Shown: piece by piece, positions 1-64,000 of the stretch
Layout: each line of letters begins with the position of its first letter
How positions within the stretch are numbered: position 1 is the stretch's first letter
DNA from: Marsupella aquatica
Lineage: Eukaryota; Plantae; Marchantiophyta
Length of the DNA stretch: 64,000 nt
Assembly: GCA_973895155.1 (NCBI GenBank)
Contig: OZ316892.1
Location: 17,660,357-17,724,356 of the forward strand
Reading direction: 5' to 3'
Program-made: the position numbers and the translations under genes
The notes under the pieces: generated by a model
Seen by the model: the letters and a program-made list of their open reading frames with translations, nothing else
Databases searched by the model: none
Told to the model about the DNA's origin: nothing

Positions 1-299
1 AGGAACCAATCGCTTTACAACTACTCCTGAAAGACATTCGCCGCTAATGGATGGTAACTATAGAAACTATTTTCATTCTTGTTTACCAGCATTTCCATTA
101 TACACTAAAAATAAATATTCAGAGCTTCTCCATGGATAACTGACAGAGCTCCTTGTAACAAAATCAATCCACCCCCTTGTTTCTTTGCATAGTTAGGGTG
201 GTTTAATTCATAGCATAGTTAGAGTTAGTGAAAGGCATCCAAGGAATGTGTTTTTCCTCCGAACCCTTAGATTGATATCACTGAAATGAATTTCTATGT

Positions 300-850
300 T
301 CTAAACATTATTTTCACTTTCTAACTGTTTGGTTTAGGGCCTCTCTCCCTAACAAGAGTTTCCTAGTGTGGGTACAACCCCTGCTATTCTCTCAGTTTGT
401 GCTGTTGAATGAGAGTTTTTACATTTTCCTTGGAAATAAGTCTAAGCTCTCTTATAGAAGCAAAAAAATTAACACTAACTCCATTCTTGAACACATCACT
501 TCCAGTTTGGAAACTTGGGAAACAGAAACCTTCTAGAAACCCATTGGTTTTTTACCCTCAAATTGATAAGTGTACTTCGCAATGATGTGTCAAACCTTGG
601 TTCTTGAGGGGGCCCAGAAAGCAAGCCACCCAAGACACAAAAGATCAACTTCCAAGCTATGTACGATTCAAGATTAGAGATTACAGCTAGTGTGAGCAGG
701 GGCAAGTTTGGCATGAATGCTTGACTGATTACCATCGTGGTGATAATGCTACATAAGTCATATCGACTAAAACAATGCTACTCTATGGTCTGAGGCATAA
801 AGCCCCATTGCGAATTGAAACTGGAGGCCTTCTGTCCATTTGTGGATAAA
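300..850 (+). mobile_element. Very degenerate LINE (L1-like) RT remnant
   Basis: Across frames: LPNKS, LNESFY, PFLNTSL, KPIGFL, PQIDK, EAFCPFVD, in the order of LINE RT subdomains 0-3. Confidence 0.35.
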
Positions 851-2689
851 GGTGGCGGGAAAGGTGGAAGGTTTGGTGGATCAATTTTAATCTCCTTTTG
901 GCGTCACTCATTCCAATAATTGGCAGTATACAAACTCTCAATCACATGTTAGTTGAAGACTTAGACAACCTGTTCTCCAAAACCATGACTTGATTTTTTT
1001 CCAGTAGAGTCACCAACAAACTCATGTCATAAATCATTAACTTTCCAACTGACTACTACCACTACCTGACCTGGTTTCCTCATTGCTCCACCTATTTGGC
1101 TGTTTACCCCCGAAATAATTTCAAGGGTTTTCCATCCAAGCCATTATCCTATTCTCACAACCAAGTATCACAGTAGCATAAAATTGCAGGAAAGAAAATT
1201 TAACTAAGTGTTGAATTTAGGTTAACAAACTCCAAAATATAAAAATGAACAAGGATTGATGACGGGGGCTCTTTACAATGGAATGGATGAATGGGACCTC
1301 GTGAACATTGAGCAACATGTGCCAGCAATCCCCACTGTTGGGTTTTGGAAATCTGGAATTAGCAAAATAGCAGGAAAGGGATGATGAAGGGTCCATTATT
1401 GAAGCAGTAATTTCAGTTTAAATGTACTGTGGGAACCTGTGGAGGTGCAGAATCATGAAGACTTTAGTTCAAACAAAATTGATGAAGTAGTTCAACTAGG
1501 CTCTAAACATTGAAGTTGTGTTGAAAAAATGACAAACTTAAAAAAATTAATTAAACGGAAAATTTGTGAAACCCATGGAAAGGGAACAGTAGTCATTAAC
1601 ATTTGACCCACTAGACCTATGAGCTCAAGTCTCAACTCAAGTGAGCTATCACACAACCATGCCTCTCTGGGCAACAAATACCAAAAAACCACTCATTGAA
1701 ACACCATAGTAATGTGAGAGAACAAGATGAAGCAGCCATCACTTACAGGTTCACGTAAAACCAGGCCTATAACGTTTTTGTGAACCCTTGTGCAAAACTT
1801 TGGTTCTACTAACTGGGGTGTTCTGGATCAGAGGATTCTGGTAAAAACAAGCATAATGTAAAAGAAGAGCTCCAAAAGGAGTGGGCCATAAAGAATGTTC
1901 TGCCCTGATTGTCGTCTTAGTAAGTCCACAACTGCACTTAAATATATCAATAACATTCATAGAAAGAGCAAAGTGGGTGCCCACAATTATCCGTCTCTCT
2001 TGGCTTTTGGGGAGGAAGGATGTCTCTAAAGTCATAGTCGTTATTCACCTAGCATAACACCCTTGACCCTACCACCCTACTGTTATTGGGGTCCAAATAC
2101 TAATACGTCATTGTCGTGTTTTCATATTTTATTTTCAAAACACTGTACACATTGAAAAGTCAGTGTGTTAACTAGGATGCTTAGAATATCCTGAAATTTT
2201 ACAGGCAAAACTTCTGGTCAATGTTTCACAAGGACCTCTCCAAATTTTGTTCCAAGCTCAAAATTAATAATTATCTATTTATTGCGTGAAGAGGATGGCA
2301 CGAGGGGCACCCTTTTTCAGAGCCCACCTGCATGCACCAAAGGTTGTAAACGCTTTCTTAGGGTTGGAGAAGCACAGTAGTTTTAGACCTTTTATGATTT
2401 TCCTTAGAAACCCCAAGAAGCGTAAGCTAGCTACAGTTGGTGGCACTTAGCTGGCCGGGAATATCCCACATGCCAAGGAAAAGAAACTTAATGCCCACAA
2501 ACAACACAAGATAGTTCAGTAATCATCTGACGGAGGTGTATCCACCACCCTGGGATACAATGTAGACGTGGGATCTGGATCACCTTGGGGCATTGCATGC
2601 CCTGTTTGAACTGATGGACAAGTTGAGAGTTTAGGGTATAAGGTTTAGGGTCATTTGTCAGCTCCAAAAGAGGTCATTTGTCGCATATT

Positions 2690-2960
2690 AGCCAATATTC
2701 ACCGCCCGGCCCTGGACTTTCCTGACCCTCTCCCAGCCTGGTCCCGGACTCCCCCGGTTTAGTGAGCTGCCTCCCCGGTTCAGGGATGGGGCCCGGCGGG
2801 ATCAGGGCCGGTTCAGGTCGCGGTCGGGGCTGGGTCCGGGGGCAGGGCTGGTCAGGGTCGGGATGGGGTGTGGGCGGGTCGGGCCAGGCCGGGGTCAGGA
2901 TCGGGGTCGGGGCCAGGACTACCGGGTGTGTCATTTGTTGGGGTCCAGACCCCTTATTTG
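2690..2960 (+). repeat. GC-rich dispersed repeat with dense G-runs
   Basis: GGGTC/GGGGC runs; 5' end resembles the reverse complement of 24905-24945. Confidence 0.7.
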
Positions 2961-4442
2961 TCGGACAAGTCCAAACCGGGATTGCATGTGCTGTCAAGGG
3001 GAGAAATGATTAAAGTAGTCTTAAATTGGTTTAACATTGTTTAAATTATAACCAACCCATCATAGATCTCACTGACATTTTTTGTTTGAGCTATAGATCA
3101 CACCCTAAGATGGACATACAAAATTGCTAGATACATGCAACAAATCTGGACCAATTCAGATCCAGCCCATTCTAGCCTGTCAGATTTCAAGGAATCAACC
3201 CTGCCAAAATATTAATTTCATTTCTAACTGAAAATTGCTACACGGACCTGTAGCTTGGAGAGCCCTCATTTGTATCACACCAATGTTTAACAAAAAAAAA
3301 CTTTGTCCAAAATATCCTTCCGATGCCAAAGCCAAGGGCAACCGCAAGTATACTATAATAATACTCCCCTTCCACAAGATATCAAGGCACATCTACCCTA
3401 TAATCTACTACTGGAGTCAGCCTTTCAGGTACTACCCTAGAGTAACGGCATAGGCTGTAATTTCTGGGATAATATGTTTTATGTATTTTGACTATGCTTG
3501 TGAGTGGGATGGACTTCGGGAATGTAGGTGTTGGGAGCCTTTCCAGTGCACACAGAGGGGATATTCAGGCTAGTGTTGTTGATTGTGAGCACTTGAATAT
3601 TCTTTTGCAAGTTGGTTGCAGGGCTACACACTACTAAAGATAGGTTCTGGGCCATTGACTAGTGGTGGTGGGGATTTACAAATGTGATTTGTCTCCTCAG
3701 TAACTTTTGCCATTAAGTGCATGTGTGCCATGAGGAAAACAATCCTTGTCATTTCACATCACGGCTCTTAAACCAAAATGCACAGGTTGCTAATGCCAAT
3801 ATAATTGGGAACAAAAACCTCTATATGCTAAACTGCTGGAATCTTTTATTCACACCTGGACGGATGGCAGTGAAACCTTCTCATATAGTACATAGTACAC
3901 CGGTTACTGAAATGTGACAAGAAGAGCAGACACAGTTGGAAATTCATAGGTTTCTTAATTCTCAATGAAGTTTGACTTAATTTGGGCTCATTGGAAAGAT
4001 AATTCCAAGCCTTTCCTGTGGACCCTAAAAAATTCAGATTCCATTGGATGTAGCCAAGAGATACTGAATATCAAAGTTAGCTCCTCGAAAACTTTCAGAA
4101 ACCCAAATTGTGTACAATGGTTGAGAGAATCTTGTTTAAAGAATCTTCCCTTCAATCTCAATTCTTCATGAAAATAAGAGATATTAGATTGGTTGGCAAA
4201 TCTTCTACAACCCCAAGAAGAGCAGATTCTATTGGACTGGAGAAGTTTTAAATGTCAAACTTTGTTGTTGAAGGTGTAAGTGCCCATGCAGGTTGCATGA
4301 TTCATTCTAAGCAGGAAATACAATATCCAGGGGAATTAATGCTAATTTGCATTAATTGCCTTATAAGTGCTGCCCACTGTCCAGATCTGCAAGAATTTGT
4401 TTTTTGGTTAAATACCTGGGGGGAGGGTGTGTTGCCATGAAC

Positions 4443-4515
4443 CAGCCACAGGCTGAGTGGCAGCTGCACTATGTGGGCCCGAGAGGTCCTGGGTTTGAAT
4501 CCTGCCTTGGCCCAT
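4443..4515 (+). mobile_element. tRNA-derived SINE head or tRNA pseudogene
   Basis: A-box-like aggctgagtgg (about 4450) and B-box-like ggtttgaatcc (about 4492) at Pol III spacing; no complete cloverleaf. Confidence 0.45.
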
Positions 4516-7500
4516 TATCCGGGTTCACTCATGCTCTTTAAAACTTAAAAACAATGAAAAGGGCCAGGGCAGCAGGCGCGGGCAACTATGTACTCAAGGG
4601 TCTTAACGAGCCTCAAGATTGACTCTCGTGCTAAATTGATTCATGGGCTTGGTCCAAAGGAGCATCATTTTCCATGTTTCTCATTGCCAAAGTAAGCATT
4701 TTGGTTTAAGTGCCTGGCAATTCAGGTTGCCTGCTTCATAAAGTCTTTAGTTTAGACCTCTTCTTATTCTAGGCCACCATCCATCATGATTGAGTAGTTT
4801 CATTTTATGATTCCAATCATATAATCTGAATAGTTTTATCAAAGGAATTAGCAAGACACTTGCAACAGTTTTCATGTTCAAAGTTCTATTTAAGGATTTT
4901 GGTTGACATCTAGATAGAAATATCAATGACTGACTCTAAGATCCTAGACATTTGGTTTGAAGTGAATGACGTTTGATTCAAAGTGAGTCTCCCTACTAAA
5001 ATAATAAGGGGTGGGTTTACAAGACACTGGAGGCCTAGTCTTTTTGTTTAAATGGTGGACCTAGTCACCTAGCGACCTCACCAAATTCAACAACCTTGCC
5101 CAAGCACTCTGAGTATCTAGGCACCAACACATAACTCCATGAGCTAGCGCTCTGGTGTCCCTAACCCCGCCAGCATCAACTCTCATACCCAACCGGTAGA
5201 TAACTCGCCTTGATTCAGGATCCCAAGACCATTCTGCGGGGGTCACAATATGGAGGGCCATACATCACGTGCAATGTTTTAGGGTTTGACCCCCTAACTT
5301 ATAAGTGAATTTTTATTTTTGCAAAACACTTTATTTCTTTAGATTTTGCCATTTTTTACTAAAAAACCCCTAAAAACTTTAAAGAAAGATTTTTTCAATT
5401 AAATAGGCCTATGTGTTCTTTAAAGCTGATCAGTCAATAAAACATACCCTATGTGTTCTTCCACAAAACTTTGGAAGTCTTCCGCAATATCCATTTAAAT
5501 AGGCCTATACTTCATCGCACTTGATGTGCCCCTTGCGTGGAAGTGACCCCCCGGGACCATTTTCTTGCCGCAAGTTCAACAGTTGTTAGTAAGTACGTAA
5601 GTGGGTAGAGTGTCCCAGGCCTGCGTAGCCTTGCCATAAGCTGGAGCTAAGATCAATTTATTGTCCGTCCAGGACAACCCCTCTATAATTGGGTGCTGCC
5701 AGAGCTTCCCCATTATCTATCCGCCTGTGCTTCAAGACCACCCTACCTCCAGGACATGCCCATGGCCCAAATAGCTATCTTGTCCCACAGGTTGTGCCAA
5801 GCGTAAACACAAGCTCGGTCCCAATTTTTGCAACCGTCTCTACAGGTCAAACTCAATTAGGATCTCAAGGCATGGTGCCTTTGGACCATGCCTAACAATG
5901 ATGCCTCCCCGTGGGAGCCAAATGCAGATTGGCTGCTGATTTGACAAGATAGGCAAGCGGGTGACATAGCCCATGAATACTGTGAGGACCAAAGGTACCC
6001 CAAGACCCATCTCAGATCAAGAGGAGGTGGTCATCCTTGAGAGCTTTCAAACGCACCCAAGAAATCCCCAATAGACTTCCTACGGAGGAGATATTGTTGT
6101 TTTGGTTTGGTGTCTCTCCTTGGTAGCACAAGTACCGCACTCCGTGTTTGGGGCTCTCCCTTGGCCCACTGGACACACGATTCCCCTCATATATGCTTCT
6201 CCTCTATTTTTGGCCGCCCACCAAGACTCCAAGCAGGTCATTCACCTGGAGACAAACCTAACTTGCTAGGCCCATGACTTTCTAGTTAGGTGTCAATAGG
6301 AAAATTGCCTTAGTTACCCCTTGTAGTTGGGCCAATGCAGTCTTGAATGCGGTGCTTGTGTGTAGGCCCTCATGAAACCCGACCGGGGGCCCAGACGGCT
6401 CCACCCAAGCACTGCCAATTCTAATTTGTGAAGCATTCATTTGGTATGATCTAAAATTTGCTAAACTTAGGCCTAAGAGGAGCTCTAACTTAAGCAGGCA
6501 CTCAAGCCCTTAGGACTCAAAGTCCATCCTAGAGTCTAGATGTTCTGCCCTGAGCCCAGCCCATCTCATGGCCTGATCAAGTCTTACTGTCAATCCGAGT
6601 CCCTTGTATGCAACTCTAGCCCAACGCATTGCCTTTAATTGGTATCTGAGTAACACGTCTTTGCTCTCAGTCTCATCATACTTGGTCCCTTCCGGATGGC
6701 CATCCTCGCGCCGGGACCTTATAGGAGCTTTTCGCCAGAGTAAGCGATGTTGGAGCTAAGTGGGAGAGTAGTCAAATTCCACGACTGTTTACAAGACTGA
6801 ACGCCCATTCTTTGATTTTAATAGAAATGGTGACAAAACCATCATGCATGATCATCATTTTCATATACATAATATAGTGTGGTTCTTTTGATGCCCATAA
6901 ATTTGGTTGACTTTAGAGACCTAGACCCCAACTCTACCATCTCATCACTATCTTAGTAAGATTCTAGTATCTGAGACTAAATCCAGACCATACAATGAGT
7001 GAAGCATGCATTGTAGGGTAACTGACTAGAGGGCACAATACTCAAAGATCTAGCAAGGGACTGTACAACAAAGGACTTGGATCAAGGACCGGCTTGAACC
7101 CTTTCTCCCTGTTGGCTGAAGCTCTAAATCATGCAACCTGGAACCAGTCCACTTTGAACTCTCCACTGGCTTTTACACTCTAGACTGACTAGTAAATTTC
7201 TATACGGATTTTTAATAAATCTTTAATGCTTATTTAGTAGGGTCCAAAATCAAAATTGGAAATGTTTTTCCCTCAAAATTATGGGTTCTCTCAAATTTCT
7301 AAGATATGAGTCTAAATTTCCATTTGTACTTCTACCTAGAGTAATCTGCAATAAGTTATTTTCCAAGACAAATTCTTATCCACCTGTTCATCATCAAATT
7401 GTTCTTACGTATATTTGTTAAAATATTGTTTGATCGATGAAGGACAAAAATAAACATTTGAAGTGACCAATCATTTGCCAAATTGTAGACTTTTTGCAAC

Positions 7501-8069
7501 CATAATAGACTGCAGCCAAACCCTTTGGCTGTCATAGTGCTTGTTTGAGTGGATGTGGCTAGAAAACAAGACTGGACATCATCTTTAGAAATTTTGTCGT
7601 TTCTCGCTTCTCAACAGGATTTGGCCATGCTAGGGTACTACAAAGATATTTCCAAGCTGTTTCAAATGAAAGGAAAATAGTCAGATTGTACTAGGTATGT
7701 AGAGAGATAATGAATGTCAAAGTCAGGTGCTGAATAACTTTGGGTAGCACAAAGTGCATGATGGAGTATTAGAAATTTGGAACTCTCCAAATTCTCCATG
7801 AACACATTAAAATGTTCACTCCATTCTAGACGGTTTGGACCTCTCAATGGTTCCAACCAACTTTATTTTGGTGGCAAAATTTTGCTAAATTCCATCTCTG
7901 TTGAAACTGTTAGTGAGATTTGAGCTTCCTTTCTTCTCACTAACATGCCCGCTAACATGATGATGATTGACAAAAAGAGAATTTAGTGTTCATCTCTTTA
8001 TGGGTCCAGTTAGAGACTTCTGTAAATCTGAAAATTCTGTCAAAATTCCACATCACCCTGTAAATATCC

Positions 8070-8315
8070 AGCCATTAGATGGTTTGAATCCAACCATCTA
8101 CATCCATTTTGTGTGTGACGACTCGTGTGAAGGCTCGTGTGGCCTCTCAACTGAAAATGAATTTTCCTACCATTAGATGTTATGAATCCAACCATCTAGA
8201 TTCATGTTGTGTGTGAATACTCGTGTGGTCTCTTAGCTCAAAAGGAACTTTTACACCATTAGATGTTTTGAATCCAATGATCTATGTTGCTTTTGGGTGT
8301 GAAACCTCGTGTGAA
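8070..8315. repeat. About 90-bp tandem repeat x3 with palindromic core
   Basis: ccattagatg..ttgaatccaaccatcta...ctcgtgtg repeated; tagatggtt/aaccatcta inverted pair. Confidence 0.85.
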
Positions 8316-8789
8316 GAGTAATGTCGCTTCTCGACACAAACAACTCTATTAAACTAAACCTATCCATGCTTGGATGTTGACATAACTAGATTATGCCCTT
8401 TATGGTGCCTAAGGAATAAGAAGAACTTGGGCAGTAGGTAGGCTTTGAAAAAAATCAATATTTGAAAAATCTCCAGCTTGGGTATTAGGTATATTTTAAA
8501 AGGCAATTTAATTACAATAAAATAAAATAAGCTTGGTAAGCAACATATAAAGCATTTTCTCAACCTCTTGAAGCCATACAAGTAAAATGGGAAAAAATAT
8601 TATAAATATAAGTAGGGGTGAAAGATCATAAGGAAGATGGGGTGAATAAGCGAGGGTTTGATCATGAGAAACTTACATTGAAGTTTAATGCAAGGATTAT
8701 TACAACGTTAACATGTGGAAGGGTCCAGTTATGAAAATATTGTTTTGAAGTGGTATTGAATGTTAGATTTTTGGAATGTAAACTCTAGA

Positions 8790-9480
8790 GTATTATAACC
8801 TTGTTTTTAAGTTACAACTTGTCAAACAATACTCAAACCCTTGAATATATGTGTACCAACTGATTTAACTTATGACCTTATTGATTTTGAAGTTACAATT
8901 TATGGGATCAAACATCATAAAGACCCTTATAGATGTGTGTACCAAAATGCCTTGACTTATAACCTTCCTAGATAACCTAATTTTGATTTTGAAATTACAA
9001 CTAGGGTCAACCAATACACTAACCCTTGTAGATGTGTGTACCATAATGTCTTAACTTGTAGTTACCTTATATTGATTTTATAAGTTACAACTGGGGTCAA
9101 AGAGTACACCGACCCTTGCAGATGTGTGTACCAAAATGTCTTAACTTGTAACTTTATATTGATTTTGAAGTTACAAATGGGATCAAACAATACACTGGTC
9201 AACCCTTGCGGATGTGTGTATCAGAATGCCTTAACTTGTAACCTTATATTGATTTTATAAGTTATAATTGGGGTCAAATAGTACACCGACCCTTGCAGAT
9301 GTGTGTACCAGGATGCCTTAACTTGTAACTTTATATTGATTTTGAAGTTACAACTGGGGTCAAACAATACACCGACCCTTGTGAATGTGTACCAGAATGC
9401 CTTAACTTGTAACCTTATATTGATTTTGAAGTTACAATTAGGGTCAAACATTACACCGACCTCTGTATATGTGTGTACTA
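8790..9480. repeat. Minisatellite, 84-90-bp unit, about 8 copies, two hairpins per unit
   Basis: Unit acttgtaactttatattgattttgaagttacaactggggtcaaacaatacaccgacccttgcagatgtgtgtaccagaatgcctta; starts at 9234, 9321, 9405 etc. Confidence 0.95.
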
Positions 9481-9707
9481 TAGTTTATTGCATTAACTTG
9501 AATAATATGATATGGACCTTATAATTATAGTACCTGATTGATAATAAACTTAAGTGAATAATTTTAGGTACAAAGAGCTAACTTCTCCATTTTTGGAATC
9601 CAACAATGGGCAAATTTCACTTTCTTAATCTATAATACCCTAAGATAACCATAACAATATGAAACAAGATTACAAAAGACTCATTTACCTACCAAGAGCA
9701 TTGCTTT

Positions 9708-9812
9708 CCACAAATAAATTGCAAATTACAATTACTTATAGTCCACAAATAAATTGCAAATTACAATTACTTATAGTCCACAAATAAATTGCAAATTACA
9801 ATTACTTATAGT
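9708..9812. repeat. Perfect 35-bp tandem repeat x3
   Basis: ccacaaataaattgcaaattacaattacttatagt at 9708, 9743, 9778. Confidence 0.97.
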
Positions 9813-12694
9813 TTTGTTAAGATTGCATAAATCTATTGTGTTGATTCAAATAAAAGGTAAGTGTTGTGGCAAATAATTAATATACTAATATTTGCACATC
9901 CATATATGATAATGCTACAATTTTTTAGCTAATCTGATAATTTATTTGAAAATAAACACTATTATGATAAATATTACATATGTGAAAATTAGATTTTAAA
10001 GTATAGATAGATTTCATGCTTGATTTAGCTTTATGAATGAACAACTTTAGCAATCACATTTATTCAACGAGGAATAAAGAGAGAAACAAACCTCTATTCA
10101 AGCTTAGATGATAGCTTGGGGTTGTTTCTTAGTGATGCCATAATTTGTCTACAAACTCACACAAAATTGCTCATGTCAATTGAATGGACAAAATATCAAG
10201 TCACTTCACAAATAACAAATAAACACAAATTCTAGTCATAAAAACATGCACTGATATAAACATTTACCTTGATGGGAGTCACCATGAGAAATCTTAAACA
10301 AAATCTTGTATGCCACTTGAGTGTAGCTCCCCCTATGCCTTATTCAAACATATTCCTTGAATACACACCAAAAAAGTCATAAGCATATTAATGTCAAAAC
10401 TCACTTGCACATTCAAGACTAATCAACTATTCTCAAAACATTAAATTATTCTATTATTATAAAATCTCTACAAAAATAAGGCTATGATTTTCTATTGATT
10501 AGTAAAACATACATTTAAAAAACAGAAATGAAATTAGTATGTTTCTTCTCTTATGAAGGTACCTGTTTATAAAGTTACTCTCTTCCCAACATGATCATTA
10601 TGATTCTACAATTATGGGTTTTTTTTTTCCATTTACCATTAAAATTGATGAGAATTTTGTTTTTGTCATTATTAGATAAATCATGATGAATAAATTACAC
10701 TTTCCAAACAATAAAGTATACTCTTGTCTCCCCAAAAACAATTAAAAAACCAATGCTATAAATAGTTTTTGAGTTTATGAATTTGTTTGTTAGTGATGCC
10801 AACTTTTATTATGCAAACTTCAAATACTTTTAAAAATATCTCATAATTTTATAGACAAGTCCAATGCATAATTATATATTGCACAAAAACATTGCAAGAC
10901 AATGAAGTGCAGGTAATTGCCTCGCTCCTTGTCTCCAAGATAGTATGTTGCTCACCCTTGTGATGAATAATTTGTCACTCGAACAAGCCAGGTGATTGCT
11001 ACAATGAGGAGTTGCATTGTGAATTACATAAGAGGTGAAAAGAACATGAGAGAGGTGGAAACAAACAAAGGATGACAATATTATGTAGCACGCTAAAAGC
11101 TCCTTCCAAATTCTTGGCATTGTATTTGGGCATCATAGAGTTTTGGCAGACTTGATAACCAGGAAAGACCAGGAAAGAGAGTTAGTAGAGGAGTTAGTAA
11201 AACAAACAAATACAATATTACCACTATGTTAAAAAATTGAGCTGGACCCACATACTAGTTTAACTTAACTTTGCCAGAGTTTCTGTTGTCCATTAGCCAG
11301 AATCTAATACTCATCCTAAAATTTAAGGAGGTTTGAGGGTGACAAGTCCATTAGCCACTTTCCCACCTTAGCCACCTATTCTAGTGGCCAGATTCTAACA
11401 ATCATCCTTAGATCTAGGGTATCTGACGGTCAGAAATTGGTGTAGGAAAGTGAGAAAAGGAAAATTTGCAAATGAGAAGACTCCCAAAGGTCATAGGTTT
11501 TACTTCATAAATCCCCTGTATAATGTTTTTTTGCTCAACGGATTATAATTCACTTCCCAACCTGGCTTACCCGTAATGAGATTTTTGGTCTAGCTAGCCT
11601 GTCTCCAGTACTAATTTCAAGCACAACTTTCCTGTCAAAATTACATTGGTCTTTGAATCCATGACCACTCAAGGGACCATGGTCATAAATGTAACACACT
11701 AGGGTTCATTAGGGAGTGTCAAAACAGGACTGTAACTCAATTACAATGTTACAATGGAGGACATAAACTGTTTTTATGACCAAGACAACATCATTAGGAG
11801 AAACCAAAATATTTATTCCATAAGCAATTTATGTCCAAACATACACAATCGTTAAGATTCTGCTAGGAGAACTTGACACGCCCTATTGTCCCTAAGATTG
11901 CATCCCATACCGGGCTTGCAGTCCAATTAACCCCGGGATTAAACGAAAATCATTTGTGGACGGTACTAGTATATTTTACGAAACATTTATATTTTGAATC
12001 ATTTTGAGTGATTCAGACGATTGATAGAACGAAATCAAATACCCAAATCTCATGGGTTAGTTGACTAGAGACTTTGGGTTGAGGGTCCATTGAGTAAATG
12101 TCTCAGAATATTTGGATATTTGGGCCAGGGCGAAACGGCAATGAAGTCCGTGGATGAAGGGGTCCAATCGAGACACTTGCATAATAAAGAAACCTGAGCG
12201 AATATGTTGACCAATGATGTCTAGTCGTTGCATTTTTAATGGAGAGTGGAGTAACACGGTACCACGTTAAAAATGCAAGTGAGGGGAGCATTAACTCCCC
12301 GCCGACGAAATTAGATTTGCAACGAAATTAGCGTCAACGATCACCCACCACAAAATTATGTCTCCTCATAAGTTAAGTTAGCTTTTCGCCCTTAGACCCT
12401 GACATTATGGACAGTAAGAGATTGTGTCCCTACAGGTTCCGGCCAGTAAGCCCGGTCGGCCCTCTATTGGAAAACCGGTTGCCCGGATTTCTCCCGAAAG
12501 AAGAATCTGCTGTCGCACATTGCCCTTCTGTTCTGCTTGTCAGCCCGTTGCATGCCCGAGGGTTTCATTCCCGTCCACGCGCCGTTGTTTTTCCCCCTCT
12601 CCCGGGCAGGACGTGATTGCACAACTGCCTACTTCACTTGCAGTGAGCAGAAACATGGTTTTTTCAGTCGCGGAATTTCTCAAAAATTATCTGT

Positions 12695-13400
12695 TAGTAT
12701 AGAATATTAAGGACTTGCCCAACTGCCCAGACAGTGAACAGAATCAACGTTTCTTTTAGTGGCGATAATTCGTAAACTATCTGATACTGTAAAATATTAA
12801 GGACTCGCCCAACTGCACAGACAGTGAACAGAATCAACGTTTCTTTTAGTGGCGATAATTCGTAAACTATCTGATACTGTAAAATATTAAGGACTCGCCC
12901 AACTGCCCCAGCAATGAGCACATTAGCAGGATCAGCGTTTTTCCCGTGGCCACCAATAGTCATATTACGAAACCATCATTAATATTTTACGATAAAAAAT
13001 GAAGCGCAGATAGATTTGCCCAACTGCCCAGTGACTATAGCAGTGAGCAGAATCAGACTTTTTATGAGGCCGACAATTCGTCAAACTCCGAAACTAACTG
13101 TAACAATAGAATAGTAAGGAGTTGCCCAACTGCCAATTGCCAAGGAGTGAGAGCATAATCAGCGTTATTTTTAGTGGCGTCAAACTTTGAAACCAACTTT
13201 AAGTACAGAATATTAGTGACTTGCCTAACTGCCCAATTGCCCAAGAACTGAGCAGAATAGCGATTTTAAGTGACTCTCAAACCATCTTTTACTGTAGAAT
13301 ATTGAGCCCAAATGGACTTGCCCAACCGCCCCTTGACCAAGCCGTGAGCAGAATCAGCAATTGTTTGTAGCGGCGACAATTAGTCAGATACTGAAACCAT
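12695..13400. repeat. About 90-110-bp degenerate tandem array, about 7 copies
   Basis: aatattaaggactcgcccaactgccca...gagcagaatca core repeated; the first two units are nearly identical. Confidence 0.9.
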
Positions 13401-13793
13401 GTTTTAGTATTATTCACAAAATTGAGCAAAATTATTGAGTTAGTACTCTCTAAATGACTCTGATTACAATATTGCCCAGTTGCAAAATCGCTGGACAACC
13501 ATAAATCACTCAATTGGAAATGCACGGGTAAGATTAATCTATGATGGCAGCTTACTAACTATAGGAATTTTTTGGTTTAACTTAGTACGGTTGCTAAGTT
13601 TTGGGGAGAACTTGGTAAAAAGCAGAATATGAAAAGTGTTCGCCACAATTTGCTCACCTTTTTTTCTTGATTTGTCAGTTTCACAGATATCCAACACCCC
13701 AGTAGACAAAAATCATCTGCTTATCCTTAAAGCGTTGGGAGAGCTAACGATGATATATCTTCACTTTCACACAAAGTGAAATCAGCCTCACTA

Positions 13794-13984
13794 CAAGAAA
13801 AGACTTAACGTGACCCCTCTGGTATCTCCTGTGTACTTGACCAGACCCTTGTGAGTAAGATGCCATCAAGACCTGGGCAAGATGACAGTCACAGGTCCTG
13901 TTAAGTCTTCTCTTGATTTCACTAGCATCTTGTTAGACTGTTAAGTCCAAGAAATGCCATAGGGGTCCTATTAAGTCTTTTTTG
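13794..13984. mobile_element. MITE family A, copy 1
   Basis: Homologous to the 18696 and 47430 copies; more diverged. Confidence 0.8.
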
Positions 13985-14434
13985 GTCTCATTAGCTAAGA
14001 ATTAAAAACTAGAAACTTAGCCTGAGAAAATCTACATCAATTAAAAAATACAAATTCTTAACATTGTGTAGTCAGAAAAATAATTTACTCTCAGAAAATA
14101 TACCTAAATGAAATTGTAAATATTGTTAGCATCTTCTGTTTTACACCAGGTGGGTATACCTTTGCAAGAGAGTAAAAATTTGCTTGATGGACCCTCACAT
14201 CAGAGTTTGCTTTGCAACCAACCCCTGATATTTTGAGTATATTAATTTAAGGTCTATCAACAGTCTGTAGTTTCAATGGGTCCATCAAGGAACACGTTTC
14301 ATTATGGGGAATCCATCAAGTAAATCTTTCCAAGGAAAATAGCTAAAGATAATCACACATAAAAATATAATAATATATGATATAATTTATTGATTTAAAA
14401 AACATAACTAGATTTATCTTAGTATTTTCATACA

Positions 14435-15174
14435 TGTCATATCATGATATCAAATACCCTAAGGAGAAACTGTCCACGAACCCAAACCGAGACGGGCAGC
14501 CAGTCAGCCCTCTACCAACACGCATGACCAGTAACCATAGTTGCCGCCCGTCAAAAGGGGAGGGTCTGCTTGTGCCTCACGTGGACCGTGCAGAAGCTGG
14601 GCAGGCTCGTGCTGCAGGAGCGGGCTGGTCCCTGGCAGGCCCGAGATGACATAATCCGCACAGGAGGGCATTTGGTATACACCAACTCGTGTTGATCCAG
14701 CTATTGATTGAGTAGCGAACACTAATTTAATGCTCCCACGGCCATGCCACATGATAGATTCCATGCAGCATCAGGGCGGGCACTGCAGATGGGCATGACA
14801 TACGGCATGGATGACGTCACGCCTACGCAGGCCACAGACAGCAGTAGCAGCTGACCGAAGGACTCACGCGGGCTCGGCCATTATAACTGTAGGTGAATTT
14901 AGTAATTGCAGATGGGGAAGTCAGATCTTTCTTGAGAATCTGCTTTCAATTACACCCAAATGAGAACTTGGAGTCGCCATTGATTGGACGAGCTGCGTTG
15001 TGAAACCCACTTTTATTTATTTATTGTTGCTAATTGAGCTCGCCATTAAATAAGGTTCGCCTGTCAAGAGCCTTGTTGTGCGACGCATTATTATCTATTG
15101 TTTTTTATTGAGTTCGCCACTCAAGGGTTGCCTCTCAAGCCCAAGGGGGCCTTTGTGTGAGAATAGGCCAGACA
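14435..15174 (+). mobile_element. Candidate solo LTR
   Basis: TGTC..GACA ends around a CpG-rich island in AT-rich flanks; TATA-like tataa at about 14882; no TSD found. Confidence 0.3.
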
Positions 15175-18100
15175 TGAACTTAACATGAACTTGTTAGCAA
15201 ATCTTGCAGAAACATTAAGGATACTAGTTATCTACTGATGAGACCCGAGTAGATCCCTTTTTGCCGATTTGTACCTAACTCTTGTGAAACACTAAGAAGA
15301 ACTTCCATCTATGCCGCCCTTTGTTTACAATCCTCAAGTTGACTCATGCCAGCCTGTGATAGACCGAGAGTTTAATGCCTGAACTCCAGCGGCTAAACAA
15401 ACAGCAAAGCTGAAGACTAGGTTTGATGTAAACAAATTCTAAGTTGAGTCTCTTGTATGGATGCCATATGGAAACACAAGGATGAATTCACCCGTCTTAA
15501 AAACCACTCCAAAATTCCTACAAGACAATATGAAACAGTCACTACCTTTGCAGAGAGGTCTGCTAGGGCATCTCAAAGCTACAGTAGGCAGTTACTAACT
15601 CCATAAATGGTCCATAAACCCCATAAATCCCCTCTAGGAGAAACCTTCCAGCAAGCAATAGAGAATTATTTACTCTTTGGTTTTTCTTTATTTTGGAGAT
15701 AACAACACCTGCCCATATAAAAGCCTCAATCACTCTTTCACTACTTTTCATGTCCTTTGGTGAACAGTGTGTCACCATAAAAGATTGTGCACTTACCAAT
15801 GAAAGATTATGCATTGATCACCTTATGTGGAACTCAAGTCCATTAGTAAACTGAACTTTATCATGAGGGTAACCCATAGCTCAGATTTATAAGTGGAGAG
15901 GTGATTTACCAGTTGTTTACTACAACTCCTTTGCCAGGTCATGATTACAAGTGACCACAGAATCGAAATAGGGGCCGCTCACCAATTTTTCCCAAAGATG
16001 AATAATAGCCTAGTGGGCTAGCCTGGAATATTTTTCTCCTGATTTCATTTTTAAAATAGTGAGTATTTACACAGGGATGCTAAGAACATTCTTGAAATTC
16101 AAGAGTTTCTATTTGTTTTATTGAATATTCTCAAGTCTTTGTTGAATAGCTATTGCTTAGTTTCGAACCTTTGCCAGGTGATGGAACAATGTGACCAGAG
16201 AATAAATCATGTGCACCTCCACTTTTCGAGAGATGAATAAACACCTTTTAGACTAGATTCGAGAAGAGAGGAAATACCCTTAAATCTTTTGACAGCCTAG
16301 TGGTTACTTGGTTGGGAAATCTGATTGGCGAGAAGTTAGTTTTATTTGCACGGACACATTTGCAGGTGGCCATTTCCCTAAACAAAAAGTTTTTGGAAGT
16401 TTCAACAGAGCAAGGGCCATCTTGCATGTGCAGGGGTCCTTAAAAAAATAGGCGCTTTGATTTACTCATGTCACCTTATCATTGAACAAGTGCTTCATGT
16501 TTGATGCATCTCCCTAGGCAGACCTGACGGCAGCATTTGAGGAAGACTAAGGGCAAGGCCAACAACATTTCCAGCCCTTCTCTTCAAGATTTTCAAATTT
16601 CATAACAAACAAAAAACTTTACTTCACAATAGCAAATCACATACATCATTTACAAAGATCTTGTGGAAAAGCCAAATCTACTTTTCCCTGTATGTTAGGG
16701 GATATAGAGGGTCTGAATTCCAAGGACCATCACATGCAAGACAACTCTAAAACCTTGGAAGGGAGGGATGCTTGTCTCAATGAAAGTTTTTTTTTGTCTA
16801 TTAAACCAAGCGGTATACTGAAGTTCTCTCTTACACCTTGTTTGAGGCAAGTTGAATCCAAAACTTTCTAGAAACTTTTGGAAGGTTATTAACAGTAAAC
16901 GTGGAACCTCTGATATCATACTCATCCTGGAACATGAAAAGTTATTTTGTCCTCTAGCAAAAAGTTTAAGTTTTTTTAGTGAAATAGAGGTGATCTAATT
17001 TTTTTGTGGCAAATATAAATAGGATATTGATTAGGAAGGGTGACATTGAAAAGTTATACACATAAGATACAAGAATGAAAGTACACATGTAAAGAAAAAT
17101 AACAATGAACAGGAAAAATTTAAGTCTATGATATTGAGTTCTGCACATACTATACACCAGTAAAGATATTTATGTATTTATCTTATGTAATGATACTCAA
17201 ATGAATTAAAACCATAAATTTAGAACACAAAACTATGAGTAGAACTTAAAGACATGAGGAGTGCACTTTAATTAGATCATTTCTTCTTCACTAAGGGCTA
17301 GAACTTCCATGAACTTTGTTAAAGGGTGGATTGAAAAATTTAGAGGGGTGCCAGATTAAATTCAAAATGTAAAGTATACAAGGGATGCACCTTGGTAAGA
17401 CACATTGAATTAAAATACACAAGAAAAGAAGGAAGATAGATTCACCATATAGCAGTTTCATTCTGGAATTGATTATGTGTTTGGATCAGTCTAGAAATGA
17501 ACTCAAAACAGTGAGCTGCATCTAAACTCAGGACTGGACTTGAGAAAAGTAATTGTTGGAAAATTTTAATTCCCTATGCACCACTCATCTCTAGTTAAGG
17601 TAATTCTTCACAGGTTTACGGTCTACAGTTTGATTTTCTCACTAGTTTTTCAAAACTACCCGCATATAATTGCCCAGGGTTTTGGAAGCTCTAAGTGTTT
17701 TCCCAAGAATCTTATTTTATTGGTGTTCTTTAATATAGAACCTACGCTAGGGCATGGAACAAAGTGACCAAAGAATAAATTTGGTGCGCCATGCCTTTAT
17801 GAGGAATAATAACCTGCGATGAGACTCGATTCGAGAAAGGCAAAAACATAACTCTAAATATTTTGTTAATTGGTTGTCATCGAATTTCGCCGCTGTCCCC
17901 GATTAGCTGCAGGAGAATAGTTCTGATCCTGGCCGTACAATCGTACAATTTCGACTGTTTAGATTCGCCCGCCAAGAATCGCCGGGCGGGTATCAATTCG
18001 TGTACCAAAAATATTGCCAGGGATAAGAAATTTTAGAACAAAACGTTGTCAGAGAAATAATATTAGAGTTCATTAATTTATCAAATATTTCTTTCGAATA

Positions 18101-18695
18101 TATTTGTGCTCTGGAGATAGATGAAGTTATCATTAAACTTCAATAGAGCAGGCGAACGTACCCACATGAGGGTAATAAAGTGTTTGGTAGATTTTCCGAA
18201 TGATGAGCATTACGAATTTATCGTTCGAGTAAGTTGCATCAGTACTACAGCATTATATTATATTAAATGCATCATTTGGGTAAGACTAATTAATTTCAAA
18301 TTCAAAGCTTTCATTACATGTCTCATCTTTGTTTTTATGGTTTTTCGTGTGCCCCTTGGTCATGAAACCAAATATTTTGAGCTCTTTCATTTTGGAATTA
18401 TTTGTTTGATCGACCCCCAAAATGAAACTTGTTATTTGATTCACCCCCGAGATCTATCAATTGTCTACATCTGAGATTGAAAGGTCCATCAACGATCCAC
18501 ATTGGGGAAAAATATTGAGGGGGTTGATAAAGCAAAAATTTTCCATAAGCAGGTCTACTAAGCATATCTCTCTTCATTTTGGGCCTATGGTCTTGTCTTG
18601 CTACTTGTTGGGTCCCCTCAGTGATTCTGTGTTGCCTGTTCTCTTGCCGTTCCATGTTCCCTTTTATTTTCAAGACATTTTACTCACACTTACGA

Positions 18696-18879
18696 CAAGA
18701 AAAGACTTAATAAGACCCCTCTGGCATCTCCTGTACTTAACCAGACCCTTGTGAGTAAGATGCCATGAAGACCTGCCGGCAAGATGGGCAGTCACAAGGG
18801 TCTTGTTAAGTCTTCATGGCATCTTGCTGGACTGTTAAGTCCAACAGATGCCAGAGGGGTCCTGTTAAGTCTATTCTTG
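18696..18879. mobile_element. MITE family A, copy 2
   Basis: Same TIR and internal sequence (gtgagtaagatgccat...) as the 47430 copy; TSD not evident. Confidence 0.85.
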
Positions 18880-21800
18880 TATTTCTGACTATCTTACAAT
18901 GTGCGCATCCTCACAAGTGGAGTGGTGGGTTACTCAACAATCTTCAATGAGGCAAGAGTAATCCCGAGTTCAATTAAGATAAGAAAGCCTTTGATGCACA
19001 AGCTTATCCACATTATTATCCACAAGTCCTTAAAGCCAGTTCCATAATACATATTTGAGTTTTAGAAACCTTAAAATTGATTCACTTATCAGTTAAATGG
19101 AAATGAGGAATGTCATAGGTGATTTCTTGCAACTTTGAGTCAAACTATCTAGAGAGTTTGGAAGTGTTGTAGCTGTAAACATGCAGCCTCTCTAACCGAG
19201 CCTCCTTTGTCATTGTAGACTAGTTCTGAGCAGTGGATCCTAGCTCATGATTGTACTTGGTCAATAAACCAAGGCCAAATTTTAGAAAAGGAAGTTCAAA
19301 CTTTTAATGGGCTGTTTTTGTTACAATGAAACTGTTGCAAGCCTTTCAAGCAACTTTGGTGGAATACAAATGTTTACAGCCCAATATGTAGTGAAGTTTC
19401 ATGACTTATTTAGGTCTGGAGACACTTCTGCCAATCTTGTCTTGTCTTTGATTGATCAGATGAGAATTTGACATGTTTGATTATGTTTTGGTGCCTTTTT
19501 TCAAAATGAGAGGAAATTTGTTTGTAATGTTCAAAATTTGAAAATTTACTCTAATTTATAATGTCCAAAATTTCGCGAATTTACAAATTTTCTCTCCTGC
19601 TTAAATTTCTCCGATTACAAATTTCTCCGAGGAGAGTTCCCGAGGAGAAGGTAGTTTCAGAGTAGTCCTATAATAATGAAATATTACAAGATACCGTCTA
19701 CATGAATACTTGGTGCGGTCGAGACTAGACAAACCGTATTAAAACCGGAGTTATGGGTACGGTCCGCCTCAACTGTCATCGGGCGCCCACTATTTTCCCA
19801 CCCGGAGGACCCAAAGACAGCGGAGACCCAGGTAAGATACTAATGATGGCACGAAGCCCACAGAGCCTGGGCTTTGACCGAAGTGCGGTTACGGTAGGGC
19901 AGGTGTTTTACGGGGGACTGGACCGGAACGTACCGGTACTGCCTCCAGGTCAGTCGTTCCAGTTTGGGATTGACAGGTCCCTTTCTTTAAACTCTTTTTC
20001 CTATATTGGGTATGCATGCGTCACCGTGGTGTGACCGTAATCATCACTGCAGACCCTCCCACTTATATCCTTGTCAGACGCTTCCTATTCGCGCGGGATG
20101 TGCTCCAGCTCGACAGCCCGGTGTGATTAAAGCTGGAAATTATTTGCGGACCTTTCTGACAGGTTCAGGTGCAACCGTGGACTGATCATCATATCCATGA
20201 CGGGTAAGTTGAAGACCTGTTCCAAATCTTTCTCACGAATGGTTCGCTGCAGAAAAGCAGCGGGAGTGTTTTTTATATTTACCCGCGCCTGGGCCCTGCG
20301 CAACGGATTCTTGCCGCGGGAAATAAAAGTTTCTGGGCACGGAACAGAATCTTATTTCTCGCCTAATGCACTAATGATTTTTTCTCATGGTCTTTGTCCA
20401 TGGGTAGTCTTTAAGGTTTTCCCTTTTTTGGAGCGTGAGGTATGTCAGCTTTTTCGAAGGAGGAGCTAAAAATACTTTCTTTTGTAGTATTTTGTAACCA
20501 TTGGATTTCTCTACATTTGAAGATTGTCATTAGATTCTGGCTAGTTGGGTCTGTCATTGTGTGTATCGGAAACAGAAAGAAAAATTAGCCAGTTTTCACC
20601 AAAAGCCGGTGACAGTTTTTGTAGAGGTAGAATCTAGCTTATTTTTGAGTCTGGAAAAACGGTGCTCTGGGCAGCATACTCTAGCTGCAGGCGATTTTAA
20701 AAACTTCTGACGGGGAAGAATCCTTCTTGTTGTGGGTGTGTTTTTCCTTTCCATTCCATGCCCGTGGTGACTAAACGTTTCTGAATGGCATGAGAAAGAC
20801 CCTTGTTTCGTTTCTAAAGGGGTACTATTGTTTTCTCGTTCCCTTGCCCCCGGGCTCCGGGCACAGTAGTTTGTCTTTTATCTCCTCTGAGCACAGGATT
20901 GTGCCCCGCGGGCAACCAAAGTTTCTGAGGGCATGGAACAGAGTCTTGTTTATCGCCTACAGGGAATCCTGATATTATGACAGTACTGAGCGAACTCGTA
21001 GCTACGACTCCGTTCAGGTTGTTGCAGATCTCACACGTTACAGACTGTGTTTGACGGTTACGATCAAATTTCGGTGCAAAGATTCCTTTTCCAAACATGC
21101 TCAACTGACCGACTGTCAGCATGGGAGGGGGTGATGTAAGAAGATTCCAAGATAAATCAGCCCGCATATTTAGCATGCCAATGGTTGTCTTAAGACCTGC
21201 CAGGTAACGTTACCTGACCGTAGTTCCTCCTTCTGGGTCCCAATAAGTGAGTGTCCCTATTCGGCGAGATACTGTTGTCCGTTGGGGCTGGTACAGTTCA
21301 ACGCTGCACAGTCAATGGTGTGATCCACTGCATTCATATCCTCATTGAGAAAGATTCCCTCAAATGTGACTTATTAATTGTGGGGCATGTATGGTAAATC
21401 TCAGTCACTGTACAAATAACTAACCGTAGCACCCGTACCTAGTATCTACAGTGCCATACGATCCTGTTAGTGAGAATCAGGATAACCAAGGGTGGCATTA
21501 CAAGAACTCCGTGGTAGCAGTTTTTTTTCCTTTATGTGTGAAATGTAATCCTAATCATTCAAATGTATAGGATAATGACTATGGGCATAGAGTTATTAGT
21601 CTCTAATCCTATGATTAGAAAGTGAAGAAAAAATTATCTGTGAGCAATCTAAACACAGAGTTCAGTCTAAACCCAAACTTGACTTTCTGGGCGTGAGATT
21701 ATGGTTGTAGGAGAGGCCTCTACAAATCATGACAGATAGGTTACTTTGGTTCTGTCCCAAATTTCCTTGAAAGGTTCTGCACCAAATTCACATGCCAACA

Positions 21801-24639
21801 TGCCACACTTCAGTTTAAATGGACCTTGGGGCAAAATTACCAATGATAGTCTCTGCCAGTGAGTCTTTTGGCTGATGTGTGCATGTTCTTTTGTCAAAAC
21901 ATTATAATTTCCTTCTATAAATCATGGAAGTCACATTAAATGCTGTCTCTTGAGCTTGCTCCATTAGTCTATGGCTGCAGGTAGCAGTGGTTGCAGGTTT
22001 GATGCACAAAAAATGAAAATAAAATACCTAAGAAATACTGTCACCCATCTCCTCCAGGCCATGGGCTAGCGTAGAGCACAAGAGTGGGGCGACACAGGTG
22101 TCCGGTTGAAAGCTTGCCTCTGTTATAAGATTTTTAGAAAACATTTACTGTCTTACTACTGTCCCTCTCAATTGCACACTAGGCCCATGCCTTGAGCTAG
22201 ATGAGTTTTGCCTAGAAGGAAAGGCCAGAGACTTACAGTTTAAAGGGAGAGAGATCATCCAAAGTAAAGCAACCTACCAGCCAGGCAAGGAAAAGAAACA
22301 CACCAATAAACTTCATGGGGCCCTGGATGGACAAATTGTAGATGGGCTTGCTAGGGCCCTGAGAACTTGTGTATCTGGATCAAAAAAGGGTCTGTCCAGA
22401 AGGTCGCAATCCACTTGTAGAAGGAAGCTGTTTCACTGTGCTGGGCAGAGGAGAGTCAACTTCCCTGTCATTTTCTGCTACATTTTGGGAGGCTTTGGAG
22501 GCAAAGTGCAAGAGTTTGACCCATGTCATGAGAGGGCTTGAAGCAGCGGGACCTTGTGTCTTCAGAGGATATTGATTGGTGGGCTTGCAGACCTTGTGTC
22601 TTCAGAGGATATTGCTTGGGGTGGGCTTGCAGACGCTTGCTTCATGATTAAACCCAAAATCATGTACAAGCCCAGGGTGGCCATATGCAACCCACGCAGT
22701 TGGCATGAGGCCTTTTACCCTGCTCCTGGTGAGCCATTGAGTCTTATGCTGAAAGCCATGGCGTTGAGTTGAAGGAGAGAATAAGTTTCATTGCCAAGAA
22801 CCACAGAACTGTGCTAGGTAGTGAAAATTAAATCTGCAAATAAGGAGGGAAGTAAGGTGGAGAAAAGGCAAGATATGGCCTGTTTGAGCTTCACTCTATA
22901 ACTCAGGAGAAAACAGAGACGCAGCTTGATGTGACAAGAGTGAGTTTCAGTGGCAGTAGATGAAGCATTGATTCCTATGATAGCACTTAGATTGGTTGTA
23001 TGTCTTTTTTGTATGATTCAGAAGAATCCATCTTGTTCATTCATGTCTAAGTAAGGAATGACTGGATGGTTCCTCTTTTGCCACTGCTAGAATTTGCATG
23101 ACCCATGAGCAGACATCATTTGTCCATCCCACTACAAAGTGTATATACTGGGGCCTGAGAGAATGATGCATTTCTCATGGTTTGTCCCACACATTTGAGC
23201 GGCACACCCACACAAAGCCACCTTCCAGGTTGATTTCTTCTCTTTTGAATCAAGTAGCTGAATTGCTCTTAACCAAGAAAAAAACCAGTCAAGTTTTGAG
23301 CAGAATGAGGGATATTAATTTCTTGCACTTTTCATTTTGGAAAGAGAGGGAGGGAAATCCAGCCCAAGAACTTGGACTCCTGCAACTGTCAAATTTTGGC
23401 AGGGTGGGGGGCGACAGACACTCTTTTTTACTCTAAGAGATTTGTCAATTCTGTATGAGTAGCTATTAGTGCAGCACATAATGTATTTTATTTATTGCAC
23501 AACAATTTCCCATCCATGGGAGATCTGAATGTCACTTGATGCAACTCACACACCCATGGACAATACCTTTTGTCACGCATCTGAGTGGTTGTTAAAACTC
23601 AACTCTCATAATACTTCTGTTGGCACTTTATGCGTTGTATCCTACTTTGCCATAAAAAACAAAAAAAACTTTGATTGAGACCTGAACTTTAGAGACTCGC
23701 CACTATACTTTCAAACCTTAGACTGTTGGTATCAAAGTAAGGTTACATACACAATAGCCATGGTAGCTAACAGAACCTAACTGGTTCAGTTTAATGAGAA
23801 CAGGGGGCTGCTGCATGGACAAGTACCTGAGGAATCCTGGACAAGTATTCAGTCAAAAGCATGTTCACATGTCATCTTTGGAACAAATGTGTCAGATATG
23901 CTAAGCGAGTAAAAGTATAAATTTCATTTATGTCCATCAAGGTTTCGTATGTCCATAGGGCAGCACATAAAAAATTATGTATCCATCCAAGCACGTAGTT
24001 CAGGTTAAATGAGTTTCTTCTTGCCAAAAAGAACTTAAAGCTCTAGTGCCGCAAAATCCGCCAAGAGCTGTGGAAACTCTACTTTGAGATGAACAAGTTC
24101 GTACTGCAGATAGACCATCAAAGATTGTGATGAAATTTAGCGAACACAGAACTTCACAGAACAACCAGAAACAATGAAGCTATCAGCGTAGAAAACCTTG
24201 AGCGATTCAATATAAGTCTATCAAATAATTTGAATGAAATTTATCTATTTTCTTTTAAAATAATGTAGACACTGAAACATCAGTGTTTTACATCAAAATG
24301 CTTAGAATAATCTTGAGATATGCATTGTTAACTCCTTTCGCAAGGTTCACAATTAAACTCTGTTCAAAAGTTTCTCCTTGGAATTGGAATGTGTGTTTTG
24401 GGCGAACCTGATGGCCTTTACAATAGTTGAATCCAGTACTTTAATTTGGAGATCTACTGTACTCAGTACTCTGACTGTAAGAAAAATATGGTATATCGGA
24501 AAGAGATGACACAAAATAGTCAAAAGACATTAGATTCTGTACTAGTGAGTCTAAATCTCAATGTAAAATGTTGTGAAGGAGAGGAAGGGACAACCCACAT
24601 GGGTGTAAAGGGTAGACCAAACTTTCTAGTTTTATAGTG

Positions 24640-24945
24640 TTGGCCCTCCCCCCGGCCCCATCCCCCGGTCTTCCCTCCCTTTTGACTCCCCTGGTCCCGG
24701 CCCCGCCCCGGTCTCACCCCTTTACTCACACTCCCGGCCCAGCCCCGGACCCGGCCCCTCCCTTCACCTCACCTCACCTCACCCGGGCCCTCACCTCACC
24801 CGGACCCGTCCCACCCCCGGCTATGGTCGAGCTGGGGCCTGGACGGGGCAGGCCAGGTCCGGGTCCGGGGAGGGGAAGGTCAGAAAATCCGGGATGAGGC
24901 CGGGTCTTAGCCAGGAAGAGTCTGGGCCGGGCCGGGGAATAATTG
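24640..24945 (-). repeat. GC-rich dispersed repeat, related copy in opposite orientation
   Basis: Reverse complement caattattccccggcccggcccagactcttcctgg matches caatattcaccgcccggccctggactttcctga at 2693. Confidence 0.65.
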
Positions 24946-25220
24946 AGAATATCCATCAAATAGAGGCATTTCGTCCGGGAAATGCCAAGTTTACGTGCTG
25001 GGCAACTCGGCAAGTTGCCCCTCACTTCAAACCGGGTAATATACTAAGCCTGACCAGAGCAAAGGGCTAGGGTTGCCTTCCCCACCTGTTGCCTAACCCC
25101 AAAGCTTGCCTGCATCTGAGTCTTCTCTCTAGACCATAGGAAGCTACGGGTGTAGCTTTTGACAACTCATGGTTAGTTAGAGTGGACCTGGTAGATAAGC
25201 TTTGTTCAGCATGTTCGTAG

Positions 25221-25407
25221 TTCAGGCACCATTGACTTGTCCTTCATCCTTAAATGGAGGACTTTATTGAACAAAATGAAATTGGAATACATGCCCAGCA
25301 CATAAGATTTGGACCTTTCAGGCACCATTGACTTGTCCTTCATCCTTAAATGGAGGACTTTATTGAACAAAATGAAATTGCATGCCCAGCACATAAGATT
25401 TGGACCA
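25221..25407. repeat. Direct duplication, about 96 bp x2
   Basis: ttcaggcaccattgacttgtcc...cataagatttggacc occurs twice. Confidence 0.95.
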
Positions 25408-25694
25408 AATCATGGTTACCAAATTTCATTTTGTTGAGGTTTGAATGCTAAACTCAACAACTAATTGTGGCCTTCTCATTCTGTAACACAAAAGATTGCT
25501 TACCCTCATGTACACATTATGGGGTGCAAGATCCCATTACTTCATGTCACTTTTTTGTGGTAATGTCAATGAAGGCTACACCCTGCCCGAGAACAGCCGT
25601 CACACAACCCACCAAAGATTTTGTGCAGGGGAAACCCTTATAGTGTTATCAGTCCATAAAAGCAAATAAACAAAACACCAAACGGTGAGGCTTT

Positions 25695-26068
25695 GAACTT
25701 AAAAGCTGGGATAGACACAAACGTTTGAGAAAAAACCCCGATAGACAAACACAACCTGGATGGACACAGAAACTCAAGATTGTGCTTGTATAACATGCTT
25801 TTCACTTGTGCTCCAATGGTGACCTGTAAGGAGCTATCCGACCAGGAGCAGGAGGTTTTTGGTTGTTTCTTCCCATAGTCTATCCAGGCAGGAGCAACGG
25901 AGGAGGTTAGACGTACTTAACTTAATGTCTAAATCTCGGTTAGCTTCTGTTCATAAGACACATGTAATCCATTTTGGGTGTCATTAGGGATTGGTGTTAC
26001 AGTGTCAACAGGCTGTGTCCATCTGGGTTGTCCCTACAAACGTTTGTGTCTATCCCTGCTTAAAGTTC
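25695..26068. mobile_element. MULE-like MITE
   Basis: TIR gaacttaaaagctgggatagacacaaacgtttg / caaacgtttgtgtctatccctgcttaaagttc; perfect 10-bp TSD gtgaggcttt (25685-25694, 26069-26078). Confidence 0.9.
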
Positions 26069-27499
26069 GTGAGGCTTTGGTACCACAAAAAATAGGATAT
26101 ACATTGTAATAACATATCATATGCATAAAGTTTTGAGTATGAGTGTCATAAGTTCATCATAAGGGGCAATCCTGGGGTCAAAATATAGATTAAAAGAGAA
26201 ATAAATTTATTTTTCTTTGAAAATAACACCAAAAATCATTTTCAGAGTATGCCGTGGTACCACACGAAACCACCGGAAATGCTTGATCAGGGCTATTATT
26301 TATTCACTTGTAGAAATGAAGGGTGGTCGGGTGGGTGCGAGCCCACGTTTACAGTGGGGCAGACGCTTACAAGAATAAAAACTGTAAGAAAGTTGATTCG
26401 AAAAAAACCAAAAAATACTTATCTCAAAGGCCGTTTTCATTCATAGTTTCATGATTAATCCTTCCTCAAGCATGTCGGCCTTGAAATCTGGGACTCTCTA
26501 GTCTCTAGGGACGCAGAGCGGGTGCGTCACAAATCCGCCGCTAAACGTATAGTCTACCACAACCCCGTACTGGACTGTACATGCTACTGTAATGAATGTA
26601 AATACGGGATATTCCTTCCAGTAATTCCTTCGCACTTTTGCAATCTTTTGCAGGGTGTTCATTATTTTATAGAGGGGATGGAATCATTCTGCTCCGTACG
26701 CAGAGTATATTTAGAATGGCGCGTCTGAATATCTGACGCCACTGAAGAGAGAGATATAGTATACCGTACATAAATGATACCGTATAATCGGGATGGTTAG
26801 TCAATATCATATGGCCCAGTGATAAATGAACGTTTTCCTAGAGATCTAGGAGAAGATATTCTTTGGGGCCCGTGCAGATTCTTTTCCTTATCCGTCACCT
26901 CTGGACACCTGGACAGGGCAATTTCGTTTCGCCAGGGTTTTGCCATTTCATCAAAGATTTTTTCTCTTCGCCGACCTGGTGAATGTCGAAATTGAAATTG
27001 GCAAAATGCTCGGACGGATACGAATAAAATGCTCCCATGGACCGTAGACGTAAGCCACACAATAGGGATGGATTAATTAGTAATATTCTTTGTGACATTG
27101 TGGTACATCTAAATTGCTAAAATACATGGAAGCATTTGACAAACCTACAAGTCTATACTGGCTTCATTTTCTGGATATATAGGATGTTCAGGACATAAAC
27201 CATTAAAAAAATAAGAGTCGGCATTAGAGTTTTGATGTACTGTTATTGTCCATAATGTTCAGGATCTTAATATACTTACAAATTCAAGACACAATTTTAC
27301 TAACTTAAGTAAAAGTAAAGGAGAATATTTGAAAAGAGCTCATACATCAGACAGGGAAAAATGCACTGAAAAATACAAAGTGCAGAATAGTAAGGGCATT
27401 AATCAACCAGGTTGGATCCCAGCAAACCAATCTTTCCTGTTCACAAACATGTGACACCAATGAGTAAAATGTGGCAAATAAAACCGGACAATCATCTTT

Positions 27500-27800
27500 G
27501 GAAATTTAGGGATGTCTTAATTTTCCTTAAAAATTTGACTATATTAGGTTCATTCGAAAAATCTTTTTAAGCCATTGATAGCTAAAAATCTCCTAAAAAC
27601 TCACAGTCCATGTTATAGGAAATGGATACTGGATGCCAAAGGTAACTGCTGAAGATTTGTTGGAAGCACAAATTGGCAACAACAAGTAATAGAGTATTTC
27701 TTAGAGATTCACATCTGTCTCAATTCTTCATGAAACTGGGAGATAATAGACTATTTGGAAAGAGCTTTCCAAGGCCATTTCCAACAAGCCCAAAACTGAC
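27500..27800 (+). repeat. Old dispersed repeat homologous to 3965-4230, probably LINE ORF2 3' part
   Basis: Shared blocks (tttgact, tctcaattcttcatgaaa..gagata) in the same order in both places. Confidence 0.45.
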
Positions 27801-30572
27801 AACTGCCCTTCAAAAGCTACGGGTTACCCGTAGTTACCATTAAAAGAATATTTTTCCTGAAATTGTGGAGTAAACTGGCATGCTAGAGGAGAAGAGTGAT
27901 GAAATGTGGAACAAAGGGGGAGGTCTTGGACACTTCCCCTTATATAGGGCAAGTTGTGGTTGTTGGAAGGAAAAACTTTGCTCTGGAAAACCTTGTGGAA
28001 ACAAAAAGGATGCCAAGGAATGAATATGTAAAATGTCTCCAGGTCAATGGGGTATGCATGGTTCACAAGACCATCATTTTTTCAGCAAATGTTGCATTGT
28101 GTGAAACTGAAGGTGCTACGAACATGAATTAGTCACTTGAGTAAAGACAGTGATAGGTCTTGGCTTCAACTATTGTGGTTGACTATTCTCTTTCTGTGGG
28201 GTTTCACAGATTTCCCTTATAATAAATAAATTCTGATTGCTAGATTTTGATAGTAGATTTTGGCTGATGTGGTTAGTGACTAGAGGTAACTGGCTAACTG
28301 GTCAATTTTACGCAGGATGGCCTTCCAATGAAGTGCAATTTGGAAAACTTTGACTAGGTGTGAAACTGGCTCATCACAAACTGGTCCTTTCTCTCAGGAA
28401 TCATTTAGACCTTTTTAGTGAACTGGAATGGTAACTAGTAATTATTAAGTGGATGTATATTCTCCTAAATCTTACCTCCTCCAGTACTTGCATATGATAT
28501 GGACAAGAAAACAACCTTTTTTTTTGGTAGGCTTTCTTCCCGCAGGAATGCTGATTTAAGTATCATTCCTTGCTCTTGTAGTGATGAGGCTTGGTGGTGC
28601 TTGAGATGTGAGAGTTCTTCACATGAAGATATTATGCACTGTCAATGGCTTATGTCCAGAGCCACAAGAAATTTGGCGATGGGTGGGGATGGTGATGCAG
28701 TTTTTGATGTTGTCTCATTTGGCTACTTTCTAATTGGAAGCGGTTCACGCCATTTTGGGTGCGCCTTGTCACGTATTGTAGTATATTATACTATCTAGGT
28801 TTGTACATTTTGTATGTGTGCTATATGAGCCAATAGGGTTCAGTTTGGGTTTGTGTGGAGAGTAGTTCTCCAATTGTGAGGCATCGAAAGGTTATCTTTT
28901 GATCATGAGCCTTGGAGAGGGGAGCTTGAGTTGTGGCTATGGTGGGTGAGAGCTCCTTCTATGTAACATCAGTTCCTTGAGTGCAAGGTGCACTGGGCTT
29001 GACATACGTGTGTGATTGGATCGGGCGGGATTGATCGTTTGTTGTTGGCGTCAATCGCTGTTTGATTTCATGAAAGATTATTGTGGGTTTTGGACATGGG
29101 TGGACATGGTTTCACTTGTAGCCCATTCTCTTATTAATGTTTGTTTGTGCTTATGTTTGTCACGCCGAGGGAGAGTGCCTCTTATGCAAATCGGCATGTC
29201 CCTTGCATGCCCGCTAGGTATGTAGTTAGGGCTAGTGTACTACTTGAGTTAGCGACATGTTCTTGTAGCAAGCCTGCCTGGGCCGTTCTTGAAGCAAATG
29301 CGCTTGTTAGTGTGATGCCTGGACTTGGCTTACTTAGGGCATGTCTTTCTTTGTCGTGTTATGTGTATAGTTAAGTGTATACACATAACCCTCCCGTTGG
29401 GGCCCAGGTTTCTTTTCTTTCTCGGCCGCAACCTACTTCGCGACCTGCTGCAGCCAATAATTGCTGCATTGACTGCCGACTATTGTTGCTGGCTCCTGCT
29501 GCCACTGTCAACTGCCACGACCCATCCACCACTTTTGGCATTTTTTGGTGCTTATTTGGCGGTTAGTTGGGCCATTTTTTGGTGTTTGCCGGCCATCGTG
29601 CGACTACTTCCCGGCAGCCTCGGCCACCCCGCAACTACCTCCCAAGTGCATAGGGCCGCACACCCATTTCTCCCCTCGCAACGCCCCTTTCTTCTTTTTC
29701 TTTTTTGCCACCCTTGCCAGTAATTAAAGCAACCACGGGAGGGAAAGTGACTCCCTTCCTTTTTGCCCTGCCACAAGCAAGCGAGAGGGGATGGAGGGCA
29801 CGAGGCCCTATGGAGAATTAAAGCAAGGAGGAGAGGGAGCCAAGGCGGGAGCGCAAGGAGGGGGTGCAAAGCCCTATGCAGGGCTCATGCCATTAAGAGG
29901 GGCCCCCTGCATCCGCCCATTTCTTTCCCTTCGCCGAGTGTCCAAAGTGTATACACTTAATTCGGGCCCTTTTCTTTTTGTTTTTGGCTGTTCTCCCTCA
30001 TACACCGCGCGCGGGATGACAGCATACGGCACCAGGGCCGGCCAATCCTTCTGTTTTTGGGTCCACATAGGGGTCCGAGGTATACACTTTAGGGGGCCCA
30101 TTTTCCTCATATTCCTTTGCTGTTGCCAACGTCAGGTCATCTGCATATGGCTGCGGGTCCGGTGTATATACACCGGATGGTCAATTTGGCATATACATAG
30201 GCAAACGCGAAGGGGGCTAAATTTGCGCTTTTAAGGGTCATTTTCTCTGACAGGTTTTCTATGTGTTTACATATTTTGTACATTTGGCACCCCGGGTGAG
30301 CATGTAGCATGTTAGCAGAGGAGCCGAGTCGTAGCATCTCATCGCCACCAACACCCCGGTACCACTTACGGAGTGATCCACGGCCGTTGGTGCCAATTTC
30401 ATTGGAGTCCTGACAATTTTGATGACGTCAACAGACAGCAGCAGCACCCACACCATGCCATCCTTCTACTACATTTGGCGGTTGCTTCACCACTACCCCA
30501 AAGCCTACTATTGCTTCTTTGCCCTTTACCCCTTTTGCATTAGTGGTTGTTCCTGCTTCACCGACATACAAC

Positions 30573-31976
30573 ATGGATGTCAGCCACTCATTTGGCCGCA
30601 TTGAGCGCTTCAGCGGGCGGCCAGGCACTTTGCGTGAGTTCAAATCCACTCTCTACACTGTCGTTTACGAATTGGAGTTGAAGTACGACAACAATTTCAC
30701 ATATGCTTTTGCATTTAAGCAGCTAGCCAGGTATGTGCACCATGAGGCTTTGGATGTGTATGAGCAGCACTCGCAATGGATGCTTGCTGTCACACAATTG
30801 CCTAACCCTACCTATGCTAGTGCAATTGCGGCTGCCTCACAATTGGCATTACAGAATGCCATTGCAGCCCATGTTGTTGCTCCTGCCACTTCCCCTCCTA
30901 CTCCAATTCCTACCACTGCACCAATTACTCTCACTGTCTTGGCATAGGCTACATCGGGCATTTCTTCCACCATTAATTCCCCTGCCTTTGTTGATCCAGT
31001 GGGTGAGTTTTTCAAGGTTCTTGAATCATTTGGAATTCCCAATCAAGAGTGCTGACAAAATCATGCAGTTGGCCACCTTTGTAAAACACGCGATAAAACA
31101 TTAAAGATGATGTAGTGTCGGCTTCTCAAGCTGAAGGAGGACACCCAGAGCATCACTGACCTGGAGGCTGCTCATCACTATCTTAGTGCATTGGAGGGCA
31201 CACCAGCTCTCTATTCGCAAGTGTTGCAGCAAGTATTCTCAGAGTTTGGAGACAGCTACACATTGCTCAATGTCTATGACACTGTTGAGAAACTTGAGTT
31301 GGCCCATGCACATTATGAGGCCAGTATTGTGTGTCCACCGCAATCCAGGTACCAGGCTACTGCCCCTACACTAGCCACTTCTTCCCGTGTGCCACTATAG
31401 GGTTCCATGCCCAAGCCAGCACATGCTGCTTTCATGCTGCCATCTTGCAACTATTGTGGTAACCCTAATCACAAGGCTAATGAATGTAATATTGTTGTTG
31501 AGGACTTGTCTTGTGATTTTTGCGGGAAAGTGGGCCACTTGGTGGCAGTTTGTTTTGCCAAATTCCCAGAGAGGAAGCAGCTACGACAGCAAGCCACTCA
31601 TCCTGCTCTTGCTTCCACTCCCCCACCAGCTAGGAGGGCTCCTACTGCATCAGTTGCTCCTCCTTCCAATGGCAAAGCACCCGGTGCCAACAGACCGCCC
31701 AAACAGCAACAAAAATAACCAGCTCAAAAGGAGGCTCACAACGCACAGGCAACTCAACTACAGTCTTTGACTCATGAAGTTGAATCCTTATGTGCCCAAC
31801 TTGCCAACATCAAAGGAAAGTCACCTGCCTCTGCTGGTCCTTCTCAACTTGCTGGTCACGTGCAACCCATCTCTAGTTCAGGCACCACTGACAGTTCAAC
31901 ACCTCTACCTCGCTCTTTCTATGGCTTGCCCTTTGATGCTTATATGGGTGAGTGTGTGTTGTCCTCTGCTACATAG
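30573..31976 (+). pseudogene. gag: gag-like region with two CCHC zinc knuckles
   Basis: Starts MDVSHSFGRIERFSGRPG; CNYCGNPNHKANEC and CDFCGKVGHLVAVC (CX2CX4HX4C) in ORF 31407-31718; several stops and frameshifts. Confidence 0.8.
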
Positions 31977-32599
31977 CCTGGCCTTACAACAAAATTTTCA
32001 AATTCATTTTGCCCATCCTATTTTGCTTACCAGTAGGCCAGTGCTGCCTCCCATACTACTCTCACATGCCGCATTGTACATACTAATGGTCTTGCTGCCG
32101 GTCCTATGACTAGAGCCAGGGAAGCTCGGGTTGTCATGCCCCAATCTTTTCAGCCACTCACACTTGCTGAAGAGCGCACCTTATTGGCGAGGGGGGAGGG
32201 AGCTGCAACTACATCCATTCCATCACCAAGTGCTGCTGACATTTCACAGCCAGGATGTTGTTTCTCTTGAGTTGCTTGAGCATTTCACCTCTGATATGGC
32301 ACAACAGATTCTTGCAACTCCACTTTTTAGTTGCCATAATTTACAACTGGATGCCAGAGCTGTAATCAGAGCGCTAGAGGGCTCATTGCATTCTTCATCA
32401 GCCCCTATGACACCGGTTTTAGAGGTCCAATCTCATGTACATACTAGACCTTTTTCTTCTCCATTACATGCTTCCACTGGTTTGGTTGTCCCAGTACCGA
32501 TTGCTGCTGATTGTGTGACTAGAGCTACACTTGATTCTGGTCATGCTGCTCCATCTTTCCTAGCTATGTTGTTGAGTGGGAAGACCATGGACACTAACT

Positions 32600-33155
32600 T
32601 CCTTCACAAGGTACCACATCATTTGCCAAAAGTTGTGCCTAGCGATAGGACTTCAGTTTCCACCACCATTGCCATTGTTGACAACAGGAATTCAGCGGTC
32701 AAGTTGGAGGGTCACACTTCTCAGGTGGTCATGCTAGATACAGGCGCTCAACCAGTGATCTTGGGCATTCAGTTTGCCAAGAAGTGAGACTCATGACTGA
32801 TAATTTATAGCAATCTAAATGGCACATTCGGACTGCTAGTGGCACTATAAAGGATGTGCTGGGTGAGAGTTCTACTTTCCTCGCTCTCACTTGTAATGGA
32901 GGTACAGATTAGGAACTTCATTTCTCAGTTAGATGCTTGGTTACAAATGCCACTACGTATGATGTGCTCATTGGCCAGGAGGCTTTGTTCCCACCAGGTT
33001 TCACCATTGACAATTGGCATGAGCATGCATACTATAGAGTTGATTGGCCGTATACTGATGGCTTGCACTTGGGCTACATTCCCCTTGATCTACATGGTGC
33101 CCATACTCCCATGGCTCACCATTGTGTGTTGAAAGAAATGCACACAACTACCTAG
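32600..33155 (+). pseudogene. Retroviral-type aspartic protease
   Basis: VMLDTGAQPVILG active site at about 32730 and downstream YDVLIGQE flap/psi-like motif (ORF 32937-33155). Confidence 0.8.
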
Positions 33156-33392
33156 GTCAACCATCCATTGTAGGATTGGATTGAGGAGGATGACAATGAG
33201 GTGGCTATTGCACATATAGGCTTAGCATTTTCCAGCAATGTGGATCATCAACCAGAGGTGGTACAACGGCTCCAGGCAGCCCATGGACCTTTGATGGCTG
33301 CATTGCACACGTTTGACGACCTTGGGCAGCACAATGGACAGCCAATAGCCCCAATCTTGAACGCACCAGTTACATGGACTCCTCATCCGGAT

Positions 33393-34200
33393 GGCCTTAC
33401 TTTGCTTGAGCTTTTTGGTGGCAGTTCTACAGGTCTGCATTTTCTTTCTTCCCTCCAGATATCCAACTTGTCTAGCACTGGCACTTCACCCTTCTTGGCT
33501 CCCTTGATTTGATCATAGCTGGTTGGGAATGCCAAGGCTTTTCAGTTGCTGGTCACGGTGTTGGATTGCATGATTCTCATTCTGGCCTTTTCACAACATT
33601 GGTTCAGGTTCTCACCTGGGCTCAATCCCTTTATCCCGTTGTTGGTTATATCATTGAGAATACTCCTGCCATCTCAGTTTGACCAATGTCCACAGGTCAA
33701 AGAGGATTTCAGTGTGGTCCAACACTACTTGGGACCACCCCTTCTCATTGATGCAGTGCACTGTGGTTCTTATGCGCATCGTCTTCATAACTTTTGGACT
33801 AACCTTGCACCACCTTCCTTGTTGGAGTTAGCTCTTCACCACACATCGAGGGACACTAACCTCACAGTGGACCAGATTTTGGATCCTGACAGATCTTGCC
33901 AACCAGTTACACAGCAAGAGCCAGCACCTTGGTATCCACCCAATACCATTGGACAGCCCCGTGCTGCATGGCCTACATTTGTGTCCTTTCCAGGTGCACA
34001 TATATGCTTTTTAGGGTGATGGTCCTGGCCTGGTTTATCAACATTCTACCGGTACATGGAATGAACCTAGTCTTGAGGAGAGAGAACGGGCTACAGGCTT
34101 CCAGCCTGGTACTACAGGCCACACCAAAATCACCAGGCTGGCCAGGAATGCTTTACTTGGCAGGGTAATGGATCTTAATGCTCTCACTTGGCTTCTGGTC
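33393..34200 (+). pseudogene. C5 cytosine DNA methyltransferase domain inside pol
   Basis: Motifs in order: I LLELFGGSSTGL (about 33402-33437); III PDI (33455); IV DLIIAGWECQGFS (33506-33544) then GLHDSHSGLF; VI YIIENT (33647-33664); VIII DAVHCGSYAHRLHNFWTNL (about 33750-33806); IX EERERATGFQPGTT (34075-34116); X RNALLGRVMD (34144-34173). Three frameshifts, one stop, motif II apparently deleted. Confidence 0.9.
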
Positions 34201-34549
34201 ACTTGCATCCTTTTTCAGATGTACATTCATCCAGCATCAAGAGTTCTAGCCCTACCACTCTATGGTGCTGCTACATGGCATCCAGACCAGGTACACTTAC
34301 CTCTATTCAACACTCACCGCTTCAGTCCAAGTGTTGGGGGGAGGAGTGGGGGGAGGAGGTCCCTTGTAATGTGGCTGACATTATTTTTGAGTTTCATGGT
34401 GTGGATCAGACCAGATCAACAGATACAACAGGCCTTGGAGAGGCCTCATCACCTTATCAACAGCATTCTAGTAGCTTGGACAGTGAAGAGGCTAGCACTT
34501 TGGGTTCTTCAAGCACGAGTTCATCAGGTCCGATTCCTAGTGTTGCCAA

Positions 34550-35530
34550 CTACACATTCATCATGGGCAACCACCTGAGTAAAAGACACAAGGACCAGCT
34601 GCTGAATTTTCTCCTCAAGCATGAGAACGTGTTTGCTTTCTCTATGAAGGACTTGGGTAAGTGCAAGACTATGCAGTTCTCCATTGAGTTGGTTGATGAA
34701 ACACCTATCTTCAGGCGGAGACACCGTTTGAGTAAGCATGAGTGGTAGCTTGTGGATGAGAGGTGCCAAGAGCTCTATGAAGCTGGTCTTATTTAGCCAT
34801 ATACATCAGATTTTGCAGCAGCTACAGTGATGCCAGCAAAGAAGGATTCCAGTGGATTGTGGACAAAGAAGCGCATGTGTGGGGATTACAGGCCACTGAA
34901 CCTGGTCACACCCTAGGATAGGTATCCCATGCCACGGCCAAAGGAGCTATTTGACAACATTGGAGACTCAAACATCTTCACTCTTGTGGATCTAAGGCAA
35001 GGCTTTAACCAAATTTTGCTGCTTGCAAAGGACCGCAAGAAAACAACTTTCCATGGTAGTAACCAACTATGGGAGTGGTTGGTGATGTCATTTGGCTTGA
35101 AGAATGCGCCCATATTCTTTCAAAGAGTCATGGACCAGGTTCTTCAAGGTGCTGAGTTTCTAAAATGCTACATTGATGATGTGTTGGTCCACAGCAAAGG
35201 ATTTGACCAGCATCTACTTGACCTTGAGGAGCTATTCATGAGGCTTAAGAAGGTGAACCTAAAGATACACCCCAAGAAGTGTGAGTTTGGTGTCAGATCA
35301 ATAGTATATCTTGGGCATCGCATTCTTCCAAATGGAACCATGGCTCACTGGGCCAAGGTGGTATCCATCTTGGAAATGCCCACTCCTACTGATGTTCACA
35401 CTCTTAAGAGCTTTATTGGGTTGTGCAATTACTACCGGATCTATATCAAAGATTTCAATACCAAATGTTGCACACCCATTGTACTCTTTGTTGAAAAAGA
35501 ATGTGACTTGGACATGGAGTACAGATGCTG
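34550..35530 (+). pseudogene. Reverse transcriptase, Ty3/gypsy type
   Basis: RMCGDYRPLN, DLRQGFNQI, MSFGLKNAP, YIDDVLVHS, KCEFG, YLGH, SFIGLCNYYR motifs. Confidence 0.97.
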
Positions 35531-35555
35531 AGGCAACATTTGCCACTTTGAAGGA

Positions 35556-35975
35556 TTGGAGAAGCTCTCAGAATATCTGGTGCTGAGAAGACCTAATTTC
35601 AACAAGGTCTTTGTGCTACACACAGATTGGAGTGCCCTTGGGATTGGTGCCATTTTGGGCCAGCATGATGAGGAAGGTAAAGAGTACGTCATTGCCATAG
35701 ATGCATCCAGGAGCAACAATCAGGTAGAGAGTCATTATTCTTCTTATGAGGGTGAATGCCTTGCTGTTGTGTGGGCTGTCATACATTACAAGCCCTACCT
35801 CTATGGGACCAGGTTTACTCTCTACACAGACCAACAGCCCTTGAAGTGGTTGATGACTAACGACAAGCTTACTGGCAAGCTTGCTTGTTGGGCGCTCATA
35901 CTCCAAGAGTATATGACTTTGTGGTAATTCATAGGCCTGGTGTGACACATCAAAATGCTGACACTATGTCCCGCA
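35556..35975 (+). pseudogene. RNase H
   Basis: LHTDWSALGIGAILGQ, SYEGECLAVVWAV, LYTDQQPL, NADTMSR. Confidence 0.95.
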
Positions 35976-36138
35976 GCCCTTTGATTACCTCTGATGATTC
36001 CTCAGATGCACGGTAGGATTTTGACCAGGGTTCCATCCTGCCTACATTGCATGCATCTACCTATCTTGCTTTGCTACCATGCTACGTTGTTGACCAACCT
36101 ATGGTGGACATATGAGAGGATAATTCAACACTCTGAGA

Positions 36139-37296
36139 TTGCTACAGCATGGGGAATACCCCACACATGTCACTACAGCCCAGAGAGACCGAATTCAACA
36201 AAGGTCCAAGCATTACTTGTGGAAGGGAGATCATCTCATATGTTGCTTGCTAGACAGGGAAGTGGTGGTTCCACCCATTCATGAGAGGGTTGGCCTTATC
36301 CGTAAGGTACATTCTGAGCTTGGTTTTTTTGGCGTTAAGAGGACTTACAACCTCTTGGTTCCCCATAATCATTGGAGAGGCATGCATGGCCAGGTTCGGG
36401 ATATTATTGCCCGGTGTGAACAGTGTGATAGGGTGAGGACTTCTTTCACATGTCGGCAACCCACACTTCATCCACTCCCTATGTAGGGCATGTTTGATTG
36501 TTGTTCATGTGATTTGGCTGGAGAATTATCCCTCACATCTCTGGGTAATCTCTACATCATGATCGTGATAGAGCATTTCTCCAAGTGGATAGAACTTGTG
36601 GCATTACTAGATAAGACCTCCCGCAACACCAACCAGACATTCCTTCAACAAGTTCTCAGTCGCTTTGGAGCTTGTGCAGAATGTCTCACCGACCAGGGAT
36701 CAGAGTTCAGAGGAGAGTTCTAGGAGCTGCTTGATCAGGCCCTCATTGATCAGGCCCTCATTGATCATCGCCGGACATCACGAGATCACCCACAAGCAGA
36801 TGGCTTGGCAAAGCGCATGGTTCAGACATGCAAGAAGGGTCTCTGCAAGATTTGCCTCACCAAAAACAAGGAGGATTGGGACCTAGCCTTACTCTACATT
36901 ACCATGGGGTATAGGATGTCTAGACATGCATCACTGTCTAACTTTTCTCCCTACTTCTTGTTGTTTGGTCGTCATCCAGTTCCACCTTTTGCTATTGCTG
37001 CTCACATGCTTCAGGTGGTGGACTTGGATTCAGCCATGACTTGGTCTGATGTGATCTTTGAGAGAGTTGCTCTATTCACGAGGGTTATGCCCATGGCCAT
37101 GGAGAATTTGGCCATTGCACAACATAGGGACACACTGCATTATGCCCACACACGAGGGGGCACTTTTCAGCCCAAGGTCAGGAAGTTTGAAGTGGGAGAT
37201 TTTGTGTACTTGCAGCGACAAGCTAACGACACCTGGACACCTCTACCAGCCGTACTATTCTCAGGGTTAAGGCTATTTGACCGTCTGGAGTGCTAG
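36139..37296 (+). pseudogene. DDE integrase with zinc-binding N-terminus
   Basis: HSELGFFG...CEQC; DLAG; TDQGSEF; ADGLAKR (catalytic E to K); SPYFLLFGR; FEVGDFVYL. Contains a 15-bp in-frame duplication (tgatcaggccctcat) at about 36732-36765. Confidence 0.95.
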
Positions 37297-37417
37297 AGTT
37301 ACAAGGGGCAGATGGGTGCACAATTGCTGACAATGCCAAGAATTGCACCCCTTGTCATCTGCCTAACCTGGATCCCACCATTGTCACTTCTACTTGGATC
37401 CCACCTGTGGATTACCC

Positions 37418-37560
37418 GTGCAAAGTGTGTTTGCGAATTGATGATGCTGACCAGATGCTGCTGTGTGACAATTGCAATGGAGGGTACCATCTTTTCTGCC
37501 TTCGGCCTGAACTTACCCAGGTGCTAGAAGAGAACTTTATGGTTTTGCCCTTCCTGTGCT
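37418..37560 (+). pseudogene. PHD finger (C4HC3) C-terminal to integrase
   Basis: CKVCLRIDDADQMLLCDNCNGGYHLFCLRPEL, then WFCPSC after a frameshift at about 37540. Confidence 0.92.
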
Positions 37561-38644
37561 CAACGTGCTACCTGACTTTTCTTCAGCCCTCCTTTTTGGC
37601 TGTGGTCTGGGGGGAGATACAGAGGTTTACACCTCCACTACGTACATACCACCTCTTTTTCTTTTTCTTAGCACTTGTAAATGTGATGAGACTTTTTCTA
37701 TGCATGTTGATTGCTAGTGGGTTGCACATGTGCATTGCCGGTGCTTTGTATATTTTCGATACACTATGGCTACGATACTATGTGTCATGACATGTTTGGA
37801 TGTGTGTGACATGCGATGAATGTTATGTAACAATGTGTATGCACATGACAACCTCTGTCAATTTGATGAGGGGTGTTTTGATTAAGCTTTGGCATTTGGT
37901 TTGGGGTATCACTAATTGGTAGCTTTGGAAAGCCCGCTGTTCCTTGGAAAAGAAGGATGTGCGGTGATAGGAATTCAGATTTGAATTTGGAGAGATCTCT
38001 GATGATGTATCAAGATTGCTTGGATACAACGCTGGCACGCTTGAGGAAGGGTGGCCTTCAACAAAATTTGGTGGGTAGGATGCGCCAAGATTTGGCAGAG
38101 AGGTTGCTTTATATTGCTTGGATGATGGTCTGTTGATTGTGAACTTGTGGTTGTTTGATCCGGCTTGAAGTGAATCTTGTTGGTGTGGGTATTTGCTTTA
38201 TGCGTAGGTTTAGTTCTGCAGATGAATCCTTTTGGTGGGATTTTTGCAGAGGTTCAGTCAATCAGATCTCCATTTTTTTTTCTTTAATTTGGGATCCCTC
38301 GCTGCGCTTTGGACTCAGTCAGCCCTCACTTCTGCAGTGGTTGTTTTTCGCTTTTGTTGTGGGTGATGAAATGGTTGCTTTCCACTCATTTTTTAATTCT
38401 TGGCCTTGTCCACTTGACCAAATGGGTTTGGTCTTCGTGTGGAGGTTGGCTTGTGACCATTTTTTGGGTCTGGCCGCATCACTCCCTGATTTATTGGGTT
38501 CTCCTTTTTGATTAAGTAATTAAAGTGCTCCCTTCAAGACAAAAAAGAAGAGAAAACAACTGTTGCATATACTGCCACTAAAGATATGAGTAATTATGAT
38601 ACTACCATGATGATTTTATAACATTAATAACCAGAGACAGACAA

Positions 38645-38711
38645 GGGTTTCCTATGGGTACGGTTATACTGTATCTTACTGCTCTAGGATAACCGTACCC
38701 ATAGGAAACCC
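38645..38711. other. Perfect 23-bp stem, 21-nt loop hairpin
   Basis: gggtttcctatgggtacggttat (38645-38667) / ataaccgtacccataggaaaccc (38689-38711). Confidence 0.95.
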
Positions 38712-41700
38712 ATCCGGATGAAAATTTCATGCAATATTGTATTAGAAGTACAACAAAAACATTGATATAACTGGAACTAAACACACCTTTAGAGGCATTT
38801 GTACTTAAAATACTGTTAATGAGAGAGAGGGGCAGGTGACGAATGAACCAAATTTGAGTTTGAGTTGTCATTCCAATCACCATATCTTTGAAGACTACAC
38901 TAGTACCATCCCAGTTAGTGCAGGGACTTTGCAAAACATTAGTTATCTCTTATCCCAGGAAATAATGCTAGGCCCAATATTATTTTCTTTTTTTCATTTT
39001 CAAAATTCAAATATAACAATACATTTGAAAAATCAATGTTTAAATCAAGATGCTTAGAATATCTGGAAAATGACATGGCAAAATTATTTGGAGGTTGTCA
39101 CAATGTTGTTATAGTGGGGCATGCATTTTAAATAATCATTTAGTTTCTGCGCCAGCCAGGATGGCACTATCTACTACTGTAATACGGTATCCTGCAAAAA
39201 AATGCCCATCATACAAAATCAGAAAAAGTGGGAACCAATCCTAGCCCTTTATCAAAAAATTATCTATCTAGCACCATCAGATCTACACCTCCTTCAATTT
39301 CAATTATCATGCCCAAGCTGCCCTTAGCCTGCCCAAACCTGCCCACGATGATTTGTTTTTTGAAAATTAAAACAAAAGAGAAAAATAAAAATAAAAATAT
39401 CCCTCCTTTCTCGCGGTTGTGCTTGCACTCTTCACGAGGTGCTTTTTCCCCTCACCTGCATTCCCTCACCTCTGCTTGACATCCTTGCCTCTTCAACCTC
39501 TTTGCCTCACCTCAATATCTAAACTCACCTCGACATTTTTGCCTTGTGTTGACATCTTTGCCTCGCCTCACATGATCTGCGCAACGCACAGACATTGGAC
39601 TCGTATCAAATCAGGGAAGATCTGATTGCTATCCATGAGGATGACTTTACAACACTTTGGGGGCCATTTAGTTTTACTCCTTACTTAGGAGATTAAATGT
39701 GAACCACATAAGGAGGGGAAAGGGTTGCCAGTTGGCTTTGCAAGAACTCAGGGTCCCATTTGGGTATGGTGTGCACGAATGGGACATGGCAAGCACTGGG
39801 CCCAAGAAAATATTTCTTTGGAGTGGGCATTTTGTATAAAATTTTGGTTCCTTCATTCAAGGGGTATGTGTTTATTTAACTTCATTTAAAAAGATTTTTG
39901 GTCTAAAGTCTATCTTTAGAACTAGAAGTAGCCCTCCACTTTGCTTTGGTGAAAAAAGTCGCACAGTGCCGCGACATCTTGTAAAGCCACCCTAAATTAG
40001 AAATATTTTAGCAGTAAGTGTTGTGCGGGTCCCACTTATGTACTGCCGTTGACTTTCATACTAGAGGCTACTTAAGTTCCCTCACAAAATACTGAAGAGT
40101 ATCACAGGCATTAAGTAAGCAATCTTGGGGAGTAGGAATGGGCTAGAACTCATGCCGACTAGTGGCTTGGTCCAAGGGGGTTTATGGGTGTAAGCCCCCA
40201 ATCCAGAGGGCAGGAGTAGGAGGCTTACAGCTGTGACCCCTTTGGACTAGGCTTTAAGAAATGGGTAAAGTTCATTTCTCTTCACAGGGATTGAATATTA
40301 TTTTGGGAAAGTTTGGATGTACATTTAGGACGGAACACTGTTCTTTAACCTATATTTCTTCACTGGCTAGCCAAGAAGTTGTACTCCAAGCTACTCTACC
40401 ATACAAAAGGGGCAAATTTAGATGTAATCTAAGAAAATATAAATGAATGTATTACATCAAAGAAAACCATAAGTTTGCATTTTTGGATCGATGGGGATTT
40501 GAATTCTAGGTCAAAAAAAGGCATGACACTATGCAATACCAATGCGCTGATATGCTAAAATTAGTGAAGCATGGGTCCACTACTAAAATCAGCCGATCAA
40601 CGTCCTCTGCTACAAAGTCAACTGTACAGGTGAATGTTGCTTTGTTGATGGATGTAAGGTCTTGAAACTCACTGATTATAAAAACTTGACAATTTTCTAT
40701 GAAAAAAAGGAAGATCACCTAGTCTCTGCCCCCATATAAATTCTTGGAGAACAATTCTCTTGTATTTTAGAGTTTTTTTTGGCATTCTAAAGTTGAGGCA
40801 TCCCATGTATTTTTGTGCTGTCTTAACGAATCAGATACATTTAAATCTCGTATTATTTTGTTGCTTAAAATCCAACTCTGTTTGCTGAATACGTTCATAT
40901 GCACGTATCCCCTTCATACTGTTTTTTGACTGTTGTGGTCCAATTTTCACTTTGCAGTGCGCAGAGCCCGCTGGCCAGGGACACCCCTAATTTGAATATG
41001 GTTCATGGGTGTTTTGATTGCAATTGTTTCAACGACACTTTGGGCACTCTGCCAGCTTTAGTAATCCGGCCGGTGAGCCCTTACTGATCAGCCAGGAGTG
41101 CACTCAGCCATCAGCCAGCTTCGGGCACTTAGCAATCCCTTGAAGGTGCACTAAGGAATCCCAACACACCGATTTGGAGAGCACTTAGCAATCAGTCTGG
41201 CTCCAGAGGGCTTACCACTCAGCCAGCTTTTGTCCTGAGTCCTGAATCAGATAGATTTAAATCTCCATTGACACTTGACTGGATACAACTTTTAACAGGT
41301 TTGGAAAGCTCTCATCAAGGCGTTTTGGAAAACTCTCATCAAGACAAGTAAAATGGATATACAGCGCTACCCAAATTGTCAAGCATTGACAATTCCTCCT
41401 GACTAATTTTGAATGGGAGTCTAAAAACAGAATTTAATCCATCATTTCCTCGATCTAATTACTATTGATGTAGGTCGGCCTAGGGTAAGGATGCTCTTAC
41501 GTTGAACAAAAAACTGAGCAAAGAACTTGCCTTTCCACGTAGGTTTGTCCAATCCAAATACCTTTGACTGAGGTACAAGTTCAGAACGGAAGCCACCAGC
41601 AAAGAACCTGCGTTTTCATATAGGTTTCTCCTGAAATGCAAATACCTCACCGAGGTACAAGTTTAACAACTGAACAGTCTGTTTTGACAAATATTACAAA

Positions 41701-43151
41701 TTTCGAACAAATGAGGTCTCAGGAGATTTATATCCTACTTAAAAGTACGAGACTTCATTACTGGCCCATCTGAAAACAGAAACTCTCCTATTTGAGTAGA
41801 TAAATTCATTACAGGCACATCCTGAGGATGAACTCAAAGAAAGAGCGTGTGGCATATACACGTTACACTTCTTCTACTGATTGAATAGACATTTGCAGGA
41901 AACAGCACACGGTTTTGTCATGGAAGGGTACCTCGCTTAGTACTCTGAGATTGTCTATCATTTGCAACATCTAGCCAGCGCAACTGAAAGATTTAATAAT
42001 TTCAAACCTTCATATCCACGTTACAAGTAGTAGTTATGATCGGACCAAAGACATCAGAAATTTGATTGTGAAGTAAAGAAGAGTCCATCCTGAGAGCAAA
42101 ATTACAATGTATATAACAGTGCGCTTACCTCTGCTTAACGTCAGGACTTTTCCTGGCAAGACCATATTTTCGTGACATGCCCATGGGAAAAGTTAACTGA
42201 TCATAGTTTACAGACAGGAAGGGCCAAGTGAATATGATAATGTAGAATTGCTTCTACATCGAAACTTCACAAGATTTAAAATCGGGGTCTCCAATTTACA
42301 TTCGCCCAGGATAATGACTAGATGGTGTGGATGACGTTCGGGATTCCAATCTAGAAGATGCATATTTCATGACTCCTGACAGCATTGTCTAGACCTTGGT
42401 ATCGACGGTATTAATGAGAAGTCCAGATGCCCGACTGAATCTCTACTAACCAATTAATGGTAACTTTTCATTTTGTTAAGTACAAGCAACCTTGATCCTC
42501 AGAAGACAAGACTCATTCTACAACCTCAGGACCACGCTTGGTTATCGCTGGTATGTCAAGATCAACGAGAATCCCCGAAAAGCTAAAAGTCCAGTACGCT
42601 AAAGGGCTACCAACTTCAGAGTATATCTGCACTGACGTGAAAGCTGCATCAACACATTGAGTCTTCAAAGACGATCAATTGAGATCATCATGGGGAGGAT
42701 CAAGAGACATTCTGACAGGGGTTTTTAGAACTTCTCGAGAAGCAGAACTGTCCACCATACAATTCATTTGTGGCATCGACCAAAATTATTCCTGGTAATG
42801 GCGATGTTTCATCAAGAATTAATCCAACAGATGCCCAGTCGACAGATAGCATTTCCAGAAATAAATAAACTGAAGGCAGAGATGGCCCAATCCGGTGGGG
42901 AACATGGCTCAACTTTAAGGTGTGCATGCTAATTGCGAGCATGGTTCGACTGGAACTGAGTGCAGGTTCGCTGAAGAAAAACAATGACACAATCGCTCAT
43001 GTATGTGGCACGATGGGAAGGATTTCTTATCTCTCTAAAATCCCTTCACCTTAAAAGCACGAAGATACAAACTCGTTTGGCATGCCTATGCAACATTGAA
43101 TATTCACTGTTGTCATCCAATCACCTGGTCTATAACCCACTCTTATAGGAG

Positions 43152-43880
43152 CTAAAGTCCCATACCTGTATCTTTCTCATCTGGATATGAAACGCACTTA
43201 AATACTTTACATCGAGGGCAGATCACTACCCCTGCCTGTCGCACAAATGTACACATGATTGATGAGATGTGATTACAACCAACATAAACATTTTTGCAAC
43301 CAACTCGCCTGCAGTGACCAGTACCAACGAAACAAATCTGCAAGCTACTAACCTGGAGCAAGCAGTTAGTGGGAACCAACTCGCCTGCAGTAACCAGTAC
43401 CAACAAAACAAATCTGCAAGCTACTAACCTGGAGCAAGCAGTTAGTGGGAACTCCCTGACATCAGTATTAGAGTGAAATACAAATGATGCCAATGTGGAG
43501 GTTTTTTTTTTCACAGGATGATAGGGACAGATTATCCAAGAAACTTATAGAGGACATCGACGATAAATGCGGTTGTTCTTGGCTTGAAAGTTGACCTTTT
43601 GCCCCTCACAAAAGTCGCAAACTAACCAGCCCCTGCCATTGCAGCTATCACAAGTAGTCGTAGGCTCCCCGGTAAACTGCAGTCTAAGAAGAGAGAGTTC
43701 CTGATTGGTGCAATTGCATAGTAAGAACATTCAAAATGAAGGAACTTCTGAGAGCTTCTGTGCGGTCAAATATCTTTACCTTCTTAAAGGTTCTCATAAA
43801 AAACTTTGTTGAGATGGGTGCAGGCAAAGAGCACAACAGTCAGCCTGTTCGTAAGCCTTGGCACTGTCGTGCCAGAACCG
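43152..43880 (-). pseudogene. Intron-containing fragment of a plant DnaJ-type cysteine-rich zinc-finger gene
   Basis: Exon ending 43780 (GT donor); exon about 43677-43550 FTGEPTTTCDSCNGRGWLVCDFCEGQKVNFQAKNNRIYRRCP; exon 43235-43152 AGVVICPRCKVFKCVSYPD. CxxCxGxG repeats. The third CxxC is truncated and its donor reads ataagt. Confidence 0.85.
43299..43452. repeat. 75-bp tandem duplication inside an intron
   Basis: accaactcgcctgcagt.accagtaccaac.aaacaaatctgcaagctactaacctggagcaagcagttagtggga x2. Confidence 0.95.
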
Positions 43881-45195
43881 TAAAACACGACTAACACTTA
43901 AACCGAAGGGATCCAATCCAGATAATTAGACCCAATTGTCTAATCGGCAATTGGACAATTGGGCTAGCGAAACAGAACTACTGGAAGAAAATCACAATAG
44001 GAGATGTACAACACGCTGCTATTACTGGTCTCGAAACATCTAAGAACTCCCTCCCGCCACTCTAATTCATAAACTACATGAATTCCCCTCCACTTAAATT
44101 CTCATTGTGTAATGTGTTCTGCCAGAATTTTTGGCTCGGATTTCCTTAAGATACATCAACATCATTCCATCTCCAATAAATGGTGGAAGATGCACTGAAC
44201 CCTTATTTCCCTGTCTGGGAGTTCTAATAGTAGGTCATTTTCTTAGTCTACGATCAATTTGAACTTTCCAATGAATTGTATGTCAAACGTTGTTCATTTC
44301 TGCCTAGCACATCTCATTCGTCAAACATTGCCCATGTACTTCCGGTGGACAATTCGGCCTTAATCTCGCGGATTAATGGCATCAGACCATAATTAAGCTA
44401 GTATCTTGGCTGTGATCAGCTGATGGTCAAGACAACCTTTCATGGGAAGACTGTCAGTCTTGATCTTTCATACGAGGGTTGCGGCGGTAGATTCCAGGTA
44501 CTATGTCTAGAGGTTCTATTGTGCCATACAACTGGAACGAACTGATTCGGATTAAAAAGCCTACAGAGTGCGTTGAGAAATTTAAATCTTTGTAAAGAAA
44601 CAGCTTACCAAAGGGCTGCAATCGGACCAGCAATGAAAAATGCTTGCCAGAGAGGAACTTATTTTGCAAGCATTAGGTTCTCTTAATCCAGAGGCAATTC
44701 AATATGCATTGATTTTGGAGTCTTCCTTGAATAGACATTCAAGGAAGCCTTGCACATTGATGTAGTACACAATGTGCAAATGTACATAGATCATTTGTTT
44801 GCAATATTTTCATCCTGGTCATTTCCTAATAATTGATCACAGGATGACCAATGGATGCACAGAGATTTGCACCTTCATTGGAGAAGAGAAGCCATAGCTA
44901 CACCACGAAAAGCAATCTCAGGCTCATAAAGAGCCTCTCGTACCAGATTGCCCACATTCCCTGCCCGCTGCCAGTGTTTGTTGCCAATGGTGACAATATT
45001 ATTTTAAGTGTCACTAGCGTTTGAATGAACCCCACTTTTGGGTGGGGAGATTGTTAAAAGTATCATGCCTTGCCAGGATTCCACCCCCAGACCTGTCGCC
45101 TCCCACTCAGATGCTCTACTATCAAGTCCCTAACCCAGTAATGACCATAGCTGGTAGTATATGGTATTTATACTAATACTAAGATCGTCGGTTAC

Positions 45196-47043
45196 ATTCA
45201 CGGAGGCGAGTCCCTGCATTGTCATTCAATGCACCTCAATTCTCCCCCATAGTCCACGGGAATACTCTCTCCATTTTTGTGTCTCACTTCAGTTTCAGGC
45301 CAGCCCCATTTTTGGGTCCCCCTTCAGTTTTGAGGAGGGCACAGATTTTTGATTGAGGAGTTCTAATGTTTGATGGTTTTAACTTATTCACAAATAATGT
45401 AAAACTATAATATCAATTTTAAAAATATCAATATATTTTTAAAGATAAAATATTAAATAATTATAAAATATTAAATGGTAATGAGCATGGAGAATTGATG
45501 CACAGAAGTAGTGTGTGACCTAGTGGTATTGGAGGTCAATTGAGACTAAGACGTGGCGTGTTCAAGGCACACGATGGGCAACTTTTCTTTTCTTTGATTG
45601 AGGGCATGGAAAGGAATGAACGTTGGAGGGGGCGGGGGTGTCTAATTGTATTTGAAAATGGAAATGGTAAATGAGATATACGTGGGGGGTTCAAGTAATT
45701 TGGAGATAGCAAAAATAACAAAGGAAACACCCATGAGAGCCAGGGAGATAAATTAACCTCTTTTGTTAATTTCCTATACCTGCCCATTGTTGTGAGGTGC
45801 CAATCATGTTCCTGGTGGGTAGTTGCTTTCAGTTTTAGGAAGAATCCAACAAAAGAGGTTAGCACAAGAAGCCAACATAAGAGGTTAGAAGTCAAAAGGC
45901 AAACAATACTAGAGGTGGTGTTGACAGGAGAAGAAAAGCCTTGTGCAACAAGCTGAGAAACCAGTAAGACAAAAGAAAGCCCCTATGAAAAAGGCACAAA
46001 AACCAACCCAGCAGAAGTCCCCTATGAAGCAAGTCCAAAAGTGTGTGGTAGAGAAGACAACAGGGCCGGGAGTGGTAAGTGTGCTCCAATTGACAGGTTT
46101 TGAAAGTTTGCAAGGAATTGGTGCAAGCATGGGTCTTAATTCTTTGAGTGTCTTGACAAATGTGTCAAGCACAGCACCTTTGGTACACTTGTTTTCCAGG
46201 GTAGCCAACTTAGACTATTTCCAACCTTGTATATAGAACCTGTAGATATGTGATTGAGTGATTAATTGTAGGGTGGTAGACTGCCATTGGCTTCTAGGTT
46301 TTCTATTGATTTGAAAACAAATTTCATGAATAAAGTTTTACTTCTTATACAATAAGATGTGTGCTTACCATAAATGGTTTAGGAGATAAATGGTTTTTTA
46401 TGTGATCATGTCTCCTCAACTTTTCTGTTGCTGCTATATGGTGCATCCTTGGTTCATATCCCCAAGTCCAATTTTTTTGGACATTATTTTAATTTTATGC
46501 CTGGCTCTGATGGGTGTCTCCTTTGTTATTTTTTCTATCTCCAAATTACTTGAACCCCTCATATATATCTCATTTGCCATTTCCATTTTCAAATACAATT
46601 AGACACCCCCGCCCCCTCTAACGTTCATTCCTTTCCATGCCCTCAATCAAAGGAAAGAAAAGTTGCCTGTCATGTGCCTTGAACACGCCACCTCGTAGTC
46701 TCAACTGAGCTCCAATACCACTAGGTCAGACACTACTTCTATGCGTCAATTCTCCATGCTCATTACCATTAAATGTTTTTAAATTATTTTATATTTTATC
46801 TTAAAAAATATATTGATATTTTTAAAATTGATATTATAATTTTATGTCATTTTTGAATAAGTTAAAAATGTCAAGCATTAGAAGTCCTCAAAAATCTGTG
46901 CCCTCCTCAAAACTGAAGGGGGACCCAAAAATGGGGCTGGCCTGAAACTGCAGTGAGACACAAAAATGGAGAGAGTATTCCGGTGGGCTCTGGGGAGAAT
47001 CGAGGTGCATTGAATGACAATGCAGGGAATCGTCTCCCTGAAT
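45196..47043. mobile_element. Non-autonomous long-TIR (foldback/Mutator-like) DNA element
   Basis: About 560-bp inverted repeats (45196 to about 45755; about 46490 to 47043); candidate 8-bp TSD tcggttac (45188-45195) / tcggttat (47044-47051). Confidence 0.9.
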
Positions 47044-47429
47044 TCGGTTATACAGCGGGCAGCAGGGGCGTATGCACGGGCTAATCATTGCTAAGTAACA
47101 TTGATTAGCCTCGATATTGCTTTTTGTCCTTAATTAGCTAAAGGCTCCTTGTCTTGTTGCTGTCAACGCTTTGTGTACTTCCTGGCTTTTGATACATTTG
47201 CCGGGAAGTTTTCACGGAAAAGATTTCCCTGTTTCCCAGCGAGCCTCACATGCACCAGCATTGGACTCACCTTTTGCTAACCAGGTTCCCTCTTGGTTAG
47301 AGCACTCCCACTAGAGCACACCAAAGAGCCCTGTCATGGGGGACATTTAGTGACCCCCTTAGTGACCCGAGAGTGTGCCTGGGTATCTACGCGTACCCCA
47401 CCCTTCCAACCTTTCACACTCACCAGAAA

Positions 47430-47616
47430 CAATAAAAGACTTAACAGGACCCCTCTGGCATCTCCTGGACTTAACCAGACCCACCCTTATGAGTAAGATG
47501 CCATCAAGACCTGGGCAAGATGGCCAGTCACAGGGGTCCTTCTAAGTCTTCATAGCATCTTGTTGGACTGTTAAGTCCAGGAGATGCCAAAAGGGGTCGT
47601 GTTAAGTCTTTTCTTG
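47430..47616. mobile_element. MITE family A, copy 3
   Basis: About 45-bp TIR CAA(G/T)AAAAGACTTAACAGGACCCCTCTGGCATCTCCTGGACTTAAC; perfect 9-bp TSD caccagaaa (47421-47429, 47617-47625). Confidence 0.9.
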
Positions 47617-50600
47617 CACCAGAAACAACTGAGGAAAGCTGAAAGGGTTGAGTGCACTTGCCAGAGCAATTTTGACAGACGTTTGATTGAAAGTGAGGGC
47701 AAATTGGGGTTGTCGACTTGCTATGGCGGGCTTAGTCCTGATTTGATGCTGCTATAATGGCTAATCCACGTTTCAGTATTTTGTCTTACTTGGACTTTCT
47801 GTTGTGTATTTTTTTAGTTTAATGGGCCTCAACAAGGTGCATTTGAAATTTGAATTTATTTTGGCACCTGTCTTCATAGTTTTATTCTTTGCTATCATTC
47901 AATCTTAATAAATAATATGCAAGAGCCAAAAAGAACTGTCATCACCTACTTATCTGGACAAGACATAACTTGTAACATGTTCCAGGATGAACATGCTATA
48001 TTTTGCTAGCTAAATAATGGAGTGAAGGAATGCTGCCCTCAGGAGGAAAGAGTCTGGCTGGAACGGGTGAATAGACCTGGGCATGTTAGGGGTTCAAAAA
48101 GTTGGCCGATGGGCTGGTCCTTTCCCTATCTTTGACCAGTTTGTGTACAATGTTAATATATGCATATATATTGGAACCAGTGTCTTTTTACATAACAAAT
48201 TAATCAAGAATAGCCACAGCAACTCAAGATTGTTGTACAACATGTGGGGGCCAATTACACATTTTTCTTCCCTCCAAGATTAAATCTGGACTGTATAATG
48301 AGTGCAAACAACTGTAGTTGGCTTTACAAGAAATAAGGGGGCCCATCATGTATGGTGTCTCACAAAACTACTTGCAAGCAATACCCAAGGAAGTGCTGAA
48401 GTGCAGTGCCTGTTTTGACTAGAATTTTGGAACGCTTTCATAGGTGGTCTAAACATTTCCAAACTTGGGCTCCTTCTTTCAAGAGATTTGCATTTATTGA
48501 AGTTCATTTCAAAATATTTTTGGTCTTTAGAACAGAAAGTGACCCTCCAGTTTACTTTAATTGGTGATAAAAATCCCAAGTGCCCTGACAAATGTACTTC
48601 ACATTAACATGAAAGCAGATCGAGCCAAAGTCTCCAAATCTAATGCAGCAGCCACTTTTGGACGAAAAAATAGTTAATCAAACCAAACCAGTAAGTTTTT
48701 GTGAGGTATGTGAGCTGGACATGTTAATATGGTCAGGTGTGCAGAACTTTGGACCTCCTGCAGCAGTAGCCTAACCTTTTGGCACAAAGTTCTAACCTTG
48801 TAAACCTATAGCTGGGCTGAAGCTATAAATCTGCAAAGCATCACGGGTCTGAGCCCTTGTCTGGTAGGTATGTTTGAATTTTGGGCAGGTTCATCATTTT
48901 AGGTCGCATTCAACTAAAAAGTAAAATTAGGGTGACAACACTCTTAACAAAAATACCAAGGCAATGCAGATCTACAAAAGTGCAAAAGTCACCTGATAGA
49001 ATGTGAAAGCTCAAACTAGATTACAACCGGAGCATAACGCAATAGATATGCTGGTAAGCCAACATAGTCTATTAGTATATTGGGTCCCTATTGAGACTTA
49101 CCCAATTTCACTGCACCTTACCTCCTAGTGTCCCTTACAACTTTTGCACAGGCCACCGCTCACCGCTTTCCATTCTATTTGAGCCAAGACTCCAGTAGTG
49201 ATTCCATTTACTCTTTAGACTGGTATGCACTAAAACAACACTTAGTAACCGCGTACAAGTCCAAATCCTTAATTAACCACCCTCCCTTTCACTTCAGACT
49301 TCATGTCCACCTCTTGTCCTTTGTTAAACTCCGTCCTTTCAACTTCTTTCCCCTGTCCTTGTCATAACCTTTTGACTGTGCTTTACAAAAAGTGGAGGCA
49401 CTTTACGCCTGTTCCAGTGTTTTTTTTAGTGGCGAAAATTCGCTAGATTCCACCTCCCCAAAAATCCTTCGCCATTTTTGGCTAAAATTCGCTACTTTTT
49501 TGCTGTCTCATTAGCCAGTGTTCCACCTAATCCCAGGCCCCATTAGCCAGAATCTAACGGTCCGCCTTAAATCTAGGGAGATCTGACGGTCAGGAACATA
49601 ATTGAATACAGAATCTTTTGAGCATCTTCTCCTTTGCCACACTTTACATTCCCCACCTTGGCGAAAAAGTAAAATCCTTAAAAAAAACACTGGCCTTTTC
49701 CCACCAAAGCAGACTGGGGCCACTTCTTGCTCTAAAGAGAGACCAAAATCTTTTAAAATGAAATTCAATAAATGCAATTCCCATGAATGAAGGAGCCAGA
49801 GTTTAAACATGTTTGGAGTTTGGACCACCTCTCGAGGTGGCCTCACATTCTACACAGAAATGAGCACTCACCATTTAAGCAATTGCTTGGGCCCACTGCC
49901 ATGTAGGTTTGGTAGACACCATATCTGAATGGGCCCCCCATTTTTTGTAAAGCCAAAAGCAACAGTTTCCACTCTCATTATAAGGAGGTCCCAATTCAAT
50001 CTAAGAGGAAATAGAACGAAGTAAAGGGCCCCTATTTCTTGTAAAGCCACCCTTAGATAGCTTACCCCCATTCCAATGTTTCCTTTCTTCCTTTTCTTTT
50101 CTGATTATTGCATTACTTATTATTACTCTTCAGCAAAAGGAACACTCTGGGATCTATAAGAGTTTAGAGGTTTGGATGAAAGCCCTATCCGAGCTTTTGA
50201 CTGTTACCACAGATAGGATATGTTAACTGCGAATATGCTAAAATGGATATCTCACGGGTCTGCCCCAGTATCATATATTCTTTTGAATCTATAGTTAATT
50301 CATAATCTAAGTCTACTCTCCATTAGATTGAACCACATACCATAAGATTCTGTACATTGAAAAATGATTAATATTTCAGAACACCCATAGGAAAATAAAG
50401 CCCAGATGGATAAGGCATTTGTTGTGAAACCTGGATGGATTGGTAAACTACTAGAGTCATCAAACTAGACCCAGGTAGCAAAATTTACGGTTTTGACACA
50501 AATCTGACTTGTAAATGGGCTCCTGAACAATTGCAGCTGCATTTATTTAGCTCGTGACTGGTAAGTGACGAGTAGCTCCTCCCACCCAAACTACTAGAGT

Positions 50601-52381
50601 CCTTCACAAAATTGAAGCATCATTCCCACAAGTGATAATTTGAGGCTCATGTTTGAAATACTCAGTGCTTTCTTCACAAAAACTGAAATGTCCAATGAAA
50701 GTCAGTTTATAACATTTGATCATTTTTTTGCTCATTGGAAAATGACACAAATGTTTTAAAAGAATCAACTTTATGAGATAATAGACAGAACATCAAAGAA
50801 CATGCTAACAAAATTTGAAAATAAATAGATATCCAAATCAAAATAAAGGCAGAGTGTGCCAAGGACCTGCAGTTCACAATTGGTTGGGGTGCCTCTAAAA
50901 ATCAATTGAGGTCATAGCCTTAGTAACAGTGAACATCCTTCCAAAGTAAAAGTGTAAATTGATAGATGATATCCCTATGTAAAAGTGTAAATCGATAGAT
51001 GATTTTACTCTGTCCTTGGGACAAGTAAAACAAACCCCTCTGTCGGTCCTGCTCTGTCCATCCGGACTTAAATATTCACACATAGGGGCAAGAAAATCCG
51101 GGCATAATATTCACACATGGGGGCAAGAAAATAATAGACAGTCAGTATAGTGCCTTCAAAATCACCGAAATGAAAAGAAAAACAGCCACACCATTCCAAG
51201 CTGTACATCCTGCGTGACCATTCCCGATCCATCTCTGTCGTTCCAGTCCACGACGAAAGAGTTGGCCTCAGACGTGGCAGCCTCGCATTGGTGCCCCAGG
51301 ACCCATCATAGAAAGGAGACTTGGCCCAGAAGGCTCCAAAAGCAGTCCCGTCCTCGGGTCCGACTACTCATCGACCGACGCGTGAGAACTGGATACTATT
51401 CTGGTCTCGCAACCCCGGACCAGACCTCGATGCACTGCGACCGCGGAGCCGGTCCTCTAATGAGAACCGCGCACATGGCGTAGCGGAGCTGGACCGCCAA
51501 TGGAAGGCAACTTACTGGACTACAGTCGTAGTAGATGGGTCGGGGCTGTCACAATCGGATGATATTTCTTGCCATCGAGTGGGACGGAATAATAATGATG
51601 GATGCAACTCTTTCATGGAGGTCGCTTTTTTTCGCGTCCATCGCTCGCCTCCCCCCGCTCGCGCGCCCTGTCCCCCGCCACCCCCCTACGGCCCAGATCT
51701 TCGCCCAAATTAAAGCATGGCGGCACCCGATATAGCGCACCGCAACTTTTTGGCCGGTACCGACTTCCCGGACGGATCCAGCGTATACTGTCGCGTAGTG
51801 ACATCTCGGTTCGAGCAAGGAAGTACGCCGAATATTAGCTGCTTTTTATTCGAGGCAATAAATGCCAAAATTGTGTTCGTGATTTAGTCCCCTATCTTTT
51901 CAACAAGAGTTAACACTAACCAGGGATGAGAATTAGATATTCATAAAGTCGTATTGCTTTTGAAAAGCCCATGAGTTTACCTGGAAACACTGATATGTCA
52001 AGCTTGCCGCGACGCATCTCGACCATGGTCAAGAGGCCAAACACAGGGGGTTTGCATCAGCGTCGGGTTCTACCAGGCTGTGACTAGAAACGTCGGGGCT
52101 GAACTGTGTCTCCGATCGATACAAGGCTGGTGCGAGGCGGGGTGGGGGCAGGGTCCGTGGGAGGGGAAGCATCGATGCATGATTGGCTTCCTTGAGCTCC
52201 CTATGCTGCCGAATTCAGTTGCGCTACACAATCGATGGGCATGATCCGAGGCGAGCAAGACAACTACGAAGAGAGGAGATGAATTGATTCCGCTTCAGCA
52301 TCCTTTGGTCATAAGCATTCAGAAGCTAGGAAATTTTAGGGATTTGCACCGCTAACCAGTCAATCTTTAGACTGTGCAACT

Positions 52382-53584
52382 ATGGAGCCATTTCAAGTTC
52401 TCCCGCCGGAGGGATATGATAGCGATGATGATAGCAGCAGTGATGATGAAGAAGCAAATGCTTCAAGCATTGAGCAACTCATGGTACTTCTGGTACTGTC
52501 CATGTCTTCGTACGTATCTTCAAATGATGCATTGCTTTCAACCAATTGAACTGTCAAGAGAAAATCAAATTTCTGTCAATCCAGTTGTGGGAGTTCACGA
52601 TGTGTTGAGCAGATTGCAGGCAACTCCAGATCGGTTTAAGGACTTAACTAATTTTATGGTACATGAATTTGTAGAGCTCTGTGCAAAGGTATGTCCTGTC
52701 ATTGAGACCAATGCTAGATCAACTGAAACCAGAGCTATTGTTTCAGGTCGCCCTTGTAAGTTGACTCTCGAGCAGAGGCTGCTGAATTTCATCTTATATA
52801 TGAAGCACGACAATATTATTCACTTTGACTCTATGTTCTGGAATTGGGCTAGATCTGTTGTGTGTGATGATGCTATATTCGTAGCATCATGCTTGAATGA
52901 TGCTATTGCAAATGAAATTTGTTGGCCAACCCCAGAGGAAAGGAGACAGTTAGCTCAGCATCATCCACAATTGCTAGGATGTATTGGAATTGTTGATGGT
53001 ACCCTTTGCAGAATTCGTAGACCTTATGAGGATCAGTACCACAACAAGTGGTATCAAGGAAGGAAGAAGATGTACTGCATGAATAGTTTTGTAATTGTAG
53101 ATCACCATGGACTTTTCATTTTTTTGTCGATCCTGGCTATCCAGGCAGCTACCATGATGTGACAATTCTTAAGAATTCTTGGGTTGAAAGGACAATGAGG
53201 AACTTGTTTGCTAATTCTGAGAGGTATTTTGAATACATCCTTGGTGACCAGGGGTACACCAGCCTGGAAAGATACATCATGAGAGGTTTTTCAAAAACAG
53301 AGATTAATGCCATGCACTTGGACAACAATTGTGCTGTGAGGCAATTCAATAAGATGTTGTCTGGGTATCGAGTTCGTGTTGAATGGGGCATTGGTGGCCT
53401 GAAGATGAAGTGGAGACGTCTCCAGAAACGATTCGACCTAGTCAGGCCCAAGTTTGTGATTACCTTCCAAGCTGCTGCTTTGATGACTAATTTTCTCCAC
53501 CGACGACGACAAAATATGAGGGCAAGCATCGAAGGTCCACAGGAAAGGAGACCCGAGAGACGAGGTTGGGCAGGAGACCCATAG
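52382..53584 (+). pseudogene. PIF/Harbinger DDE transposase (about 2 frameshifts)
   Basis: GCIGIVDGTLCRIRRP, VDPGYPGSYHD (after T-run frameshift at about 53120), ILGDQGY, FNKMLSGYRVRVEWGIGGLKMKW; acidic N-terminus from ATG 52382. Confidence 0.93.
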
Positions 53585-54072
53585 GGATTTGCAATTTGAT
53601 AAGACAACATAGATTCTTGTTCATATGTATACACATAGTTGCAACTACAGCCAAATTTTGAAAAATTTTGGATAGTTCGAGTAGGAAGGGTATATGGACA
53701 GTAGCTATTATGTATGAACTCAGTTCTTGAGTACTACTTATTGCAATAAAAGCAAGTCAAATGCTTTGTTATTACTTCAGAGTCATGTACGTGCATCCAC
53801 ATCTACTTCAGTCCAATTTGCTTCAGTCTGTGCTTGAGTCCAATCTTAGTTGTGAGCAAGACAAATTGTGGAATCACTACTATCAATGCACATTTGGATT
53901 GTACCATTCTCGACATGCTCTCTGTCAACAGATTGTAGATTAAGTTCGAATGCAACAATTACAAAAATGTTGGCATTGTAAACTACTTTCAGATCACTTG
54001 TAGCTGCTAACCCCCGGCTAACTAAACAAAACTCTCTGTCTACAAGGATCCCCTGCAAGTACTTTGATAGTT

Positions 54073-55996
54073 CTACAAACCAAAAACCACTTTACACTTC
54101 TCTCGGAATTCATCTTCACTGATCAATCCAATGCTCCTATGCTCCTTTAGCAATGCTATTTCAGCTAGTTGGTTTTGCTTCTCCTGTCCTACTCGTCTGG
54201 CCTCGGACTCCAACTGCTTTGTGCTCAACATGGCAGCCCTCATAACTGAGTATTGTTTCTTGCTTTCACTGTTAGTATTGGATCGCTCAGTGATTGTTCA
54301 AAACTCTGATAACATGGATGAAATGTCATCCCCTGCTCGCTTCAAATTCTGGGATTTGGATGGAGGCCTCTCAACCTGCCTAGGAGGTGATTTGGGCCGA
54401 GGGGGGCCTGCTGCAACTCCAGAAAGGGCAGCCGATCCATCTACCTCATTTGCTGCTGCTGGTGATTGTTGAGCCCCAGACATAGATTGAAGGGGAATGG
54501 TAAAGTCCATGGGATGAATTTGTCCATTAGATGCACTCTCCCTCACTTTAAGTACATTTCGAGCCTTCCAGGATGGTGTTTCCATGAGCTTCACCATTAG
54601 CTCTTCATCTTGGGGTGTAGCTCCAACACCATTCTCAGGATTATTAACATCAGACTTCATCTCAGTCAAGCTTTTCCTCAAGTGGTCCTTCAAGCTATCT
54701 TGCATGAATGGGGAACCTGGGAACTCCTTCTCAAAATCAGCATAAACTTGGATGCAAACCTTGTTTGGGATCAGTTGTGATATCTGCTTCTTCCGGCCCT
54801 GGCTGAAAATGTTGAAGTACTTCCAGTAGTCTGTTACAAGTTTCACAACATGGTCCCCTTCAACAACCTGTCGCCCCACCTTGTCTGTATCCACGGTCTC
54901 TTTCCCCTTCACAACATTTTTTTGTCGACACTGTTTGTCCTTTGCACTAGTTGCAGAAGCCCTTCCCTGAATCCCTGCATTGTGCTCCATGCTGGTGACC
55001 TCAAAATCGTGAGATTCCTCTTGGGCTGCCTCTGCTCTCACCTCTGCTTCCTTCTCCAGGGTCATCCAAGATGGATTGGAATTGTTTTTCTCAGTACTAC
55101 CTTCAACTGTACCAGCTGAGCCTGCAGATCCTTGGGTAGTGGAGCTCCCACTAATCTGGCGTAATTCAGTGACAGGTGGGAGATCAAGTATCCCTGTCCT
55201 GATGCGGTTGTCGTTAATTCTGTCCAAGTAATTTGAAACTGCAACAAATATTTCAATCAAATTTCAACTTAGATGAGTACAAATTAAGGCAACAAGTAGG
55301 CAAGAGAGGATTCGAATTGAGTCATGGGGAAGAGAGTTTGAATTCCATGGATTTTCTTTAATCCAGAATTTCAGATGAGATACATCAGCAGCTGGTAGGC
55401 AACAAAGGATTTTTGAATTGAAGTACTGAAATTGATGAGATTTTCAAGAGTGGACTACTGCACGTTCCCATTGTGCATTGGCAGGAGAGAAACGTAGAAT
55501 GAGAGATTGCACCAAACAGCCAAAGAAAGATTTATGCATAAGGCAGTTGATGACTACAAGATCAAAGAACGATCAATCTTGTCCTAGTAATTACAAGATG
55601 ACTACAAGATCAAAGGAAGAGAAAGCACATAGGGAGCATTTCAGGCTGAAACTTACAGATTCTTTTGTGATGACTACAAGATCAAAGAAATAGAGAGCAT
55701 GCAGGGATCGAGCACTTTAGACTCACAAGAGAATTTTGGTTTTGGTACTGTCGTAACAACTGCTTCCCCTACAGCCGGCTCTGAAGGCAGCGCCTCCTGT
55801 TGAGCTTCAACCTCACGATCTCCAATGCTTGATGGCCCTTCATCCAGGCTTGCTGCTCCGCGAGAACAGCCGCTCTCAGCAATCGAGCTGCCCTGCGTAT
55901 TGACGATTCTCCCCTCTTCACTCCATTCTGCTCATCGACAGGATCCATGGTGGGAGGAACTGACCTAGATCTCAATTGCTTGCCTTCGGCCGCCAT
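54073..55996 (-). pseudogene. Harbinger second gene (putative Myb/SANT-like DNA-binding partner), two exons, convergent with the transposase
   Basis: 320-aa ORF 54298-55260 continues past one TGA into a coiled-coil-like tail ending 54073. Inferred exon 1 is 55996-55727, with a GT..AG intron 55726-55239. The two-gene layout is typical of PIF/Harbinger; the Myb/SANT assignment rests on context. Confidence 0.65.
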
Positions 55997-58900
55997 ACCT
56001 TTAATTCCTTGCCCTCCACAAAATCCCTGCCCTCGACGTGGGCTCTTCCCCAAACTCCTTGGACATTGATTCAAATGTCACATAGGGGGCAAAAAGTTTG
56101 TTTCCATTGAAAATGGGCCTGGGAAACTTCTCACCCTGTATCGTGTTCTCTTCATCGGGCATCGTTAACCACCAACGAGGGTTAAGTTAACTGACCCAAG
56201 AATATTGTGGTTAACTTTAACTCGACTACCTTTTTTTGGACTTTACGGATATCTCTACTGACGGGTCAGTATTTCCATCAAACACTTACAACATTCTCGT
56301 CTCAGAATTCTCTAATTCTATCAAACTCTAAATGTATAAATTAGTACTAATAGGGGCACAGGATCACAAATGCAAGAAACCCAACCAACAAAAGAGAAAT
56401 ATGTAAATTAGTTGGTGGACCCCTTGGCTAATTGAGAAGTCTGCTTTTCTCAACAATAATTAAACCCTAAGCTTTCTAGTAGCTGAGTCATGTTTGTAGA
56501 AGATGTGTCGCCCAATTTGTCAATGTACTATCAAATAATTGGAAATTCTGGAGATTTCACTACAGTTTGACTTTGGCAAATTTTGAATCAGAGGTTAATA
56601 GCCTCATCACCTTGAATGACGCAACTATTCACCAAATGGAGAAGGGCAGAGCTTAAGCTTAGAGAAGAGAGAAGTTTGATTAGGAAAGGAAGTTGGTAGC
56701 CATGTTGTGTTGGACAAGTATGATAGATTTTACAGTTTGTATTGTTTAGATTTTATTTTCTCACAAAATCATTGTGGGACCCATTCAAAGATGGCCTGAG
56801 CAGTTTGGCATTCCTTCAACTGCCACACTTTGCTTTGTAGGCCAGAGTTCACAGCGTGGTTATCACACTAGAAGAAACCGGCCCATTCTGAGACCCTGCC
56901 TTAAGTGACTCTAATGAGACCTTGCAAAATTTGTGACTCCTAGGTTTTGGGTGTCATTATAGTTACAAGTTGTGGACTGAGTTTTGGAGAATTCTTGGGA
57001 AGTCATTTCTATAACTATTGGGGAAGTTGCAACTATAACTAAGTTCAGCCAACAAGAATGAAGTTGTATAAGTGACTCCCTCTACAATAGAGCGTTATAT
57101 ATGTAAGAGAGCCTTAGGGTTTAACACCACAATCTAACCACATTTGACCCCGCCCAACACATACCATTTAGGATATATCCTAATTTTCTTAGTTGTCAAT
57201 GGGACTAAAGGAGATGCCCTCGGGATATTGTGTGAGTACGCAACTCTACAAGGTAAGTAAAGGTCCTTGGTCAATGTCAATGCTAACAGATCTCAAATAT
57301 ATACTCTACATTAGAGTAGACTGAATTACAACATATGTATGCCACAAGTTTACAAGTGTTACAACATAACAAAATAATCCCAACTAGCTAGGGTCCCACA
57401 ATGGCATGCATGTAATATTAATTGGACTCATTTTTGTGTCTAAATGGGTACATTTGAAGTTATCTCCTTGGTTATCTCTAACTCTCACATATGCAAGGGC
57501 AGGTTATTTTTACTTATTGCACGCCATGCCATGCATACATACCGTCATGTACCCCCTCCACACATTGTTCCATCTAGATTCCTTTAATTAAAGGTTCAAA
57601 ATCACCAAGAACTGGGAATGCAGCTGGAACCTCCATGTACTTGGCATGTCTACATGTTATAATTAGACATATCTGATAATGGCACCCCACACACTATGCT
57701 CATGGAATGAGCATAAGAACTTGTGACAGTCCTTACCTTAATTAATCAAGCAAGGATCTGACGGTCGTAAACTTAATCAAAGGATGATCTGACGGTTGAA
57801 AACAAATATGGGCACATTAAACCAGGTTTAGGGTTTAATGGATTCCTTCACGCCAACTCCCATTGCGCCTTGGATTCCTTTGGATTTGCGGACGAGGAGC
57901 TGATCGCGCATTCTTTGCGAGGGAAAAAAGGGGGCAGTTTGTCGATCACTAAGGCTGAAGCTGCATTGACAAATTGCAATCCCGACTGCAATGGGAGTAG
58001 TAGGAGGCAAGAAGAGCGAGTTTAGGGTGTTGCATAGACAAAACAGAATGTGAGTCGTAGGCAACATTCAGCCATTGTATGTGTTTAGCATTGATCATAG
58101 GCACTGTGGGAGGCACTGCAGGAGGCGTTTGCCACTGCGCAAGGCACTGTAGGAGGCACTTGTTCCTTCAAGCTGGGAGAGTCAATTTGACGTTCAGCTG
58201 CAACCTGGGATCGAGAACCAGGAGCTTCTCATTGCGATTTGGTGTGCATTTGGACTGTTCTTGCAAAGTGGGACTCCAGGCCTGGAGACATTGCATTGAT
58301 CGCCTTTGGATGTACATTGCAGTCCGACTAGGAGGCTTTCAAGTGGAGCTAGGTTGGAAGTGAGTTGAAGATTGAGTTGCCATCACATTGCAATAGCGGG
58401 GGATTGTTGCTCAGCTTCACATACTGCTACGGATTACTACGCAGCTTCAGTTTGAGCGGCTTGGTGCTGCATCAGCCCATGTAAGGCTGCAATCCCCTAT
58501 CTTTGCTATGTGACCTCGCGGCTGCAAGTTTGGTTGACTTCTTTGTGCTGTGAAGCTGTTTTTGACTCAGGTTCCGGCCAAGTTTCACCAGCGCAAATTT
58601 TTCTAAACATGAGTGTGGGCTACAACTGGTGAGGTGGAAGGGATAAGAAAATGCGCTACCGTCATTGACAACATCTCAACCTTTTACAGTGAGCGCTATT
58701 GACATTCGGCCGGCTGTAAGTGTATTTCAAGCTTGACTTTAACTTGCCATCTGCATGAACCGGCTTGCAATAGATGTTGTAGCTTTTGCTTAGCTGCATT
58801 CACCTCCCAAGATGCCCCGTGACATCCAGGTTTGCACAATGAGATAATAAGGCTGAAATGATAAGGTAGTGATTGCCAATGGATAAAAAGCTTTATGAGA

Positions 58901-60537
58901 GTTGCTTCAACGTTCAGCTGCAAACTAGGATTAGGAACCAGGAACTTGTCGCGGCAGTCCAGCTTGTTTACTTGGAGCCGGAGCTGGAGTCAAGTTTCAC
59001 ATGTTTCTTGTTTAGTGACAGAGTACTTCTGAGAAATGTGACAGCCCCTGTGAGAGCTTTCGGCACCAGTGAGGTAAAGGGTGTTCTTACTCATGCAATA
59101 GTCACTTTGACCTTCTGAGTTTCAACAAATTGAGTTTCAAGTGCGGGCACTGAGAGTTGACCTGTTTGAGCTGGGGTCACTGAGAGTTGAGCTCTTTGAG
59201 CTACGGTTACAGAGAGTTGAGCTGTTTGAGATGCGGTCTCATAAGTGAACTATATAGATCCTCCCCCGTGTAAACGTCTAGCATAGTCACATGTCCAAGC
59301 TTTGCTTTTGACTCTGAATATATTCACTGTCAACCATTGAAGGAGCTACGTGCATGAATTGTCTACTTATTGGGTTGTTTAGGGATTCAATATACAAAAA
59401 TGACAACTTGAGTAAGGCAGTCTACGGAGGCGCGAAAGAGTCGCGAGGAGTCGAGTTCAGCTACGGCAGTATTCACTTCAGTTGTCTCAATGTGGTTGGC
59501 GTGAGCTGCAGGTGAGCTTAGCTGTGTGCACATTTCATGTAAGTCAGGTGGTCGGTGTTTTAGGCATTGCGGAACTTGATTGACCACCCCATGGCTAAGG
59601 TTTAAGGTGCGGACTACAACAAATATGTGTTGTTGCTGAAAGTGTTGGTGGTGAGCGACAACTGGTATTGTTTCAGCTAAAGGGAGCACATTGGAGCTTG
59701 TGTATCCATGACCTGCGACCGATTGCGGTTGCCTGCTGTTACAATTGCCGAATCAATCACGCACCCAATCTTGCGGGCAGACACAACTTTGCGGGAGTGT
59801 TGAAGGTTTAGGGTGAGCAACAGCGGAGAGCTCATTGCTTGGTGGCAGGGTTGAAGGTGGATGATCGGGCTGCAAGGCCAACCGGGGACTTGTTTTGCAT
59901 TGAGCGATTGCTGCGGATTGCTACGCAGCTTCAGTTAGGGCGGCTTGGTGCTACATCGGCACAGGTAAGGCTGCAATCCCCTATCGACGCGGACTCACCT
60001 CGTGACTGCAAGTATAGTTGTCTAGGTGATGTATGCATTGCGTGTTTAGGGTCTAGGTGACATCGCTGCTAAGCAAAATTTGTGAGCTGCCTAGGTCCAT
60101 TGCCGAATGTTGCTTCCTTTAAATTACCTGGTGCCTGCTGTTACAATCGCCTGCTCAATCATGCACCCAATCGCCTGGAGCTCATTTGCCTGGAGCTTCA
60201 TCCGTCAGATTCAAACTGTTATTGCTGCTCTGCCCTTTTGCCATGGGTTGCCGGCCTACCGGATGCTATCAACAGATTAAGAACAAGTCATATCCTAAGT
60301 CCCGGTGTTGCAGTGATGTCCCCGACCCTAAGATGCTTTCCAAACTCATCTTTCTTGTTTCCTGTTGCTGCTGATGTATGTATGTTCTCCCCTATTTTTG
60401 CTTACAGATTGGTCTCTCCACACTTCTTGCTTGACATGATTGTTTTGCTCCTCCCTGTATCAGAACATGCCTTGTGCCCGGCGGTGGGGTGGGGGGGTGA
60501 ACAGACGACCTTAAGGTTCACTACATTTCTAGGAACT

Positions 60538-60698
60538 GTGCATCTTTCAGCTGATTTTAGCCGCAAGTTCCCTTGCTTTCCCCTGTTTTTGCTAAGATCC
60601 CTCCCACTAATCACATGCATCTTTCAGCTGATTTTAGCCGCAAGTTCCCTTGCTTTCCCCTGCTTTTGCTAAGATCCCTCCCCACTAATGACATGCAT
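60538..60698. repeat. Direct duplication, about 78 bp x2
   Basis: tgcatctttcagctgattttagccgcaagttcccttgc...cccactaat occurs twice. Confidence 0.95.
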
Positions 60699-61889
60699 CC
60701 TTTACTTTTCTCGGTGGCCCGTGCGCCTGCCTTCCTACTTTCGTTCTTATGGACTCTCCTTAGGTTTTCATTCACCTGGTTTTGGACTTTTTGCTCCGGT
60801 GGAATCTGTCTTGACAACTTGTGTTTGTTCTAATTGTTAATATCTCAAGAGGGTCGTCAACTAAGCTGAAAGGAGTCAAAGCTAACTACAAGCTAGCAAA
60901 ATAATACAGAGAATGCTCCCAAGTCGAGTCAGGAGGAAGTTACTAAAACTAGACCTTCACAACTCTCGAAACTGGAAAGTGAAATTCAGCGTGAGACACG
61001 TAGCTGAAGGCCACAAGGATAACTATATGGCCACGCTGTCCCCCATTCAAGTCCAAAGTCCTCTTCAGATTGTCTGAACTCCTATTGAATGTATTGAATA
61101 ATTATTTCATCACAGAAATTTTCAGAACAAACACGGAAGCACCAGGGGGCTGAGGATTAGGTATTGAGGCTGAAGACATTGAGGTCATAAACTAGGTGTG
61201 GTTCGGGTGACAATGTTAGCAACTGATGCTTCTTCAGGGGAACTTCCCATGTGCAGTTTATCCACACATGATTGACTTTGGTTCTTGCTGTTTTTCTTTT
61301 GGTGTACTCTTGAGTTTGGTGTCACTCTATCCTTTCCTGTAGCCTCGAAATAGGAACACACCTGCTTAGTGGTCCCCAATCGCCCAATGATTTATAATGA
61401 CTGTGTCTAGGTGATGTATGCATTGCGTGTTCATTCCAGAAGAATGAATATGTACACTTTGCACAAACCTAGACAGATTTTGAATGTTATTTATCTGAGT
61501 TTCTGTTTGTGAGCTCTGACTTGGAGCCTTAACATTTGTGTTTCTGTGGGGCTGAGCAGAGTTTGTTCAGTCTAGAAGCTGCTGTACTGAAGTGATCAGC
61601 CTCCGGCTTGGAGGTGAATCTTCAATTTTTTGTGGATCCGAGTGACTTCTGTCCAACTGAGTTTTGCTTTGTCGGGACGATTGTGTTTGGCTAAGATGCT
61701 AGATTGTGGCTTGTCTTCTTGCTTCCAGCTTGTGTATTTTCAATTAATAGAAGTTGGGAACGAAGTGATAATTGAATTTCCTTATATTAAGCATCTTCAC
61801 CTAGAAACTCAATACATAAACTCCAGGATTCCCTCGGGACATAAAATGAGCCAAATTGTCTCAAAATTGGGAACCTGCACCCGCACTAC

Positions 61890-62232
61890 TCAAACAATTG
61901 TGTTGGGCTTGGTGGCCTTGTAAGTCTTCTTTAGCTTTCGCAATGGAGGTTGAATCTTGCAGTACGTCAAGGGGAACTTGATCTTTGAATCATGGAACTG
62001 CTTGGTACTTTCTCGCTTGCACAGAGAGACAGGGACTGTCGTAGTCTTCATGATCTGGATGCAAGGGAACCGAACTCTATGACAAGAAGCCATCTCATCA
62101 TACATCTGCTCTGCAGCTCCGTTTCTTGTGGTATCACAATATTCCTTGTACATGTTGTGATAACCTGTACGACTCTGATACGTGGACCCAGATACCGAAG
62201 TTCTTAATTGTGGTGGGCTTCTTTTTGAAGAT
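61890..62232 (-). pseudogene. RPL18A: 60S ribosomal protein L18a (eL20) last-exon fragment
   Basis: CAG acceptor, then [15 protein letters not shown], a 1-bp frameshift, then [51 protein letters not shown]. No upstream exons seen in the window. Confidence 0.93.
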
Positions 62233-63240
62233 CTGGTAGACACATTATTCAGCATTTGCTAACTTCGAAACTAGAAGGGTAACACATTAAACAACAGAGA
62301 AACTCACAACATCCTCCTTTGGTCCTTCAGAGTCTGTACTTTGATTCTGAAGTTTGACTGAGTTTTTGTTTACTAAAAGAATGTGACTGTGTAAGAGTTC
62401 CGTTTGGCAGTGGATTGGTTGAAGCACTTCATGCTAGTGTGTTGTCCACAGCTCTTCAACCAGCTTTCGTCTTCCTTGTCTTTCACCACTTACGATGACA
62501 TCAATTCAGCTAAGACCATAGAAGGTTCCAAAGCATCTAACTTGTAAAATCGCATTCTGTTACATCAAGGACTAAGGTGTTGGGTGCCAAAGGAGACAGC
62601 ACAACAAACACGCTGAAAAGACTTCAGGACTGGGTTCAACAAGGTAGTGAAGGTGCTTAGAGCCATAGTAAGTATGCATTCTGTATCTTTCTCTATTGAT
62701 GTGAGCTTGTGCATAATGGGAGTTGTAGTTGGCAAGAGTTCCAAATATGAATAGATCCAGAAGTATGTGATCATGTACTTGCTCTATAAAGTTCTGAAGA
62801 TATAAGCATTTTCTGTTAGACCAGGCAACTTGGGAGTTGGTAAGTGTCACCTGCATCTGAGGGGCTACACCGGGGCATCAGTGGAGGTTCACTTGCACAA
62901 CACGACAACCAGTGAATTTTCTCTCTGCTGCAACCTGCAAGGTGAGACTTTCGGTCTTTCTGGATGAAAAAACAGGAGTTTAATATGATTGATATACATG
63001 TCCGTCAAGAATATGGGTTTATCACCAAGCTCTTTGTCTTAGGAAACTCATAAACTCAGAATCAAATATGTACTATGCACGTTTCATGCTATGTGTATAC
63101 TATGACCTGTAGTTGGAACCAAGACAATGAGTGGGAACTGATTAGTTTAGGTGGTTGCTGTTGGCGAGGCAAGTCGACCTCCTGCTCACCTTGCTCATCA
63201 AAGGACGTGAACAGAGGACATCACAACGAAAGCAACACTT

Positions 63241-63690
63241 ATGGTGAGGACCCGCAACGCTGAACATGTGCGACTTGCACGCAAGGCAGAGATGTTGCGC
63301 CTTGAGTATGTCAGACTTGGGATCCTTCCAGCCCAGTCTGCATGGTACTTTGAGTACCCTGTTGTTTCTAGGAACAACTACAGCCGGCCTCTACCTGCTT
63401 CAGTACCCTTCCCGACATCCTTGGTATTTGTGTCTCTTGTACATGACCCGCCACAAATTAGGTGCCAAGGGTGTGTACACAGTTGCCAATATGACTGTCC
63501 TGCCTGTAGGGCTTCTGGCCCAGAATTGGATGACCGTTCTCTTGGATGCCGATTTTTGCACAGAGCACAATGTATCATCTGGAACCACTCGCCATCCTGC
63601 AGTGTGCCTGGTGATGTCACTTGTCCTGCCCTCCCAGACCCCACCACCGGTGACTTTGGTGTCTACACATGTTTGGATCACATGCTCTAG
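63241..63690 (+). CDS. Hypothetical 149-aa Cys/His-rich protein
   Basis: Uninterrupted ATG-TAG ORF with CQGC, CPAC and further Cys/His; no family recognised. Confidence 0.3.
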   Translation: MVRTRNAEHVRLARKAEMLRLEYVRLGILPAQSAWYFEYPVVSRNNYSRPLPASVPFPTSLVFVSLVHDPPQIRCQGCVHSCQYDCPACRASGPELDDRSLGCRFLHRAQCIIWNHSPSCSVPGDVTCPALPDPTTGDFGVYTCLDHML

Positions 63691-64000
63691 AGGACCACTT
63701 GTCACACCGCATGCACAGACCAGATACCATTGACCTATAGCTTAACACTCTGACTTCAACACAGAGGATATTTACTTAAAATTTTGATGTATGAGCAATT
63801 TTGGGTCCAGGGTTTAGGGTCAACAGTACATAACTTATATCCTATTATGCCTGCACTAAGCAAAATATCCTAATTTAAGAGGCTAGCAAACTCGCATAAA
63901 AGTCTCTATTGAAAGACTGCTTTCATGACTGCTTTAACCTGGTGAACATTGCAACGTTGAATGAATTAATGGGCCATGTGATAATATGCAAAATGATTTA

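Follow-up and report, generated by a model that had tools for sequence, protein, structure and literature searches.

Results

Judged by its sequence, the 64-kb window (64,000 nucleotides of Marsupella aquatica DNA) contains a decayed Gypsy-type copy with the order gag, protease (PR), Dnmt3-like methyltransferase (DNMT), reverse transcriptase (RT), RNase H (RH), integrase (INT), and PHD finger; it is nearest to Calypogeia proteins and is related to KnitGypsy-Dnmt3. Its relatives comprise a sister family, for which the best 80 of 459 matches in short-read metagenome assemblies were used, and a distant family of two loci, L081 and L082. The features of the window copy are:

29154–29157, plus strand: TGTT, left copy of the 4-bp target-site duplication (TSD), from sequence; TSD length in relatives is 4
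29158–29164, plus strand: TGTCACG, left integration end, with which segment A (3′ half of the RT-defined LTR) begins; 7-mer identical in L081/L082
29158–30308, plus strand: segment A and 5′ UTR, TATA-like site near 29366; weak nucleotide homology to sister-family A
29369–29962, plus strand: best local duplex, 29369–29386 with 29945–29962 (15/16 pairs), a possible self-primer/primer-binding site (PBS), with the same palindrome in both arms
30309–31800 (borders approximate), plus strand: decayed gag-like region, zinc knuckle at ~31443–31487; PF00098, E = 6.6e-5
32701–33062, plus strand: aspartic protease remnant; tblastn to L081 ORF1, E = 5e-16
33342–34218, plus strand: Dnmt3-like C5 DNA methyltransferase remnant, frameshifted; tblastn 40–47% to L081 DNMT, E = 9e-46
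34548–35912, plus strand: reverse transcriptase and RNase H, four in-frame stops in the aligned frame; PF00078, PF17917, PF17919
36130–37233, plus strand: DDE integrase with H2C2 finger; PF17921, 86% to Calypogeia P0001
37419–37568, plus strand: PHD finger; PF00628, E = 4.8e-10
37609–37616, plus strand: polypurine tract (PPT), aligned with the G-tract of relatives
37617–37792, plus strand: segment B (5′ half of the RT-defined LTR), 176 bp long, with CATGACA as right integration end; length equal to that of sister B in L017
37793–37796, plus strand: TGTT, right copy of the 4-bp TSD, from sequence

The order PR-RT-RH-INT is that of Gypsy elements, and the top PDB match of protein P0007 is Ty3 Gag-Pol (E = 1e-94). 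Nucleotide homology of the gag-like region to relatives begins at ~30546, and Pfam protease matches in the relatives are weak. PF00145 is found in L081 and L004, and the top PDB matches of the methyltransferase are DNMT3A/B/C. This domain had been overlooked in the preliminary description of the locus. The window integrase is broken, with stops, a short in-frame duplication, and a third catalytic residue that is not Glu; intact L081 has an rve plus H2C2 integrase, and the Pfam scan gave no recombinase match. Pfam scans of the window and relatives found the PHD finger but no C-terminal chromodomain. A stop between the ORFs of L081 has a readthrough-like context that is absent in 33 other sequences checked.

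The borders first proposed for the element prove to be exact: TGTT at 29154–29157 and at 37793–37796 brackets a sequence that begins with TGTCACGCCG at 29158 and closes with CATGACA at 37792. Its ends are TG..CA, and it has no terminal direct repeat. The first 1173 nt of the element and its final 232 nt each occur only once in the 64 kb, which holds no second segment A; a repeat search of the window with the element ends returned short palindromic self-matches only, and a scan for the B/A junction pattern described below returned nothing above chance. The purine tract does lie inside the end, 176 bp from it, and the two flanks share a G/T skew (G+T 0.66 and 0.65) at a level, at least 0.60, that is reached in just 4 of 127 500-nt bins. 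None of the 10 flank ORFs in the window has a meaningful Pfam match.

The right end is firmly placed. A matrix built from the final 24 nt of sister-family B ranks 37769–37792 first of 127,954 positions, and a B profile matches 37594–37639 (E = 0.004). The left end is weaker: the A-head matrix ranks it only 622, and the best match of the A profile is not significant (E = 4.3), although its register implies a start ~4 nt or less from 29158. The initial TGTCACG is identical to the A start in L081/L082 and matches the sister family at 6/7 positions. With the right end fixed, the TSD plus left-end motif is found once in the window, at 29154; in shuffled sequence the mean is 0.06, with at least one occurrence in 5 of 100 shuffles. 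The preliminary description cautioned that a 4-bp TSD may match by chance; the 4/4 flank match alone has P ~0.004, and the rank of the right end and the TSDs of the relatives both exceed chance. Its suggestion that the right end is an inverted copy of the left at 6 of 7 positions needs one correction: relatives have CACGACA at this end, so the mismatch is in part C>T decay, the conserved core being GACA/TGTC.

The relatives occur in two forms. After removal of 7 loci without a 3′ call and 11 redundant loci with the same flank, the best 80 of 459 sister matches gave 62 non-redundant 3′ ends, 30 of them short (A-internal-B) and 32 long. The long form reads A-internal-B-NN-A, followed by B where readable; this second B is complete in 29/32 long copies, and the A-coding-B-A-B order recurs in L082. 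The window copy has the short layout. No PBS follows the second A in any of 31 long copies from the same best 80, and two ordinary LTRs were seen in no relative (best 80 of 459, plus L081 and L082). Nor was the mirror form, A-B-A-internal-B, found: B lies upstream in 0 of the 23 loci with a 5′ end, and the 18 copies with both ends include 10 long and no mirror form (best 80 of 459 in each case).

Shared termini and copy-specific 4-bp TSDs, as the preliminary description had anticipated, mark the ends as fixed in the relatives. Among the both-end copies of the best 80 of 459, with L027 (truncated at its ends but kept in the short count) and L051 (rearranged) set apart, an exact 4-bp TSD is present in 10/18 and one with at most one mismatch in 14/18, the remaining 4 having no recognisable TSD; shuffled pairing gave exact matches with a mean of 0.71 and a maximum of 5. 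Exact duplications are divided between long (6/10) and short (4/8) copies, and exact 3-, 5-, or 6-bp duplications occur in none of the 18. Identity with Troyka, whose ends are CG..CG and whose TSDs are 3 bp, was rejected on the 3-bp result.

The junction GACA-NN-TGTCA, which had been predicted for tandem copies or eccDNA, is present in the relatives but inside the A-internal-B-NN-A-B form. Its spacer is 2 nt in 37/37 long sister loci of the best 80 of 459, and in 32 long copies it reads AC (12), GC (10), AT (6), GT (3), or AA (1), a spread that fits decay of a GC palindrome. B-GC-A is also the junction in L081 and L082, members of a family that shares only 55% protein identity. The metagenome-assembled genome (MAG) carrying these two loci yielded no further copy. 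Among viral contigs, protein scans found no relative, and the 7 loci picked up by the junction pattern had neither RT nor INT. The circular assembly of L081 (127-nt overlap) was attributed to repeat collapse rather than to a real circle.

Candidate priming sites lie where the two segments meet the interior. In the relatives the PPT adjoins B, and a putative Tf1-like self-primer site adjoins A. The sister primer strand begins 30–35 nt past the TATA and pairs with bases directly 3′ of A; the primer/PBS pair is the top duplex in 14/17 sister 5′ ends (best 80 of 459). In L081 the sequence is unrelated, yet the duplex is placed in the same way, with 15/16 pairs. From these positions, the LTR produced by reverse transcription is likely to be B-GC-A, with the integration ends inside it.

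The second seam, A|B, behaves differently from the invariant B/A junction. In 31 sister copies (best 80 of 459) it has both AT in 15, is overlapped in 8, and is otherwise in 8, and its type is unclustered on the tree (14 changes versus 13.7 shuffled). Such a variable, unclustered seam is as expected if the ends are joined anew each time, although the tree is star-like (9/61 branches starred) and gives tests of seam and age low power. The repeats are homogenised within elements, A in 9/9 and B in 20/22 (best 80 of 459). Short and long copies are interleaved on the tree (17 changes), form being slightly clustered (16/500 shuffles as low).

Discussion

Textbook LTR elements integrate only linear cDNA, through the ends made by RT, and one- and two-LTR circles are mostly by-products. 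We think it probable that the window holds a dead short-form copy of a Dnmt3-carrying Gypsy-type family whose inserted ends lie within the RT-made repeat, the integrase presumably cutting at GACA-GC-TGTC. The preliminary description had proposed a split LTR derived from a circular intermediate; the termini, TSDs, and junction of the relatives support the split, while the cutting by integrase, and any circle, we infer.

The cycle may be imagined as follows. The RNA would begin in A, prime itself in the manner of Tf1, and be copied to (B-GC-A)-internal-(B-GC-A). Integrase would open an internal junction, leaving one extra base at each end, and the TG end of A and the CA end of B would be joined to the target. 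Were the left junction used once both LTRs are complete, the RT-made ends would be joined together, either before insertion as a two-LTR circle or afterward by repair, to give A-internal-B-GC-A-B with a ragged A|B seam. Use of the single junction of a one-LTR circular intermediate, or of both junctions of linear DNA, would give A-internal-B, the form in the window, a product without a 3′ repeat that would lead no further. A symmetric two-LTR circle would yield the mirror form as often as the long form, so that its absence from the 23 loci with a 5′ end requires some extra asymmetry to be assumed, speculatively that the right junction is the last to become double-stranded. A precedent may be found in foamy virus, whose integrase cuts a palindromic two-LTR junction (PMC1180852).

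The most substantial alternative keeps this mechanism for the family but has the window copy inserted in the long form, GC-A-B being lost later by recombination between the two B segments, with ends and TSD retained as in a solo LTR. We lean against this course of events while giving it appreciable weight. B1 and B2 are direct repeats of ~176 bp some 290 bp apart, short copies are scattered among long ones on the tree, and short copies are slightly scarcer in the youngest third (8/20, versus 10–11/20 in the older thirds; best 80 of 459). Yet terminal branch medians of 0.091 for short and 0.093 for long copies do not differ significantly (P = 0.52, on a star-like tree with low power). The corresponding A×A product, solo A-B, is absent in 436 kb of flank, a search likewise of low power, and in none of the 11 redundant pairs does a locus differ between samples in being long or short. 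The preliminary description had set aside both truncation and a solo-LTR outcome; only the former is largely refuted. That an ordinary Gypsy copy merely lost its 3′ LTR, with TG..CA and TGTT arising by chance, is very improbable. The age and decay of the copy would fit, as would the weak homology of its left end to relatives, but the 3′ breakpoint is common to the relatives (rank 1), short-form relatives have TSDs, and no relative has two ordinary LTRs (best 80 of 459, plus L081 and L082).

The repeat order itself invites another reading, since one-sided A-B-A-B layouts are normal among DIRS-type elements such as Ngaro/PAT and TOC1, which use a tyrosine recombinase. In replication of the Ngaro/PAT kind, the RNA would run through the second B, strand jumps would template both B-A joints, and the enzyme inserting the closed circle would here be a DDE integrase. 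We consider this unlikely. In its favor, the repeats are arranged as in DIRS-type split-repeat elements (PMC5890265, Fig. 4 legend), and B is homogenised within elements. Against it, a PPT beside B and a candidate self-primer beside A amount to ordinary LTR-type priming, and the length of the A|B seam differs from copy to copy, whereas the B/A junction does not change. The present family also differs from DIRS-type elements in its DDE integrase, TG..CA ends, and 4-bp TSDs. Least credible of all is a Ginger-like cut-and-paste transposon carrying RT genes as passengers. The TGT..ACA ends, the TSD of 4 bp, and the Gypsy-type integrase would suit it, and one Ginger family has a PHD finger (PMC2836005). 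But Ginger elements have long terminal inverted repeats (TIRs) and no RT (PMC2836005); TIRs of 40–270 bp were not found here, the family has a complete gag-pol, a PPT, and a putative primer site, and its repeats are homogenised within elements.

If the reading with integration ends inside the RT-made LTR is extended to a Gypsy-derived clade in streptophyte algae, mosses, and liverworts, integration ends would be uncoupled from RT ends, cleavage of a templated mid-LTR palindrome, resembling that of IS3-type circle junctions, would be the normal route, and one-LTR intermediates, which usually lead nowhere, would serve as substrates and give rise to about half of the insertions, the window copy included. 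For this broader proposal we judge the case evenly balanced. A D-x34-E spacing throughout the clade may accompany it, the canonical integrase spacing between D and E being x35.

The family shares with canonical Ty3/Gypsy elements its TG..CA termini, a TSD within the 4–6-bp range, and Gypsy-type RT and INT. It differs in that two direct LTRs with outer ends serving as integration ends are seen neither in the window nor in the relatives, which are A-internal-B or A-internal-B-A-B. In IS3/IS911, a DDE enzyme acts on a circle junction, an abutted CA-spacer-TG, formed from the true ends of the element. The foamy virus two-LTR junction offers a similar substrate to a DDE enzyme, and is likewise made by joining true ends (PMC1180852), whereas the site that the present family would cut is templated and permanent and lies midway along the RT-defined LTR. 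Tf1/sushi elements and the plant Tcn1 elements self-prime, and the RNA 5′ end predicted for the present family may likewise be complementary to a site just past the 5′ repeat, without a tRNA PBS; Tf1/sushi and Tcn1 elements have two ordinary LTRs, and most Tcn1 a chromodomain (PMC7175516, PMC6317226), unlike the PHD finger, DNMT, and permuted ends found here. Troyka shares a Gypsy-related integrase but has two LTRs and, in the portion of its description consulted, is reported only in animals (PMC12440569).

The closest known element is KnitGypsy-Dnmt3 of Klebsormidium nitens, which carries a Dnmt3-like methyltransferase in Pol alongside its Gypsy domains and has the order A-coding-B-A-B (de Mendoza et al. 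2018, PMC5890265). The methyltransferase and, in the long form of the relatives, the repeat order are shared; the window copy differs in having no second A-B. The layout was in print once, in a figure legend that offers no mechanism, and the available part of that account, confined to the alga, gives no TSD, junction, priming site, or short form (PMC5890265). Proteins of K. nitens align with the window integrase at 45–59% and fall among the family homologues in an unrooted tree without outgroup, a placement that makes no tie to the named element. A literature search, with most subscription journals and Repbase Reports outside its scope, found no report of an LTR that is permuted or split in an element with integrase and TSD, nor of the present mechanism.

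If the proposed mechanism is correct, it would explain the odd A-B-A-B layout of KnitGypsy-Dnmt3 and make the family a natural example of integration mainly by junction cleavage. Whether circles are integration precursors, an old question, could then be tested with a short oligonucleotide substrate. With a terminal repeat lacking in about half of the copies examined, LTR-finding software would likely miss or misdate this abundant bryophyte family.

Ends and Content of the Element

The element under study is delimited, and its methyltransferase placed, as follows.

29154 (duplication) and 29158 (element start): left end, TGTT/TGTCACG, from the sequence
37792 (element end) and 37796 (end of duplication): right end, CATGACA/TGTT, from the sequence
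33342–34218: C5 DNA methyltransferase (tblastn against the relative L081; PF00145; nearest PDB entries DNMT3A/B/C)

The end coordinates and bracketing TGTT of the preliminary description are exact, and neither terminal region recurs within the 64 kb, in keeping with the claimed absence of terminal direct repeats. The G-tract described as about 175 bp inside the right end lies at 176 bp. The G/T-rich skew claimed for both flanks is also real: G+T is 0.66 and 0.65 in the adjoining 500 nt (one value per side), a level reached by only 4 of 127 bins. This match fits a single sequence that may have been split by insertion.

Below, A and B are the 3′ and 5′ halves of the LTR as probably defined by reverse transcription. 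A B-tail matrix puts the right end at rank 1 among 127,954 positions, and the PPT/B start matches the profile at E = 0.004; judged from sequence, this end is homologous to that of the relatives. The left end matches by duplication plus motif and is identical to the L081 start at 7/7 positions, with agreeing register; profile scoring against A of the sister family, drawn from metagenome loci, gives no significant score.

The copy is decayed. Pfam matches comprise zinc knuckle, RT, RNase H, integrase H2C2, and PHD, and tblastn with intact L081 as reference adds protease and the methyltransferase. At 29370–30180 the 5′ UTR holds four related GTATA(TA)CAC palindromes, with GGGCCC after most of them and none seen in the sister family; this region is possibly a nested insertion.

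Relatives

The integrase search yielded 96 proteins from 317 candidates, with Calypogeia fissa at the top (86%, 84%) and further matches in Sphagnum, Marchantia, Klebsormidium, and many metagenome proteins. Many database relatives are proteins of ~1030–1120 aa running from RT to PHD. In an unrooted FastTree the window element joins two Calypogeia proteins, within a clade that also contains a Sphagnum protein and the sister family. The canonical integrase spacing between the second Asp and the Glu position is 35; here it is 34 residues in all 67 of the 97 proteins that fitted the search pattern (63 E, 4 K).

The sister family was sampled as the best 80 of 459 relatives from the metagenome scan, with ~70% identity to the window in coding DNA. 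L081 and L082 represent a more distant family (protein identity only 55%); these plant-type retrotransposon contigs lie in a cyanobacterial genome assembly and are probably eukaryotic contamination. In otherwise intact L081 a single stop (3489–3497) separates a gag-PR-DNMT ORF from an RT-RH-INT-PHD ORF. Its context, absent from 33 other sequences, resembles UAG-CAR-YYA, a readthrough signal.

Short and Long Forms

Sister 3′ ends break off sharply at CACGACA, ~176 bp past the PPT. Of the 80 loci, 7 lacked a 3′ call and 11 were redundant; among the 62 that remain, the short form, A-int-B, accounts for 30. The other 32 have the long form, in which B is followed by NN-TGTCA into a second A, with a full second B in 29. 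No PBS follows the second A in any of 31 long copies, which are therefore not tandem dimers. A GACA-N(0–3)-TGTCA junction had been predicted, and relatives contain it: the B/A spacer is 2 nt in 37/37 long loci, and the L081/L082 family shares the identical junction with spacer GC, L082 reading B-GC-A-B and then flank. Spacer sequences (n = 32) are AC in 12, GC in 10, AT in 6, GT in 3, and AA in 1; we infer that the variants arose from the palindrome GACAGCTGTC by methyl-C decay. At the A/B seam, four long copies (L015, L026, L039, L062) show a recurrent duplication, ~20 nt long, in which the end of A is repeated, and L005 has lost much of A.

The expectation that these common termini carry 4-bp target-site duplications was borne out. 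Among 18 non-redundant copies having both ends, the duplication is exact in 10 and has at most one mismatch in 14 (shuffled pairing: mean 0.71, maximum 5), on short and long copies alike. None of the 18 has a duplication of 3, 5, or 6 bp, and L004, L013, L054, and L078 have none in this test.

Ends Made by Reverse Transcription

The PPT adjoins B. No TGG-type tRNA site lies right behind the first A; a 12–16-nt tract there is complementary to one lying 30–35 nt past the TATA box. Among 17 5′ ends of the sister family, 14 have this pair as their top duplex; 40 block shuffles each give at most 12–13 pairs, and some decayed copies do no better. L081 has the same arrangement in unrelated sequence. 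The predicted pair in the sister family and L081 has the layout of Tf1 self-priming (PMC7175516), a layout that has been predicted for plant Tcn1 as well (PMC6317226). The best window duplex joins 29369–86 with 29945–62, its arms deriving from a repeated palindrome.

Since the PPT lies at B and the predicted self-primer site at A, reverse transcription likely defines an LTR of the form B-GC-A, and the integration ends would fall in the middle of it. Repeats are closer within than between elements (A, 9/9; B, 20/22), consistent with this model. The A/B seam is ragged (n = 31: both AT 15, overlapped 8, other 8), and its types do not cluster on a tree of low resolution; in the model it would be the meeting point of RT-made ends.

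Proposed Mechanism

Integrase probably opens the internal palindrome, TG and CA ends being inserted at a stagger of 4 bp. The long form would arise if a two-LTR molecule were opened at its left junction and its RT ends were joined, whether before insertion or after it; the short form would arise from the sole junction of a one-LTR intermediate, or from both junctions. Lacking a 3′ repeat, the short form is expected not to replicate. The integrase of foamy virus is able to cut an LTR–LTR junction that is palindromic (PMC1180852). A circular intermediate cut at an internal site, as first suggested, would agree with the constant B/A junction of the relatives. A simple closed circle fares less well: the mirror form occurs at 0 of 23 loci having a 5′ end, two more stray 5′ ends also being without B, and its absence counts against such a circle. 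Speculatively, the mirror form would be missing if the right junction became double-stranded last.

Deletion is a live alternative for the window copy, a long copy losing GC-A-B by recombination between its two B repeats. Short and long copies are interleaved on the tree (17 changes, slightly below the shuffled 21.6). Against deletion, their ages do not differ significantly, and 436 kb of flank contains no solo A-B; each of these comparisons has low power.

By sequence, domain content and kin point to KnitGypsy-Dnmt3, a Klebsormidium nitens Gypsy element with a Dnmt3-like methyltransferase, whose figure legend gives a DIRS-like repeat order, A-coding-B-A-B, yet Gypsy domains (PMC5890265). The available text and supplement of that paper give no target-site duplication, junction, or mechanism, and the accessible part of a 2026 preprint only touches on streptophyte Gypsy-DNMT3. 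Within the literature searched, the long A-B-A-B layout has been published once, with mechanism absent. The window adds a short form bracketed by a target-site duplication, a form making up about half of the sister copies.

Other Features of the Window

8804–9529 and 12617–13400: two tandem-repeat arrays, units ~90 bp
13787–13981, 18689–18880, and 47424–47616: three copies of a ~190-bp MITE-like self-complementary repeat
38645–38711: hairpin, 850 bp beyond the right end of the element, with 26-bp arms of 96% complementarity
45196–45756 and 46489–47043: inverted repeat pair, ~560 bp, 91% identity, ~730 bp between; candidate foldback or long-TIR element
52371–53584 (+): remnant of a transposase of PIF/Harbinger type, matching PF13359 (DDE_Tnp_4) in two frames

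Follow-up and report, generated by a model that had tools for sequence, protein, structure and literature searches.

A Ty3/gypsy retrotransposon of the liverwort Marsupella aquatica carries a C5 cytosine methyltransferase (DNMT) within its Pol region, between the aspartic protease (PR) and the reverse transcriptase (RT). The domain, of the DNMT3 class by sequence and predicted fold, is a fixed part of an element family and is under purifying selection, like RT. The copy studied here, which lies in a 64,000-nucleotide stretch of contig OZ316892.1 (the window), is dead. Our preferred explanation, to which we give a probability of roughly 60%, is that its active ancestors would have packaged the enzyme, methylated the cDNA that they had just made, with CG as the probable target, and inserted after end-joining of the cDNA and opening of an internal palindrome.

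The element in the window

The window copy is a dead Ty3/gypsy element of an atypical kind, without two full terminal LTRs (Table 1). Its decayed domains follow the order gag-PR-DNMT-RT-RNase H-integrase (IN)-PHD, and the best solved-structure match of its RT is the Ty3 RT (4ol8/7q5b, 124/122 bits). A repeat search found neither paired LTRs nor a terminal direct repeat around the copy because it has the form A-coding-B, in which blocks A and B would each represent a part of one LTR. The right border of block A was placed by reference to the 291-bp A of siblings, to which the window block A has no nucleotide match. No tRNA genes were found in the window. A tyrosine recombinase was found neither in the 14 element ORFs nor in 25 long relatives, a DDE integrase and a target site duplication (TSD) being present instead; likewise, no chromodomain was met in the window element or its relatives, where a PHD finger takes its place. 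No aromatic cage is evident in the sequence of this PHD finger, which may be akin to readers of H3K4me0.

Contig depth, which is no measure of copy number, is high from about 28.8 to 38.0 kb, is even across the DNMT, and drops by two to three orders of magnitude past 38.0 kb (4 of the 10 runs listed); contig joints run from 29108/29144 to 37792/37793. The element is nested in another high-copy repeat (28800-29157 and 37793-38000), and contigs link both flanks. The stretch from block A to gag (window 29600-30410; L002:5850-7080 and siblings) is very variable in length and sequence, and most contigs depart from the window sequence upstream of 30414.

Table 1. Features of the methyltransferase-bearing element (window coordinates)
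Feature	Position	Strand	Basis or remark
Left TSD, TGTT	29154..29157	+	4 bp
Entire element (8,635 bp), A-coding-B arrangement	29158..37792	+	ends TGTCACG..CATGACA, 4-bp TSD
Block A, putative 3' part of U3 plus R-U5	29158..29450	+	begins with left att half-site
gag, broken	30573..31600	+	zf-CCHC by Pfam, with two CCHC zinc knuckles at 31443-31565; aligned by tblastn with P0052 and P0001, starting at residue 1
Aspartic protease, broken	32650..33150	+	DTG 32737-32745; siblings match gag-asp_proteas
DNMT3-type C5 cytosine methyltransferase domain, decayed	33393..34215	+	frame reading, Pfam, relatives' profile, tblastn
Motif I, LLELFGGSSTGL	33402-33437	+	frame reading
Motif III, PPDIQ	33452-33466	+	frame reading
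Motif IV, DLIIAGWECQGFS	33506..33544	+	GWECQ, Glu where Pro is usual; catalytic Cys at 33530
Motif VI, YIIENT	33647-33664	+	frame reading
Motif VIII, DAVHCGSYAHRLHNFWTN	33750-33803	+	second Arg replaced by His (RxR to RLH)
Motif IX, EERERATGF	34075-34101	+	frame reading
Motif X, RNALLGRVMD	34144-34173	+	frame reading
Reverse transcriptase	34671..35465	+	YIDD 35169; RVT_1 92.5 bits
RNase H	35560..35915	+	RT_RNaseH 114 bits
Integrase, broken: H2C2 finger and DDE core	36270..37300	+	Glu position is Lys
C-terminal PHD finger	37419..37568	+	PF00628 39.7 bits
Polypurine tract	37609..37616	+	G-run directly 5' of block B
Block B, putative 5' part of U3	37617..37792	+	176 bp as in siblings; terminal right att half-site CATGACA
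Right TSD, TGTT	37793..37796	+	4 bp

The methyltransferase domain

A first-pass annotation of this DNA had reported seven C5-MTase motifs in canonical order between protease and RT. Read directly from the three forward frames, all seven are present where claimed, in unpermuted order and flanked by the protease DTG and the RT YIDD. Motif II is absent because about 48 codons after 33437 have been deleted: the interval between motifs I and III spans 53 residues in the intact relative P0052 vs 14 nt in the window copy. The reading frame is broken near 33438, 33665 and 34002 and carries stops at 33473 and 34012, so that, with gag, protease and integrase broken too, the copy is as dead as the annotation had judged it. 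Intact relatives retain motifs I-X with the catalytic Cys, Glu and RxR, and the Glu-for-Pro of motif IV is common in the clade.

The annotation had proposed PF00145 as the check on its claim. Scored on separate pieces and ORFs, Pfam matches one of the four stop-free DNMT pieces (33479-33679, 24.8 bits, E 1.7e-5, the cut-off being 22 bits) and none of the three DNMT-bearing ORFs of the window copy. A profile of 51 natural relatives, none taken from the window, matches four window pieces in order (23, 77, 156 and 83 bits); the next best place in the window scores 3.2 bits and five shuffled windows give 3.2-6.8 bits. Profile ranking places DNMT3A (91 bits) before DNMT3B (79), DRM (58/48), HhaI (40) and DNMT2 (22), and the domain of an intact relative, modeled with a pLDDT of 94.9, returns DNMT3A/B/C as all 34 of the Foldseek matches listed (best E 7e-17). 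Sequence profile and predicted fold thus agree with the annotation in pointing to the DNMT3 class, an assignment to be read with trees that contain no host DNMT3.

The family and its spread

The largest DNMT piece retrieves 19 of 83 candidate proteins at 42-75% identity. DNMT3 lies inside a Gypsy Pol ORF in P0052, P0004 and P0341: Calypogeia fissa CAM6101866.1 (P0052) encodes gag-PR-DNMT-RT in one frame, as does P0022, and P0341 holds the full set through IN-PHD in a single frame. Named relatives, drawn from the best 120 of 713 matches and a further list of 72, come from the liverworts Calypogeia (two subfamilies) and Marchantia polymorpha (two), the mosses Sphagnum compactum and S. magellanicum, and the algae Closterium (three strains), Chlamydomonas eustigma and Cymbomonas; those with the same domain order are from Calypogeia, Marchantia, Sphagnum and Closterium. 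Klebsormidium is not among the matches listed. At 50% clustering there are 1,337 matching proteins with E<=0.001, and 205 of them reach 1e-30; 150 were examined.

The best 80 of 578 metagenome loci represent 66 distinct copies. PR precedes the DNMT in 72 of the 80 and RT follows it in 67, with no locus in another order, although DNMT-less siblings could not appear among loci chosen by their DNMT. These counts, together with a domain that has no target duplication of its own, bear out the annotation's view that the enzyme is common to siblings and is not a one-off insertion, and the Calypogeia, Marchantia and Sphagnum relatives uphold its placing of the lineage in land plants. In the majority of distant relatives the DNMT sits between RNase H and integrase, 53 proteins having the order RT-RH-DNMT-IN-PHD (e.g., P0074, P0017, P0366, P0372), with Chlamydomonas eustigma and Cymbomonas as named hosts. 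Pfam often overlooks the domain in these proteins: PF00145 is matched at E<=1e-6 in 7 of 25 long ones.

A second PR-DNMT subfamily has the canonical GWPCQ/GFPCQ and, in the protein sequences, ends after the DNMT with no in-frame RT (P0346, P0350, P0352-P0364, P0367-P0369, P0256 and P0077, and including Marchantia MARPO_0204s0011 and MARPO_0020s0163 and Calypogeia CAM6115131.1). Its members may make the enzyme at Gag levels or may be non-autonomous.

Selection and phylogeny

The motif I Gly, the catalytic Cys, the motif VI Glu-Asn and both Arg of motif VIII are the modal residues in the 66 copies, and they vary little or not at all in 26-51 distant relatives, where the search pattern biases the count for Cys. 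Between the window and the loci, pN is 0.24 and pS 0.76 for the DNMT (pS saturated in 69 of 80) and pN is 0.13 and pS 0.78 for RT, again with saturated synonymous sites. Among the 66 distinct copies, common variants have N/S ratios of 0.32 (DNMT) and 0.30 (RT) vs 0.81 and 0.97 for singletons, which implies selection on the DNMT while lineages were active and decay once copies had inserted.

In a DNMT tree (163 sequences, 334 columns, FastTree, rooted on Prorocentrum), all 48 PR-DNMT tips fall into a single clade (0.955) nested among elements with the RNaseH-DNMT-integrase order, and the window clusters with Calypogeia, P0022 and a Sphagnum-like family (1.0). In an RT tree of 72 sequences with a midpoint root, the 10 tips with DNMT before RT likewise form one clade (0.949). 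The trees leave out short or unclassifiable domains, host DNMT3 and K. nitens, and their deep nodes are weak. DNMT and RT distances are correlated (Spearman 0.61, reached in 0 of 500 permutations). A single capture of the DNMT and a single move inside Pol are likely on this phylogenetic pattern.

Permuted ends

Complete siblings have the form A-coding-B-A-B. Distinct sibling 3' ends are B-A-B in 14 of 24 cases and B only, as in the window, in 10 (L065 and L076 counting as one site); the mirror form, A-BA-coding-B, was found at 0 of 28 distinct 5' ends. The TSD is perfect in 7 of 13 complete insertions, matches at three or more of its 4 bp in 10, and is absent in three (L004, L034 and L043). 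A G-run precedes the first B in all 17 sibling junction rows, and the border between this polypurine tract and B is constant, whereas at the A|B joint most rows are precise and several show small losses; in L018 most of the second B has been lost at the joint with att and TSD retained. The att half-sites abut as CACGACA-RY-TGTCATG (18 junction rows). This palindrome and the subterminal repeats contain CG and CWG sites, and deamination of GC accounts for both spacer variants, AC and GT.

In 25 of the 28 distinct 5' ends, the end of the first A is complementary to a site 28-34 nt after a TATA in A, with a predicted self-primer pairing of 10-12 of 12 nt; a stretch picked by hand forms a 15-bp stem (z -4.9). 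The self-primer was not found in the window copy. Given the polypurine tract and the predicted self-primer, the true LTR is likely B+A, with the att half-sites abutting inside it. Insertion from an end-joined intermediate is, on the same anatomy, quite probable. Two further arrangements were seen in siblings: an inverted A block at L022:4898-5188, and a B-A-B end of a second element in opposite orientation at L035:9279-9967.

A proposed life cycle and its alternatives

In the life cycle that we propose, the RNA would begin about 32 nt after the TATA in A, and the 12-15-nt complement at the end of A would self-prime, as in Tf1. The plus strand would start at the polypurine tract before B, yielding a linear BA-coding-BA whose tips are without att; joining of these tips would create the A|B joint. 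Integrase would then cut at the B|A border, within the palindrome CACGACA-GC-TGTCATG, to give A-coding-BA-B; for A-coding-B, the window form, the source could be a circle with one LTR, two cuts, or B/B recombination at a later stage. If the circle were a simple one with two LTRs, the mirror form would be expected, yet it is absent from the 28 distinct 5' ends. A precedent for the proposed cut exists in the foamy-virus integrase, which cleaves palindromic circle junctions (PMC1180852). The DNMT, released by the protease or linked to RT, would methylate the double-stranded cDNA inside the particle, and the cDNA would thereby reach a methylated host genome already marked; the PHD finger is predicted to steer integrase by reading unmethylated H3K4. 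Because Gag, RT and the enzyme are translated as a single polyprotein, packaging and cis action on new cDNA are the simplest reading, one that is also a published hypothesis (PMC5890265) and that we rate a little above even odds. The related SymbioDIRS-Dnmt3 enzymes are described there as methylating CG in yeast.

The proposal supposes that the domain acts as a methyltransferase on DNA. It might have been retained for a non-catalytic job or for one that does not involve double-stranded DNA, such as binding or methylation of RNA or RNA:DNA hybrids, or scaffolding of the particle. KnitGypsy-Dnmt3 gave no methylation in yeast, a result inconclusive by its authors' account (PMC5890265), motif IV has Glu for Pro, and the DNMT is found at two positions in Pol, all of which would suit such a role. 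The catalytic residues, modal or nearly invariant as described above with the same bias in the Cys count, and a predicted fold that is fully DNMT3-like speak against it, and we consider it unlikely.

A second alternative keeps the activity and changes its purpose: the DNMT would control integration by methylating the att palindrome of the first double-stranded LTR, so that integrase opens only the other one. The missing mirror forms (0/28), the CG and CWG sites of the palindrome and subterminal repeats, and spacers that both derive from GC by deamination fit this idea, under which the outcome would be the sole permutation able to copy itself again. Yet to obtain the B-only form, seen at 10 of 24 distinct 3' ends, the right site must itself be cut or recombination must pass through it, and an end-to-end template jump by RT would yield the same asymmetry without methylation. 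We regard such control as doubtful. Carried to its full extent, it would describe a Ty3 clade that is ancient in the green lineage, reaches from chlorophytes to liverworts and mosses, and inserts only after end-joining and the opening of an att palindrome within the LTR, with methylation of the first-made LTR by the captured DNMT3 selecting the palindrome cut; this is a long shot, and if true would make these the first retroelements with integration gated by their own DNA methylation.

Thirdly, the enzyme might work on copies already inserted, or in trans, as a trigger of host CHG/H3K9me silencing of new copies; such self-restraint, which would reduce the damage done to the host, is raised as a possibility in PMC5890265. 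Inserted copies are indeed strongly deaminated, with decay of 0.20 at CG and 0.25 at CHG vs 0.07 at CHH and 0.02 at A/T. This is the pattern of host silencing, which implies that the enzyme neither protects the copies nor leaves a separable mark; host CMT and DNMT3 would account for it without the element's enzyme, and the family attained a high copy number. Self-restraint accordingly seems improbable to us. CpG depletion was also considered as a mark of self-methylation and rejected as unspecific, the observed/expected ratio being 0.24 in the element vs 0.23 in a DNMT-free Harbinger ORF of the window.

That a methyltransferase was picked up just once from the host or a bacterium, or that the assembly is chimeric, has nothing in its favor except that Pfam scores the decayed pieces weakly. 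It is refuted by the identical placing of the domain in at least 66 distinct copies and in named proteins of liverworts, mosses and algae, and by congruent DNMT and RT trees. Contig depth that is even across the domain, and phage and virus methyltransferases that reach only 25-44% over part of it (E >= 3e-13, best 80 of 480), also count against it.

Relation to known elements

The DNMT3-gypsy class has been published for the charophyte Klebsormidium nitens (PMC5890265). According to the description given there, KnitGypsy-Dnmt3 likewise has a Gypsy Pol whose RT/RNase H ORF includes a DNMT3-type domain without introns or rearrangement, is under purifying selection as the window's family is, and has repeats "as in DIRS" (A-coding-B-A-B), the arrangement of the siblings, of which the window copy is a reduced form. 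The family described here differs in its land-plant hosts and high copy number; its att palindrome, TSD, polypurine tract and self-primer have no counterpart in the description of KnitGypsy-Dnmt3 in the PMC5890265 text. Insertion from a circle with joined ends would account for the DIRS-like repeats reported for that element. SymbioDIRS-Dnmt3, as presented in the same text, also combines a DNMT3 in Pol with split direct repeats but has a tyrosine recombinase and a DIRS-type RT, in contrast to the DDE integrase, Ty3-like RT, TG..CA ends and 4-bp TSD of the window's family.

Tf1/Sushi and the moss Tcn1 chromoviruses (PMC6317226, main text) are likewise Ty3/gypsy elements; they have no tRNA primer site and are predicted to self-prime, a prediction made here for siblings of the window copy. 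They have a chromodomain and ordinary paired LTRs, unlike the PHD finger and permuted ends found here, and the main text of that survey contains neither "methyltransferase" nor "PHD". The integrase of prototype foamy virus cuts a palindrome of two abutted att half-sites, as we propose for this family, except that the foamy-virus palindrome is the LTR-LTR joint (PMC1180852), whereas here it would lie inside each LTR and the joint is without att. EpiLTR/DAM-LTR elements are also LTR retrotransposons with DNA methyltransferases and a chromatin reader; theirs are DNMT4-like and Dam enzymes with a chromodomain, in Euglena and Cymbomonas (bioRxiv 10.64898/2026.05.21.726589).

The portion seen of that preprint mentions "streptophytes (Gypsy-DNMT3)" as earlier work only and names no land plant, and PMC12344493 likewise cites the 2018 element as "streptophytes". 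The 96-genome table of PMC5890265 lists Physcomitrella with 9 DNMT genes and does not contain "Marchantia". A land-plant report was not found in the literature searched, which was mostly open-access and whose supplementary trees, unseen, could include bryophytes; the accessible parts of PMC12344493, PMC11244446, PMC6453930 and PMC6317226 contain none. LTR-pair finders would miss elements of this form, from which their omission from plant surveys may follow.

What is new is the tie between a DNMT clade and permuted, predicted self-priming ends. Published as an acquisition of a single charophyte lineage, the clade is old on the present data: it takes in chlorophytes, Zygnematophyceae, liverworts and mosses, and its domain has probably moved once inside Pol. 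Neither the permuted ends nor this spread through the green lineage had been noted in the first-pass annotation. With the end anatomy there is a concrete way in which the "DIRS-like" repeats, so far unexplained, could arise; it may also represent a naturally occurring integration via a circle, a route usually regarded as a dead end. Because Marchantia polymorpha, in which copies occur, is a genetic model for which methylation mutants exist, it becomes testable why a transposon keeps its own silencing enzyme.

Other features of the window

Pfam searches of the 101 ORFs outside the element returned the Harbinger DDE domain twice, ribosomal L18a once and one sub-threshold match. The first belongs to a Harbinger-like DNA transposon at 52371-55263, with a DDE_Tnp_4 transposase in two frames and a convergent 321-aa ORF. 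The second is a plant-type fragment or pseudogene of ribosomal protein eL20/L18a on the reverse strand (61893-62258), which scores 165 bits against its best entries, presumably flowering-plant ribosomes, vs 83 for the next group; taken with the liverwort and moss hosts of the element's closest kin, it points to a probable bryophyte source. The window also holds a 1.85-kb element with inverted arms of about 560 bp (45196-47043), a second long inverted-repeat element (48300-49974), three copies of a short MITE-like repeat (13773-13987, 18675-18880 and 47409-47616), and tandem arrays with a unit of about 86-99 bp (8060-8310, 8900-9500 and 12680-13320).
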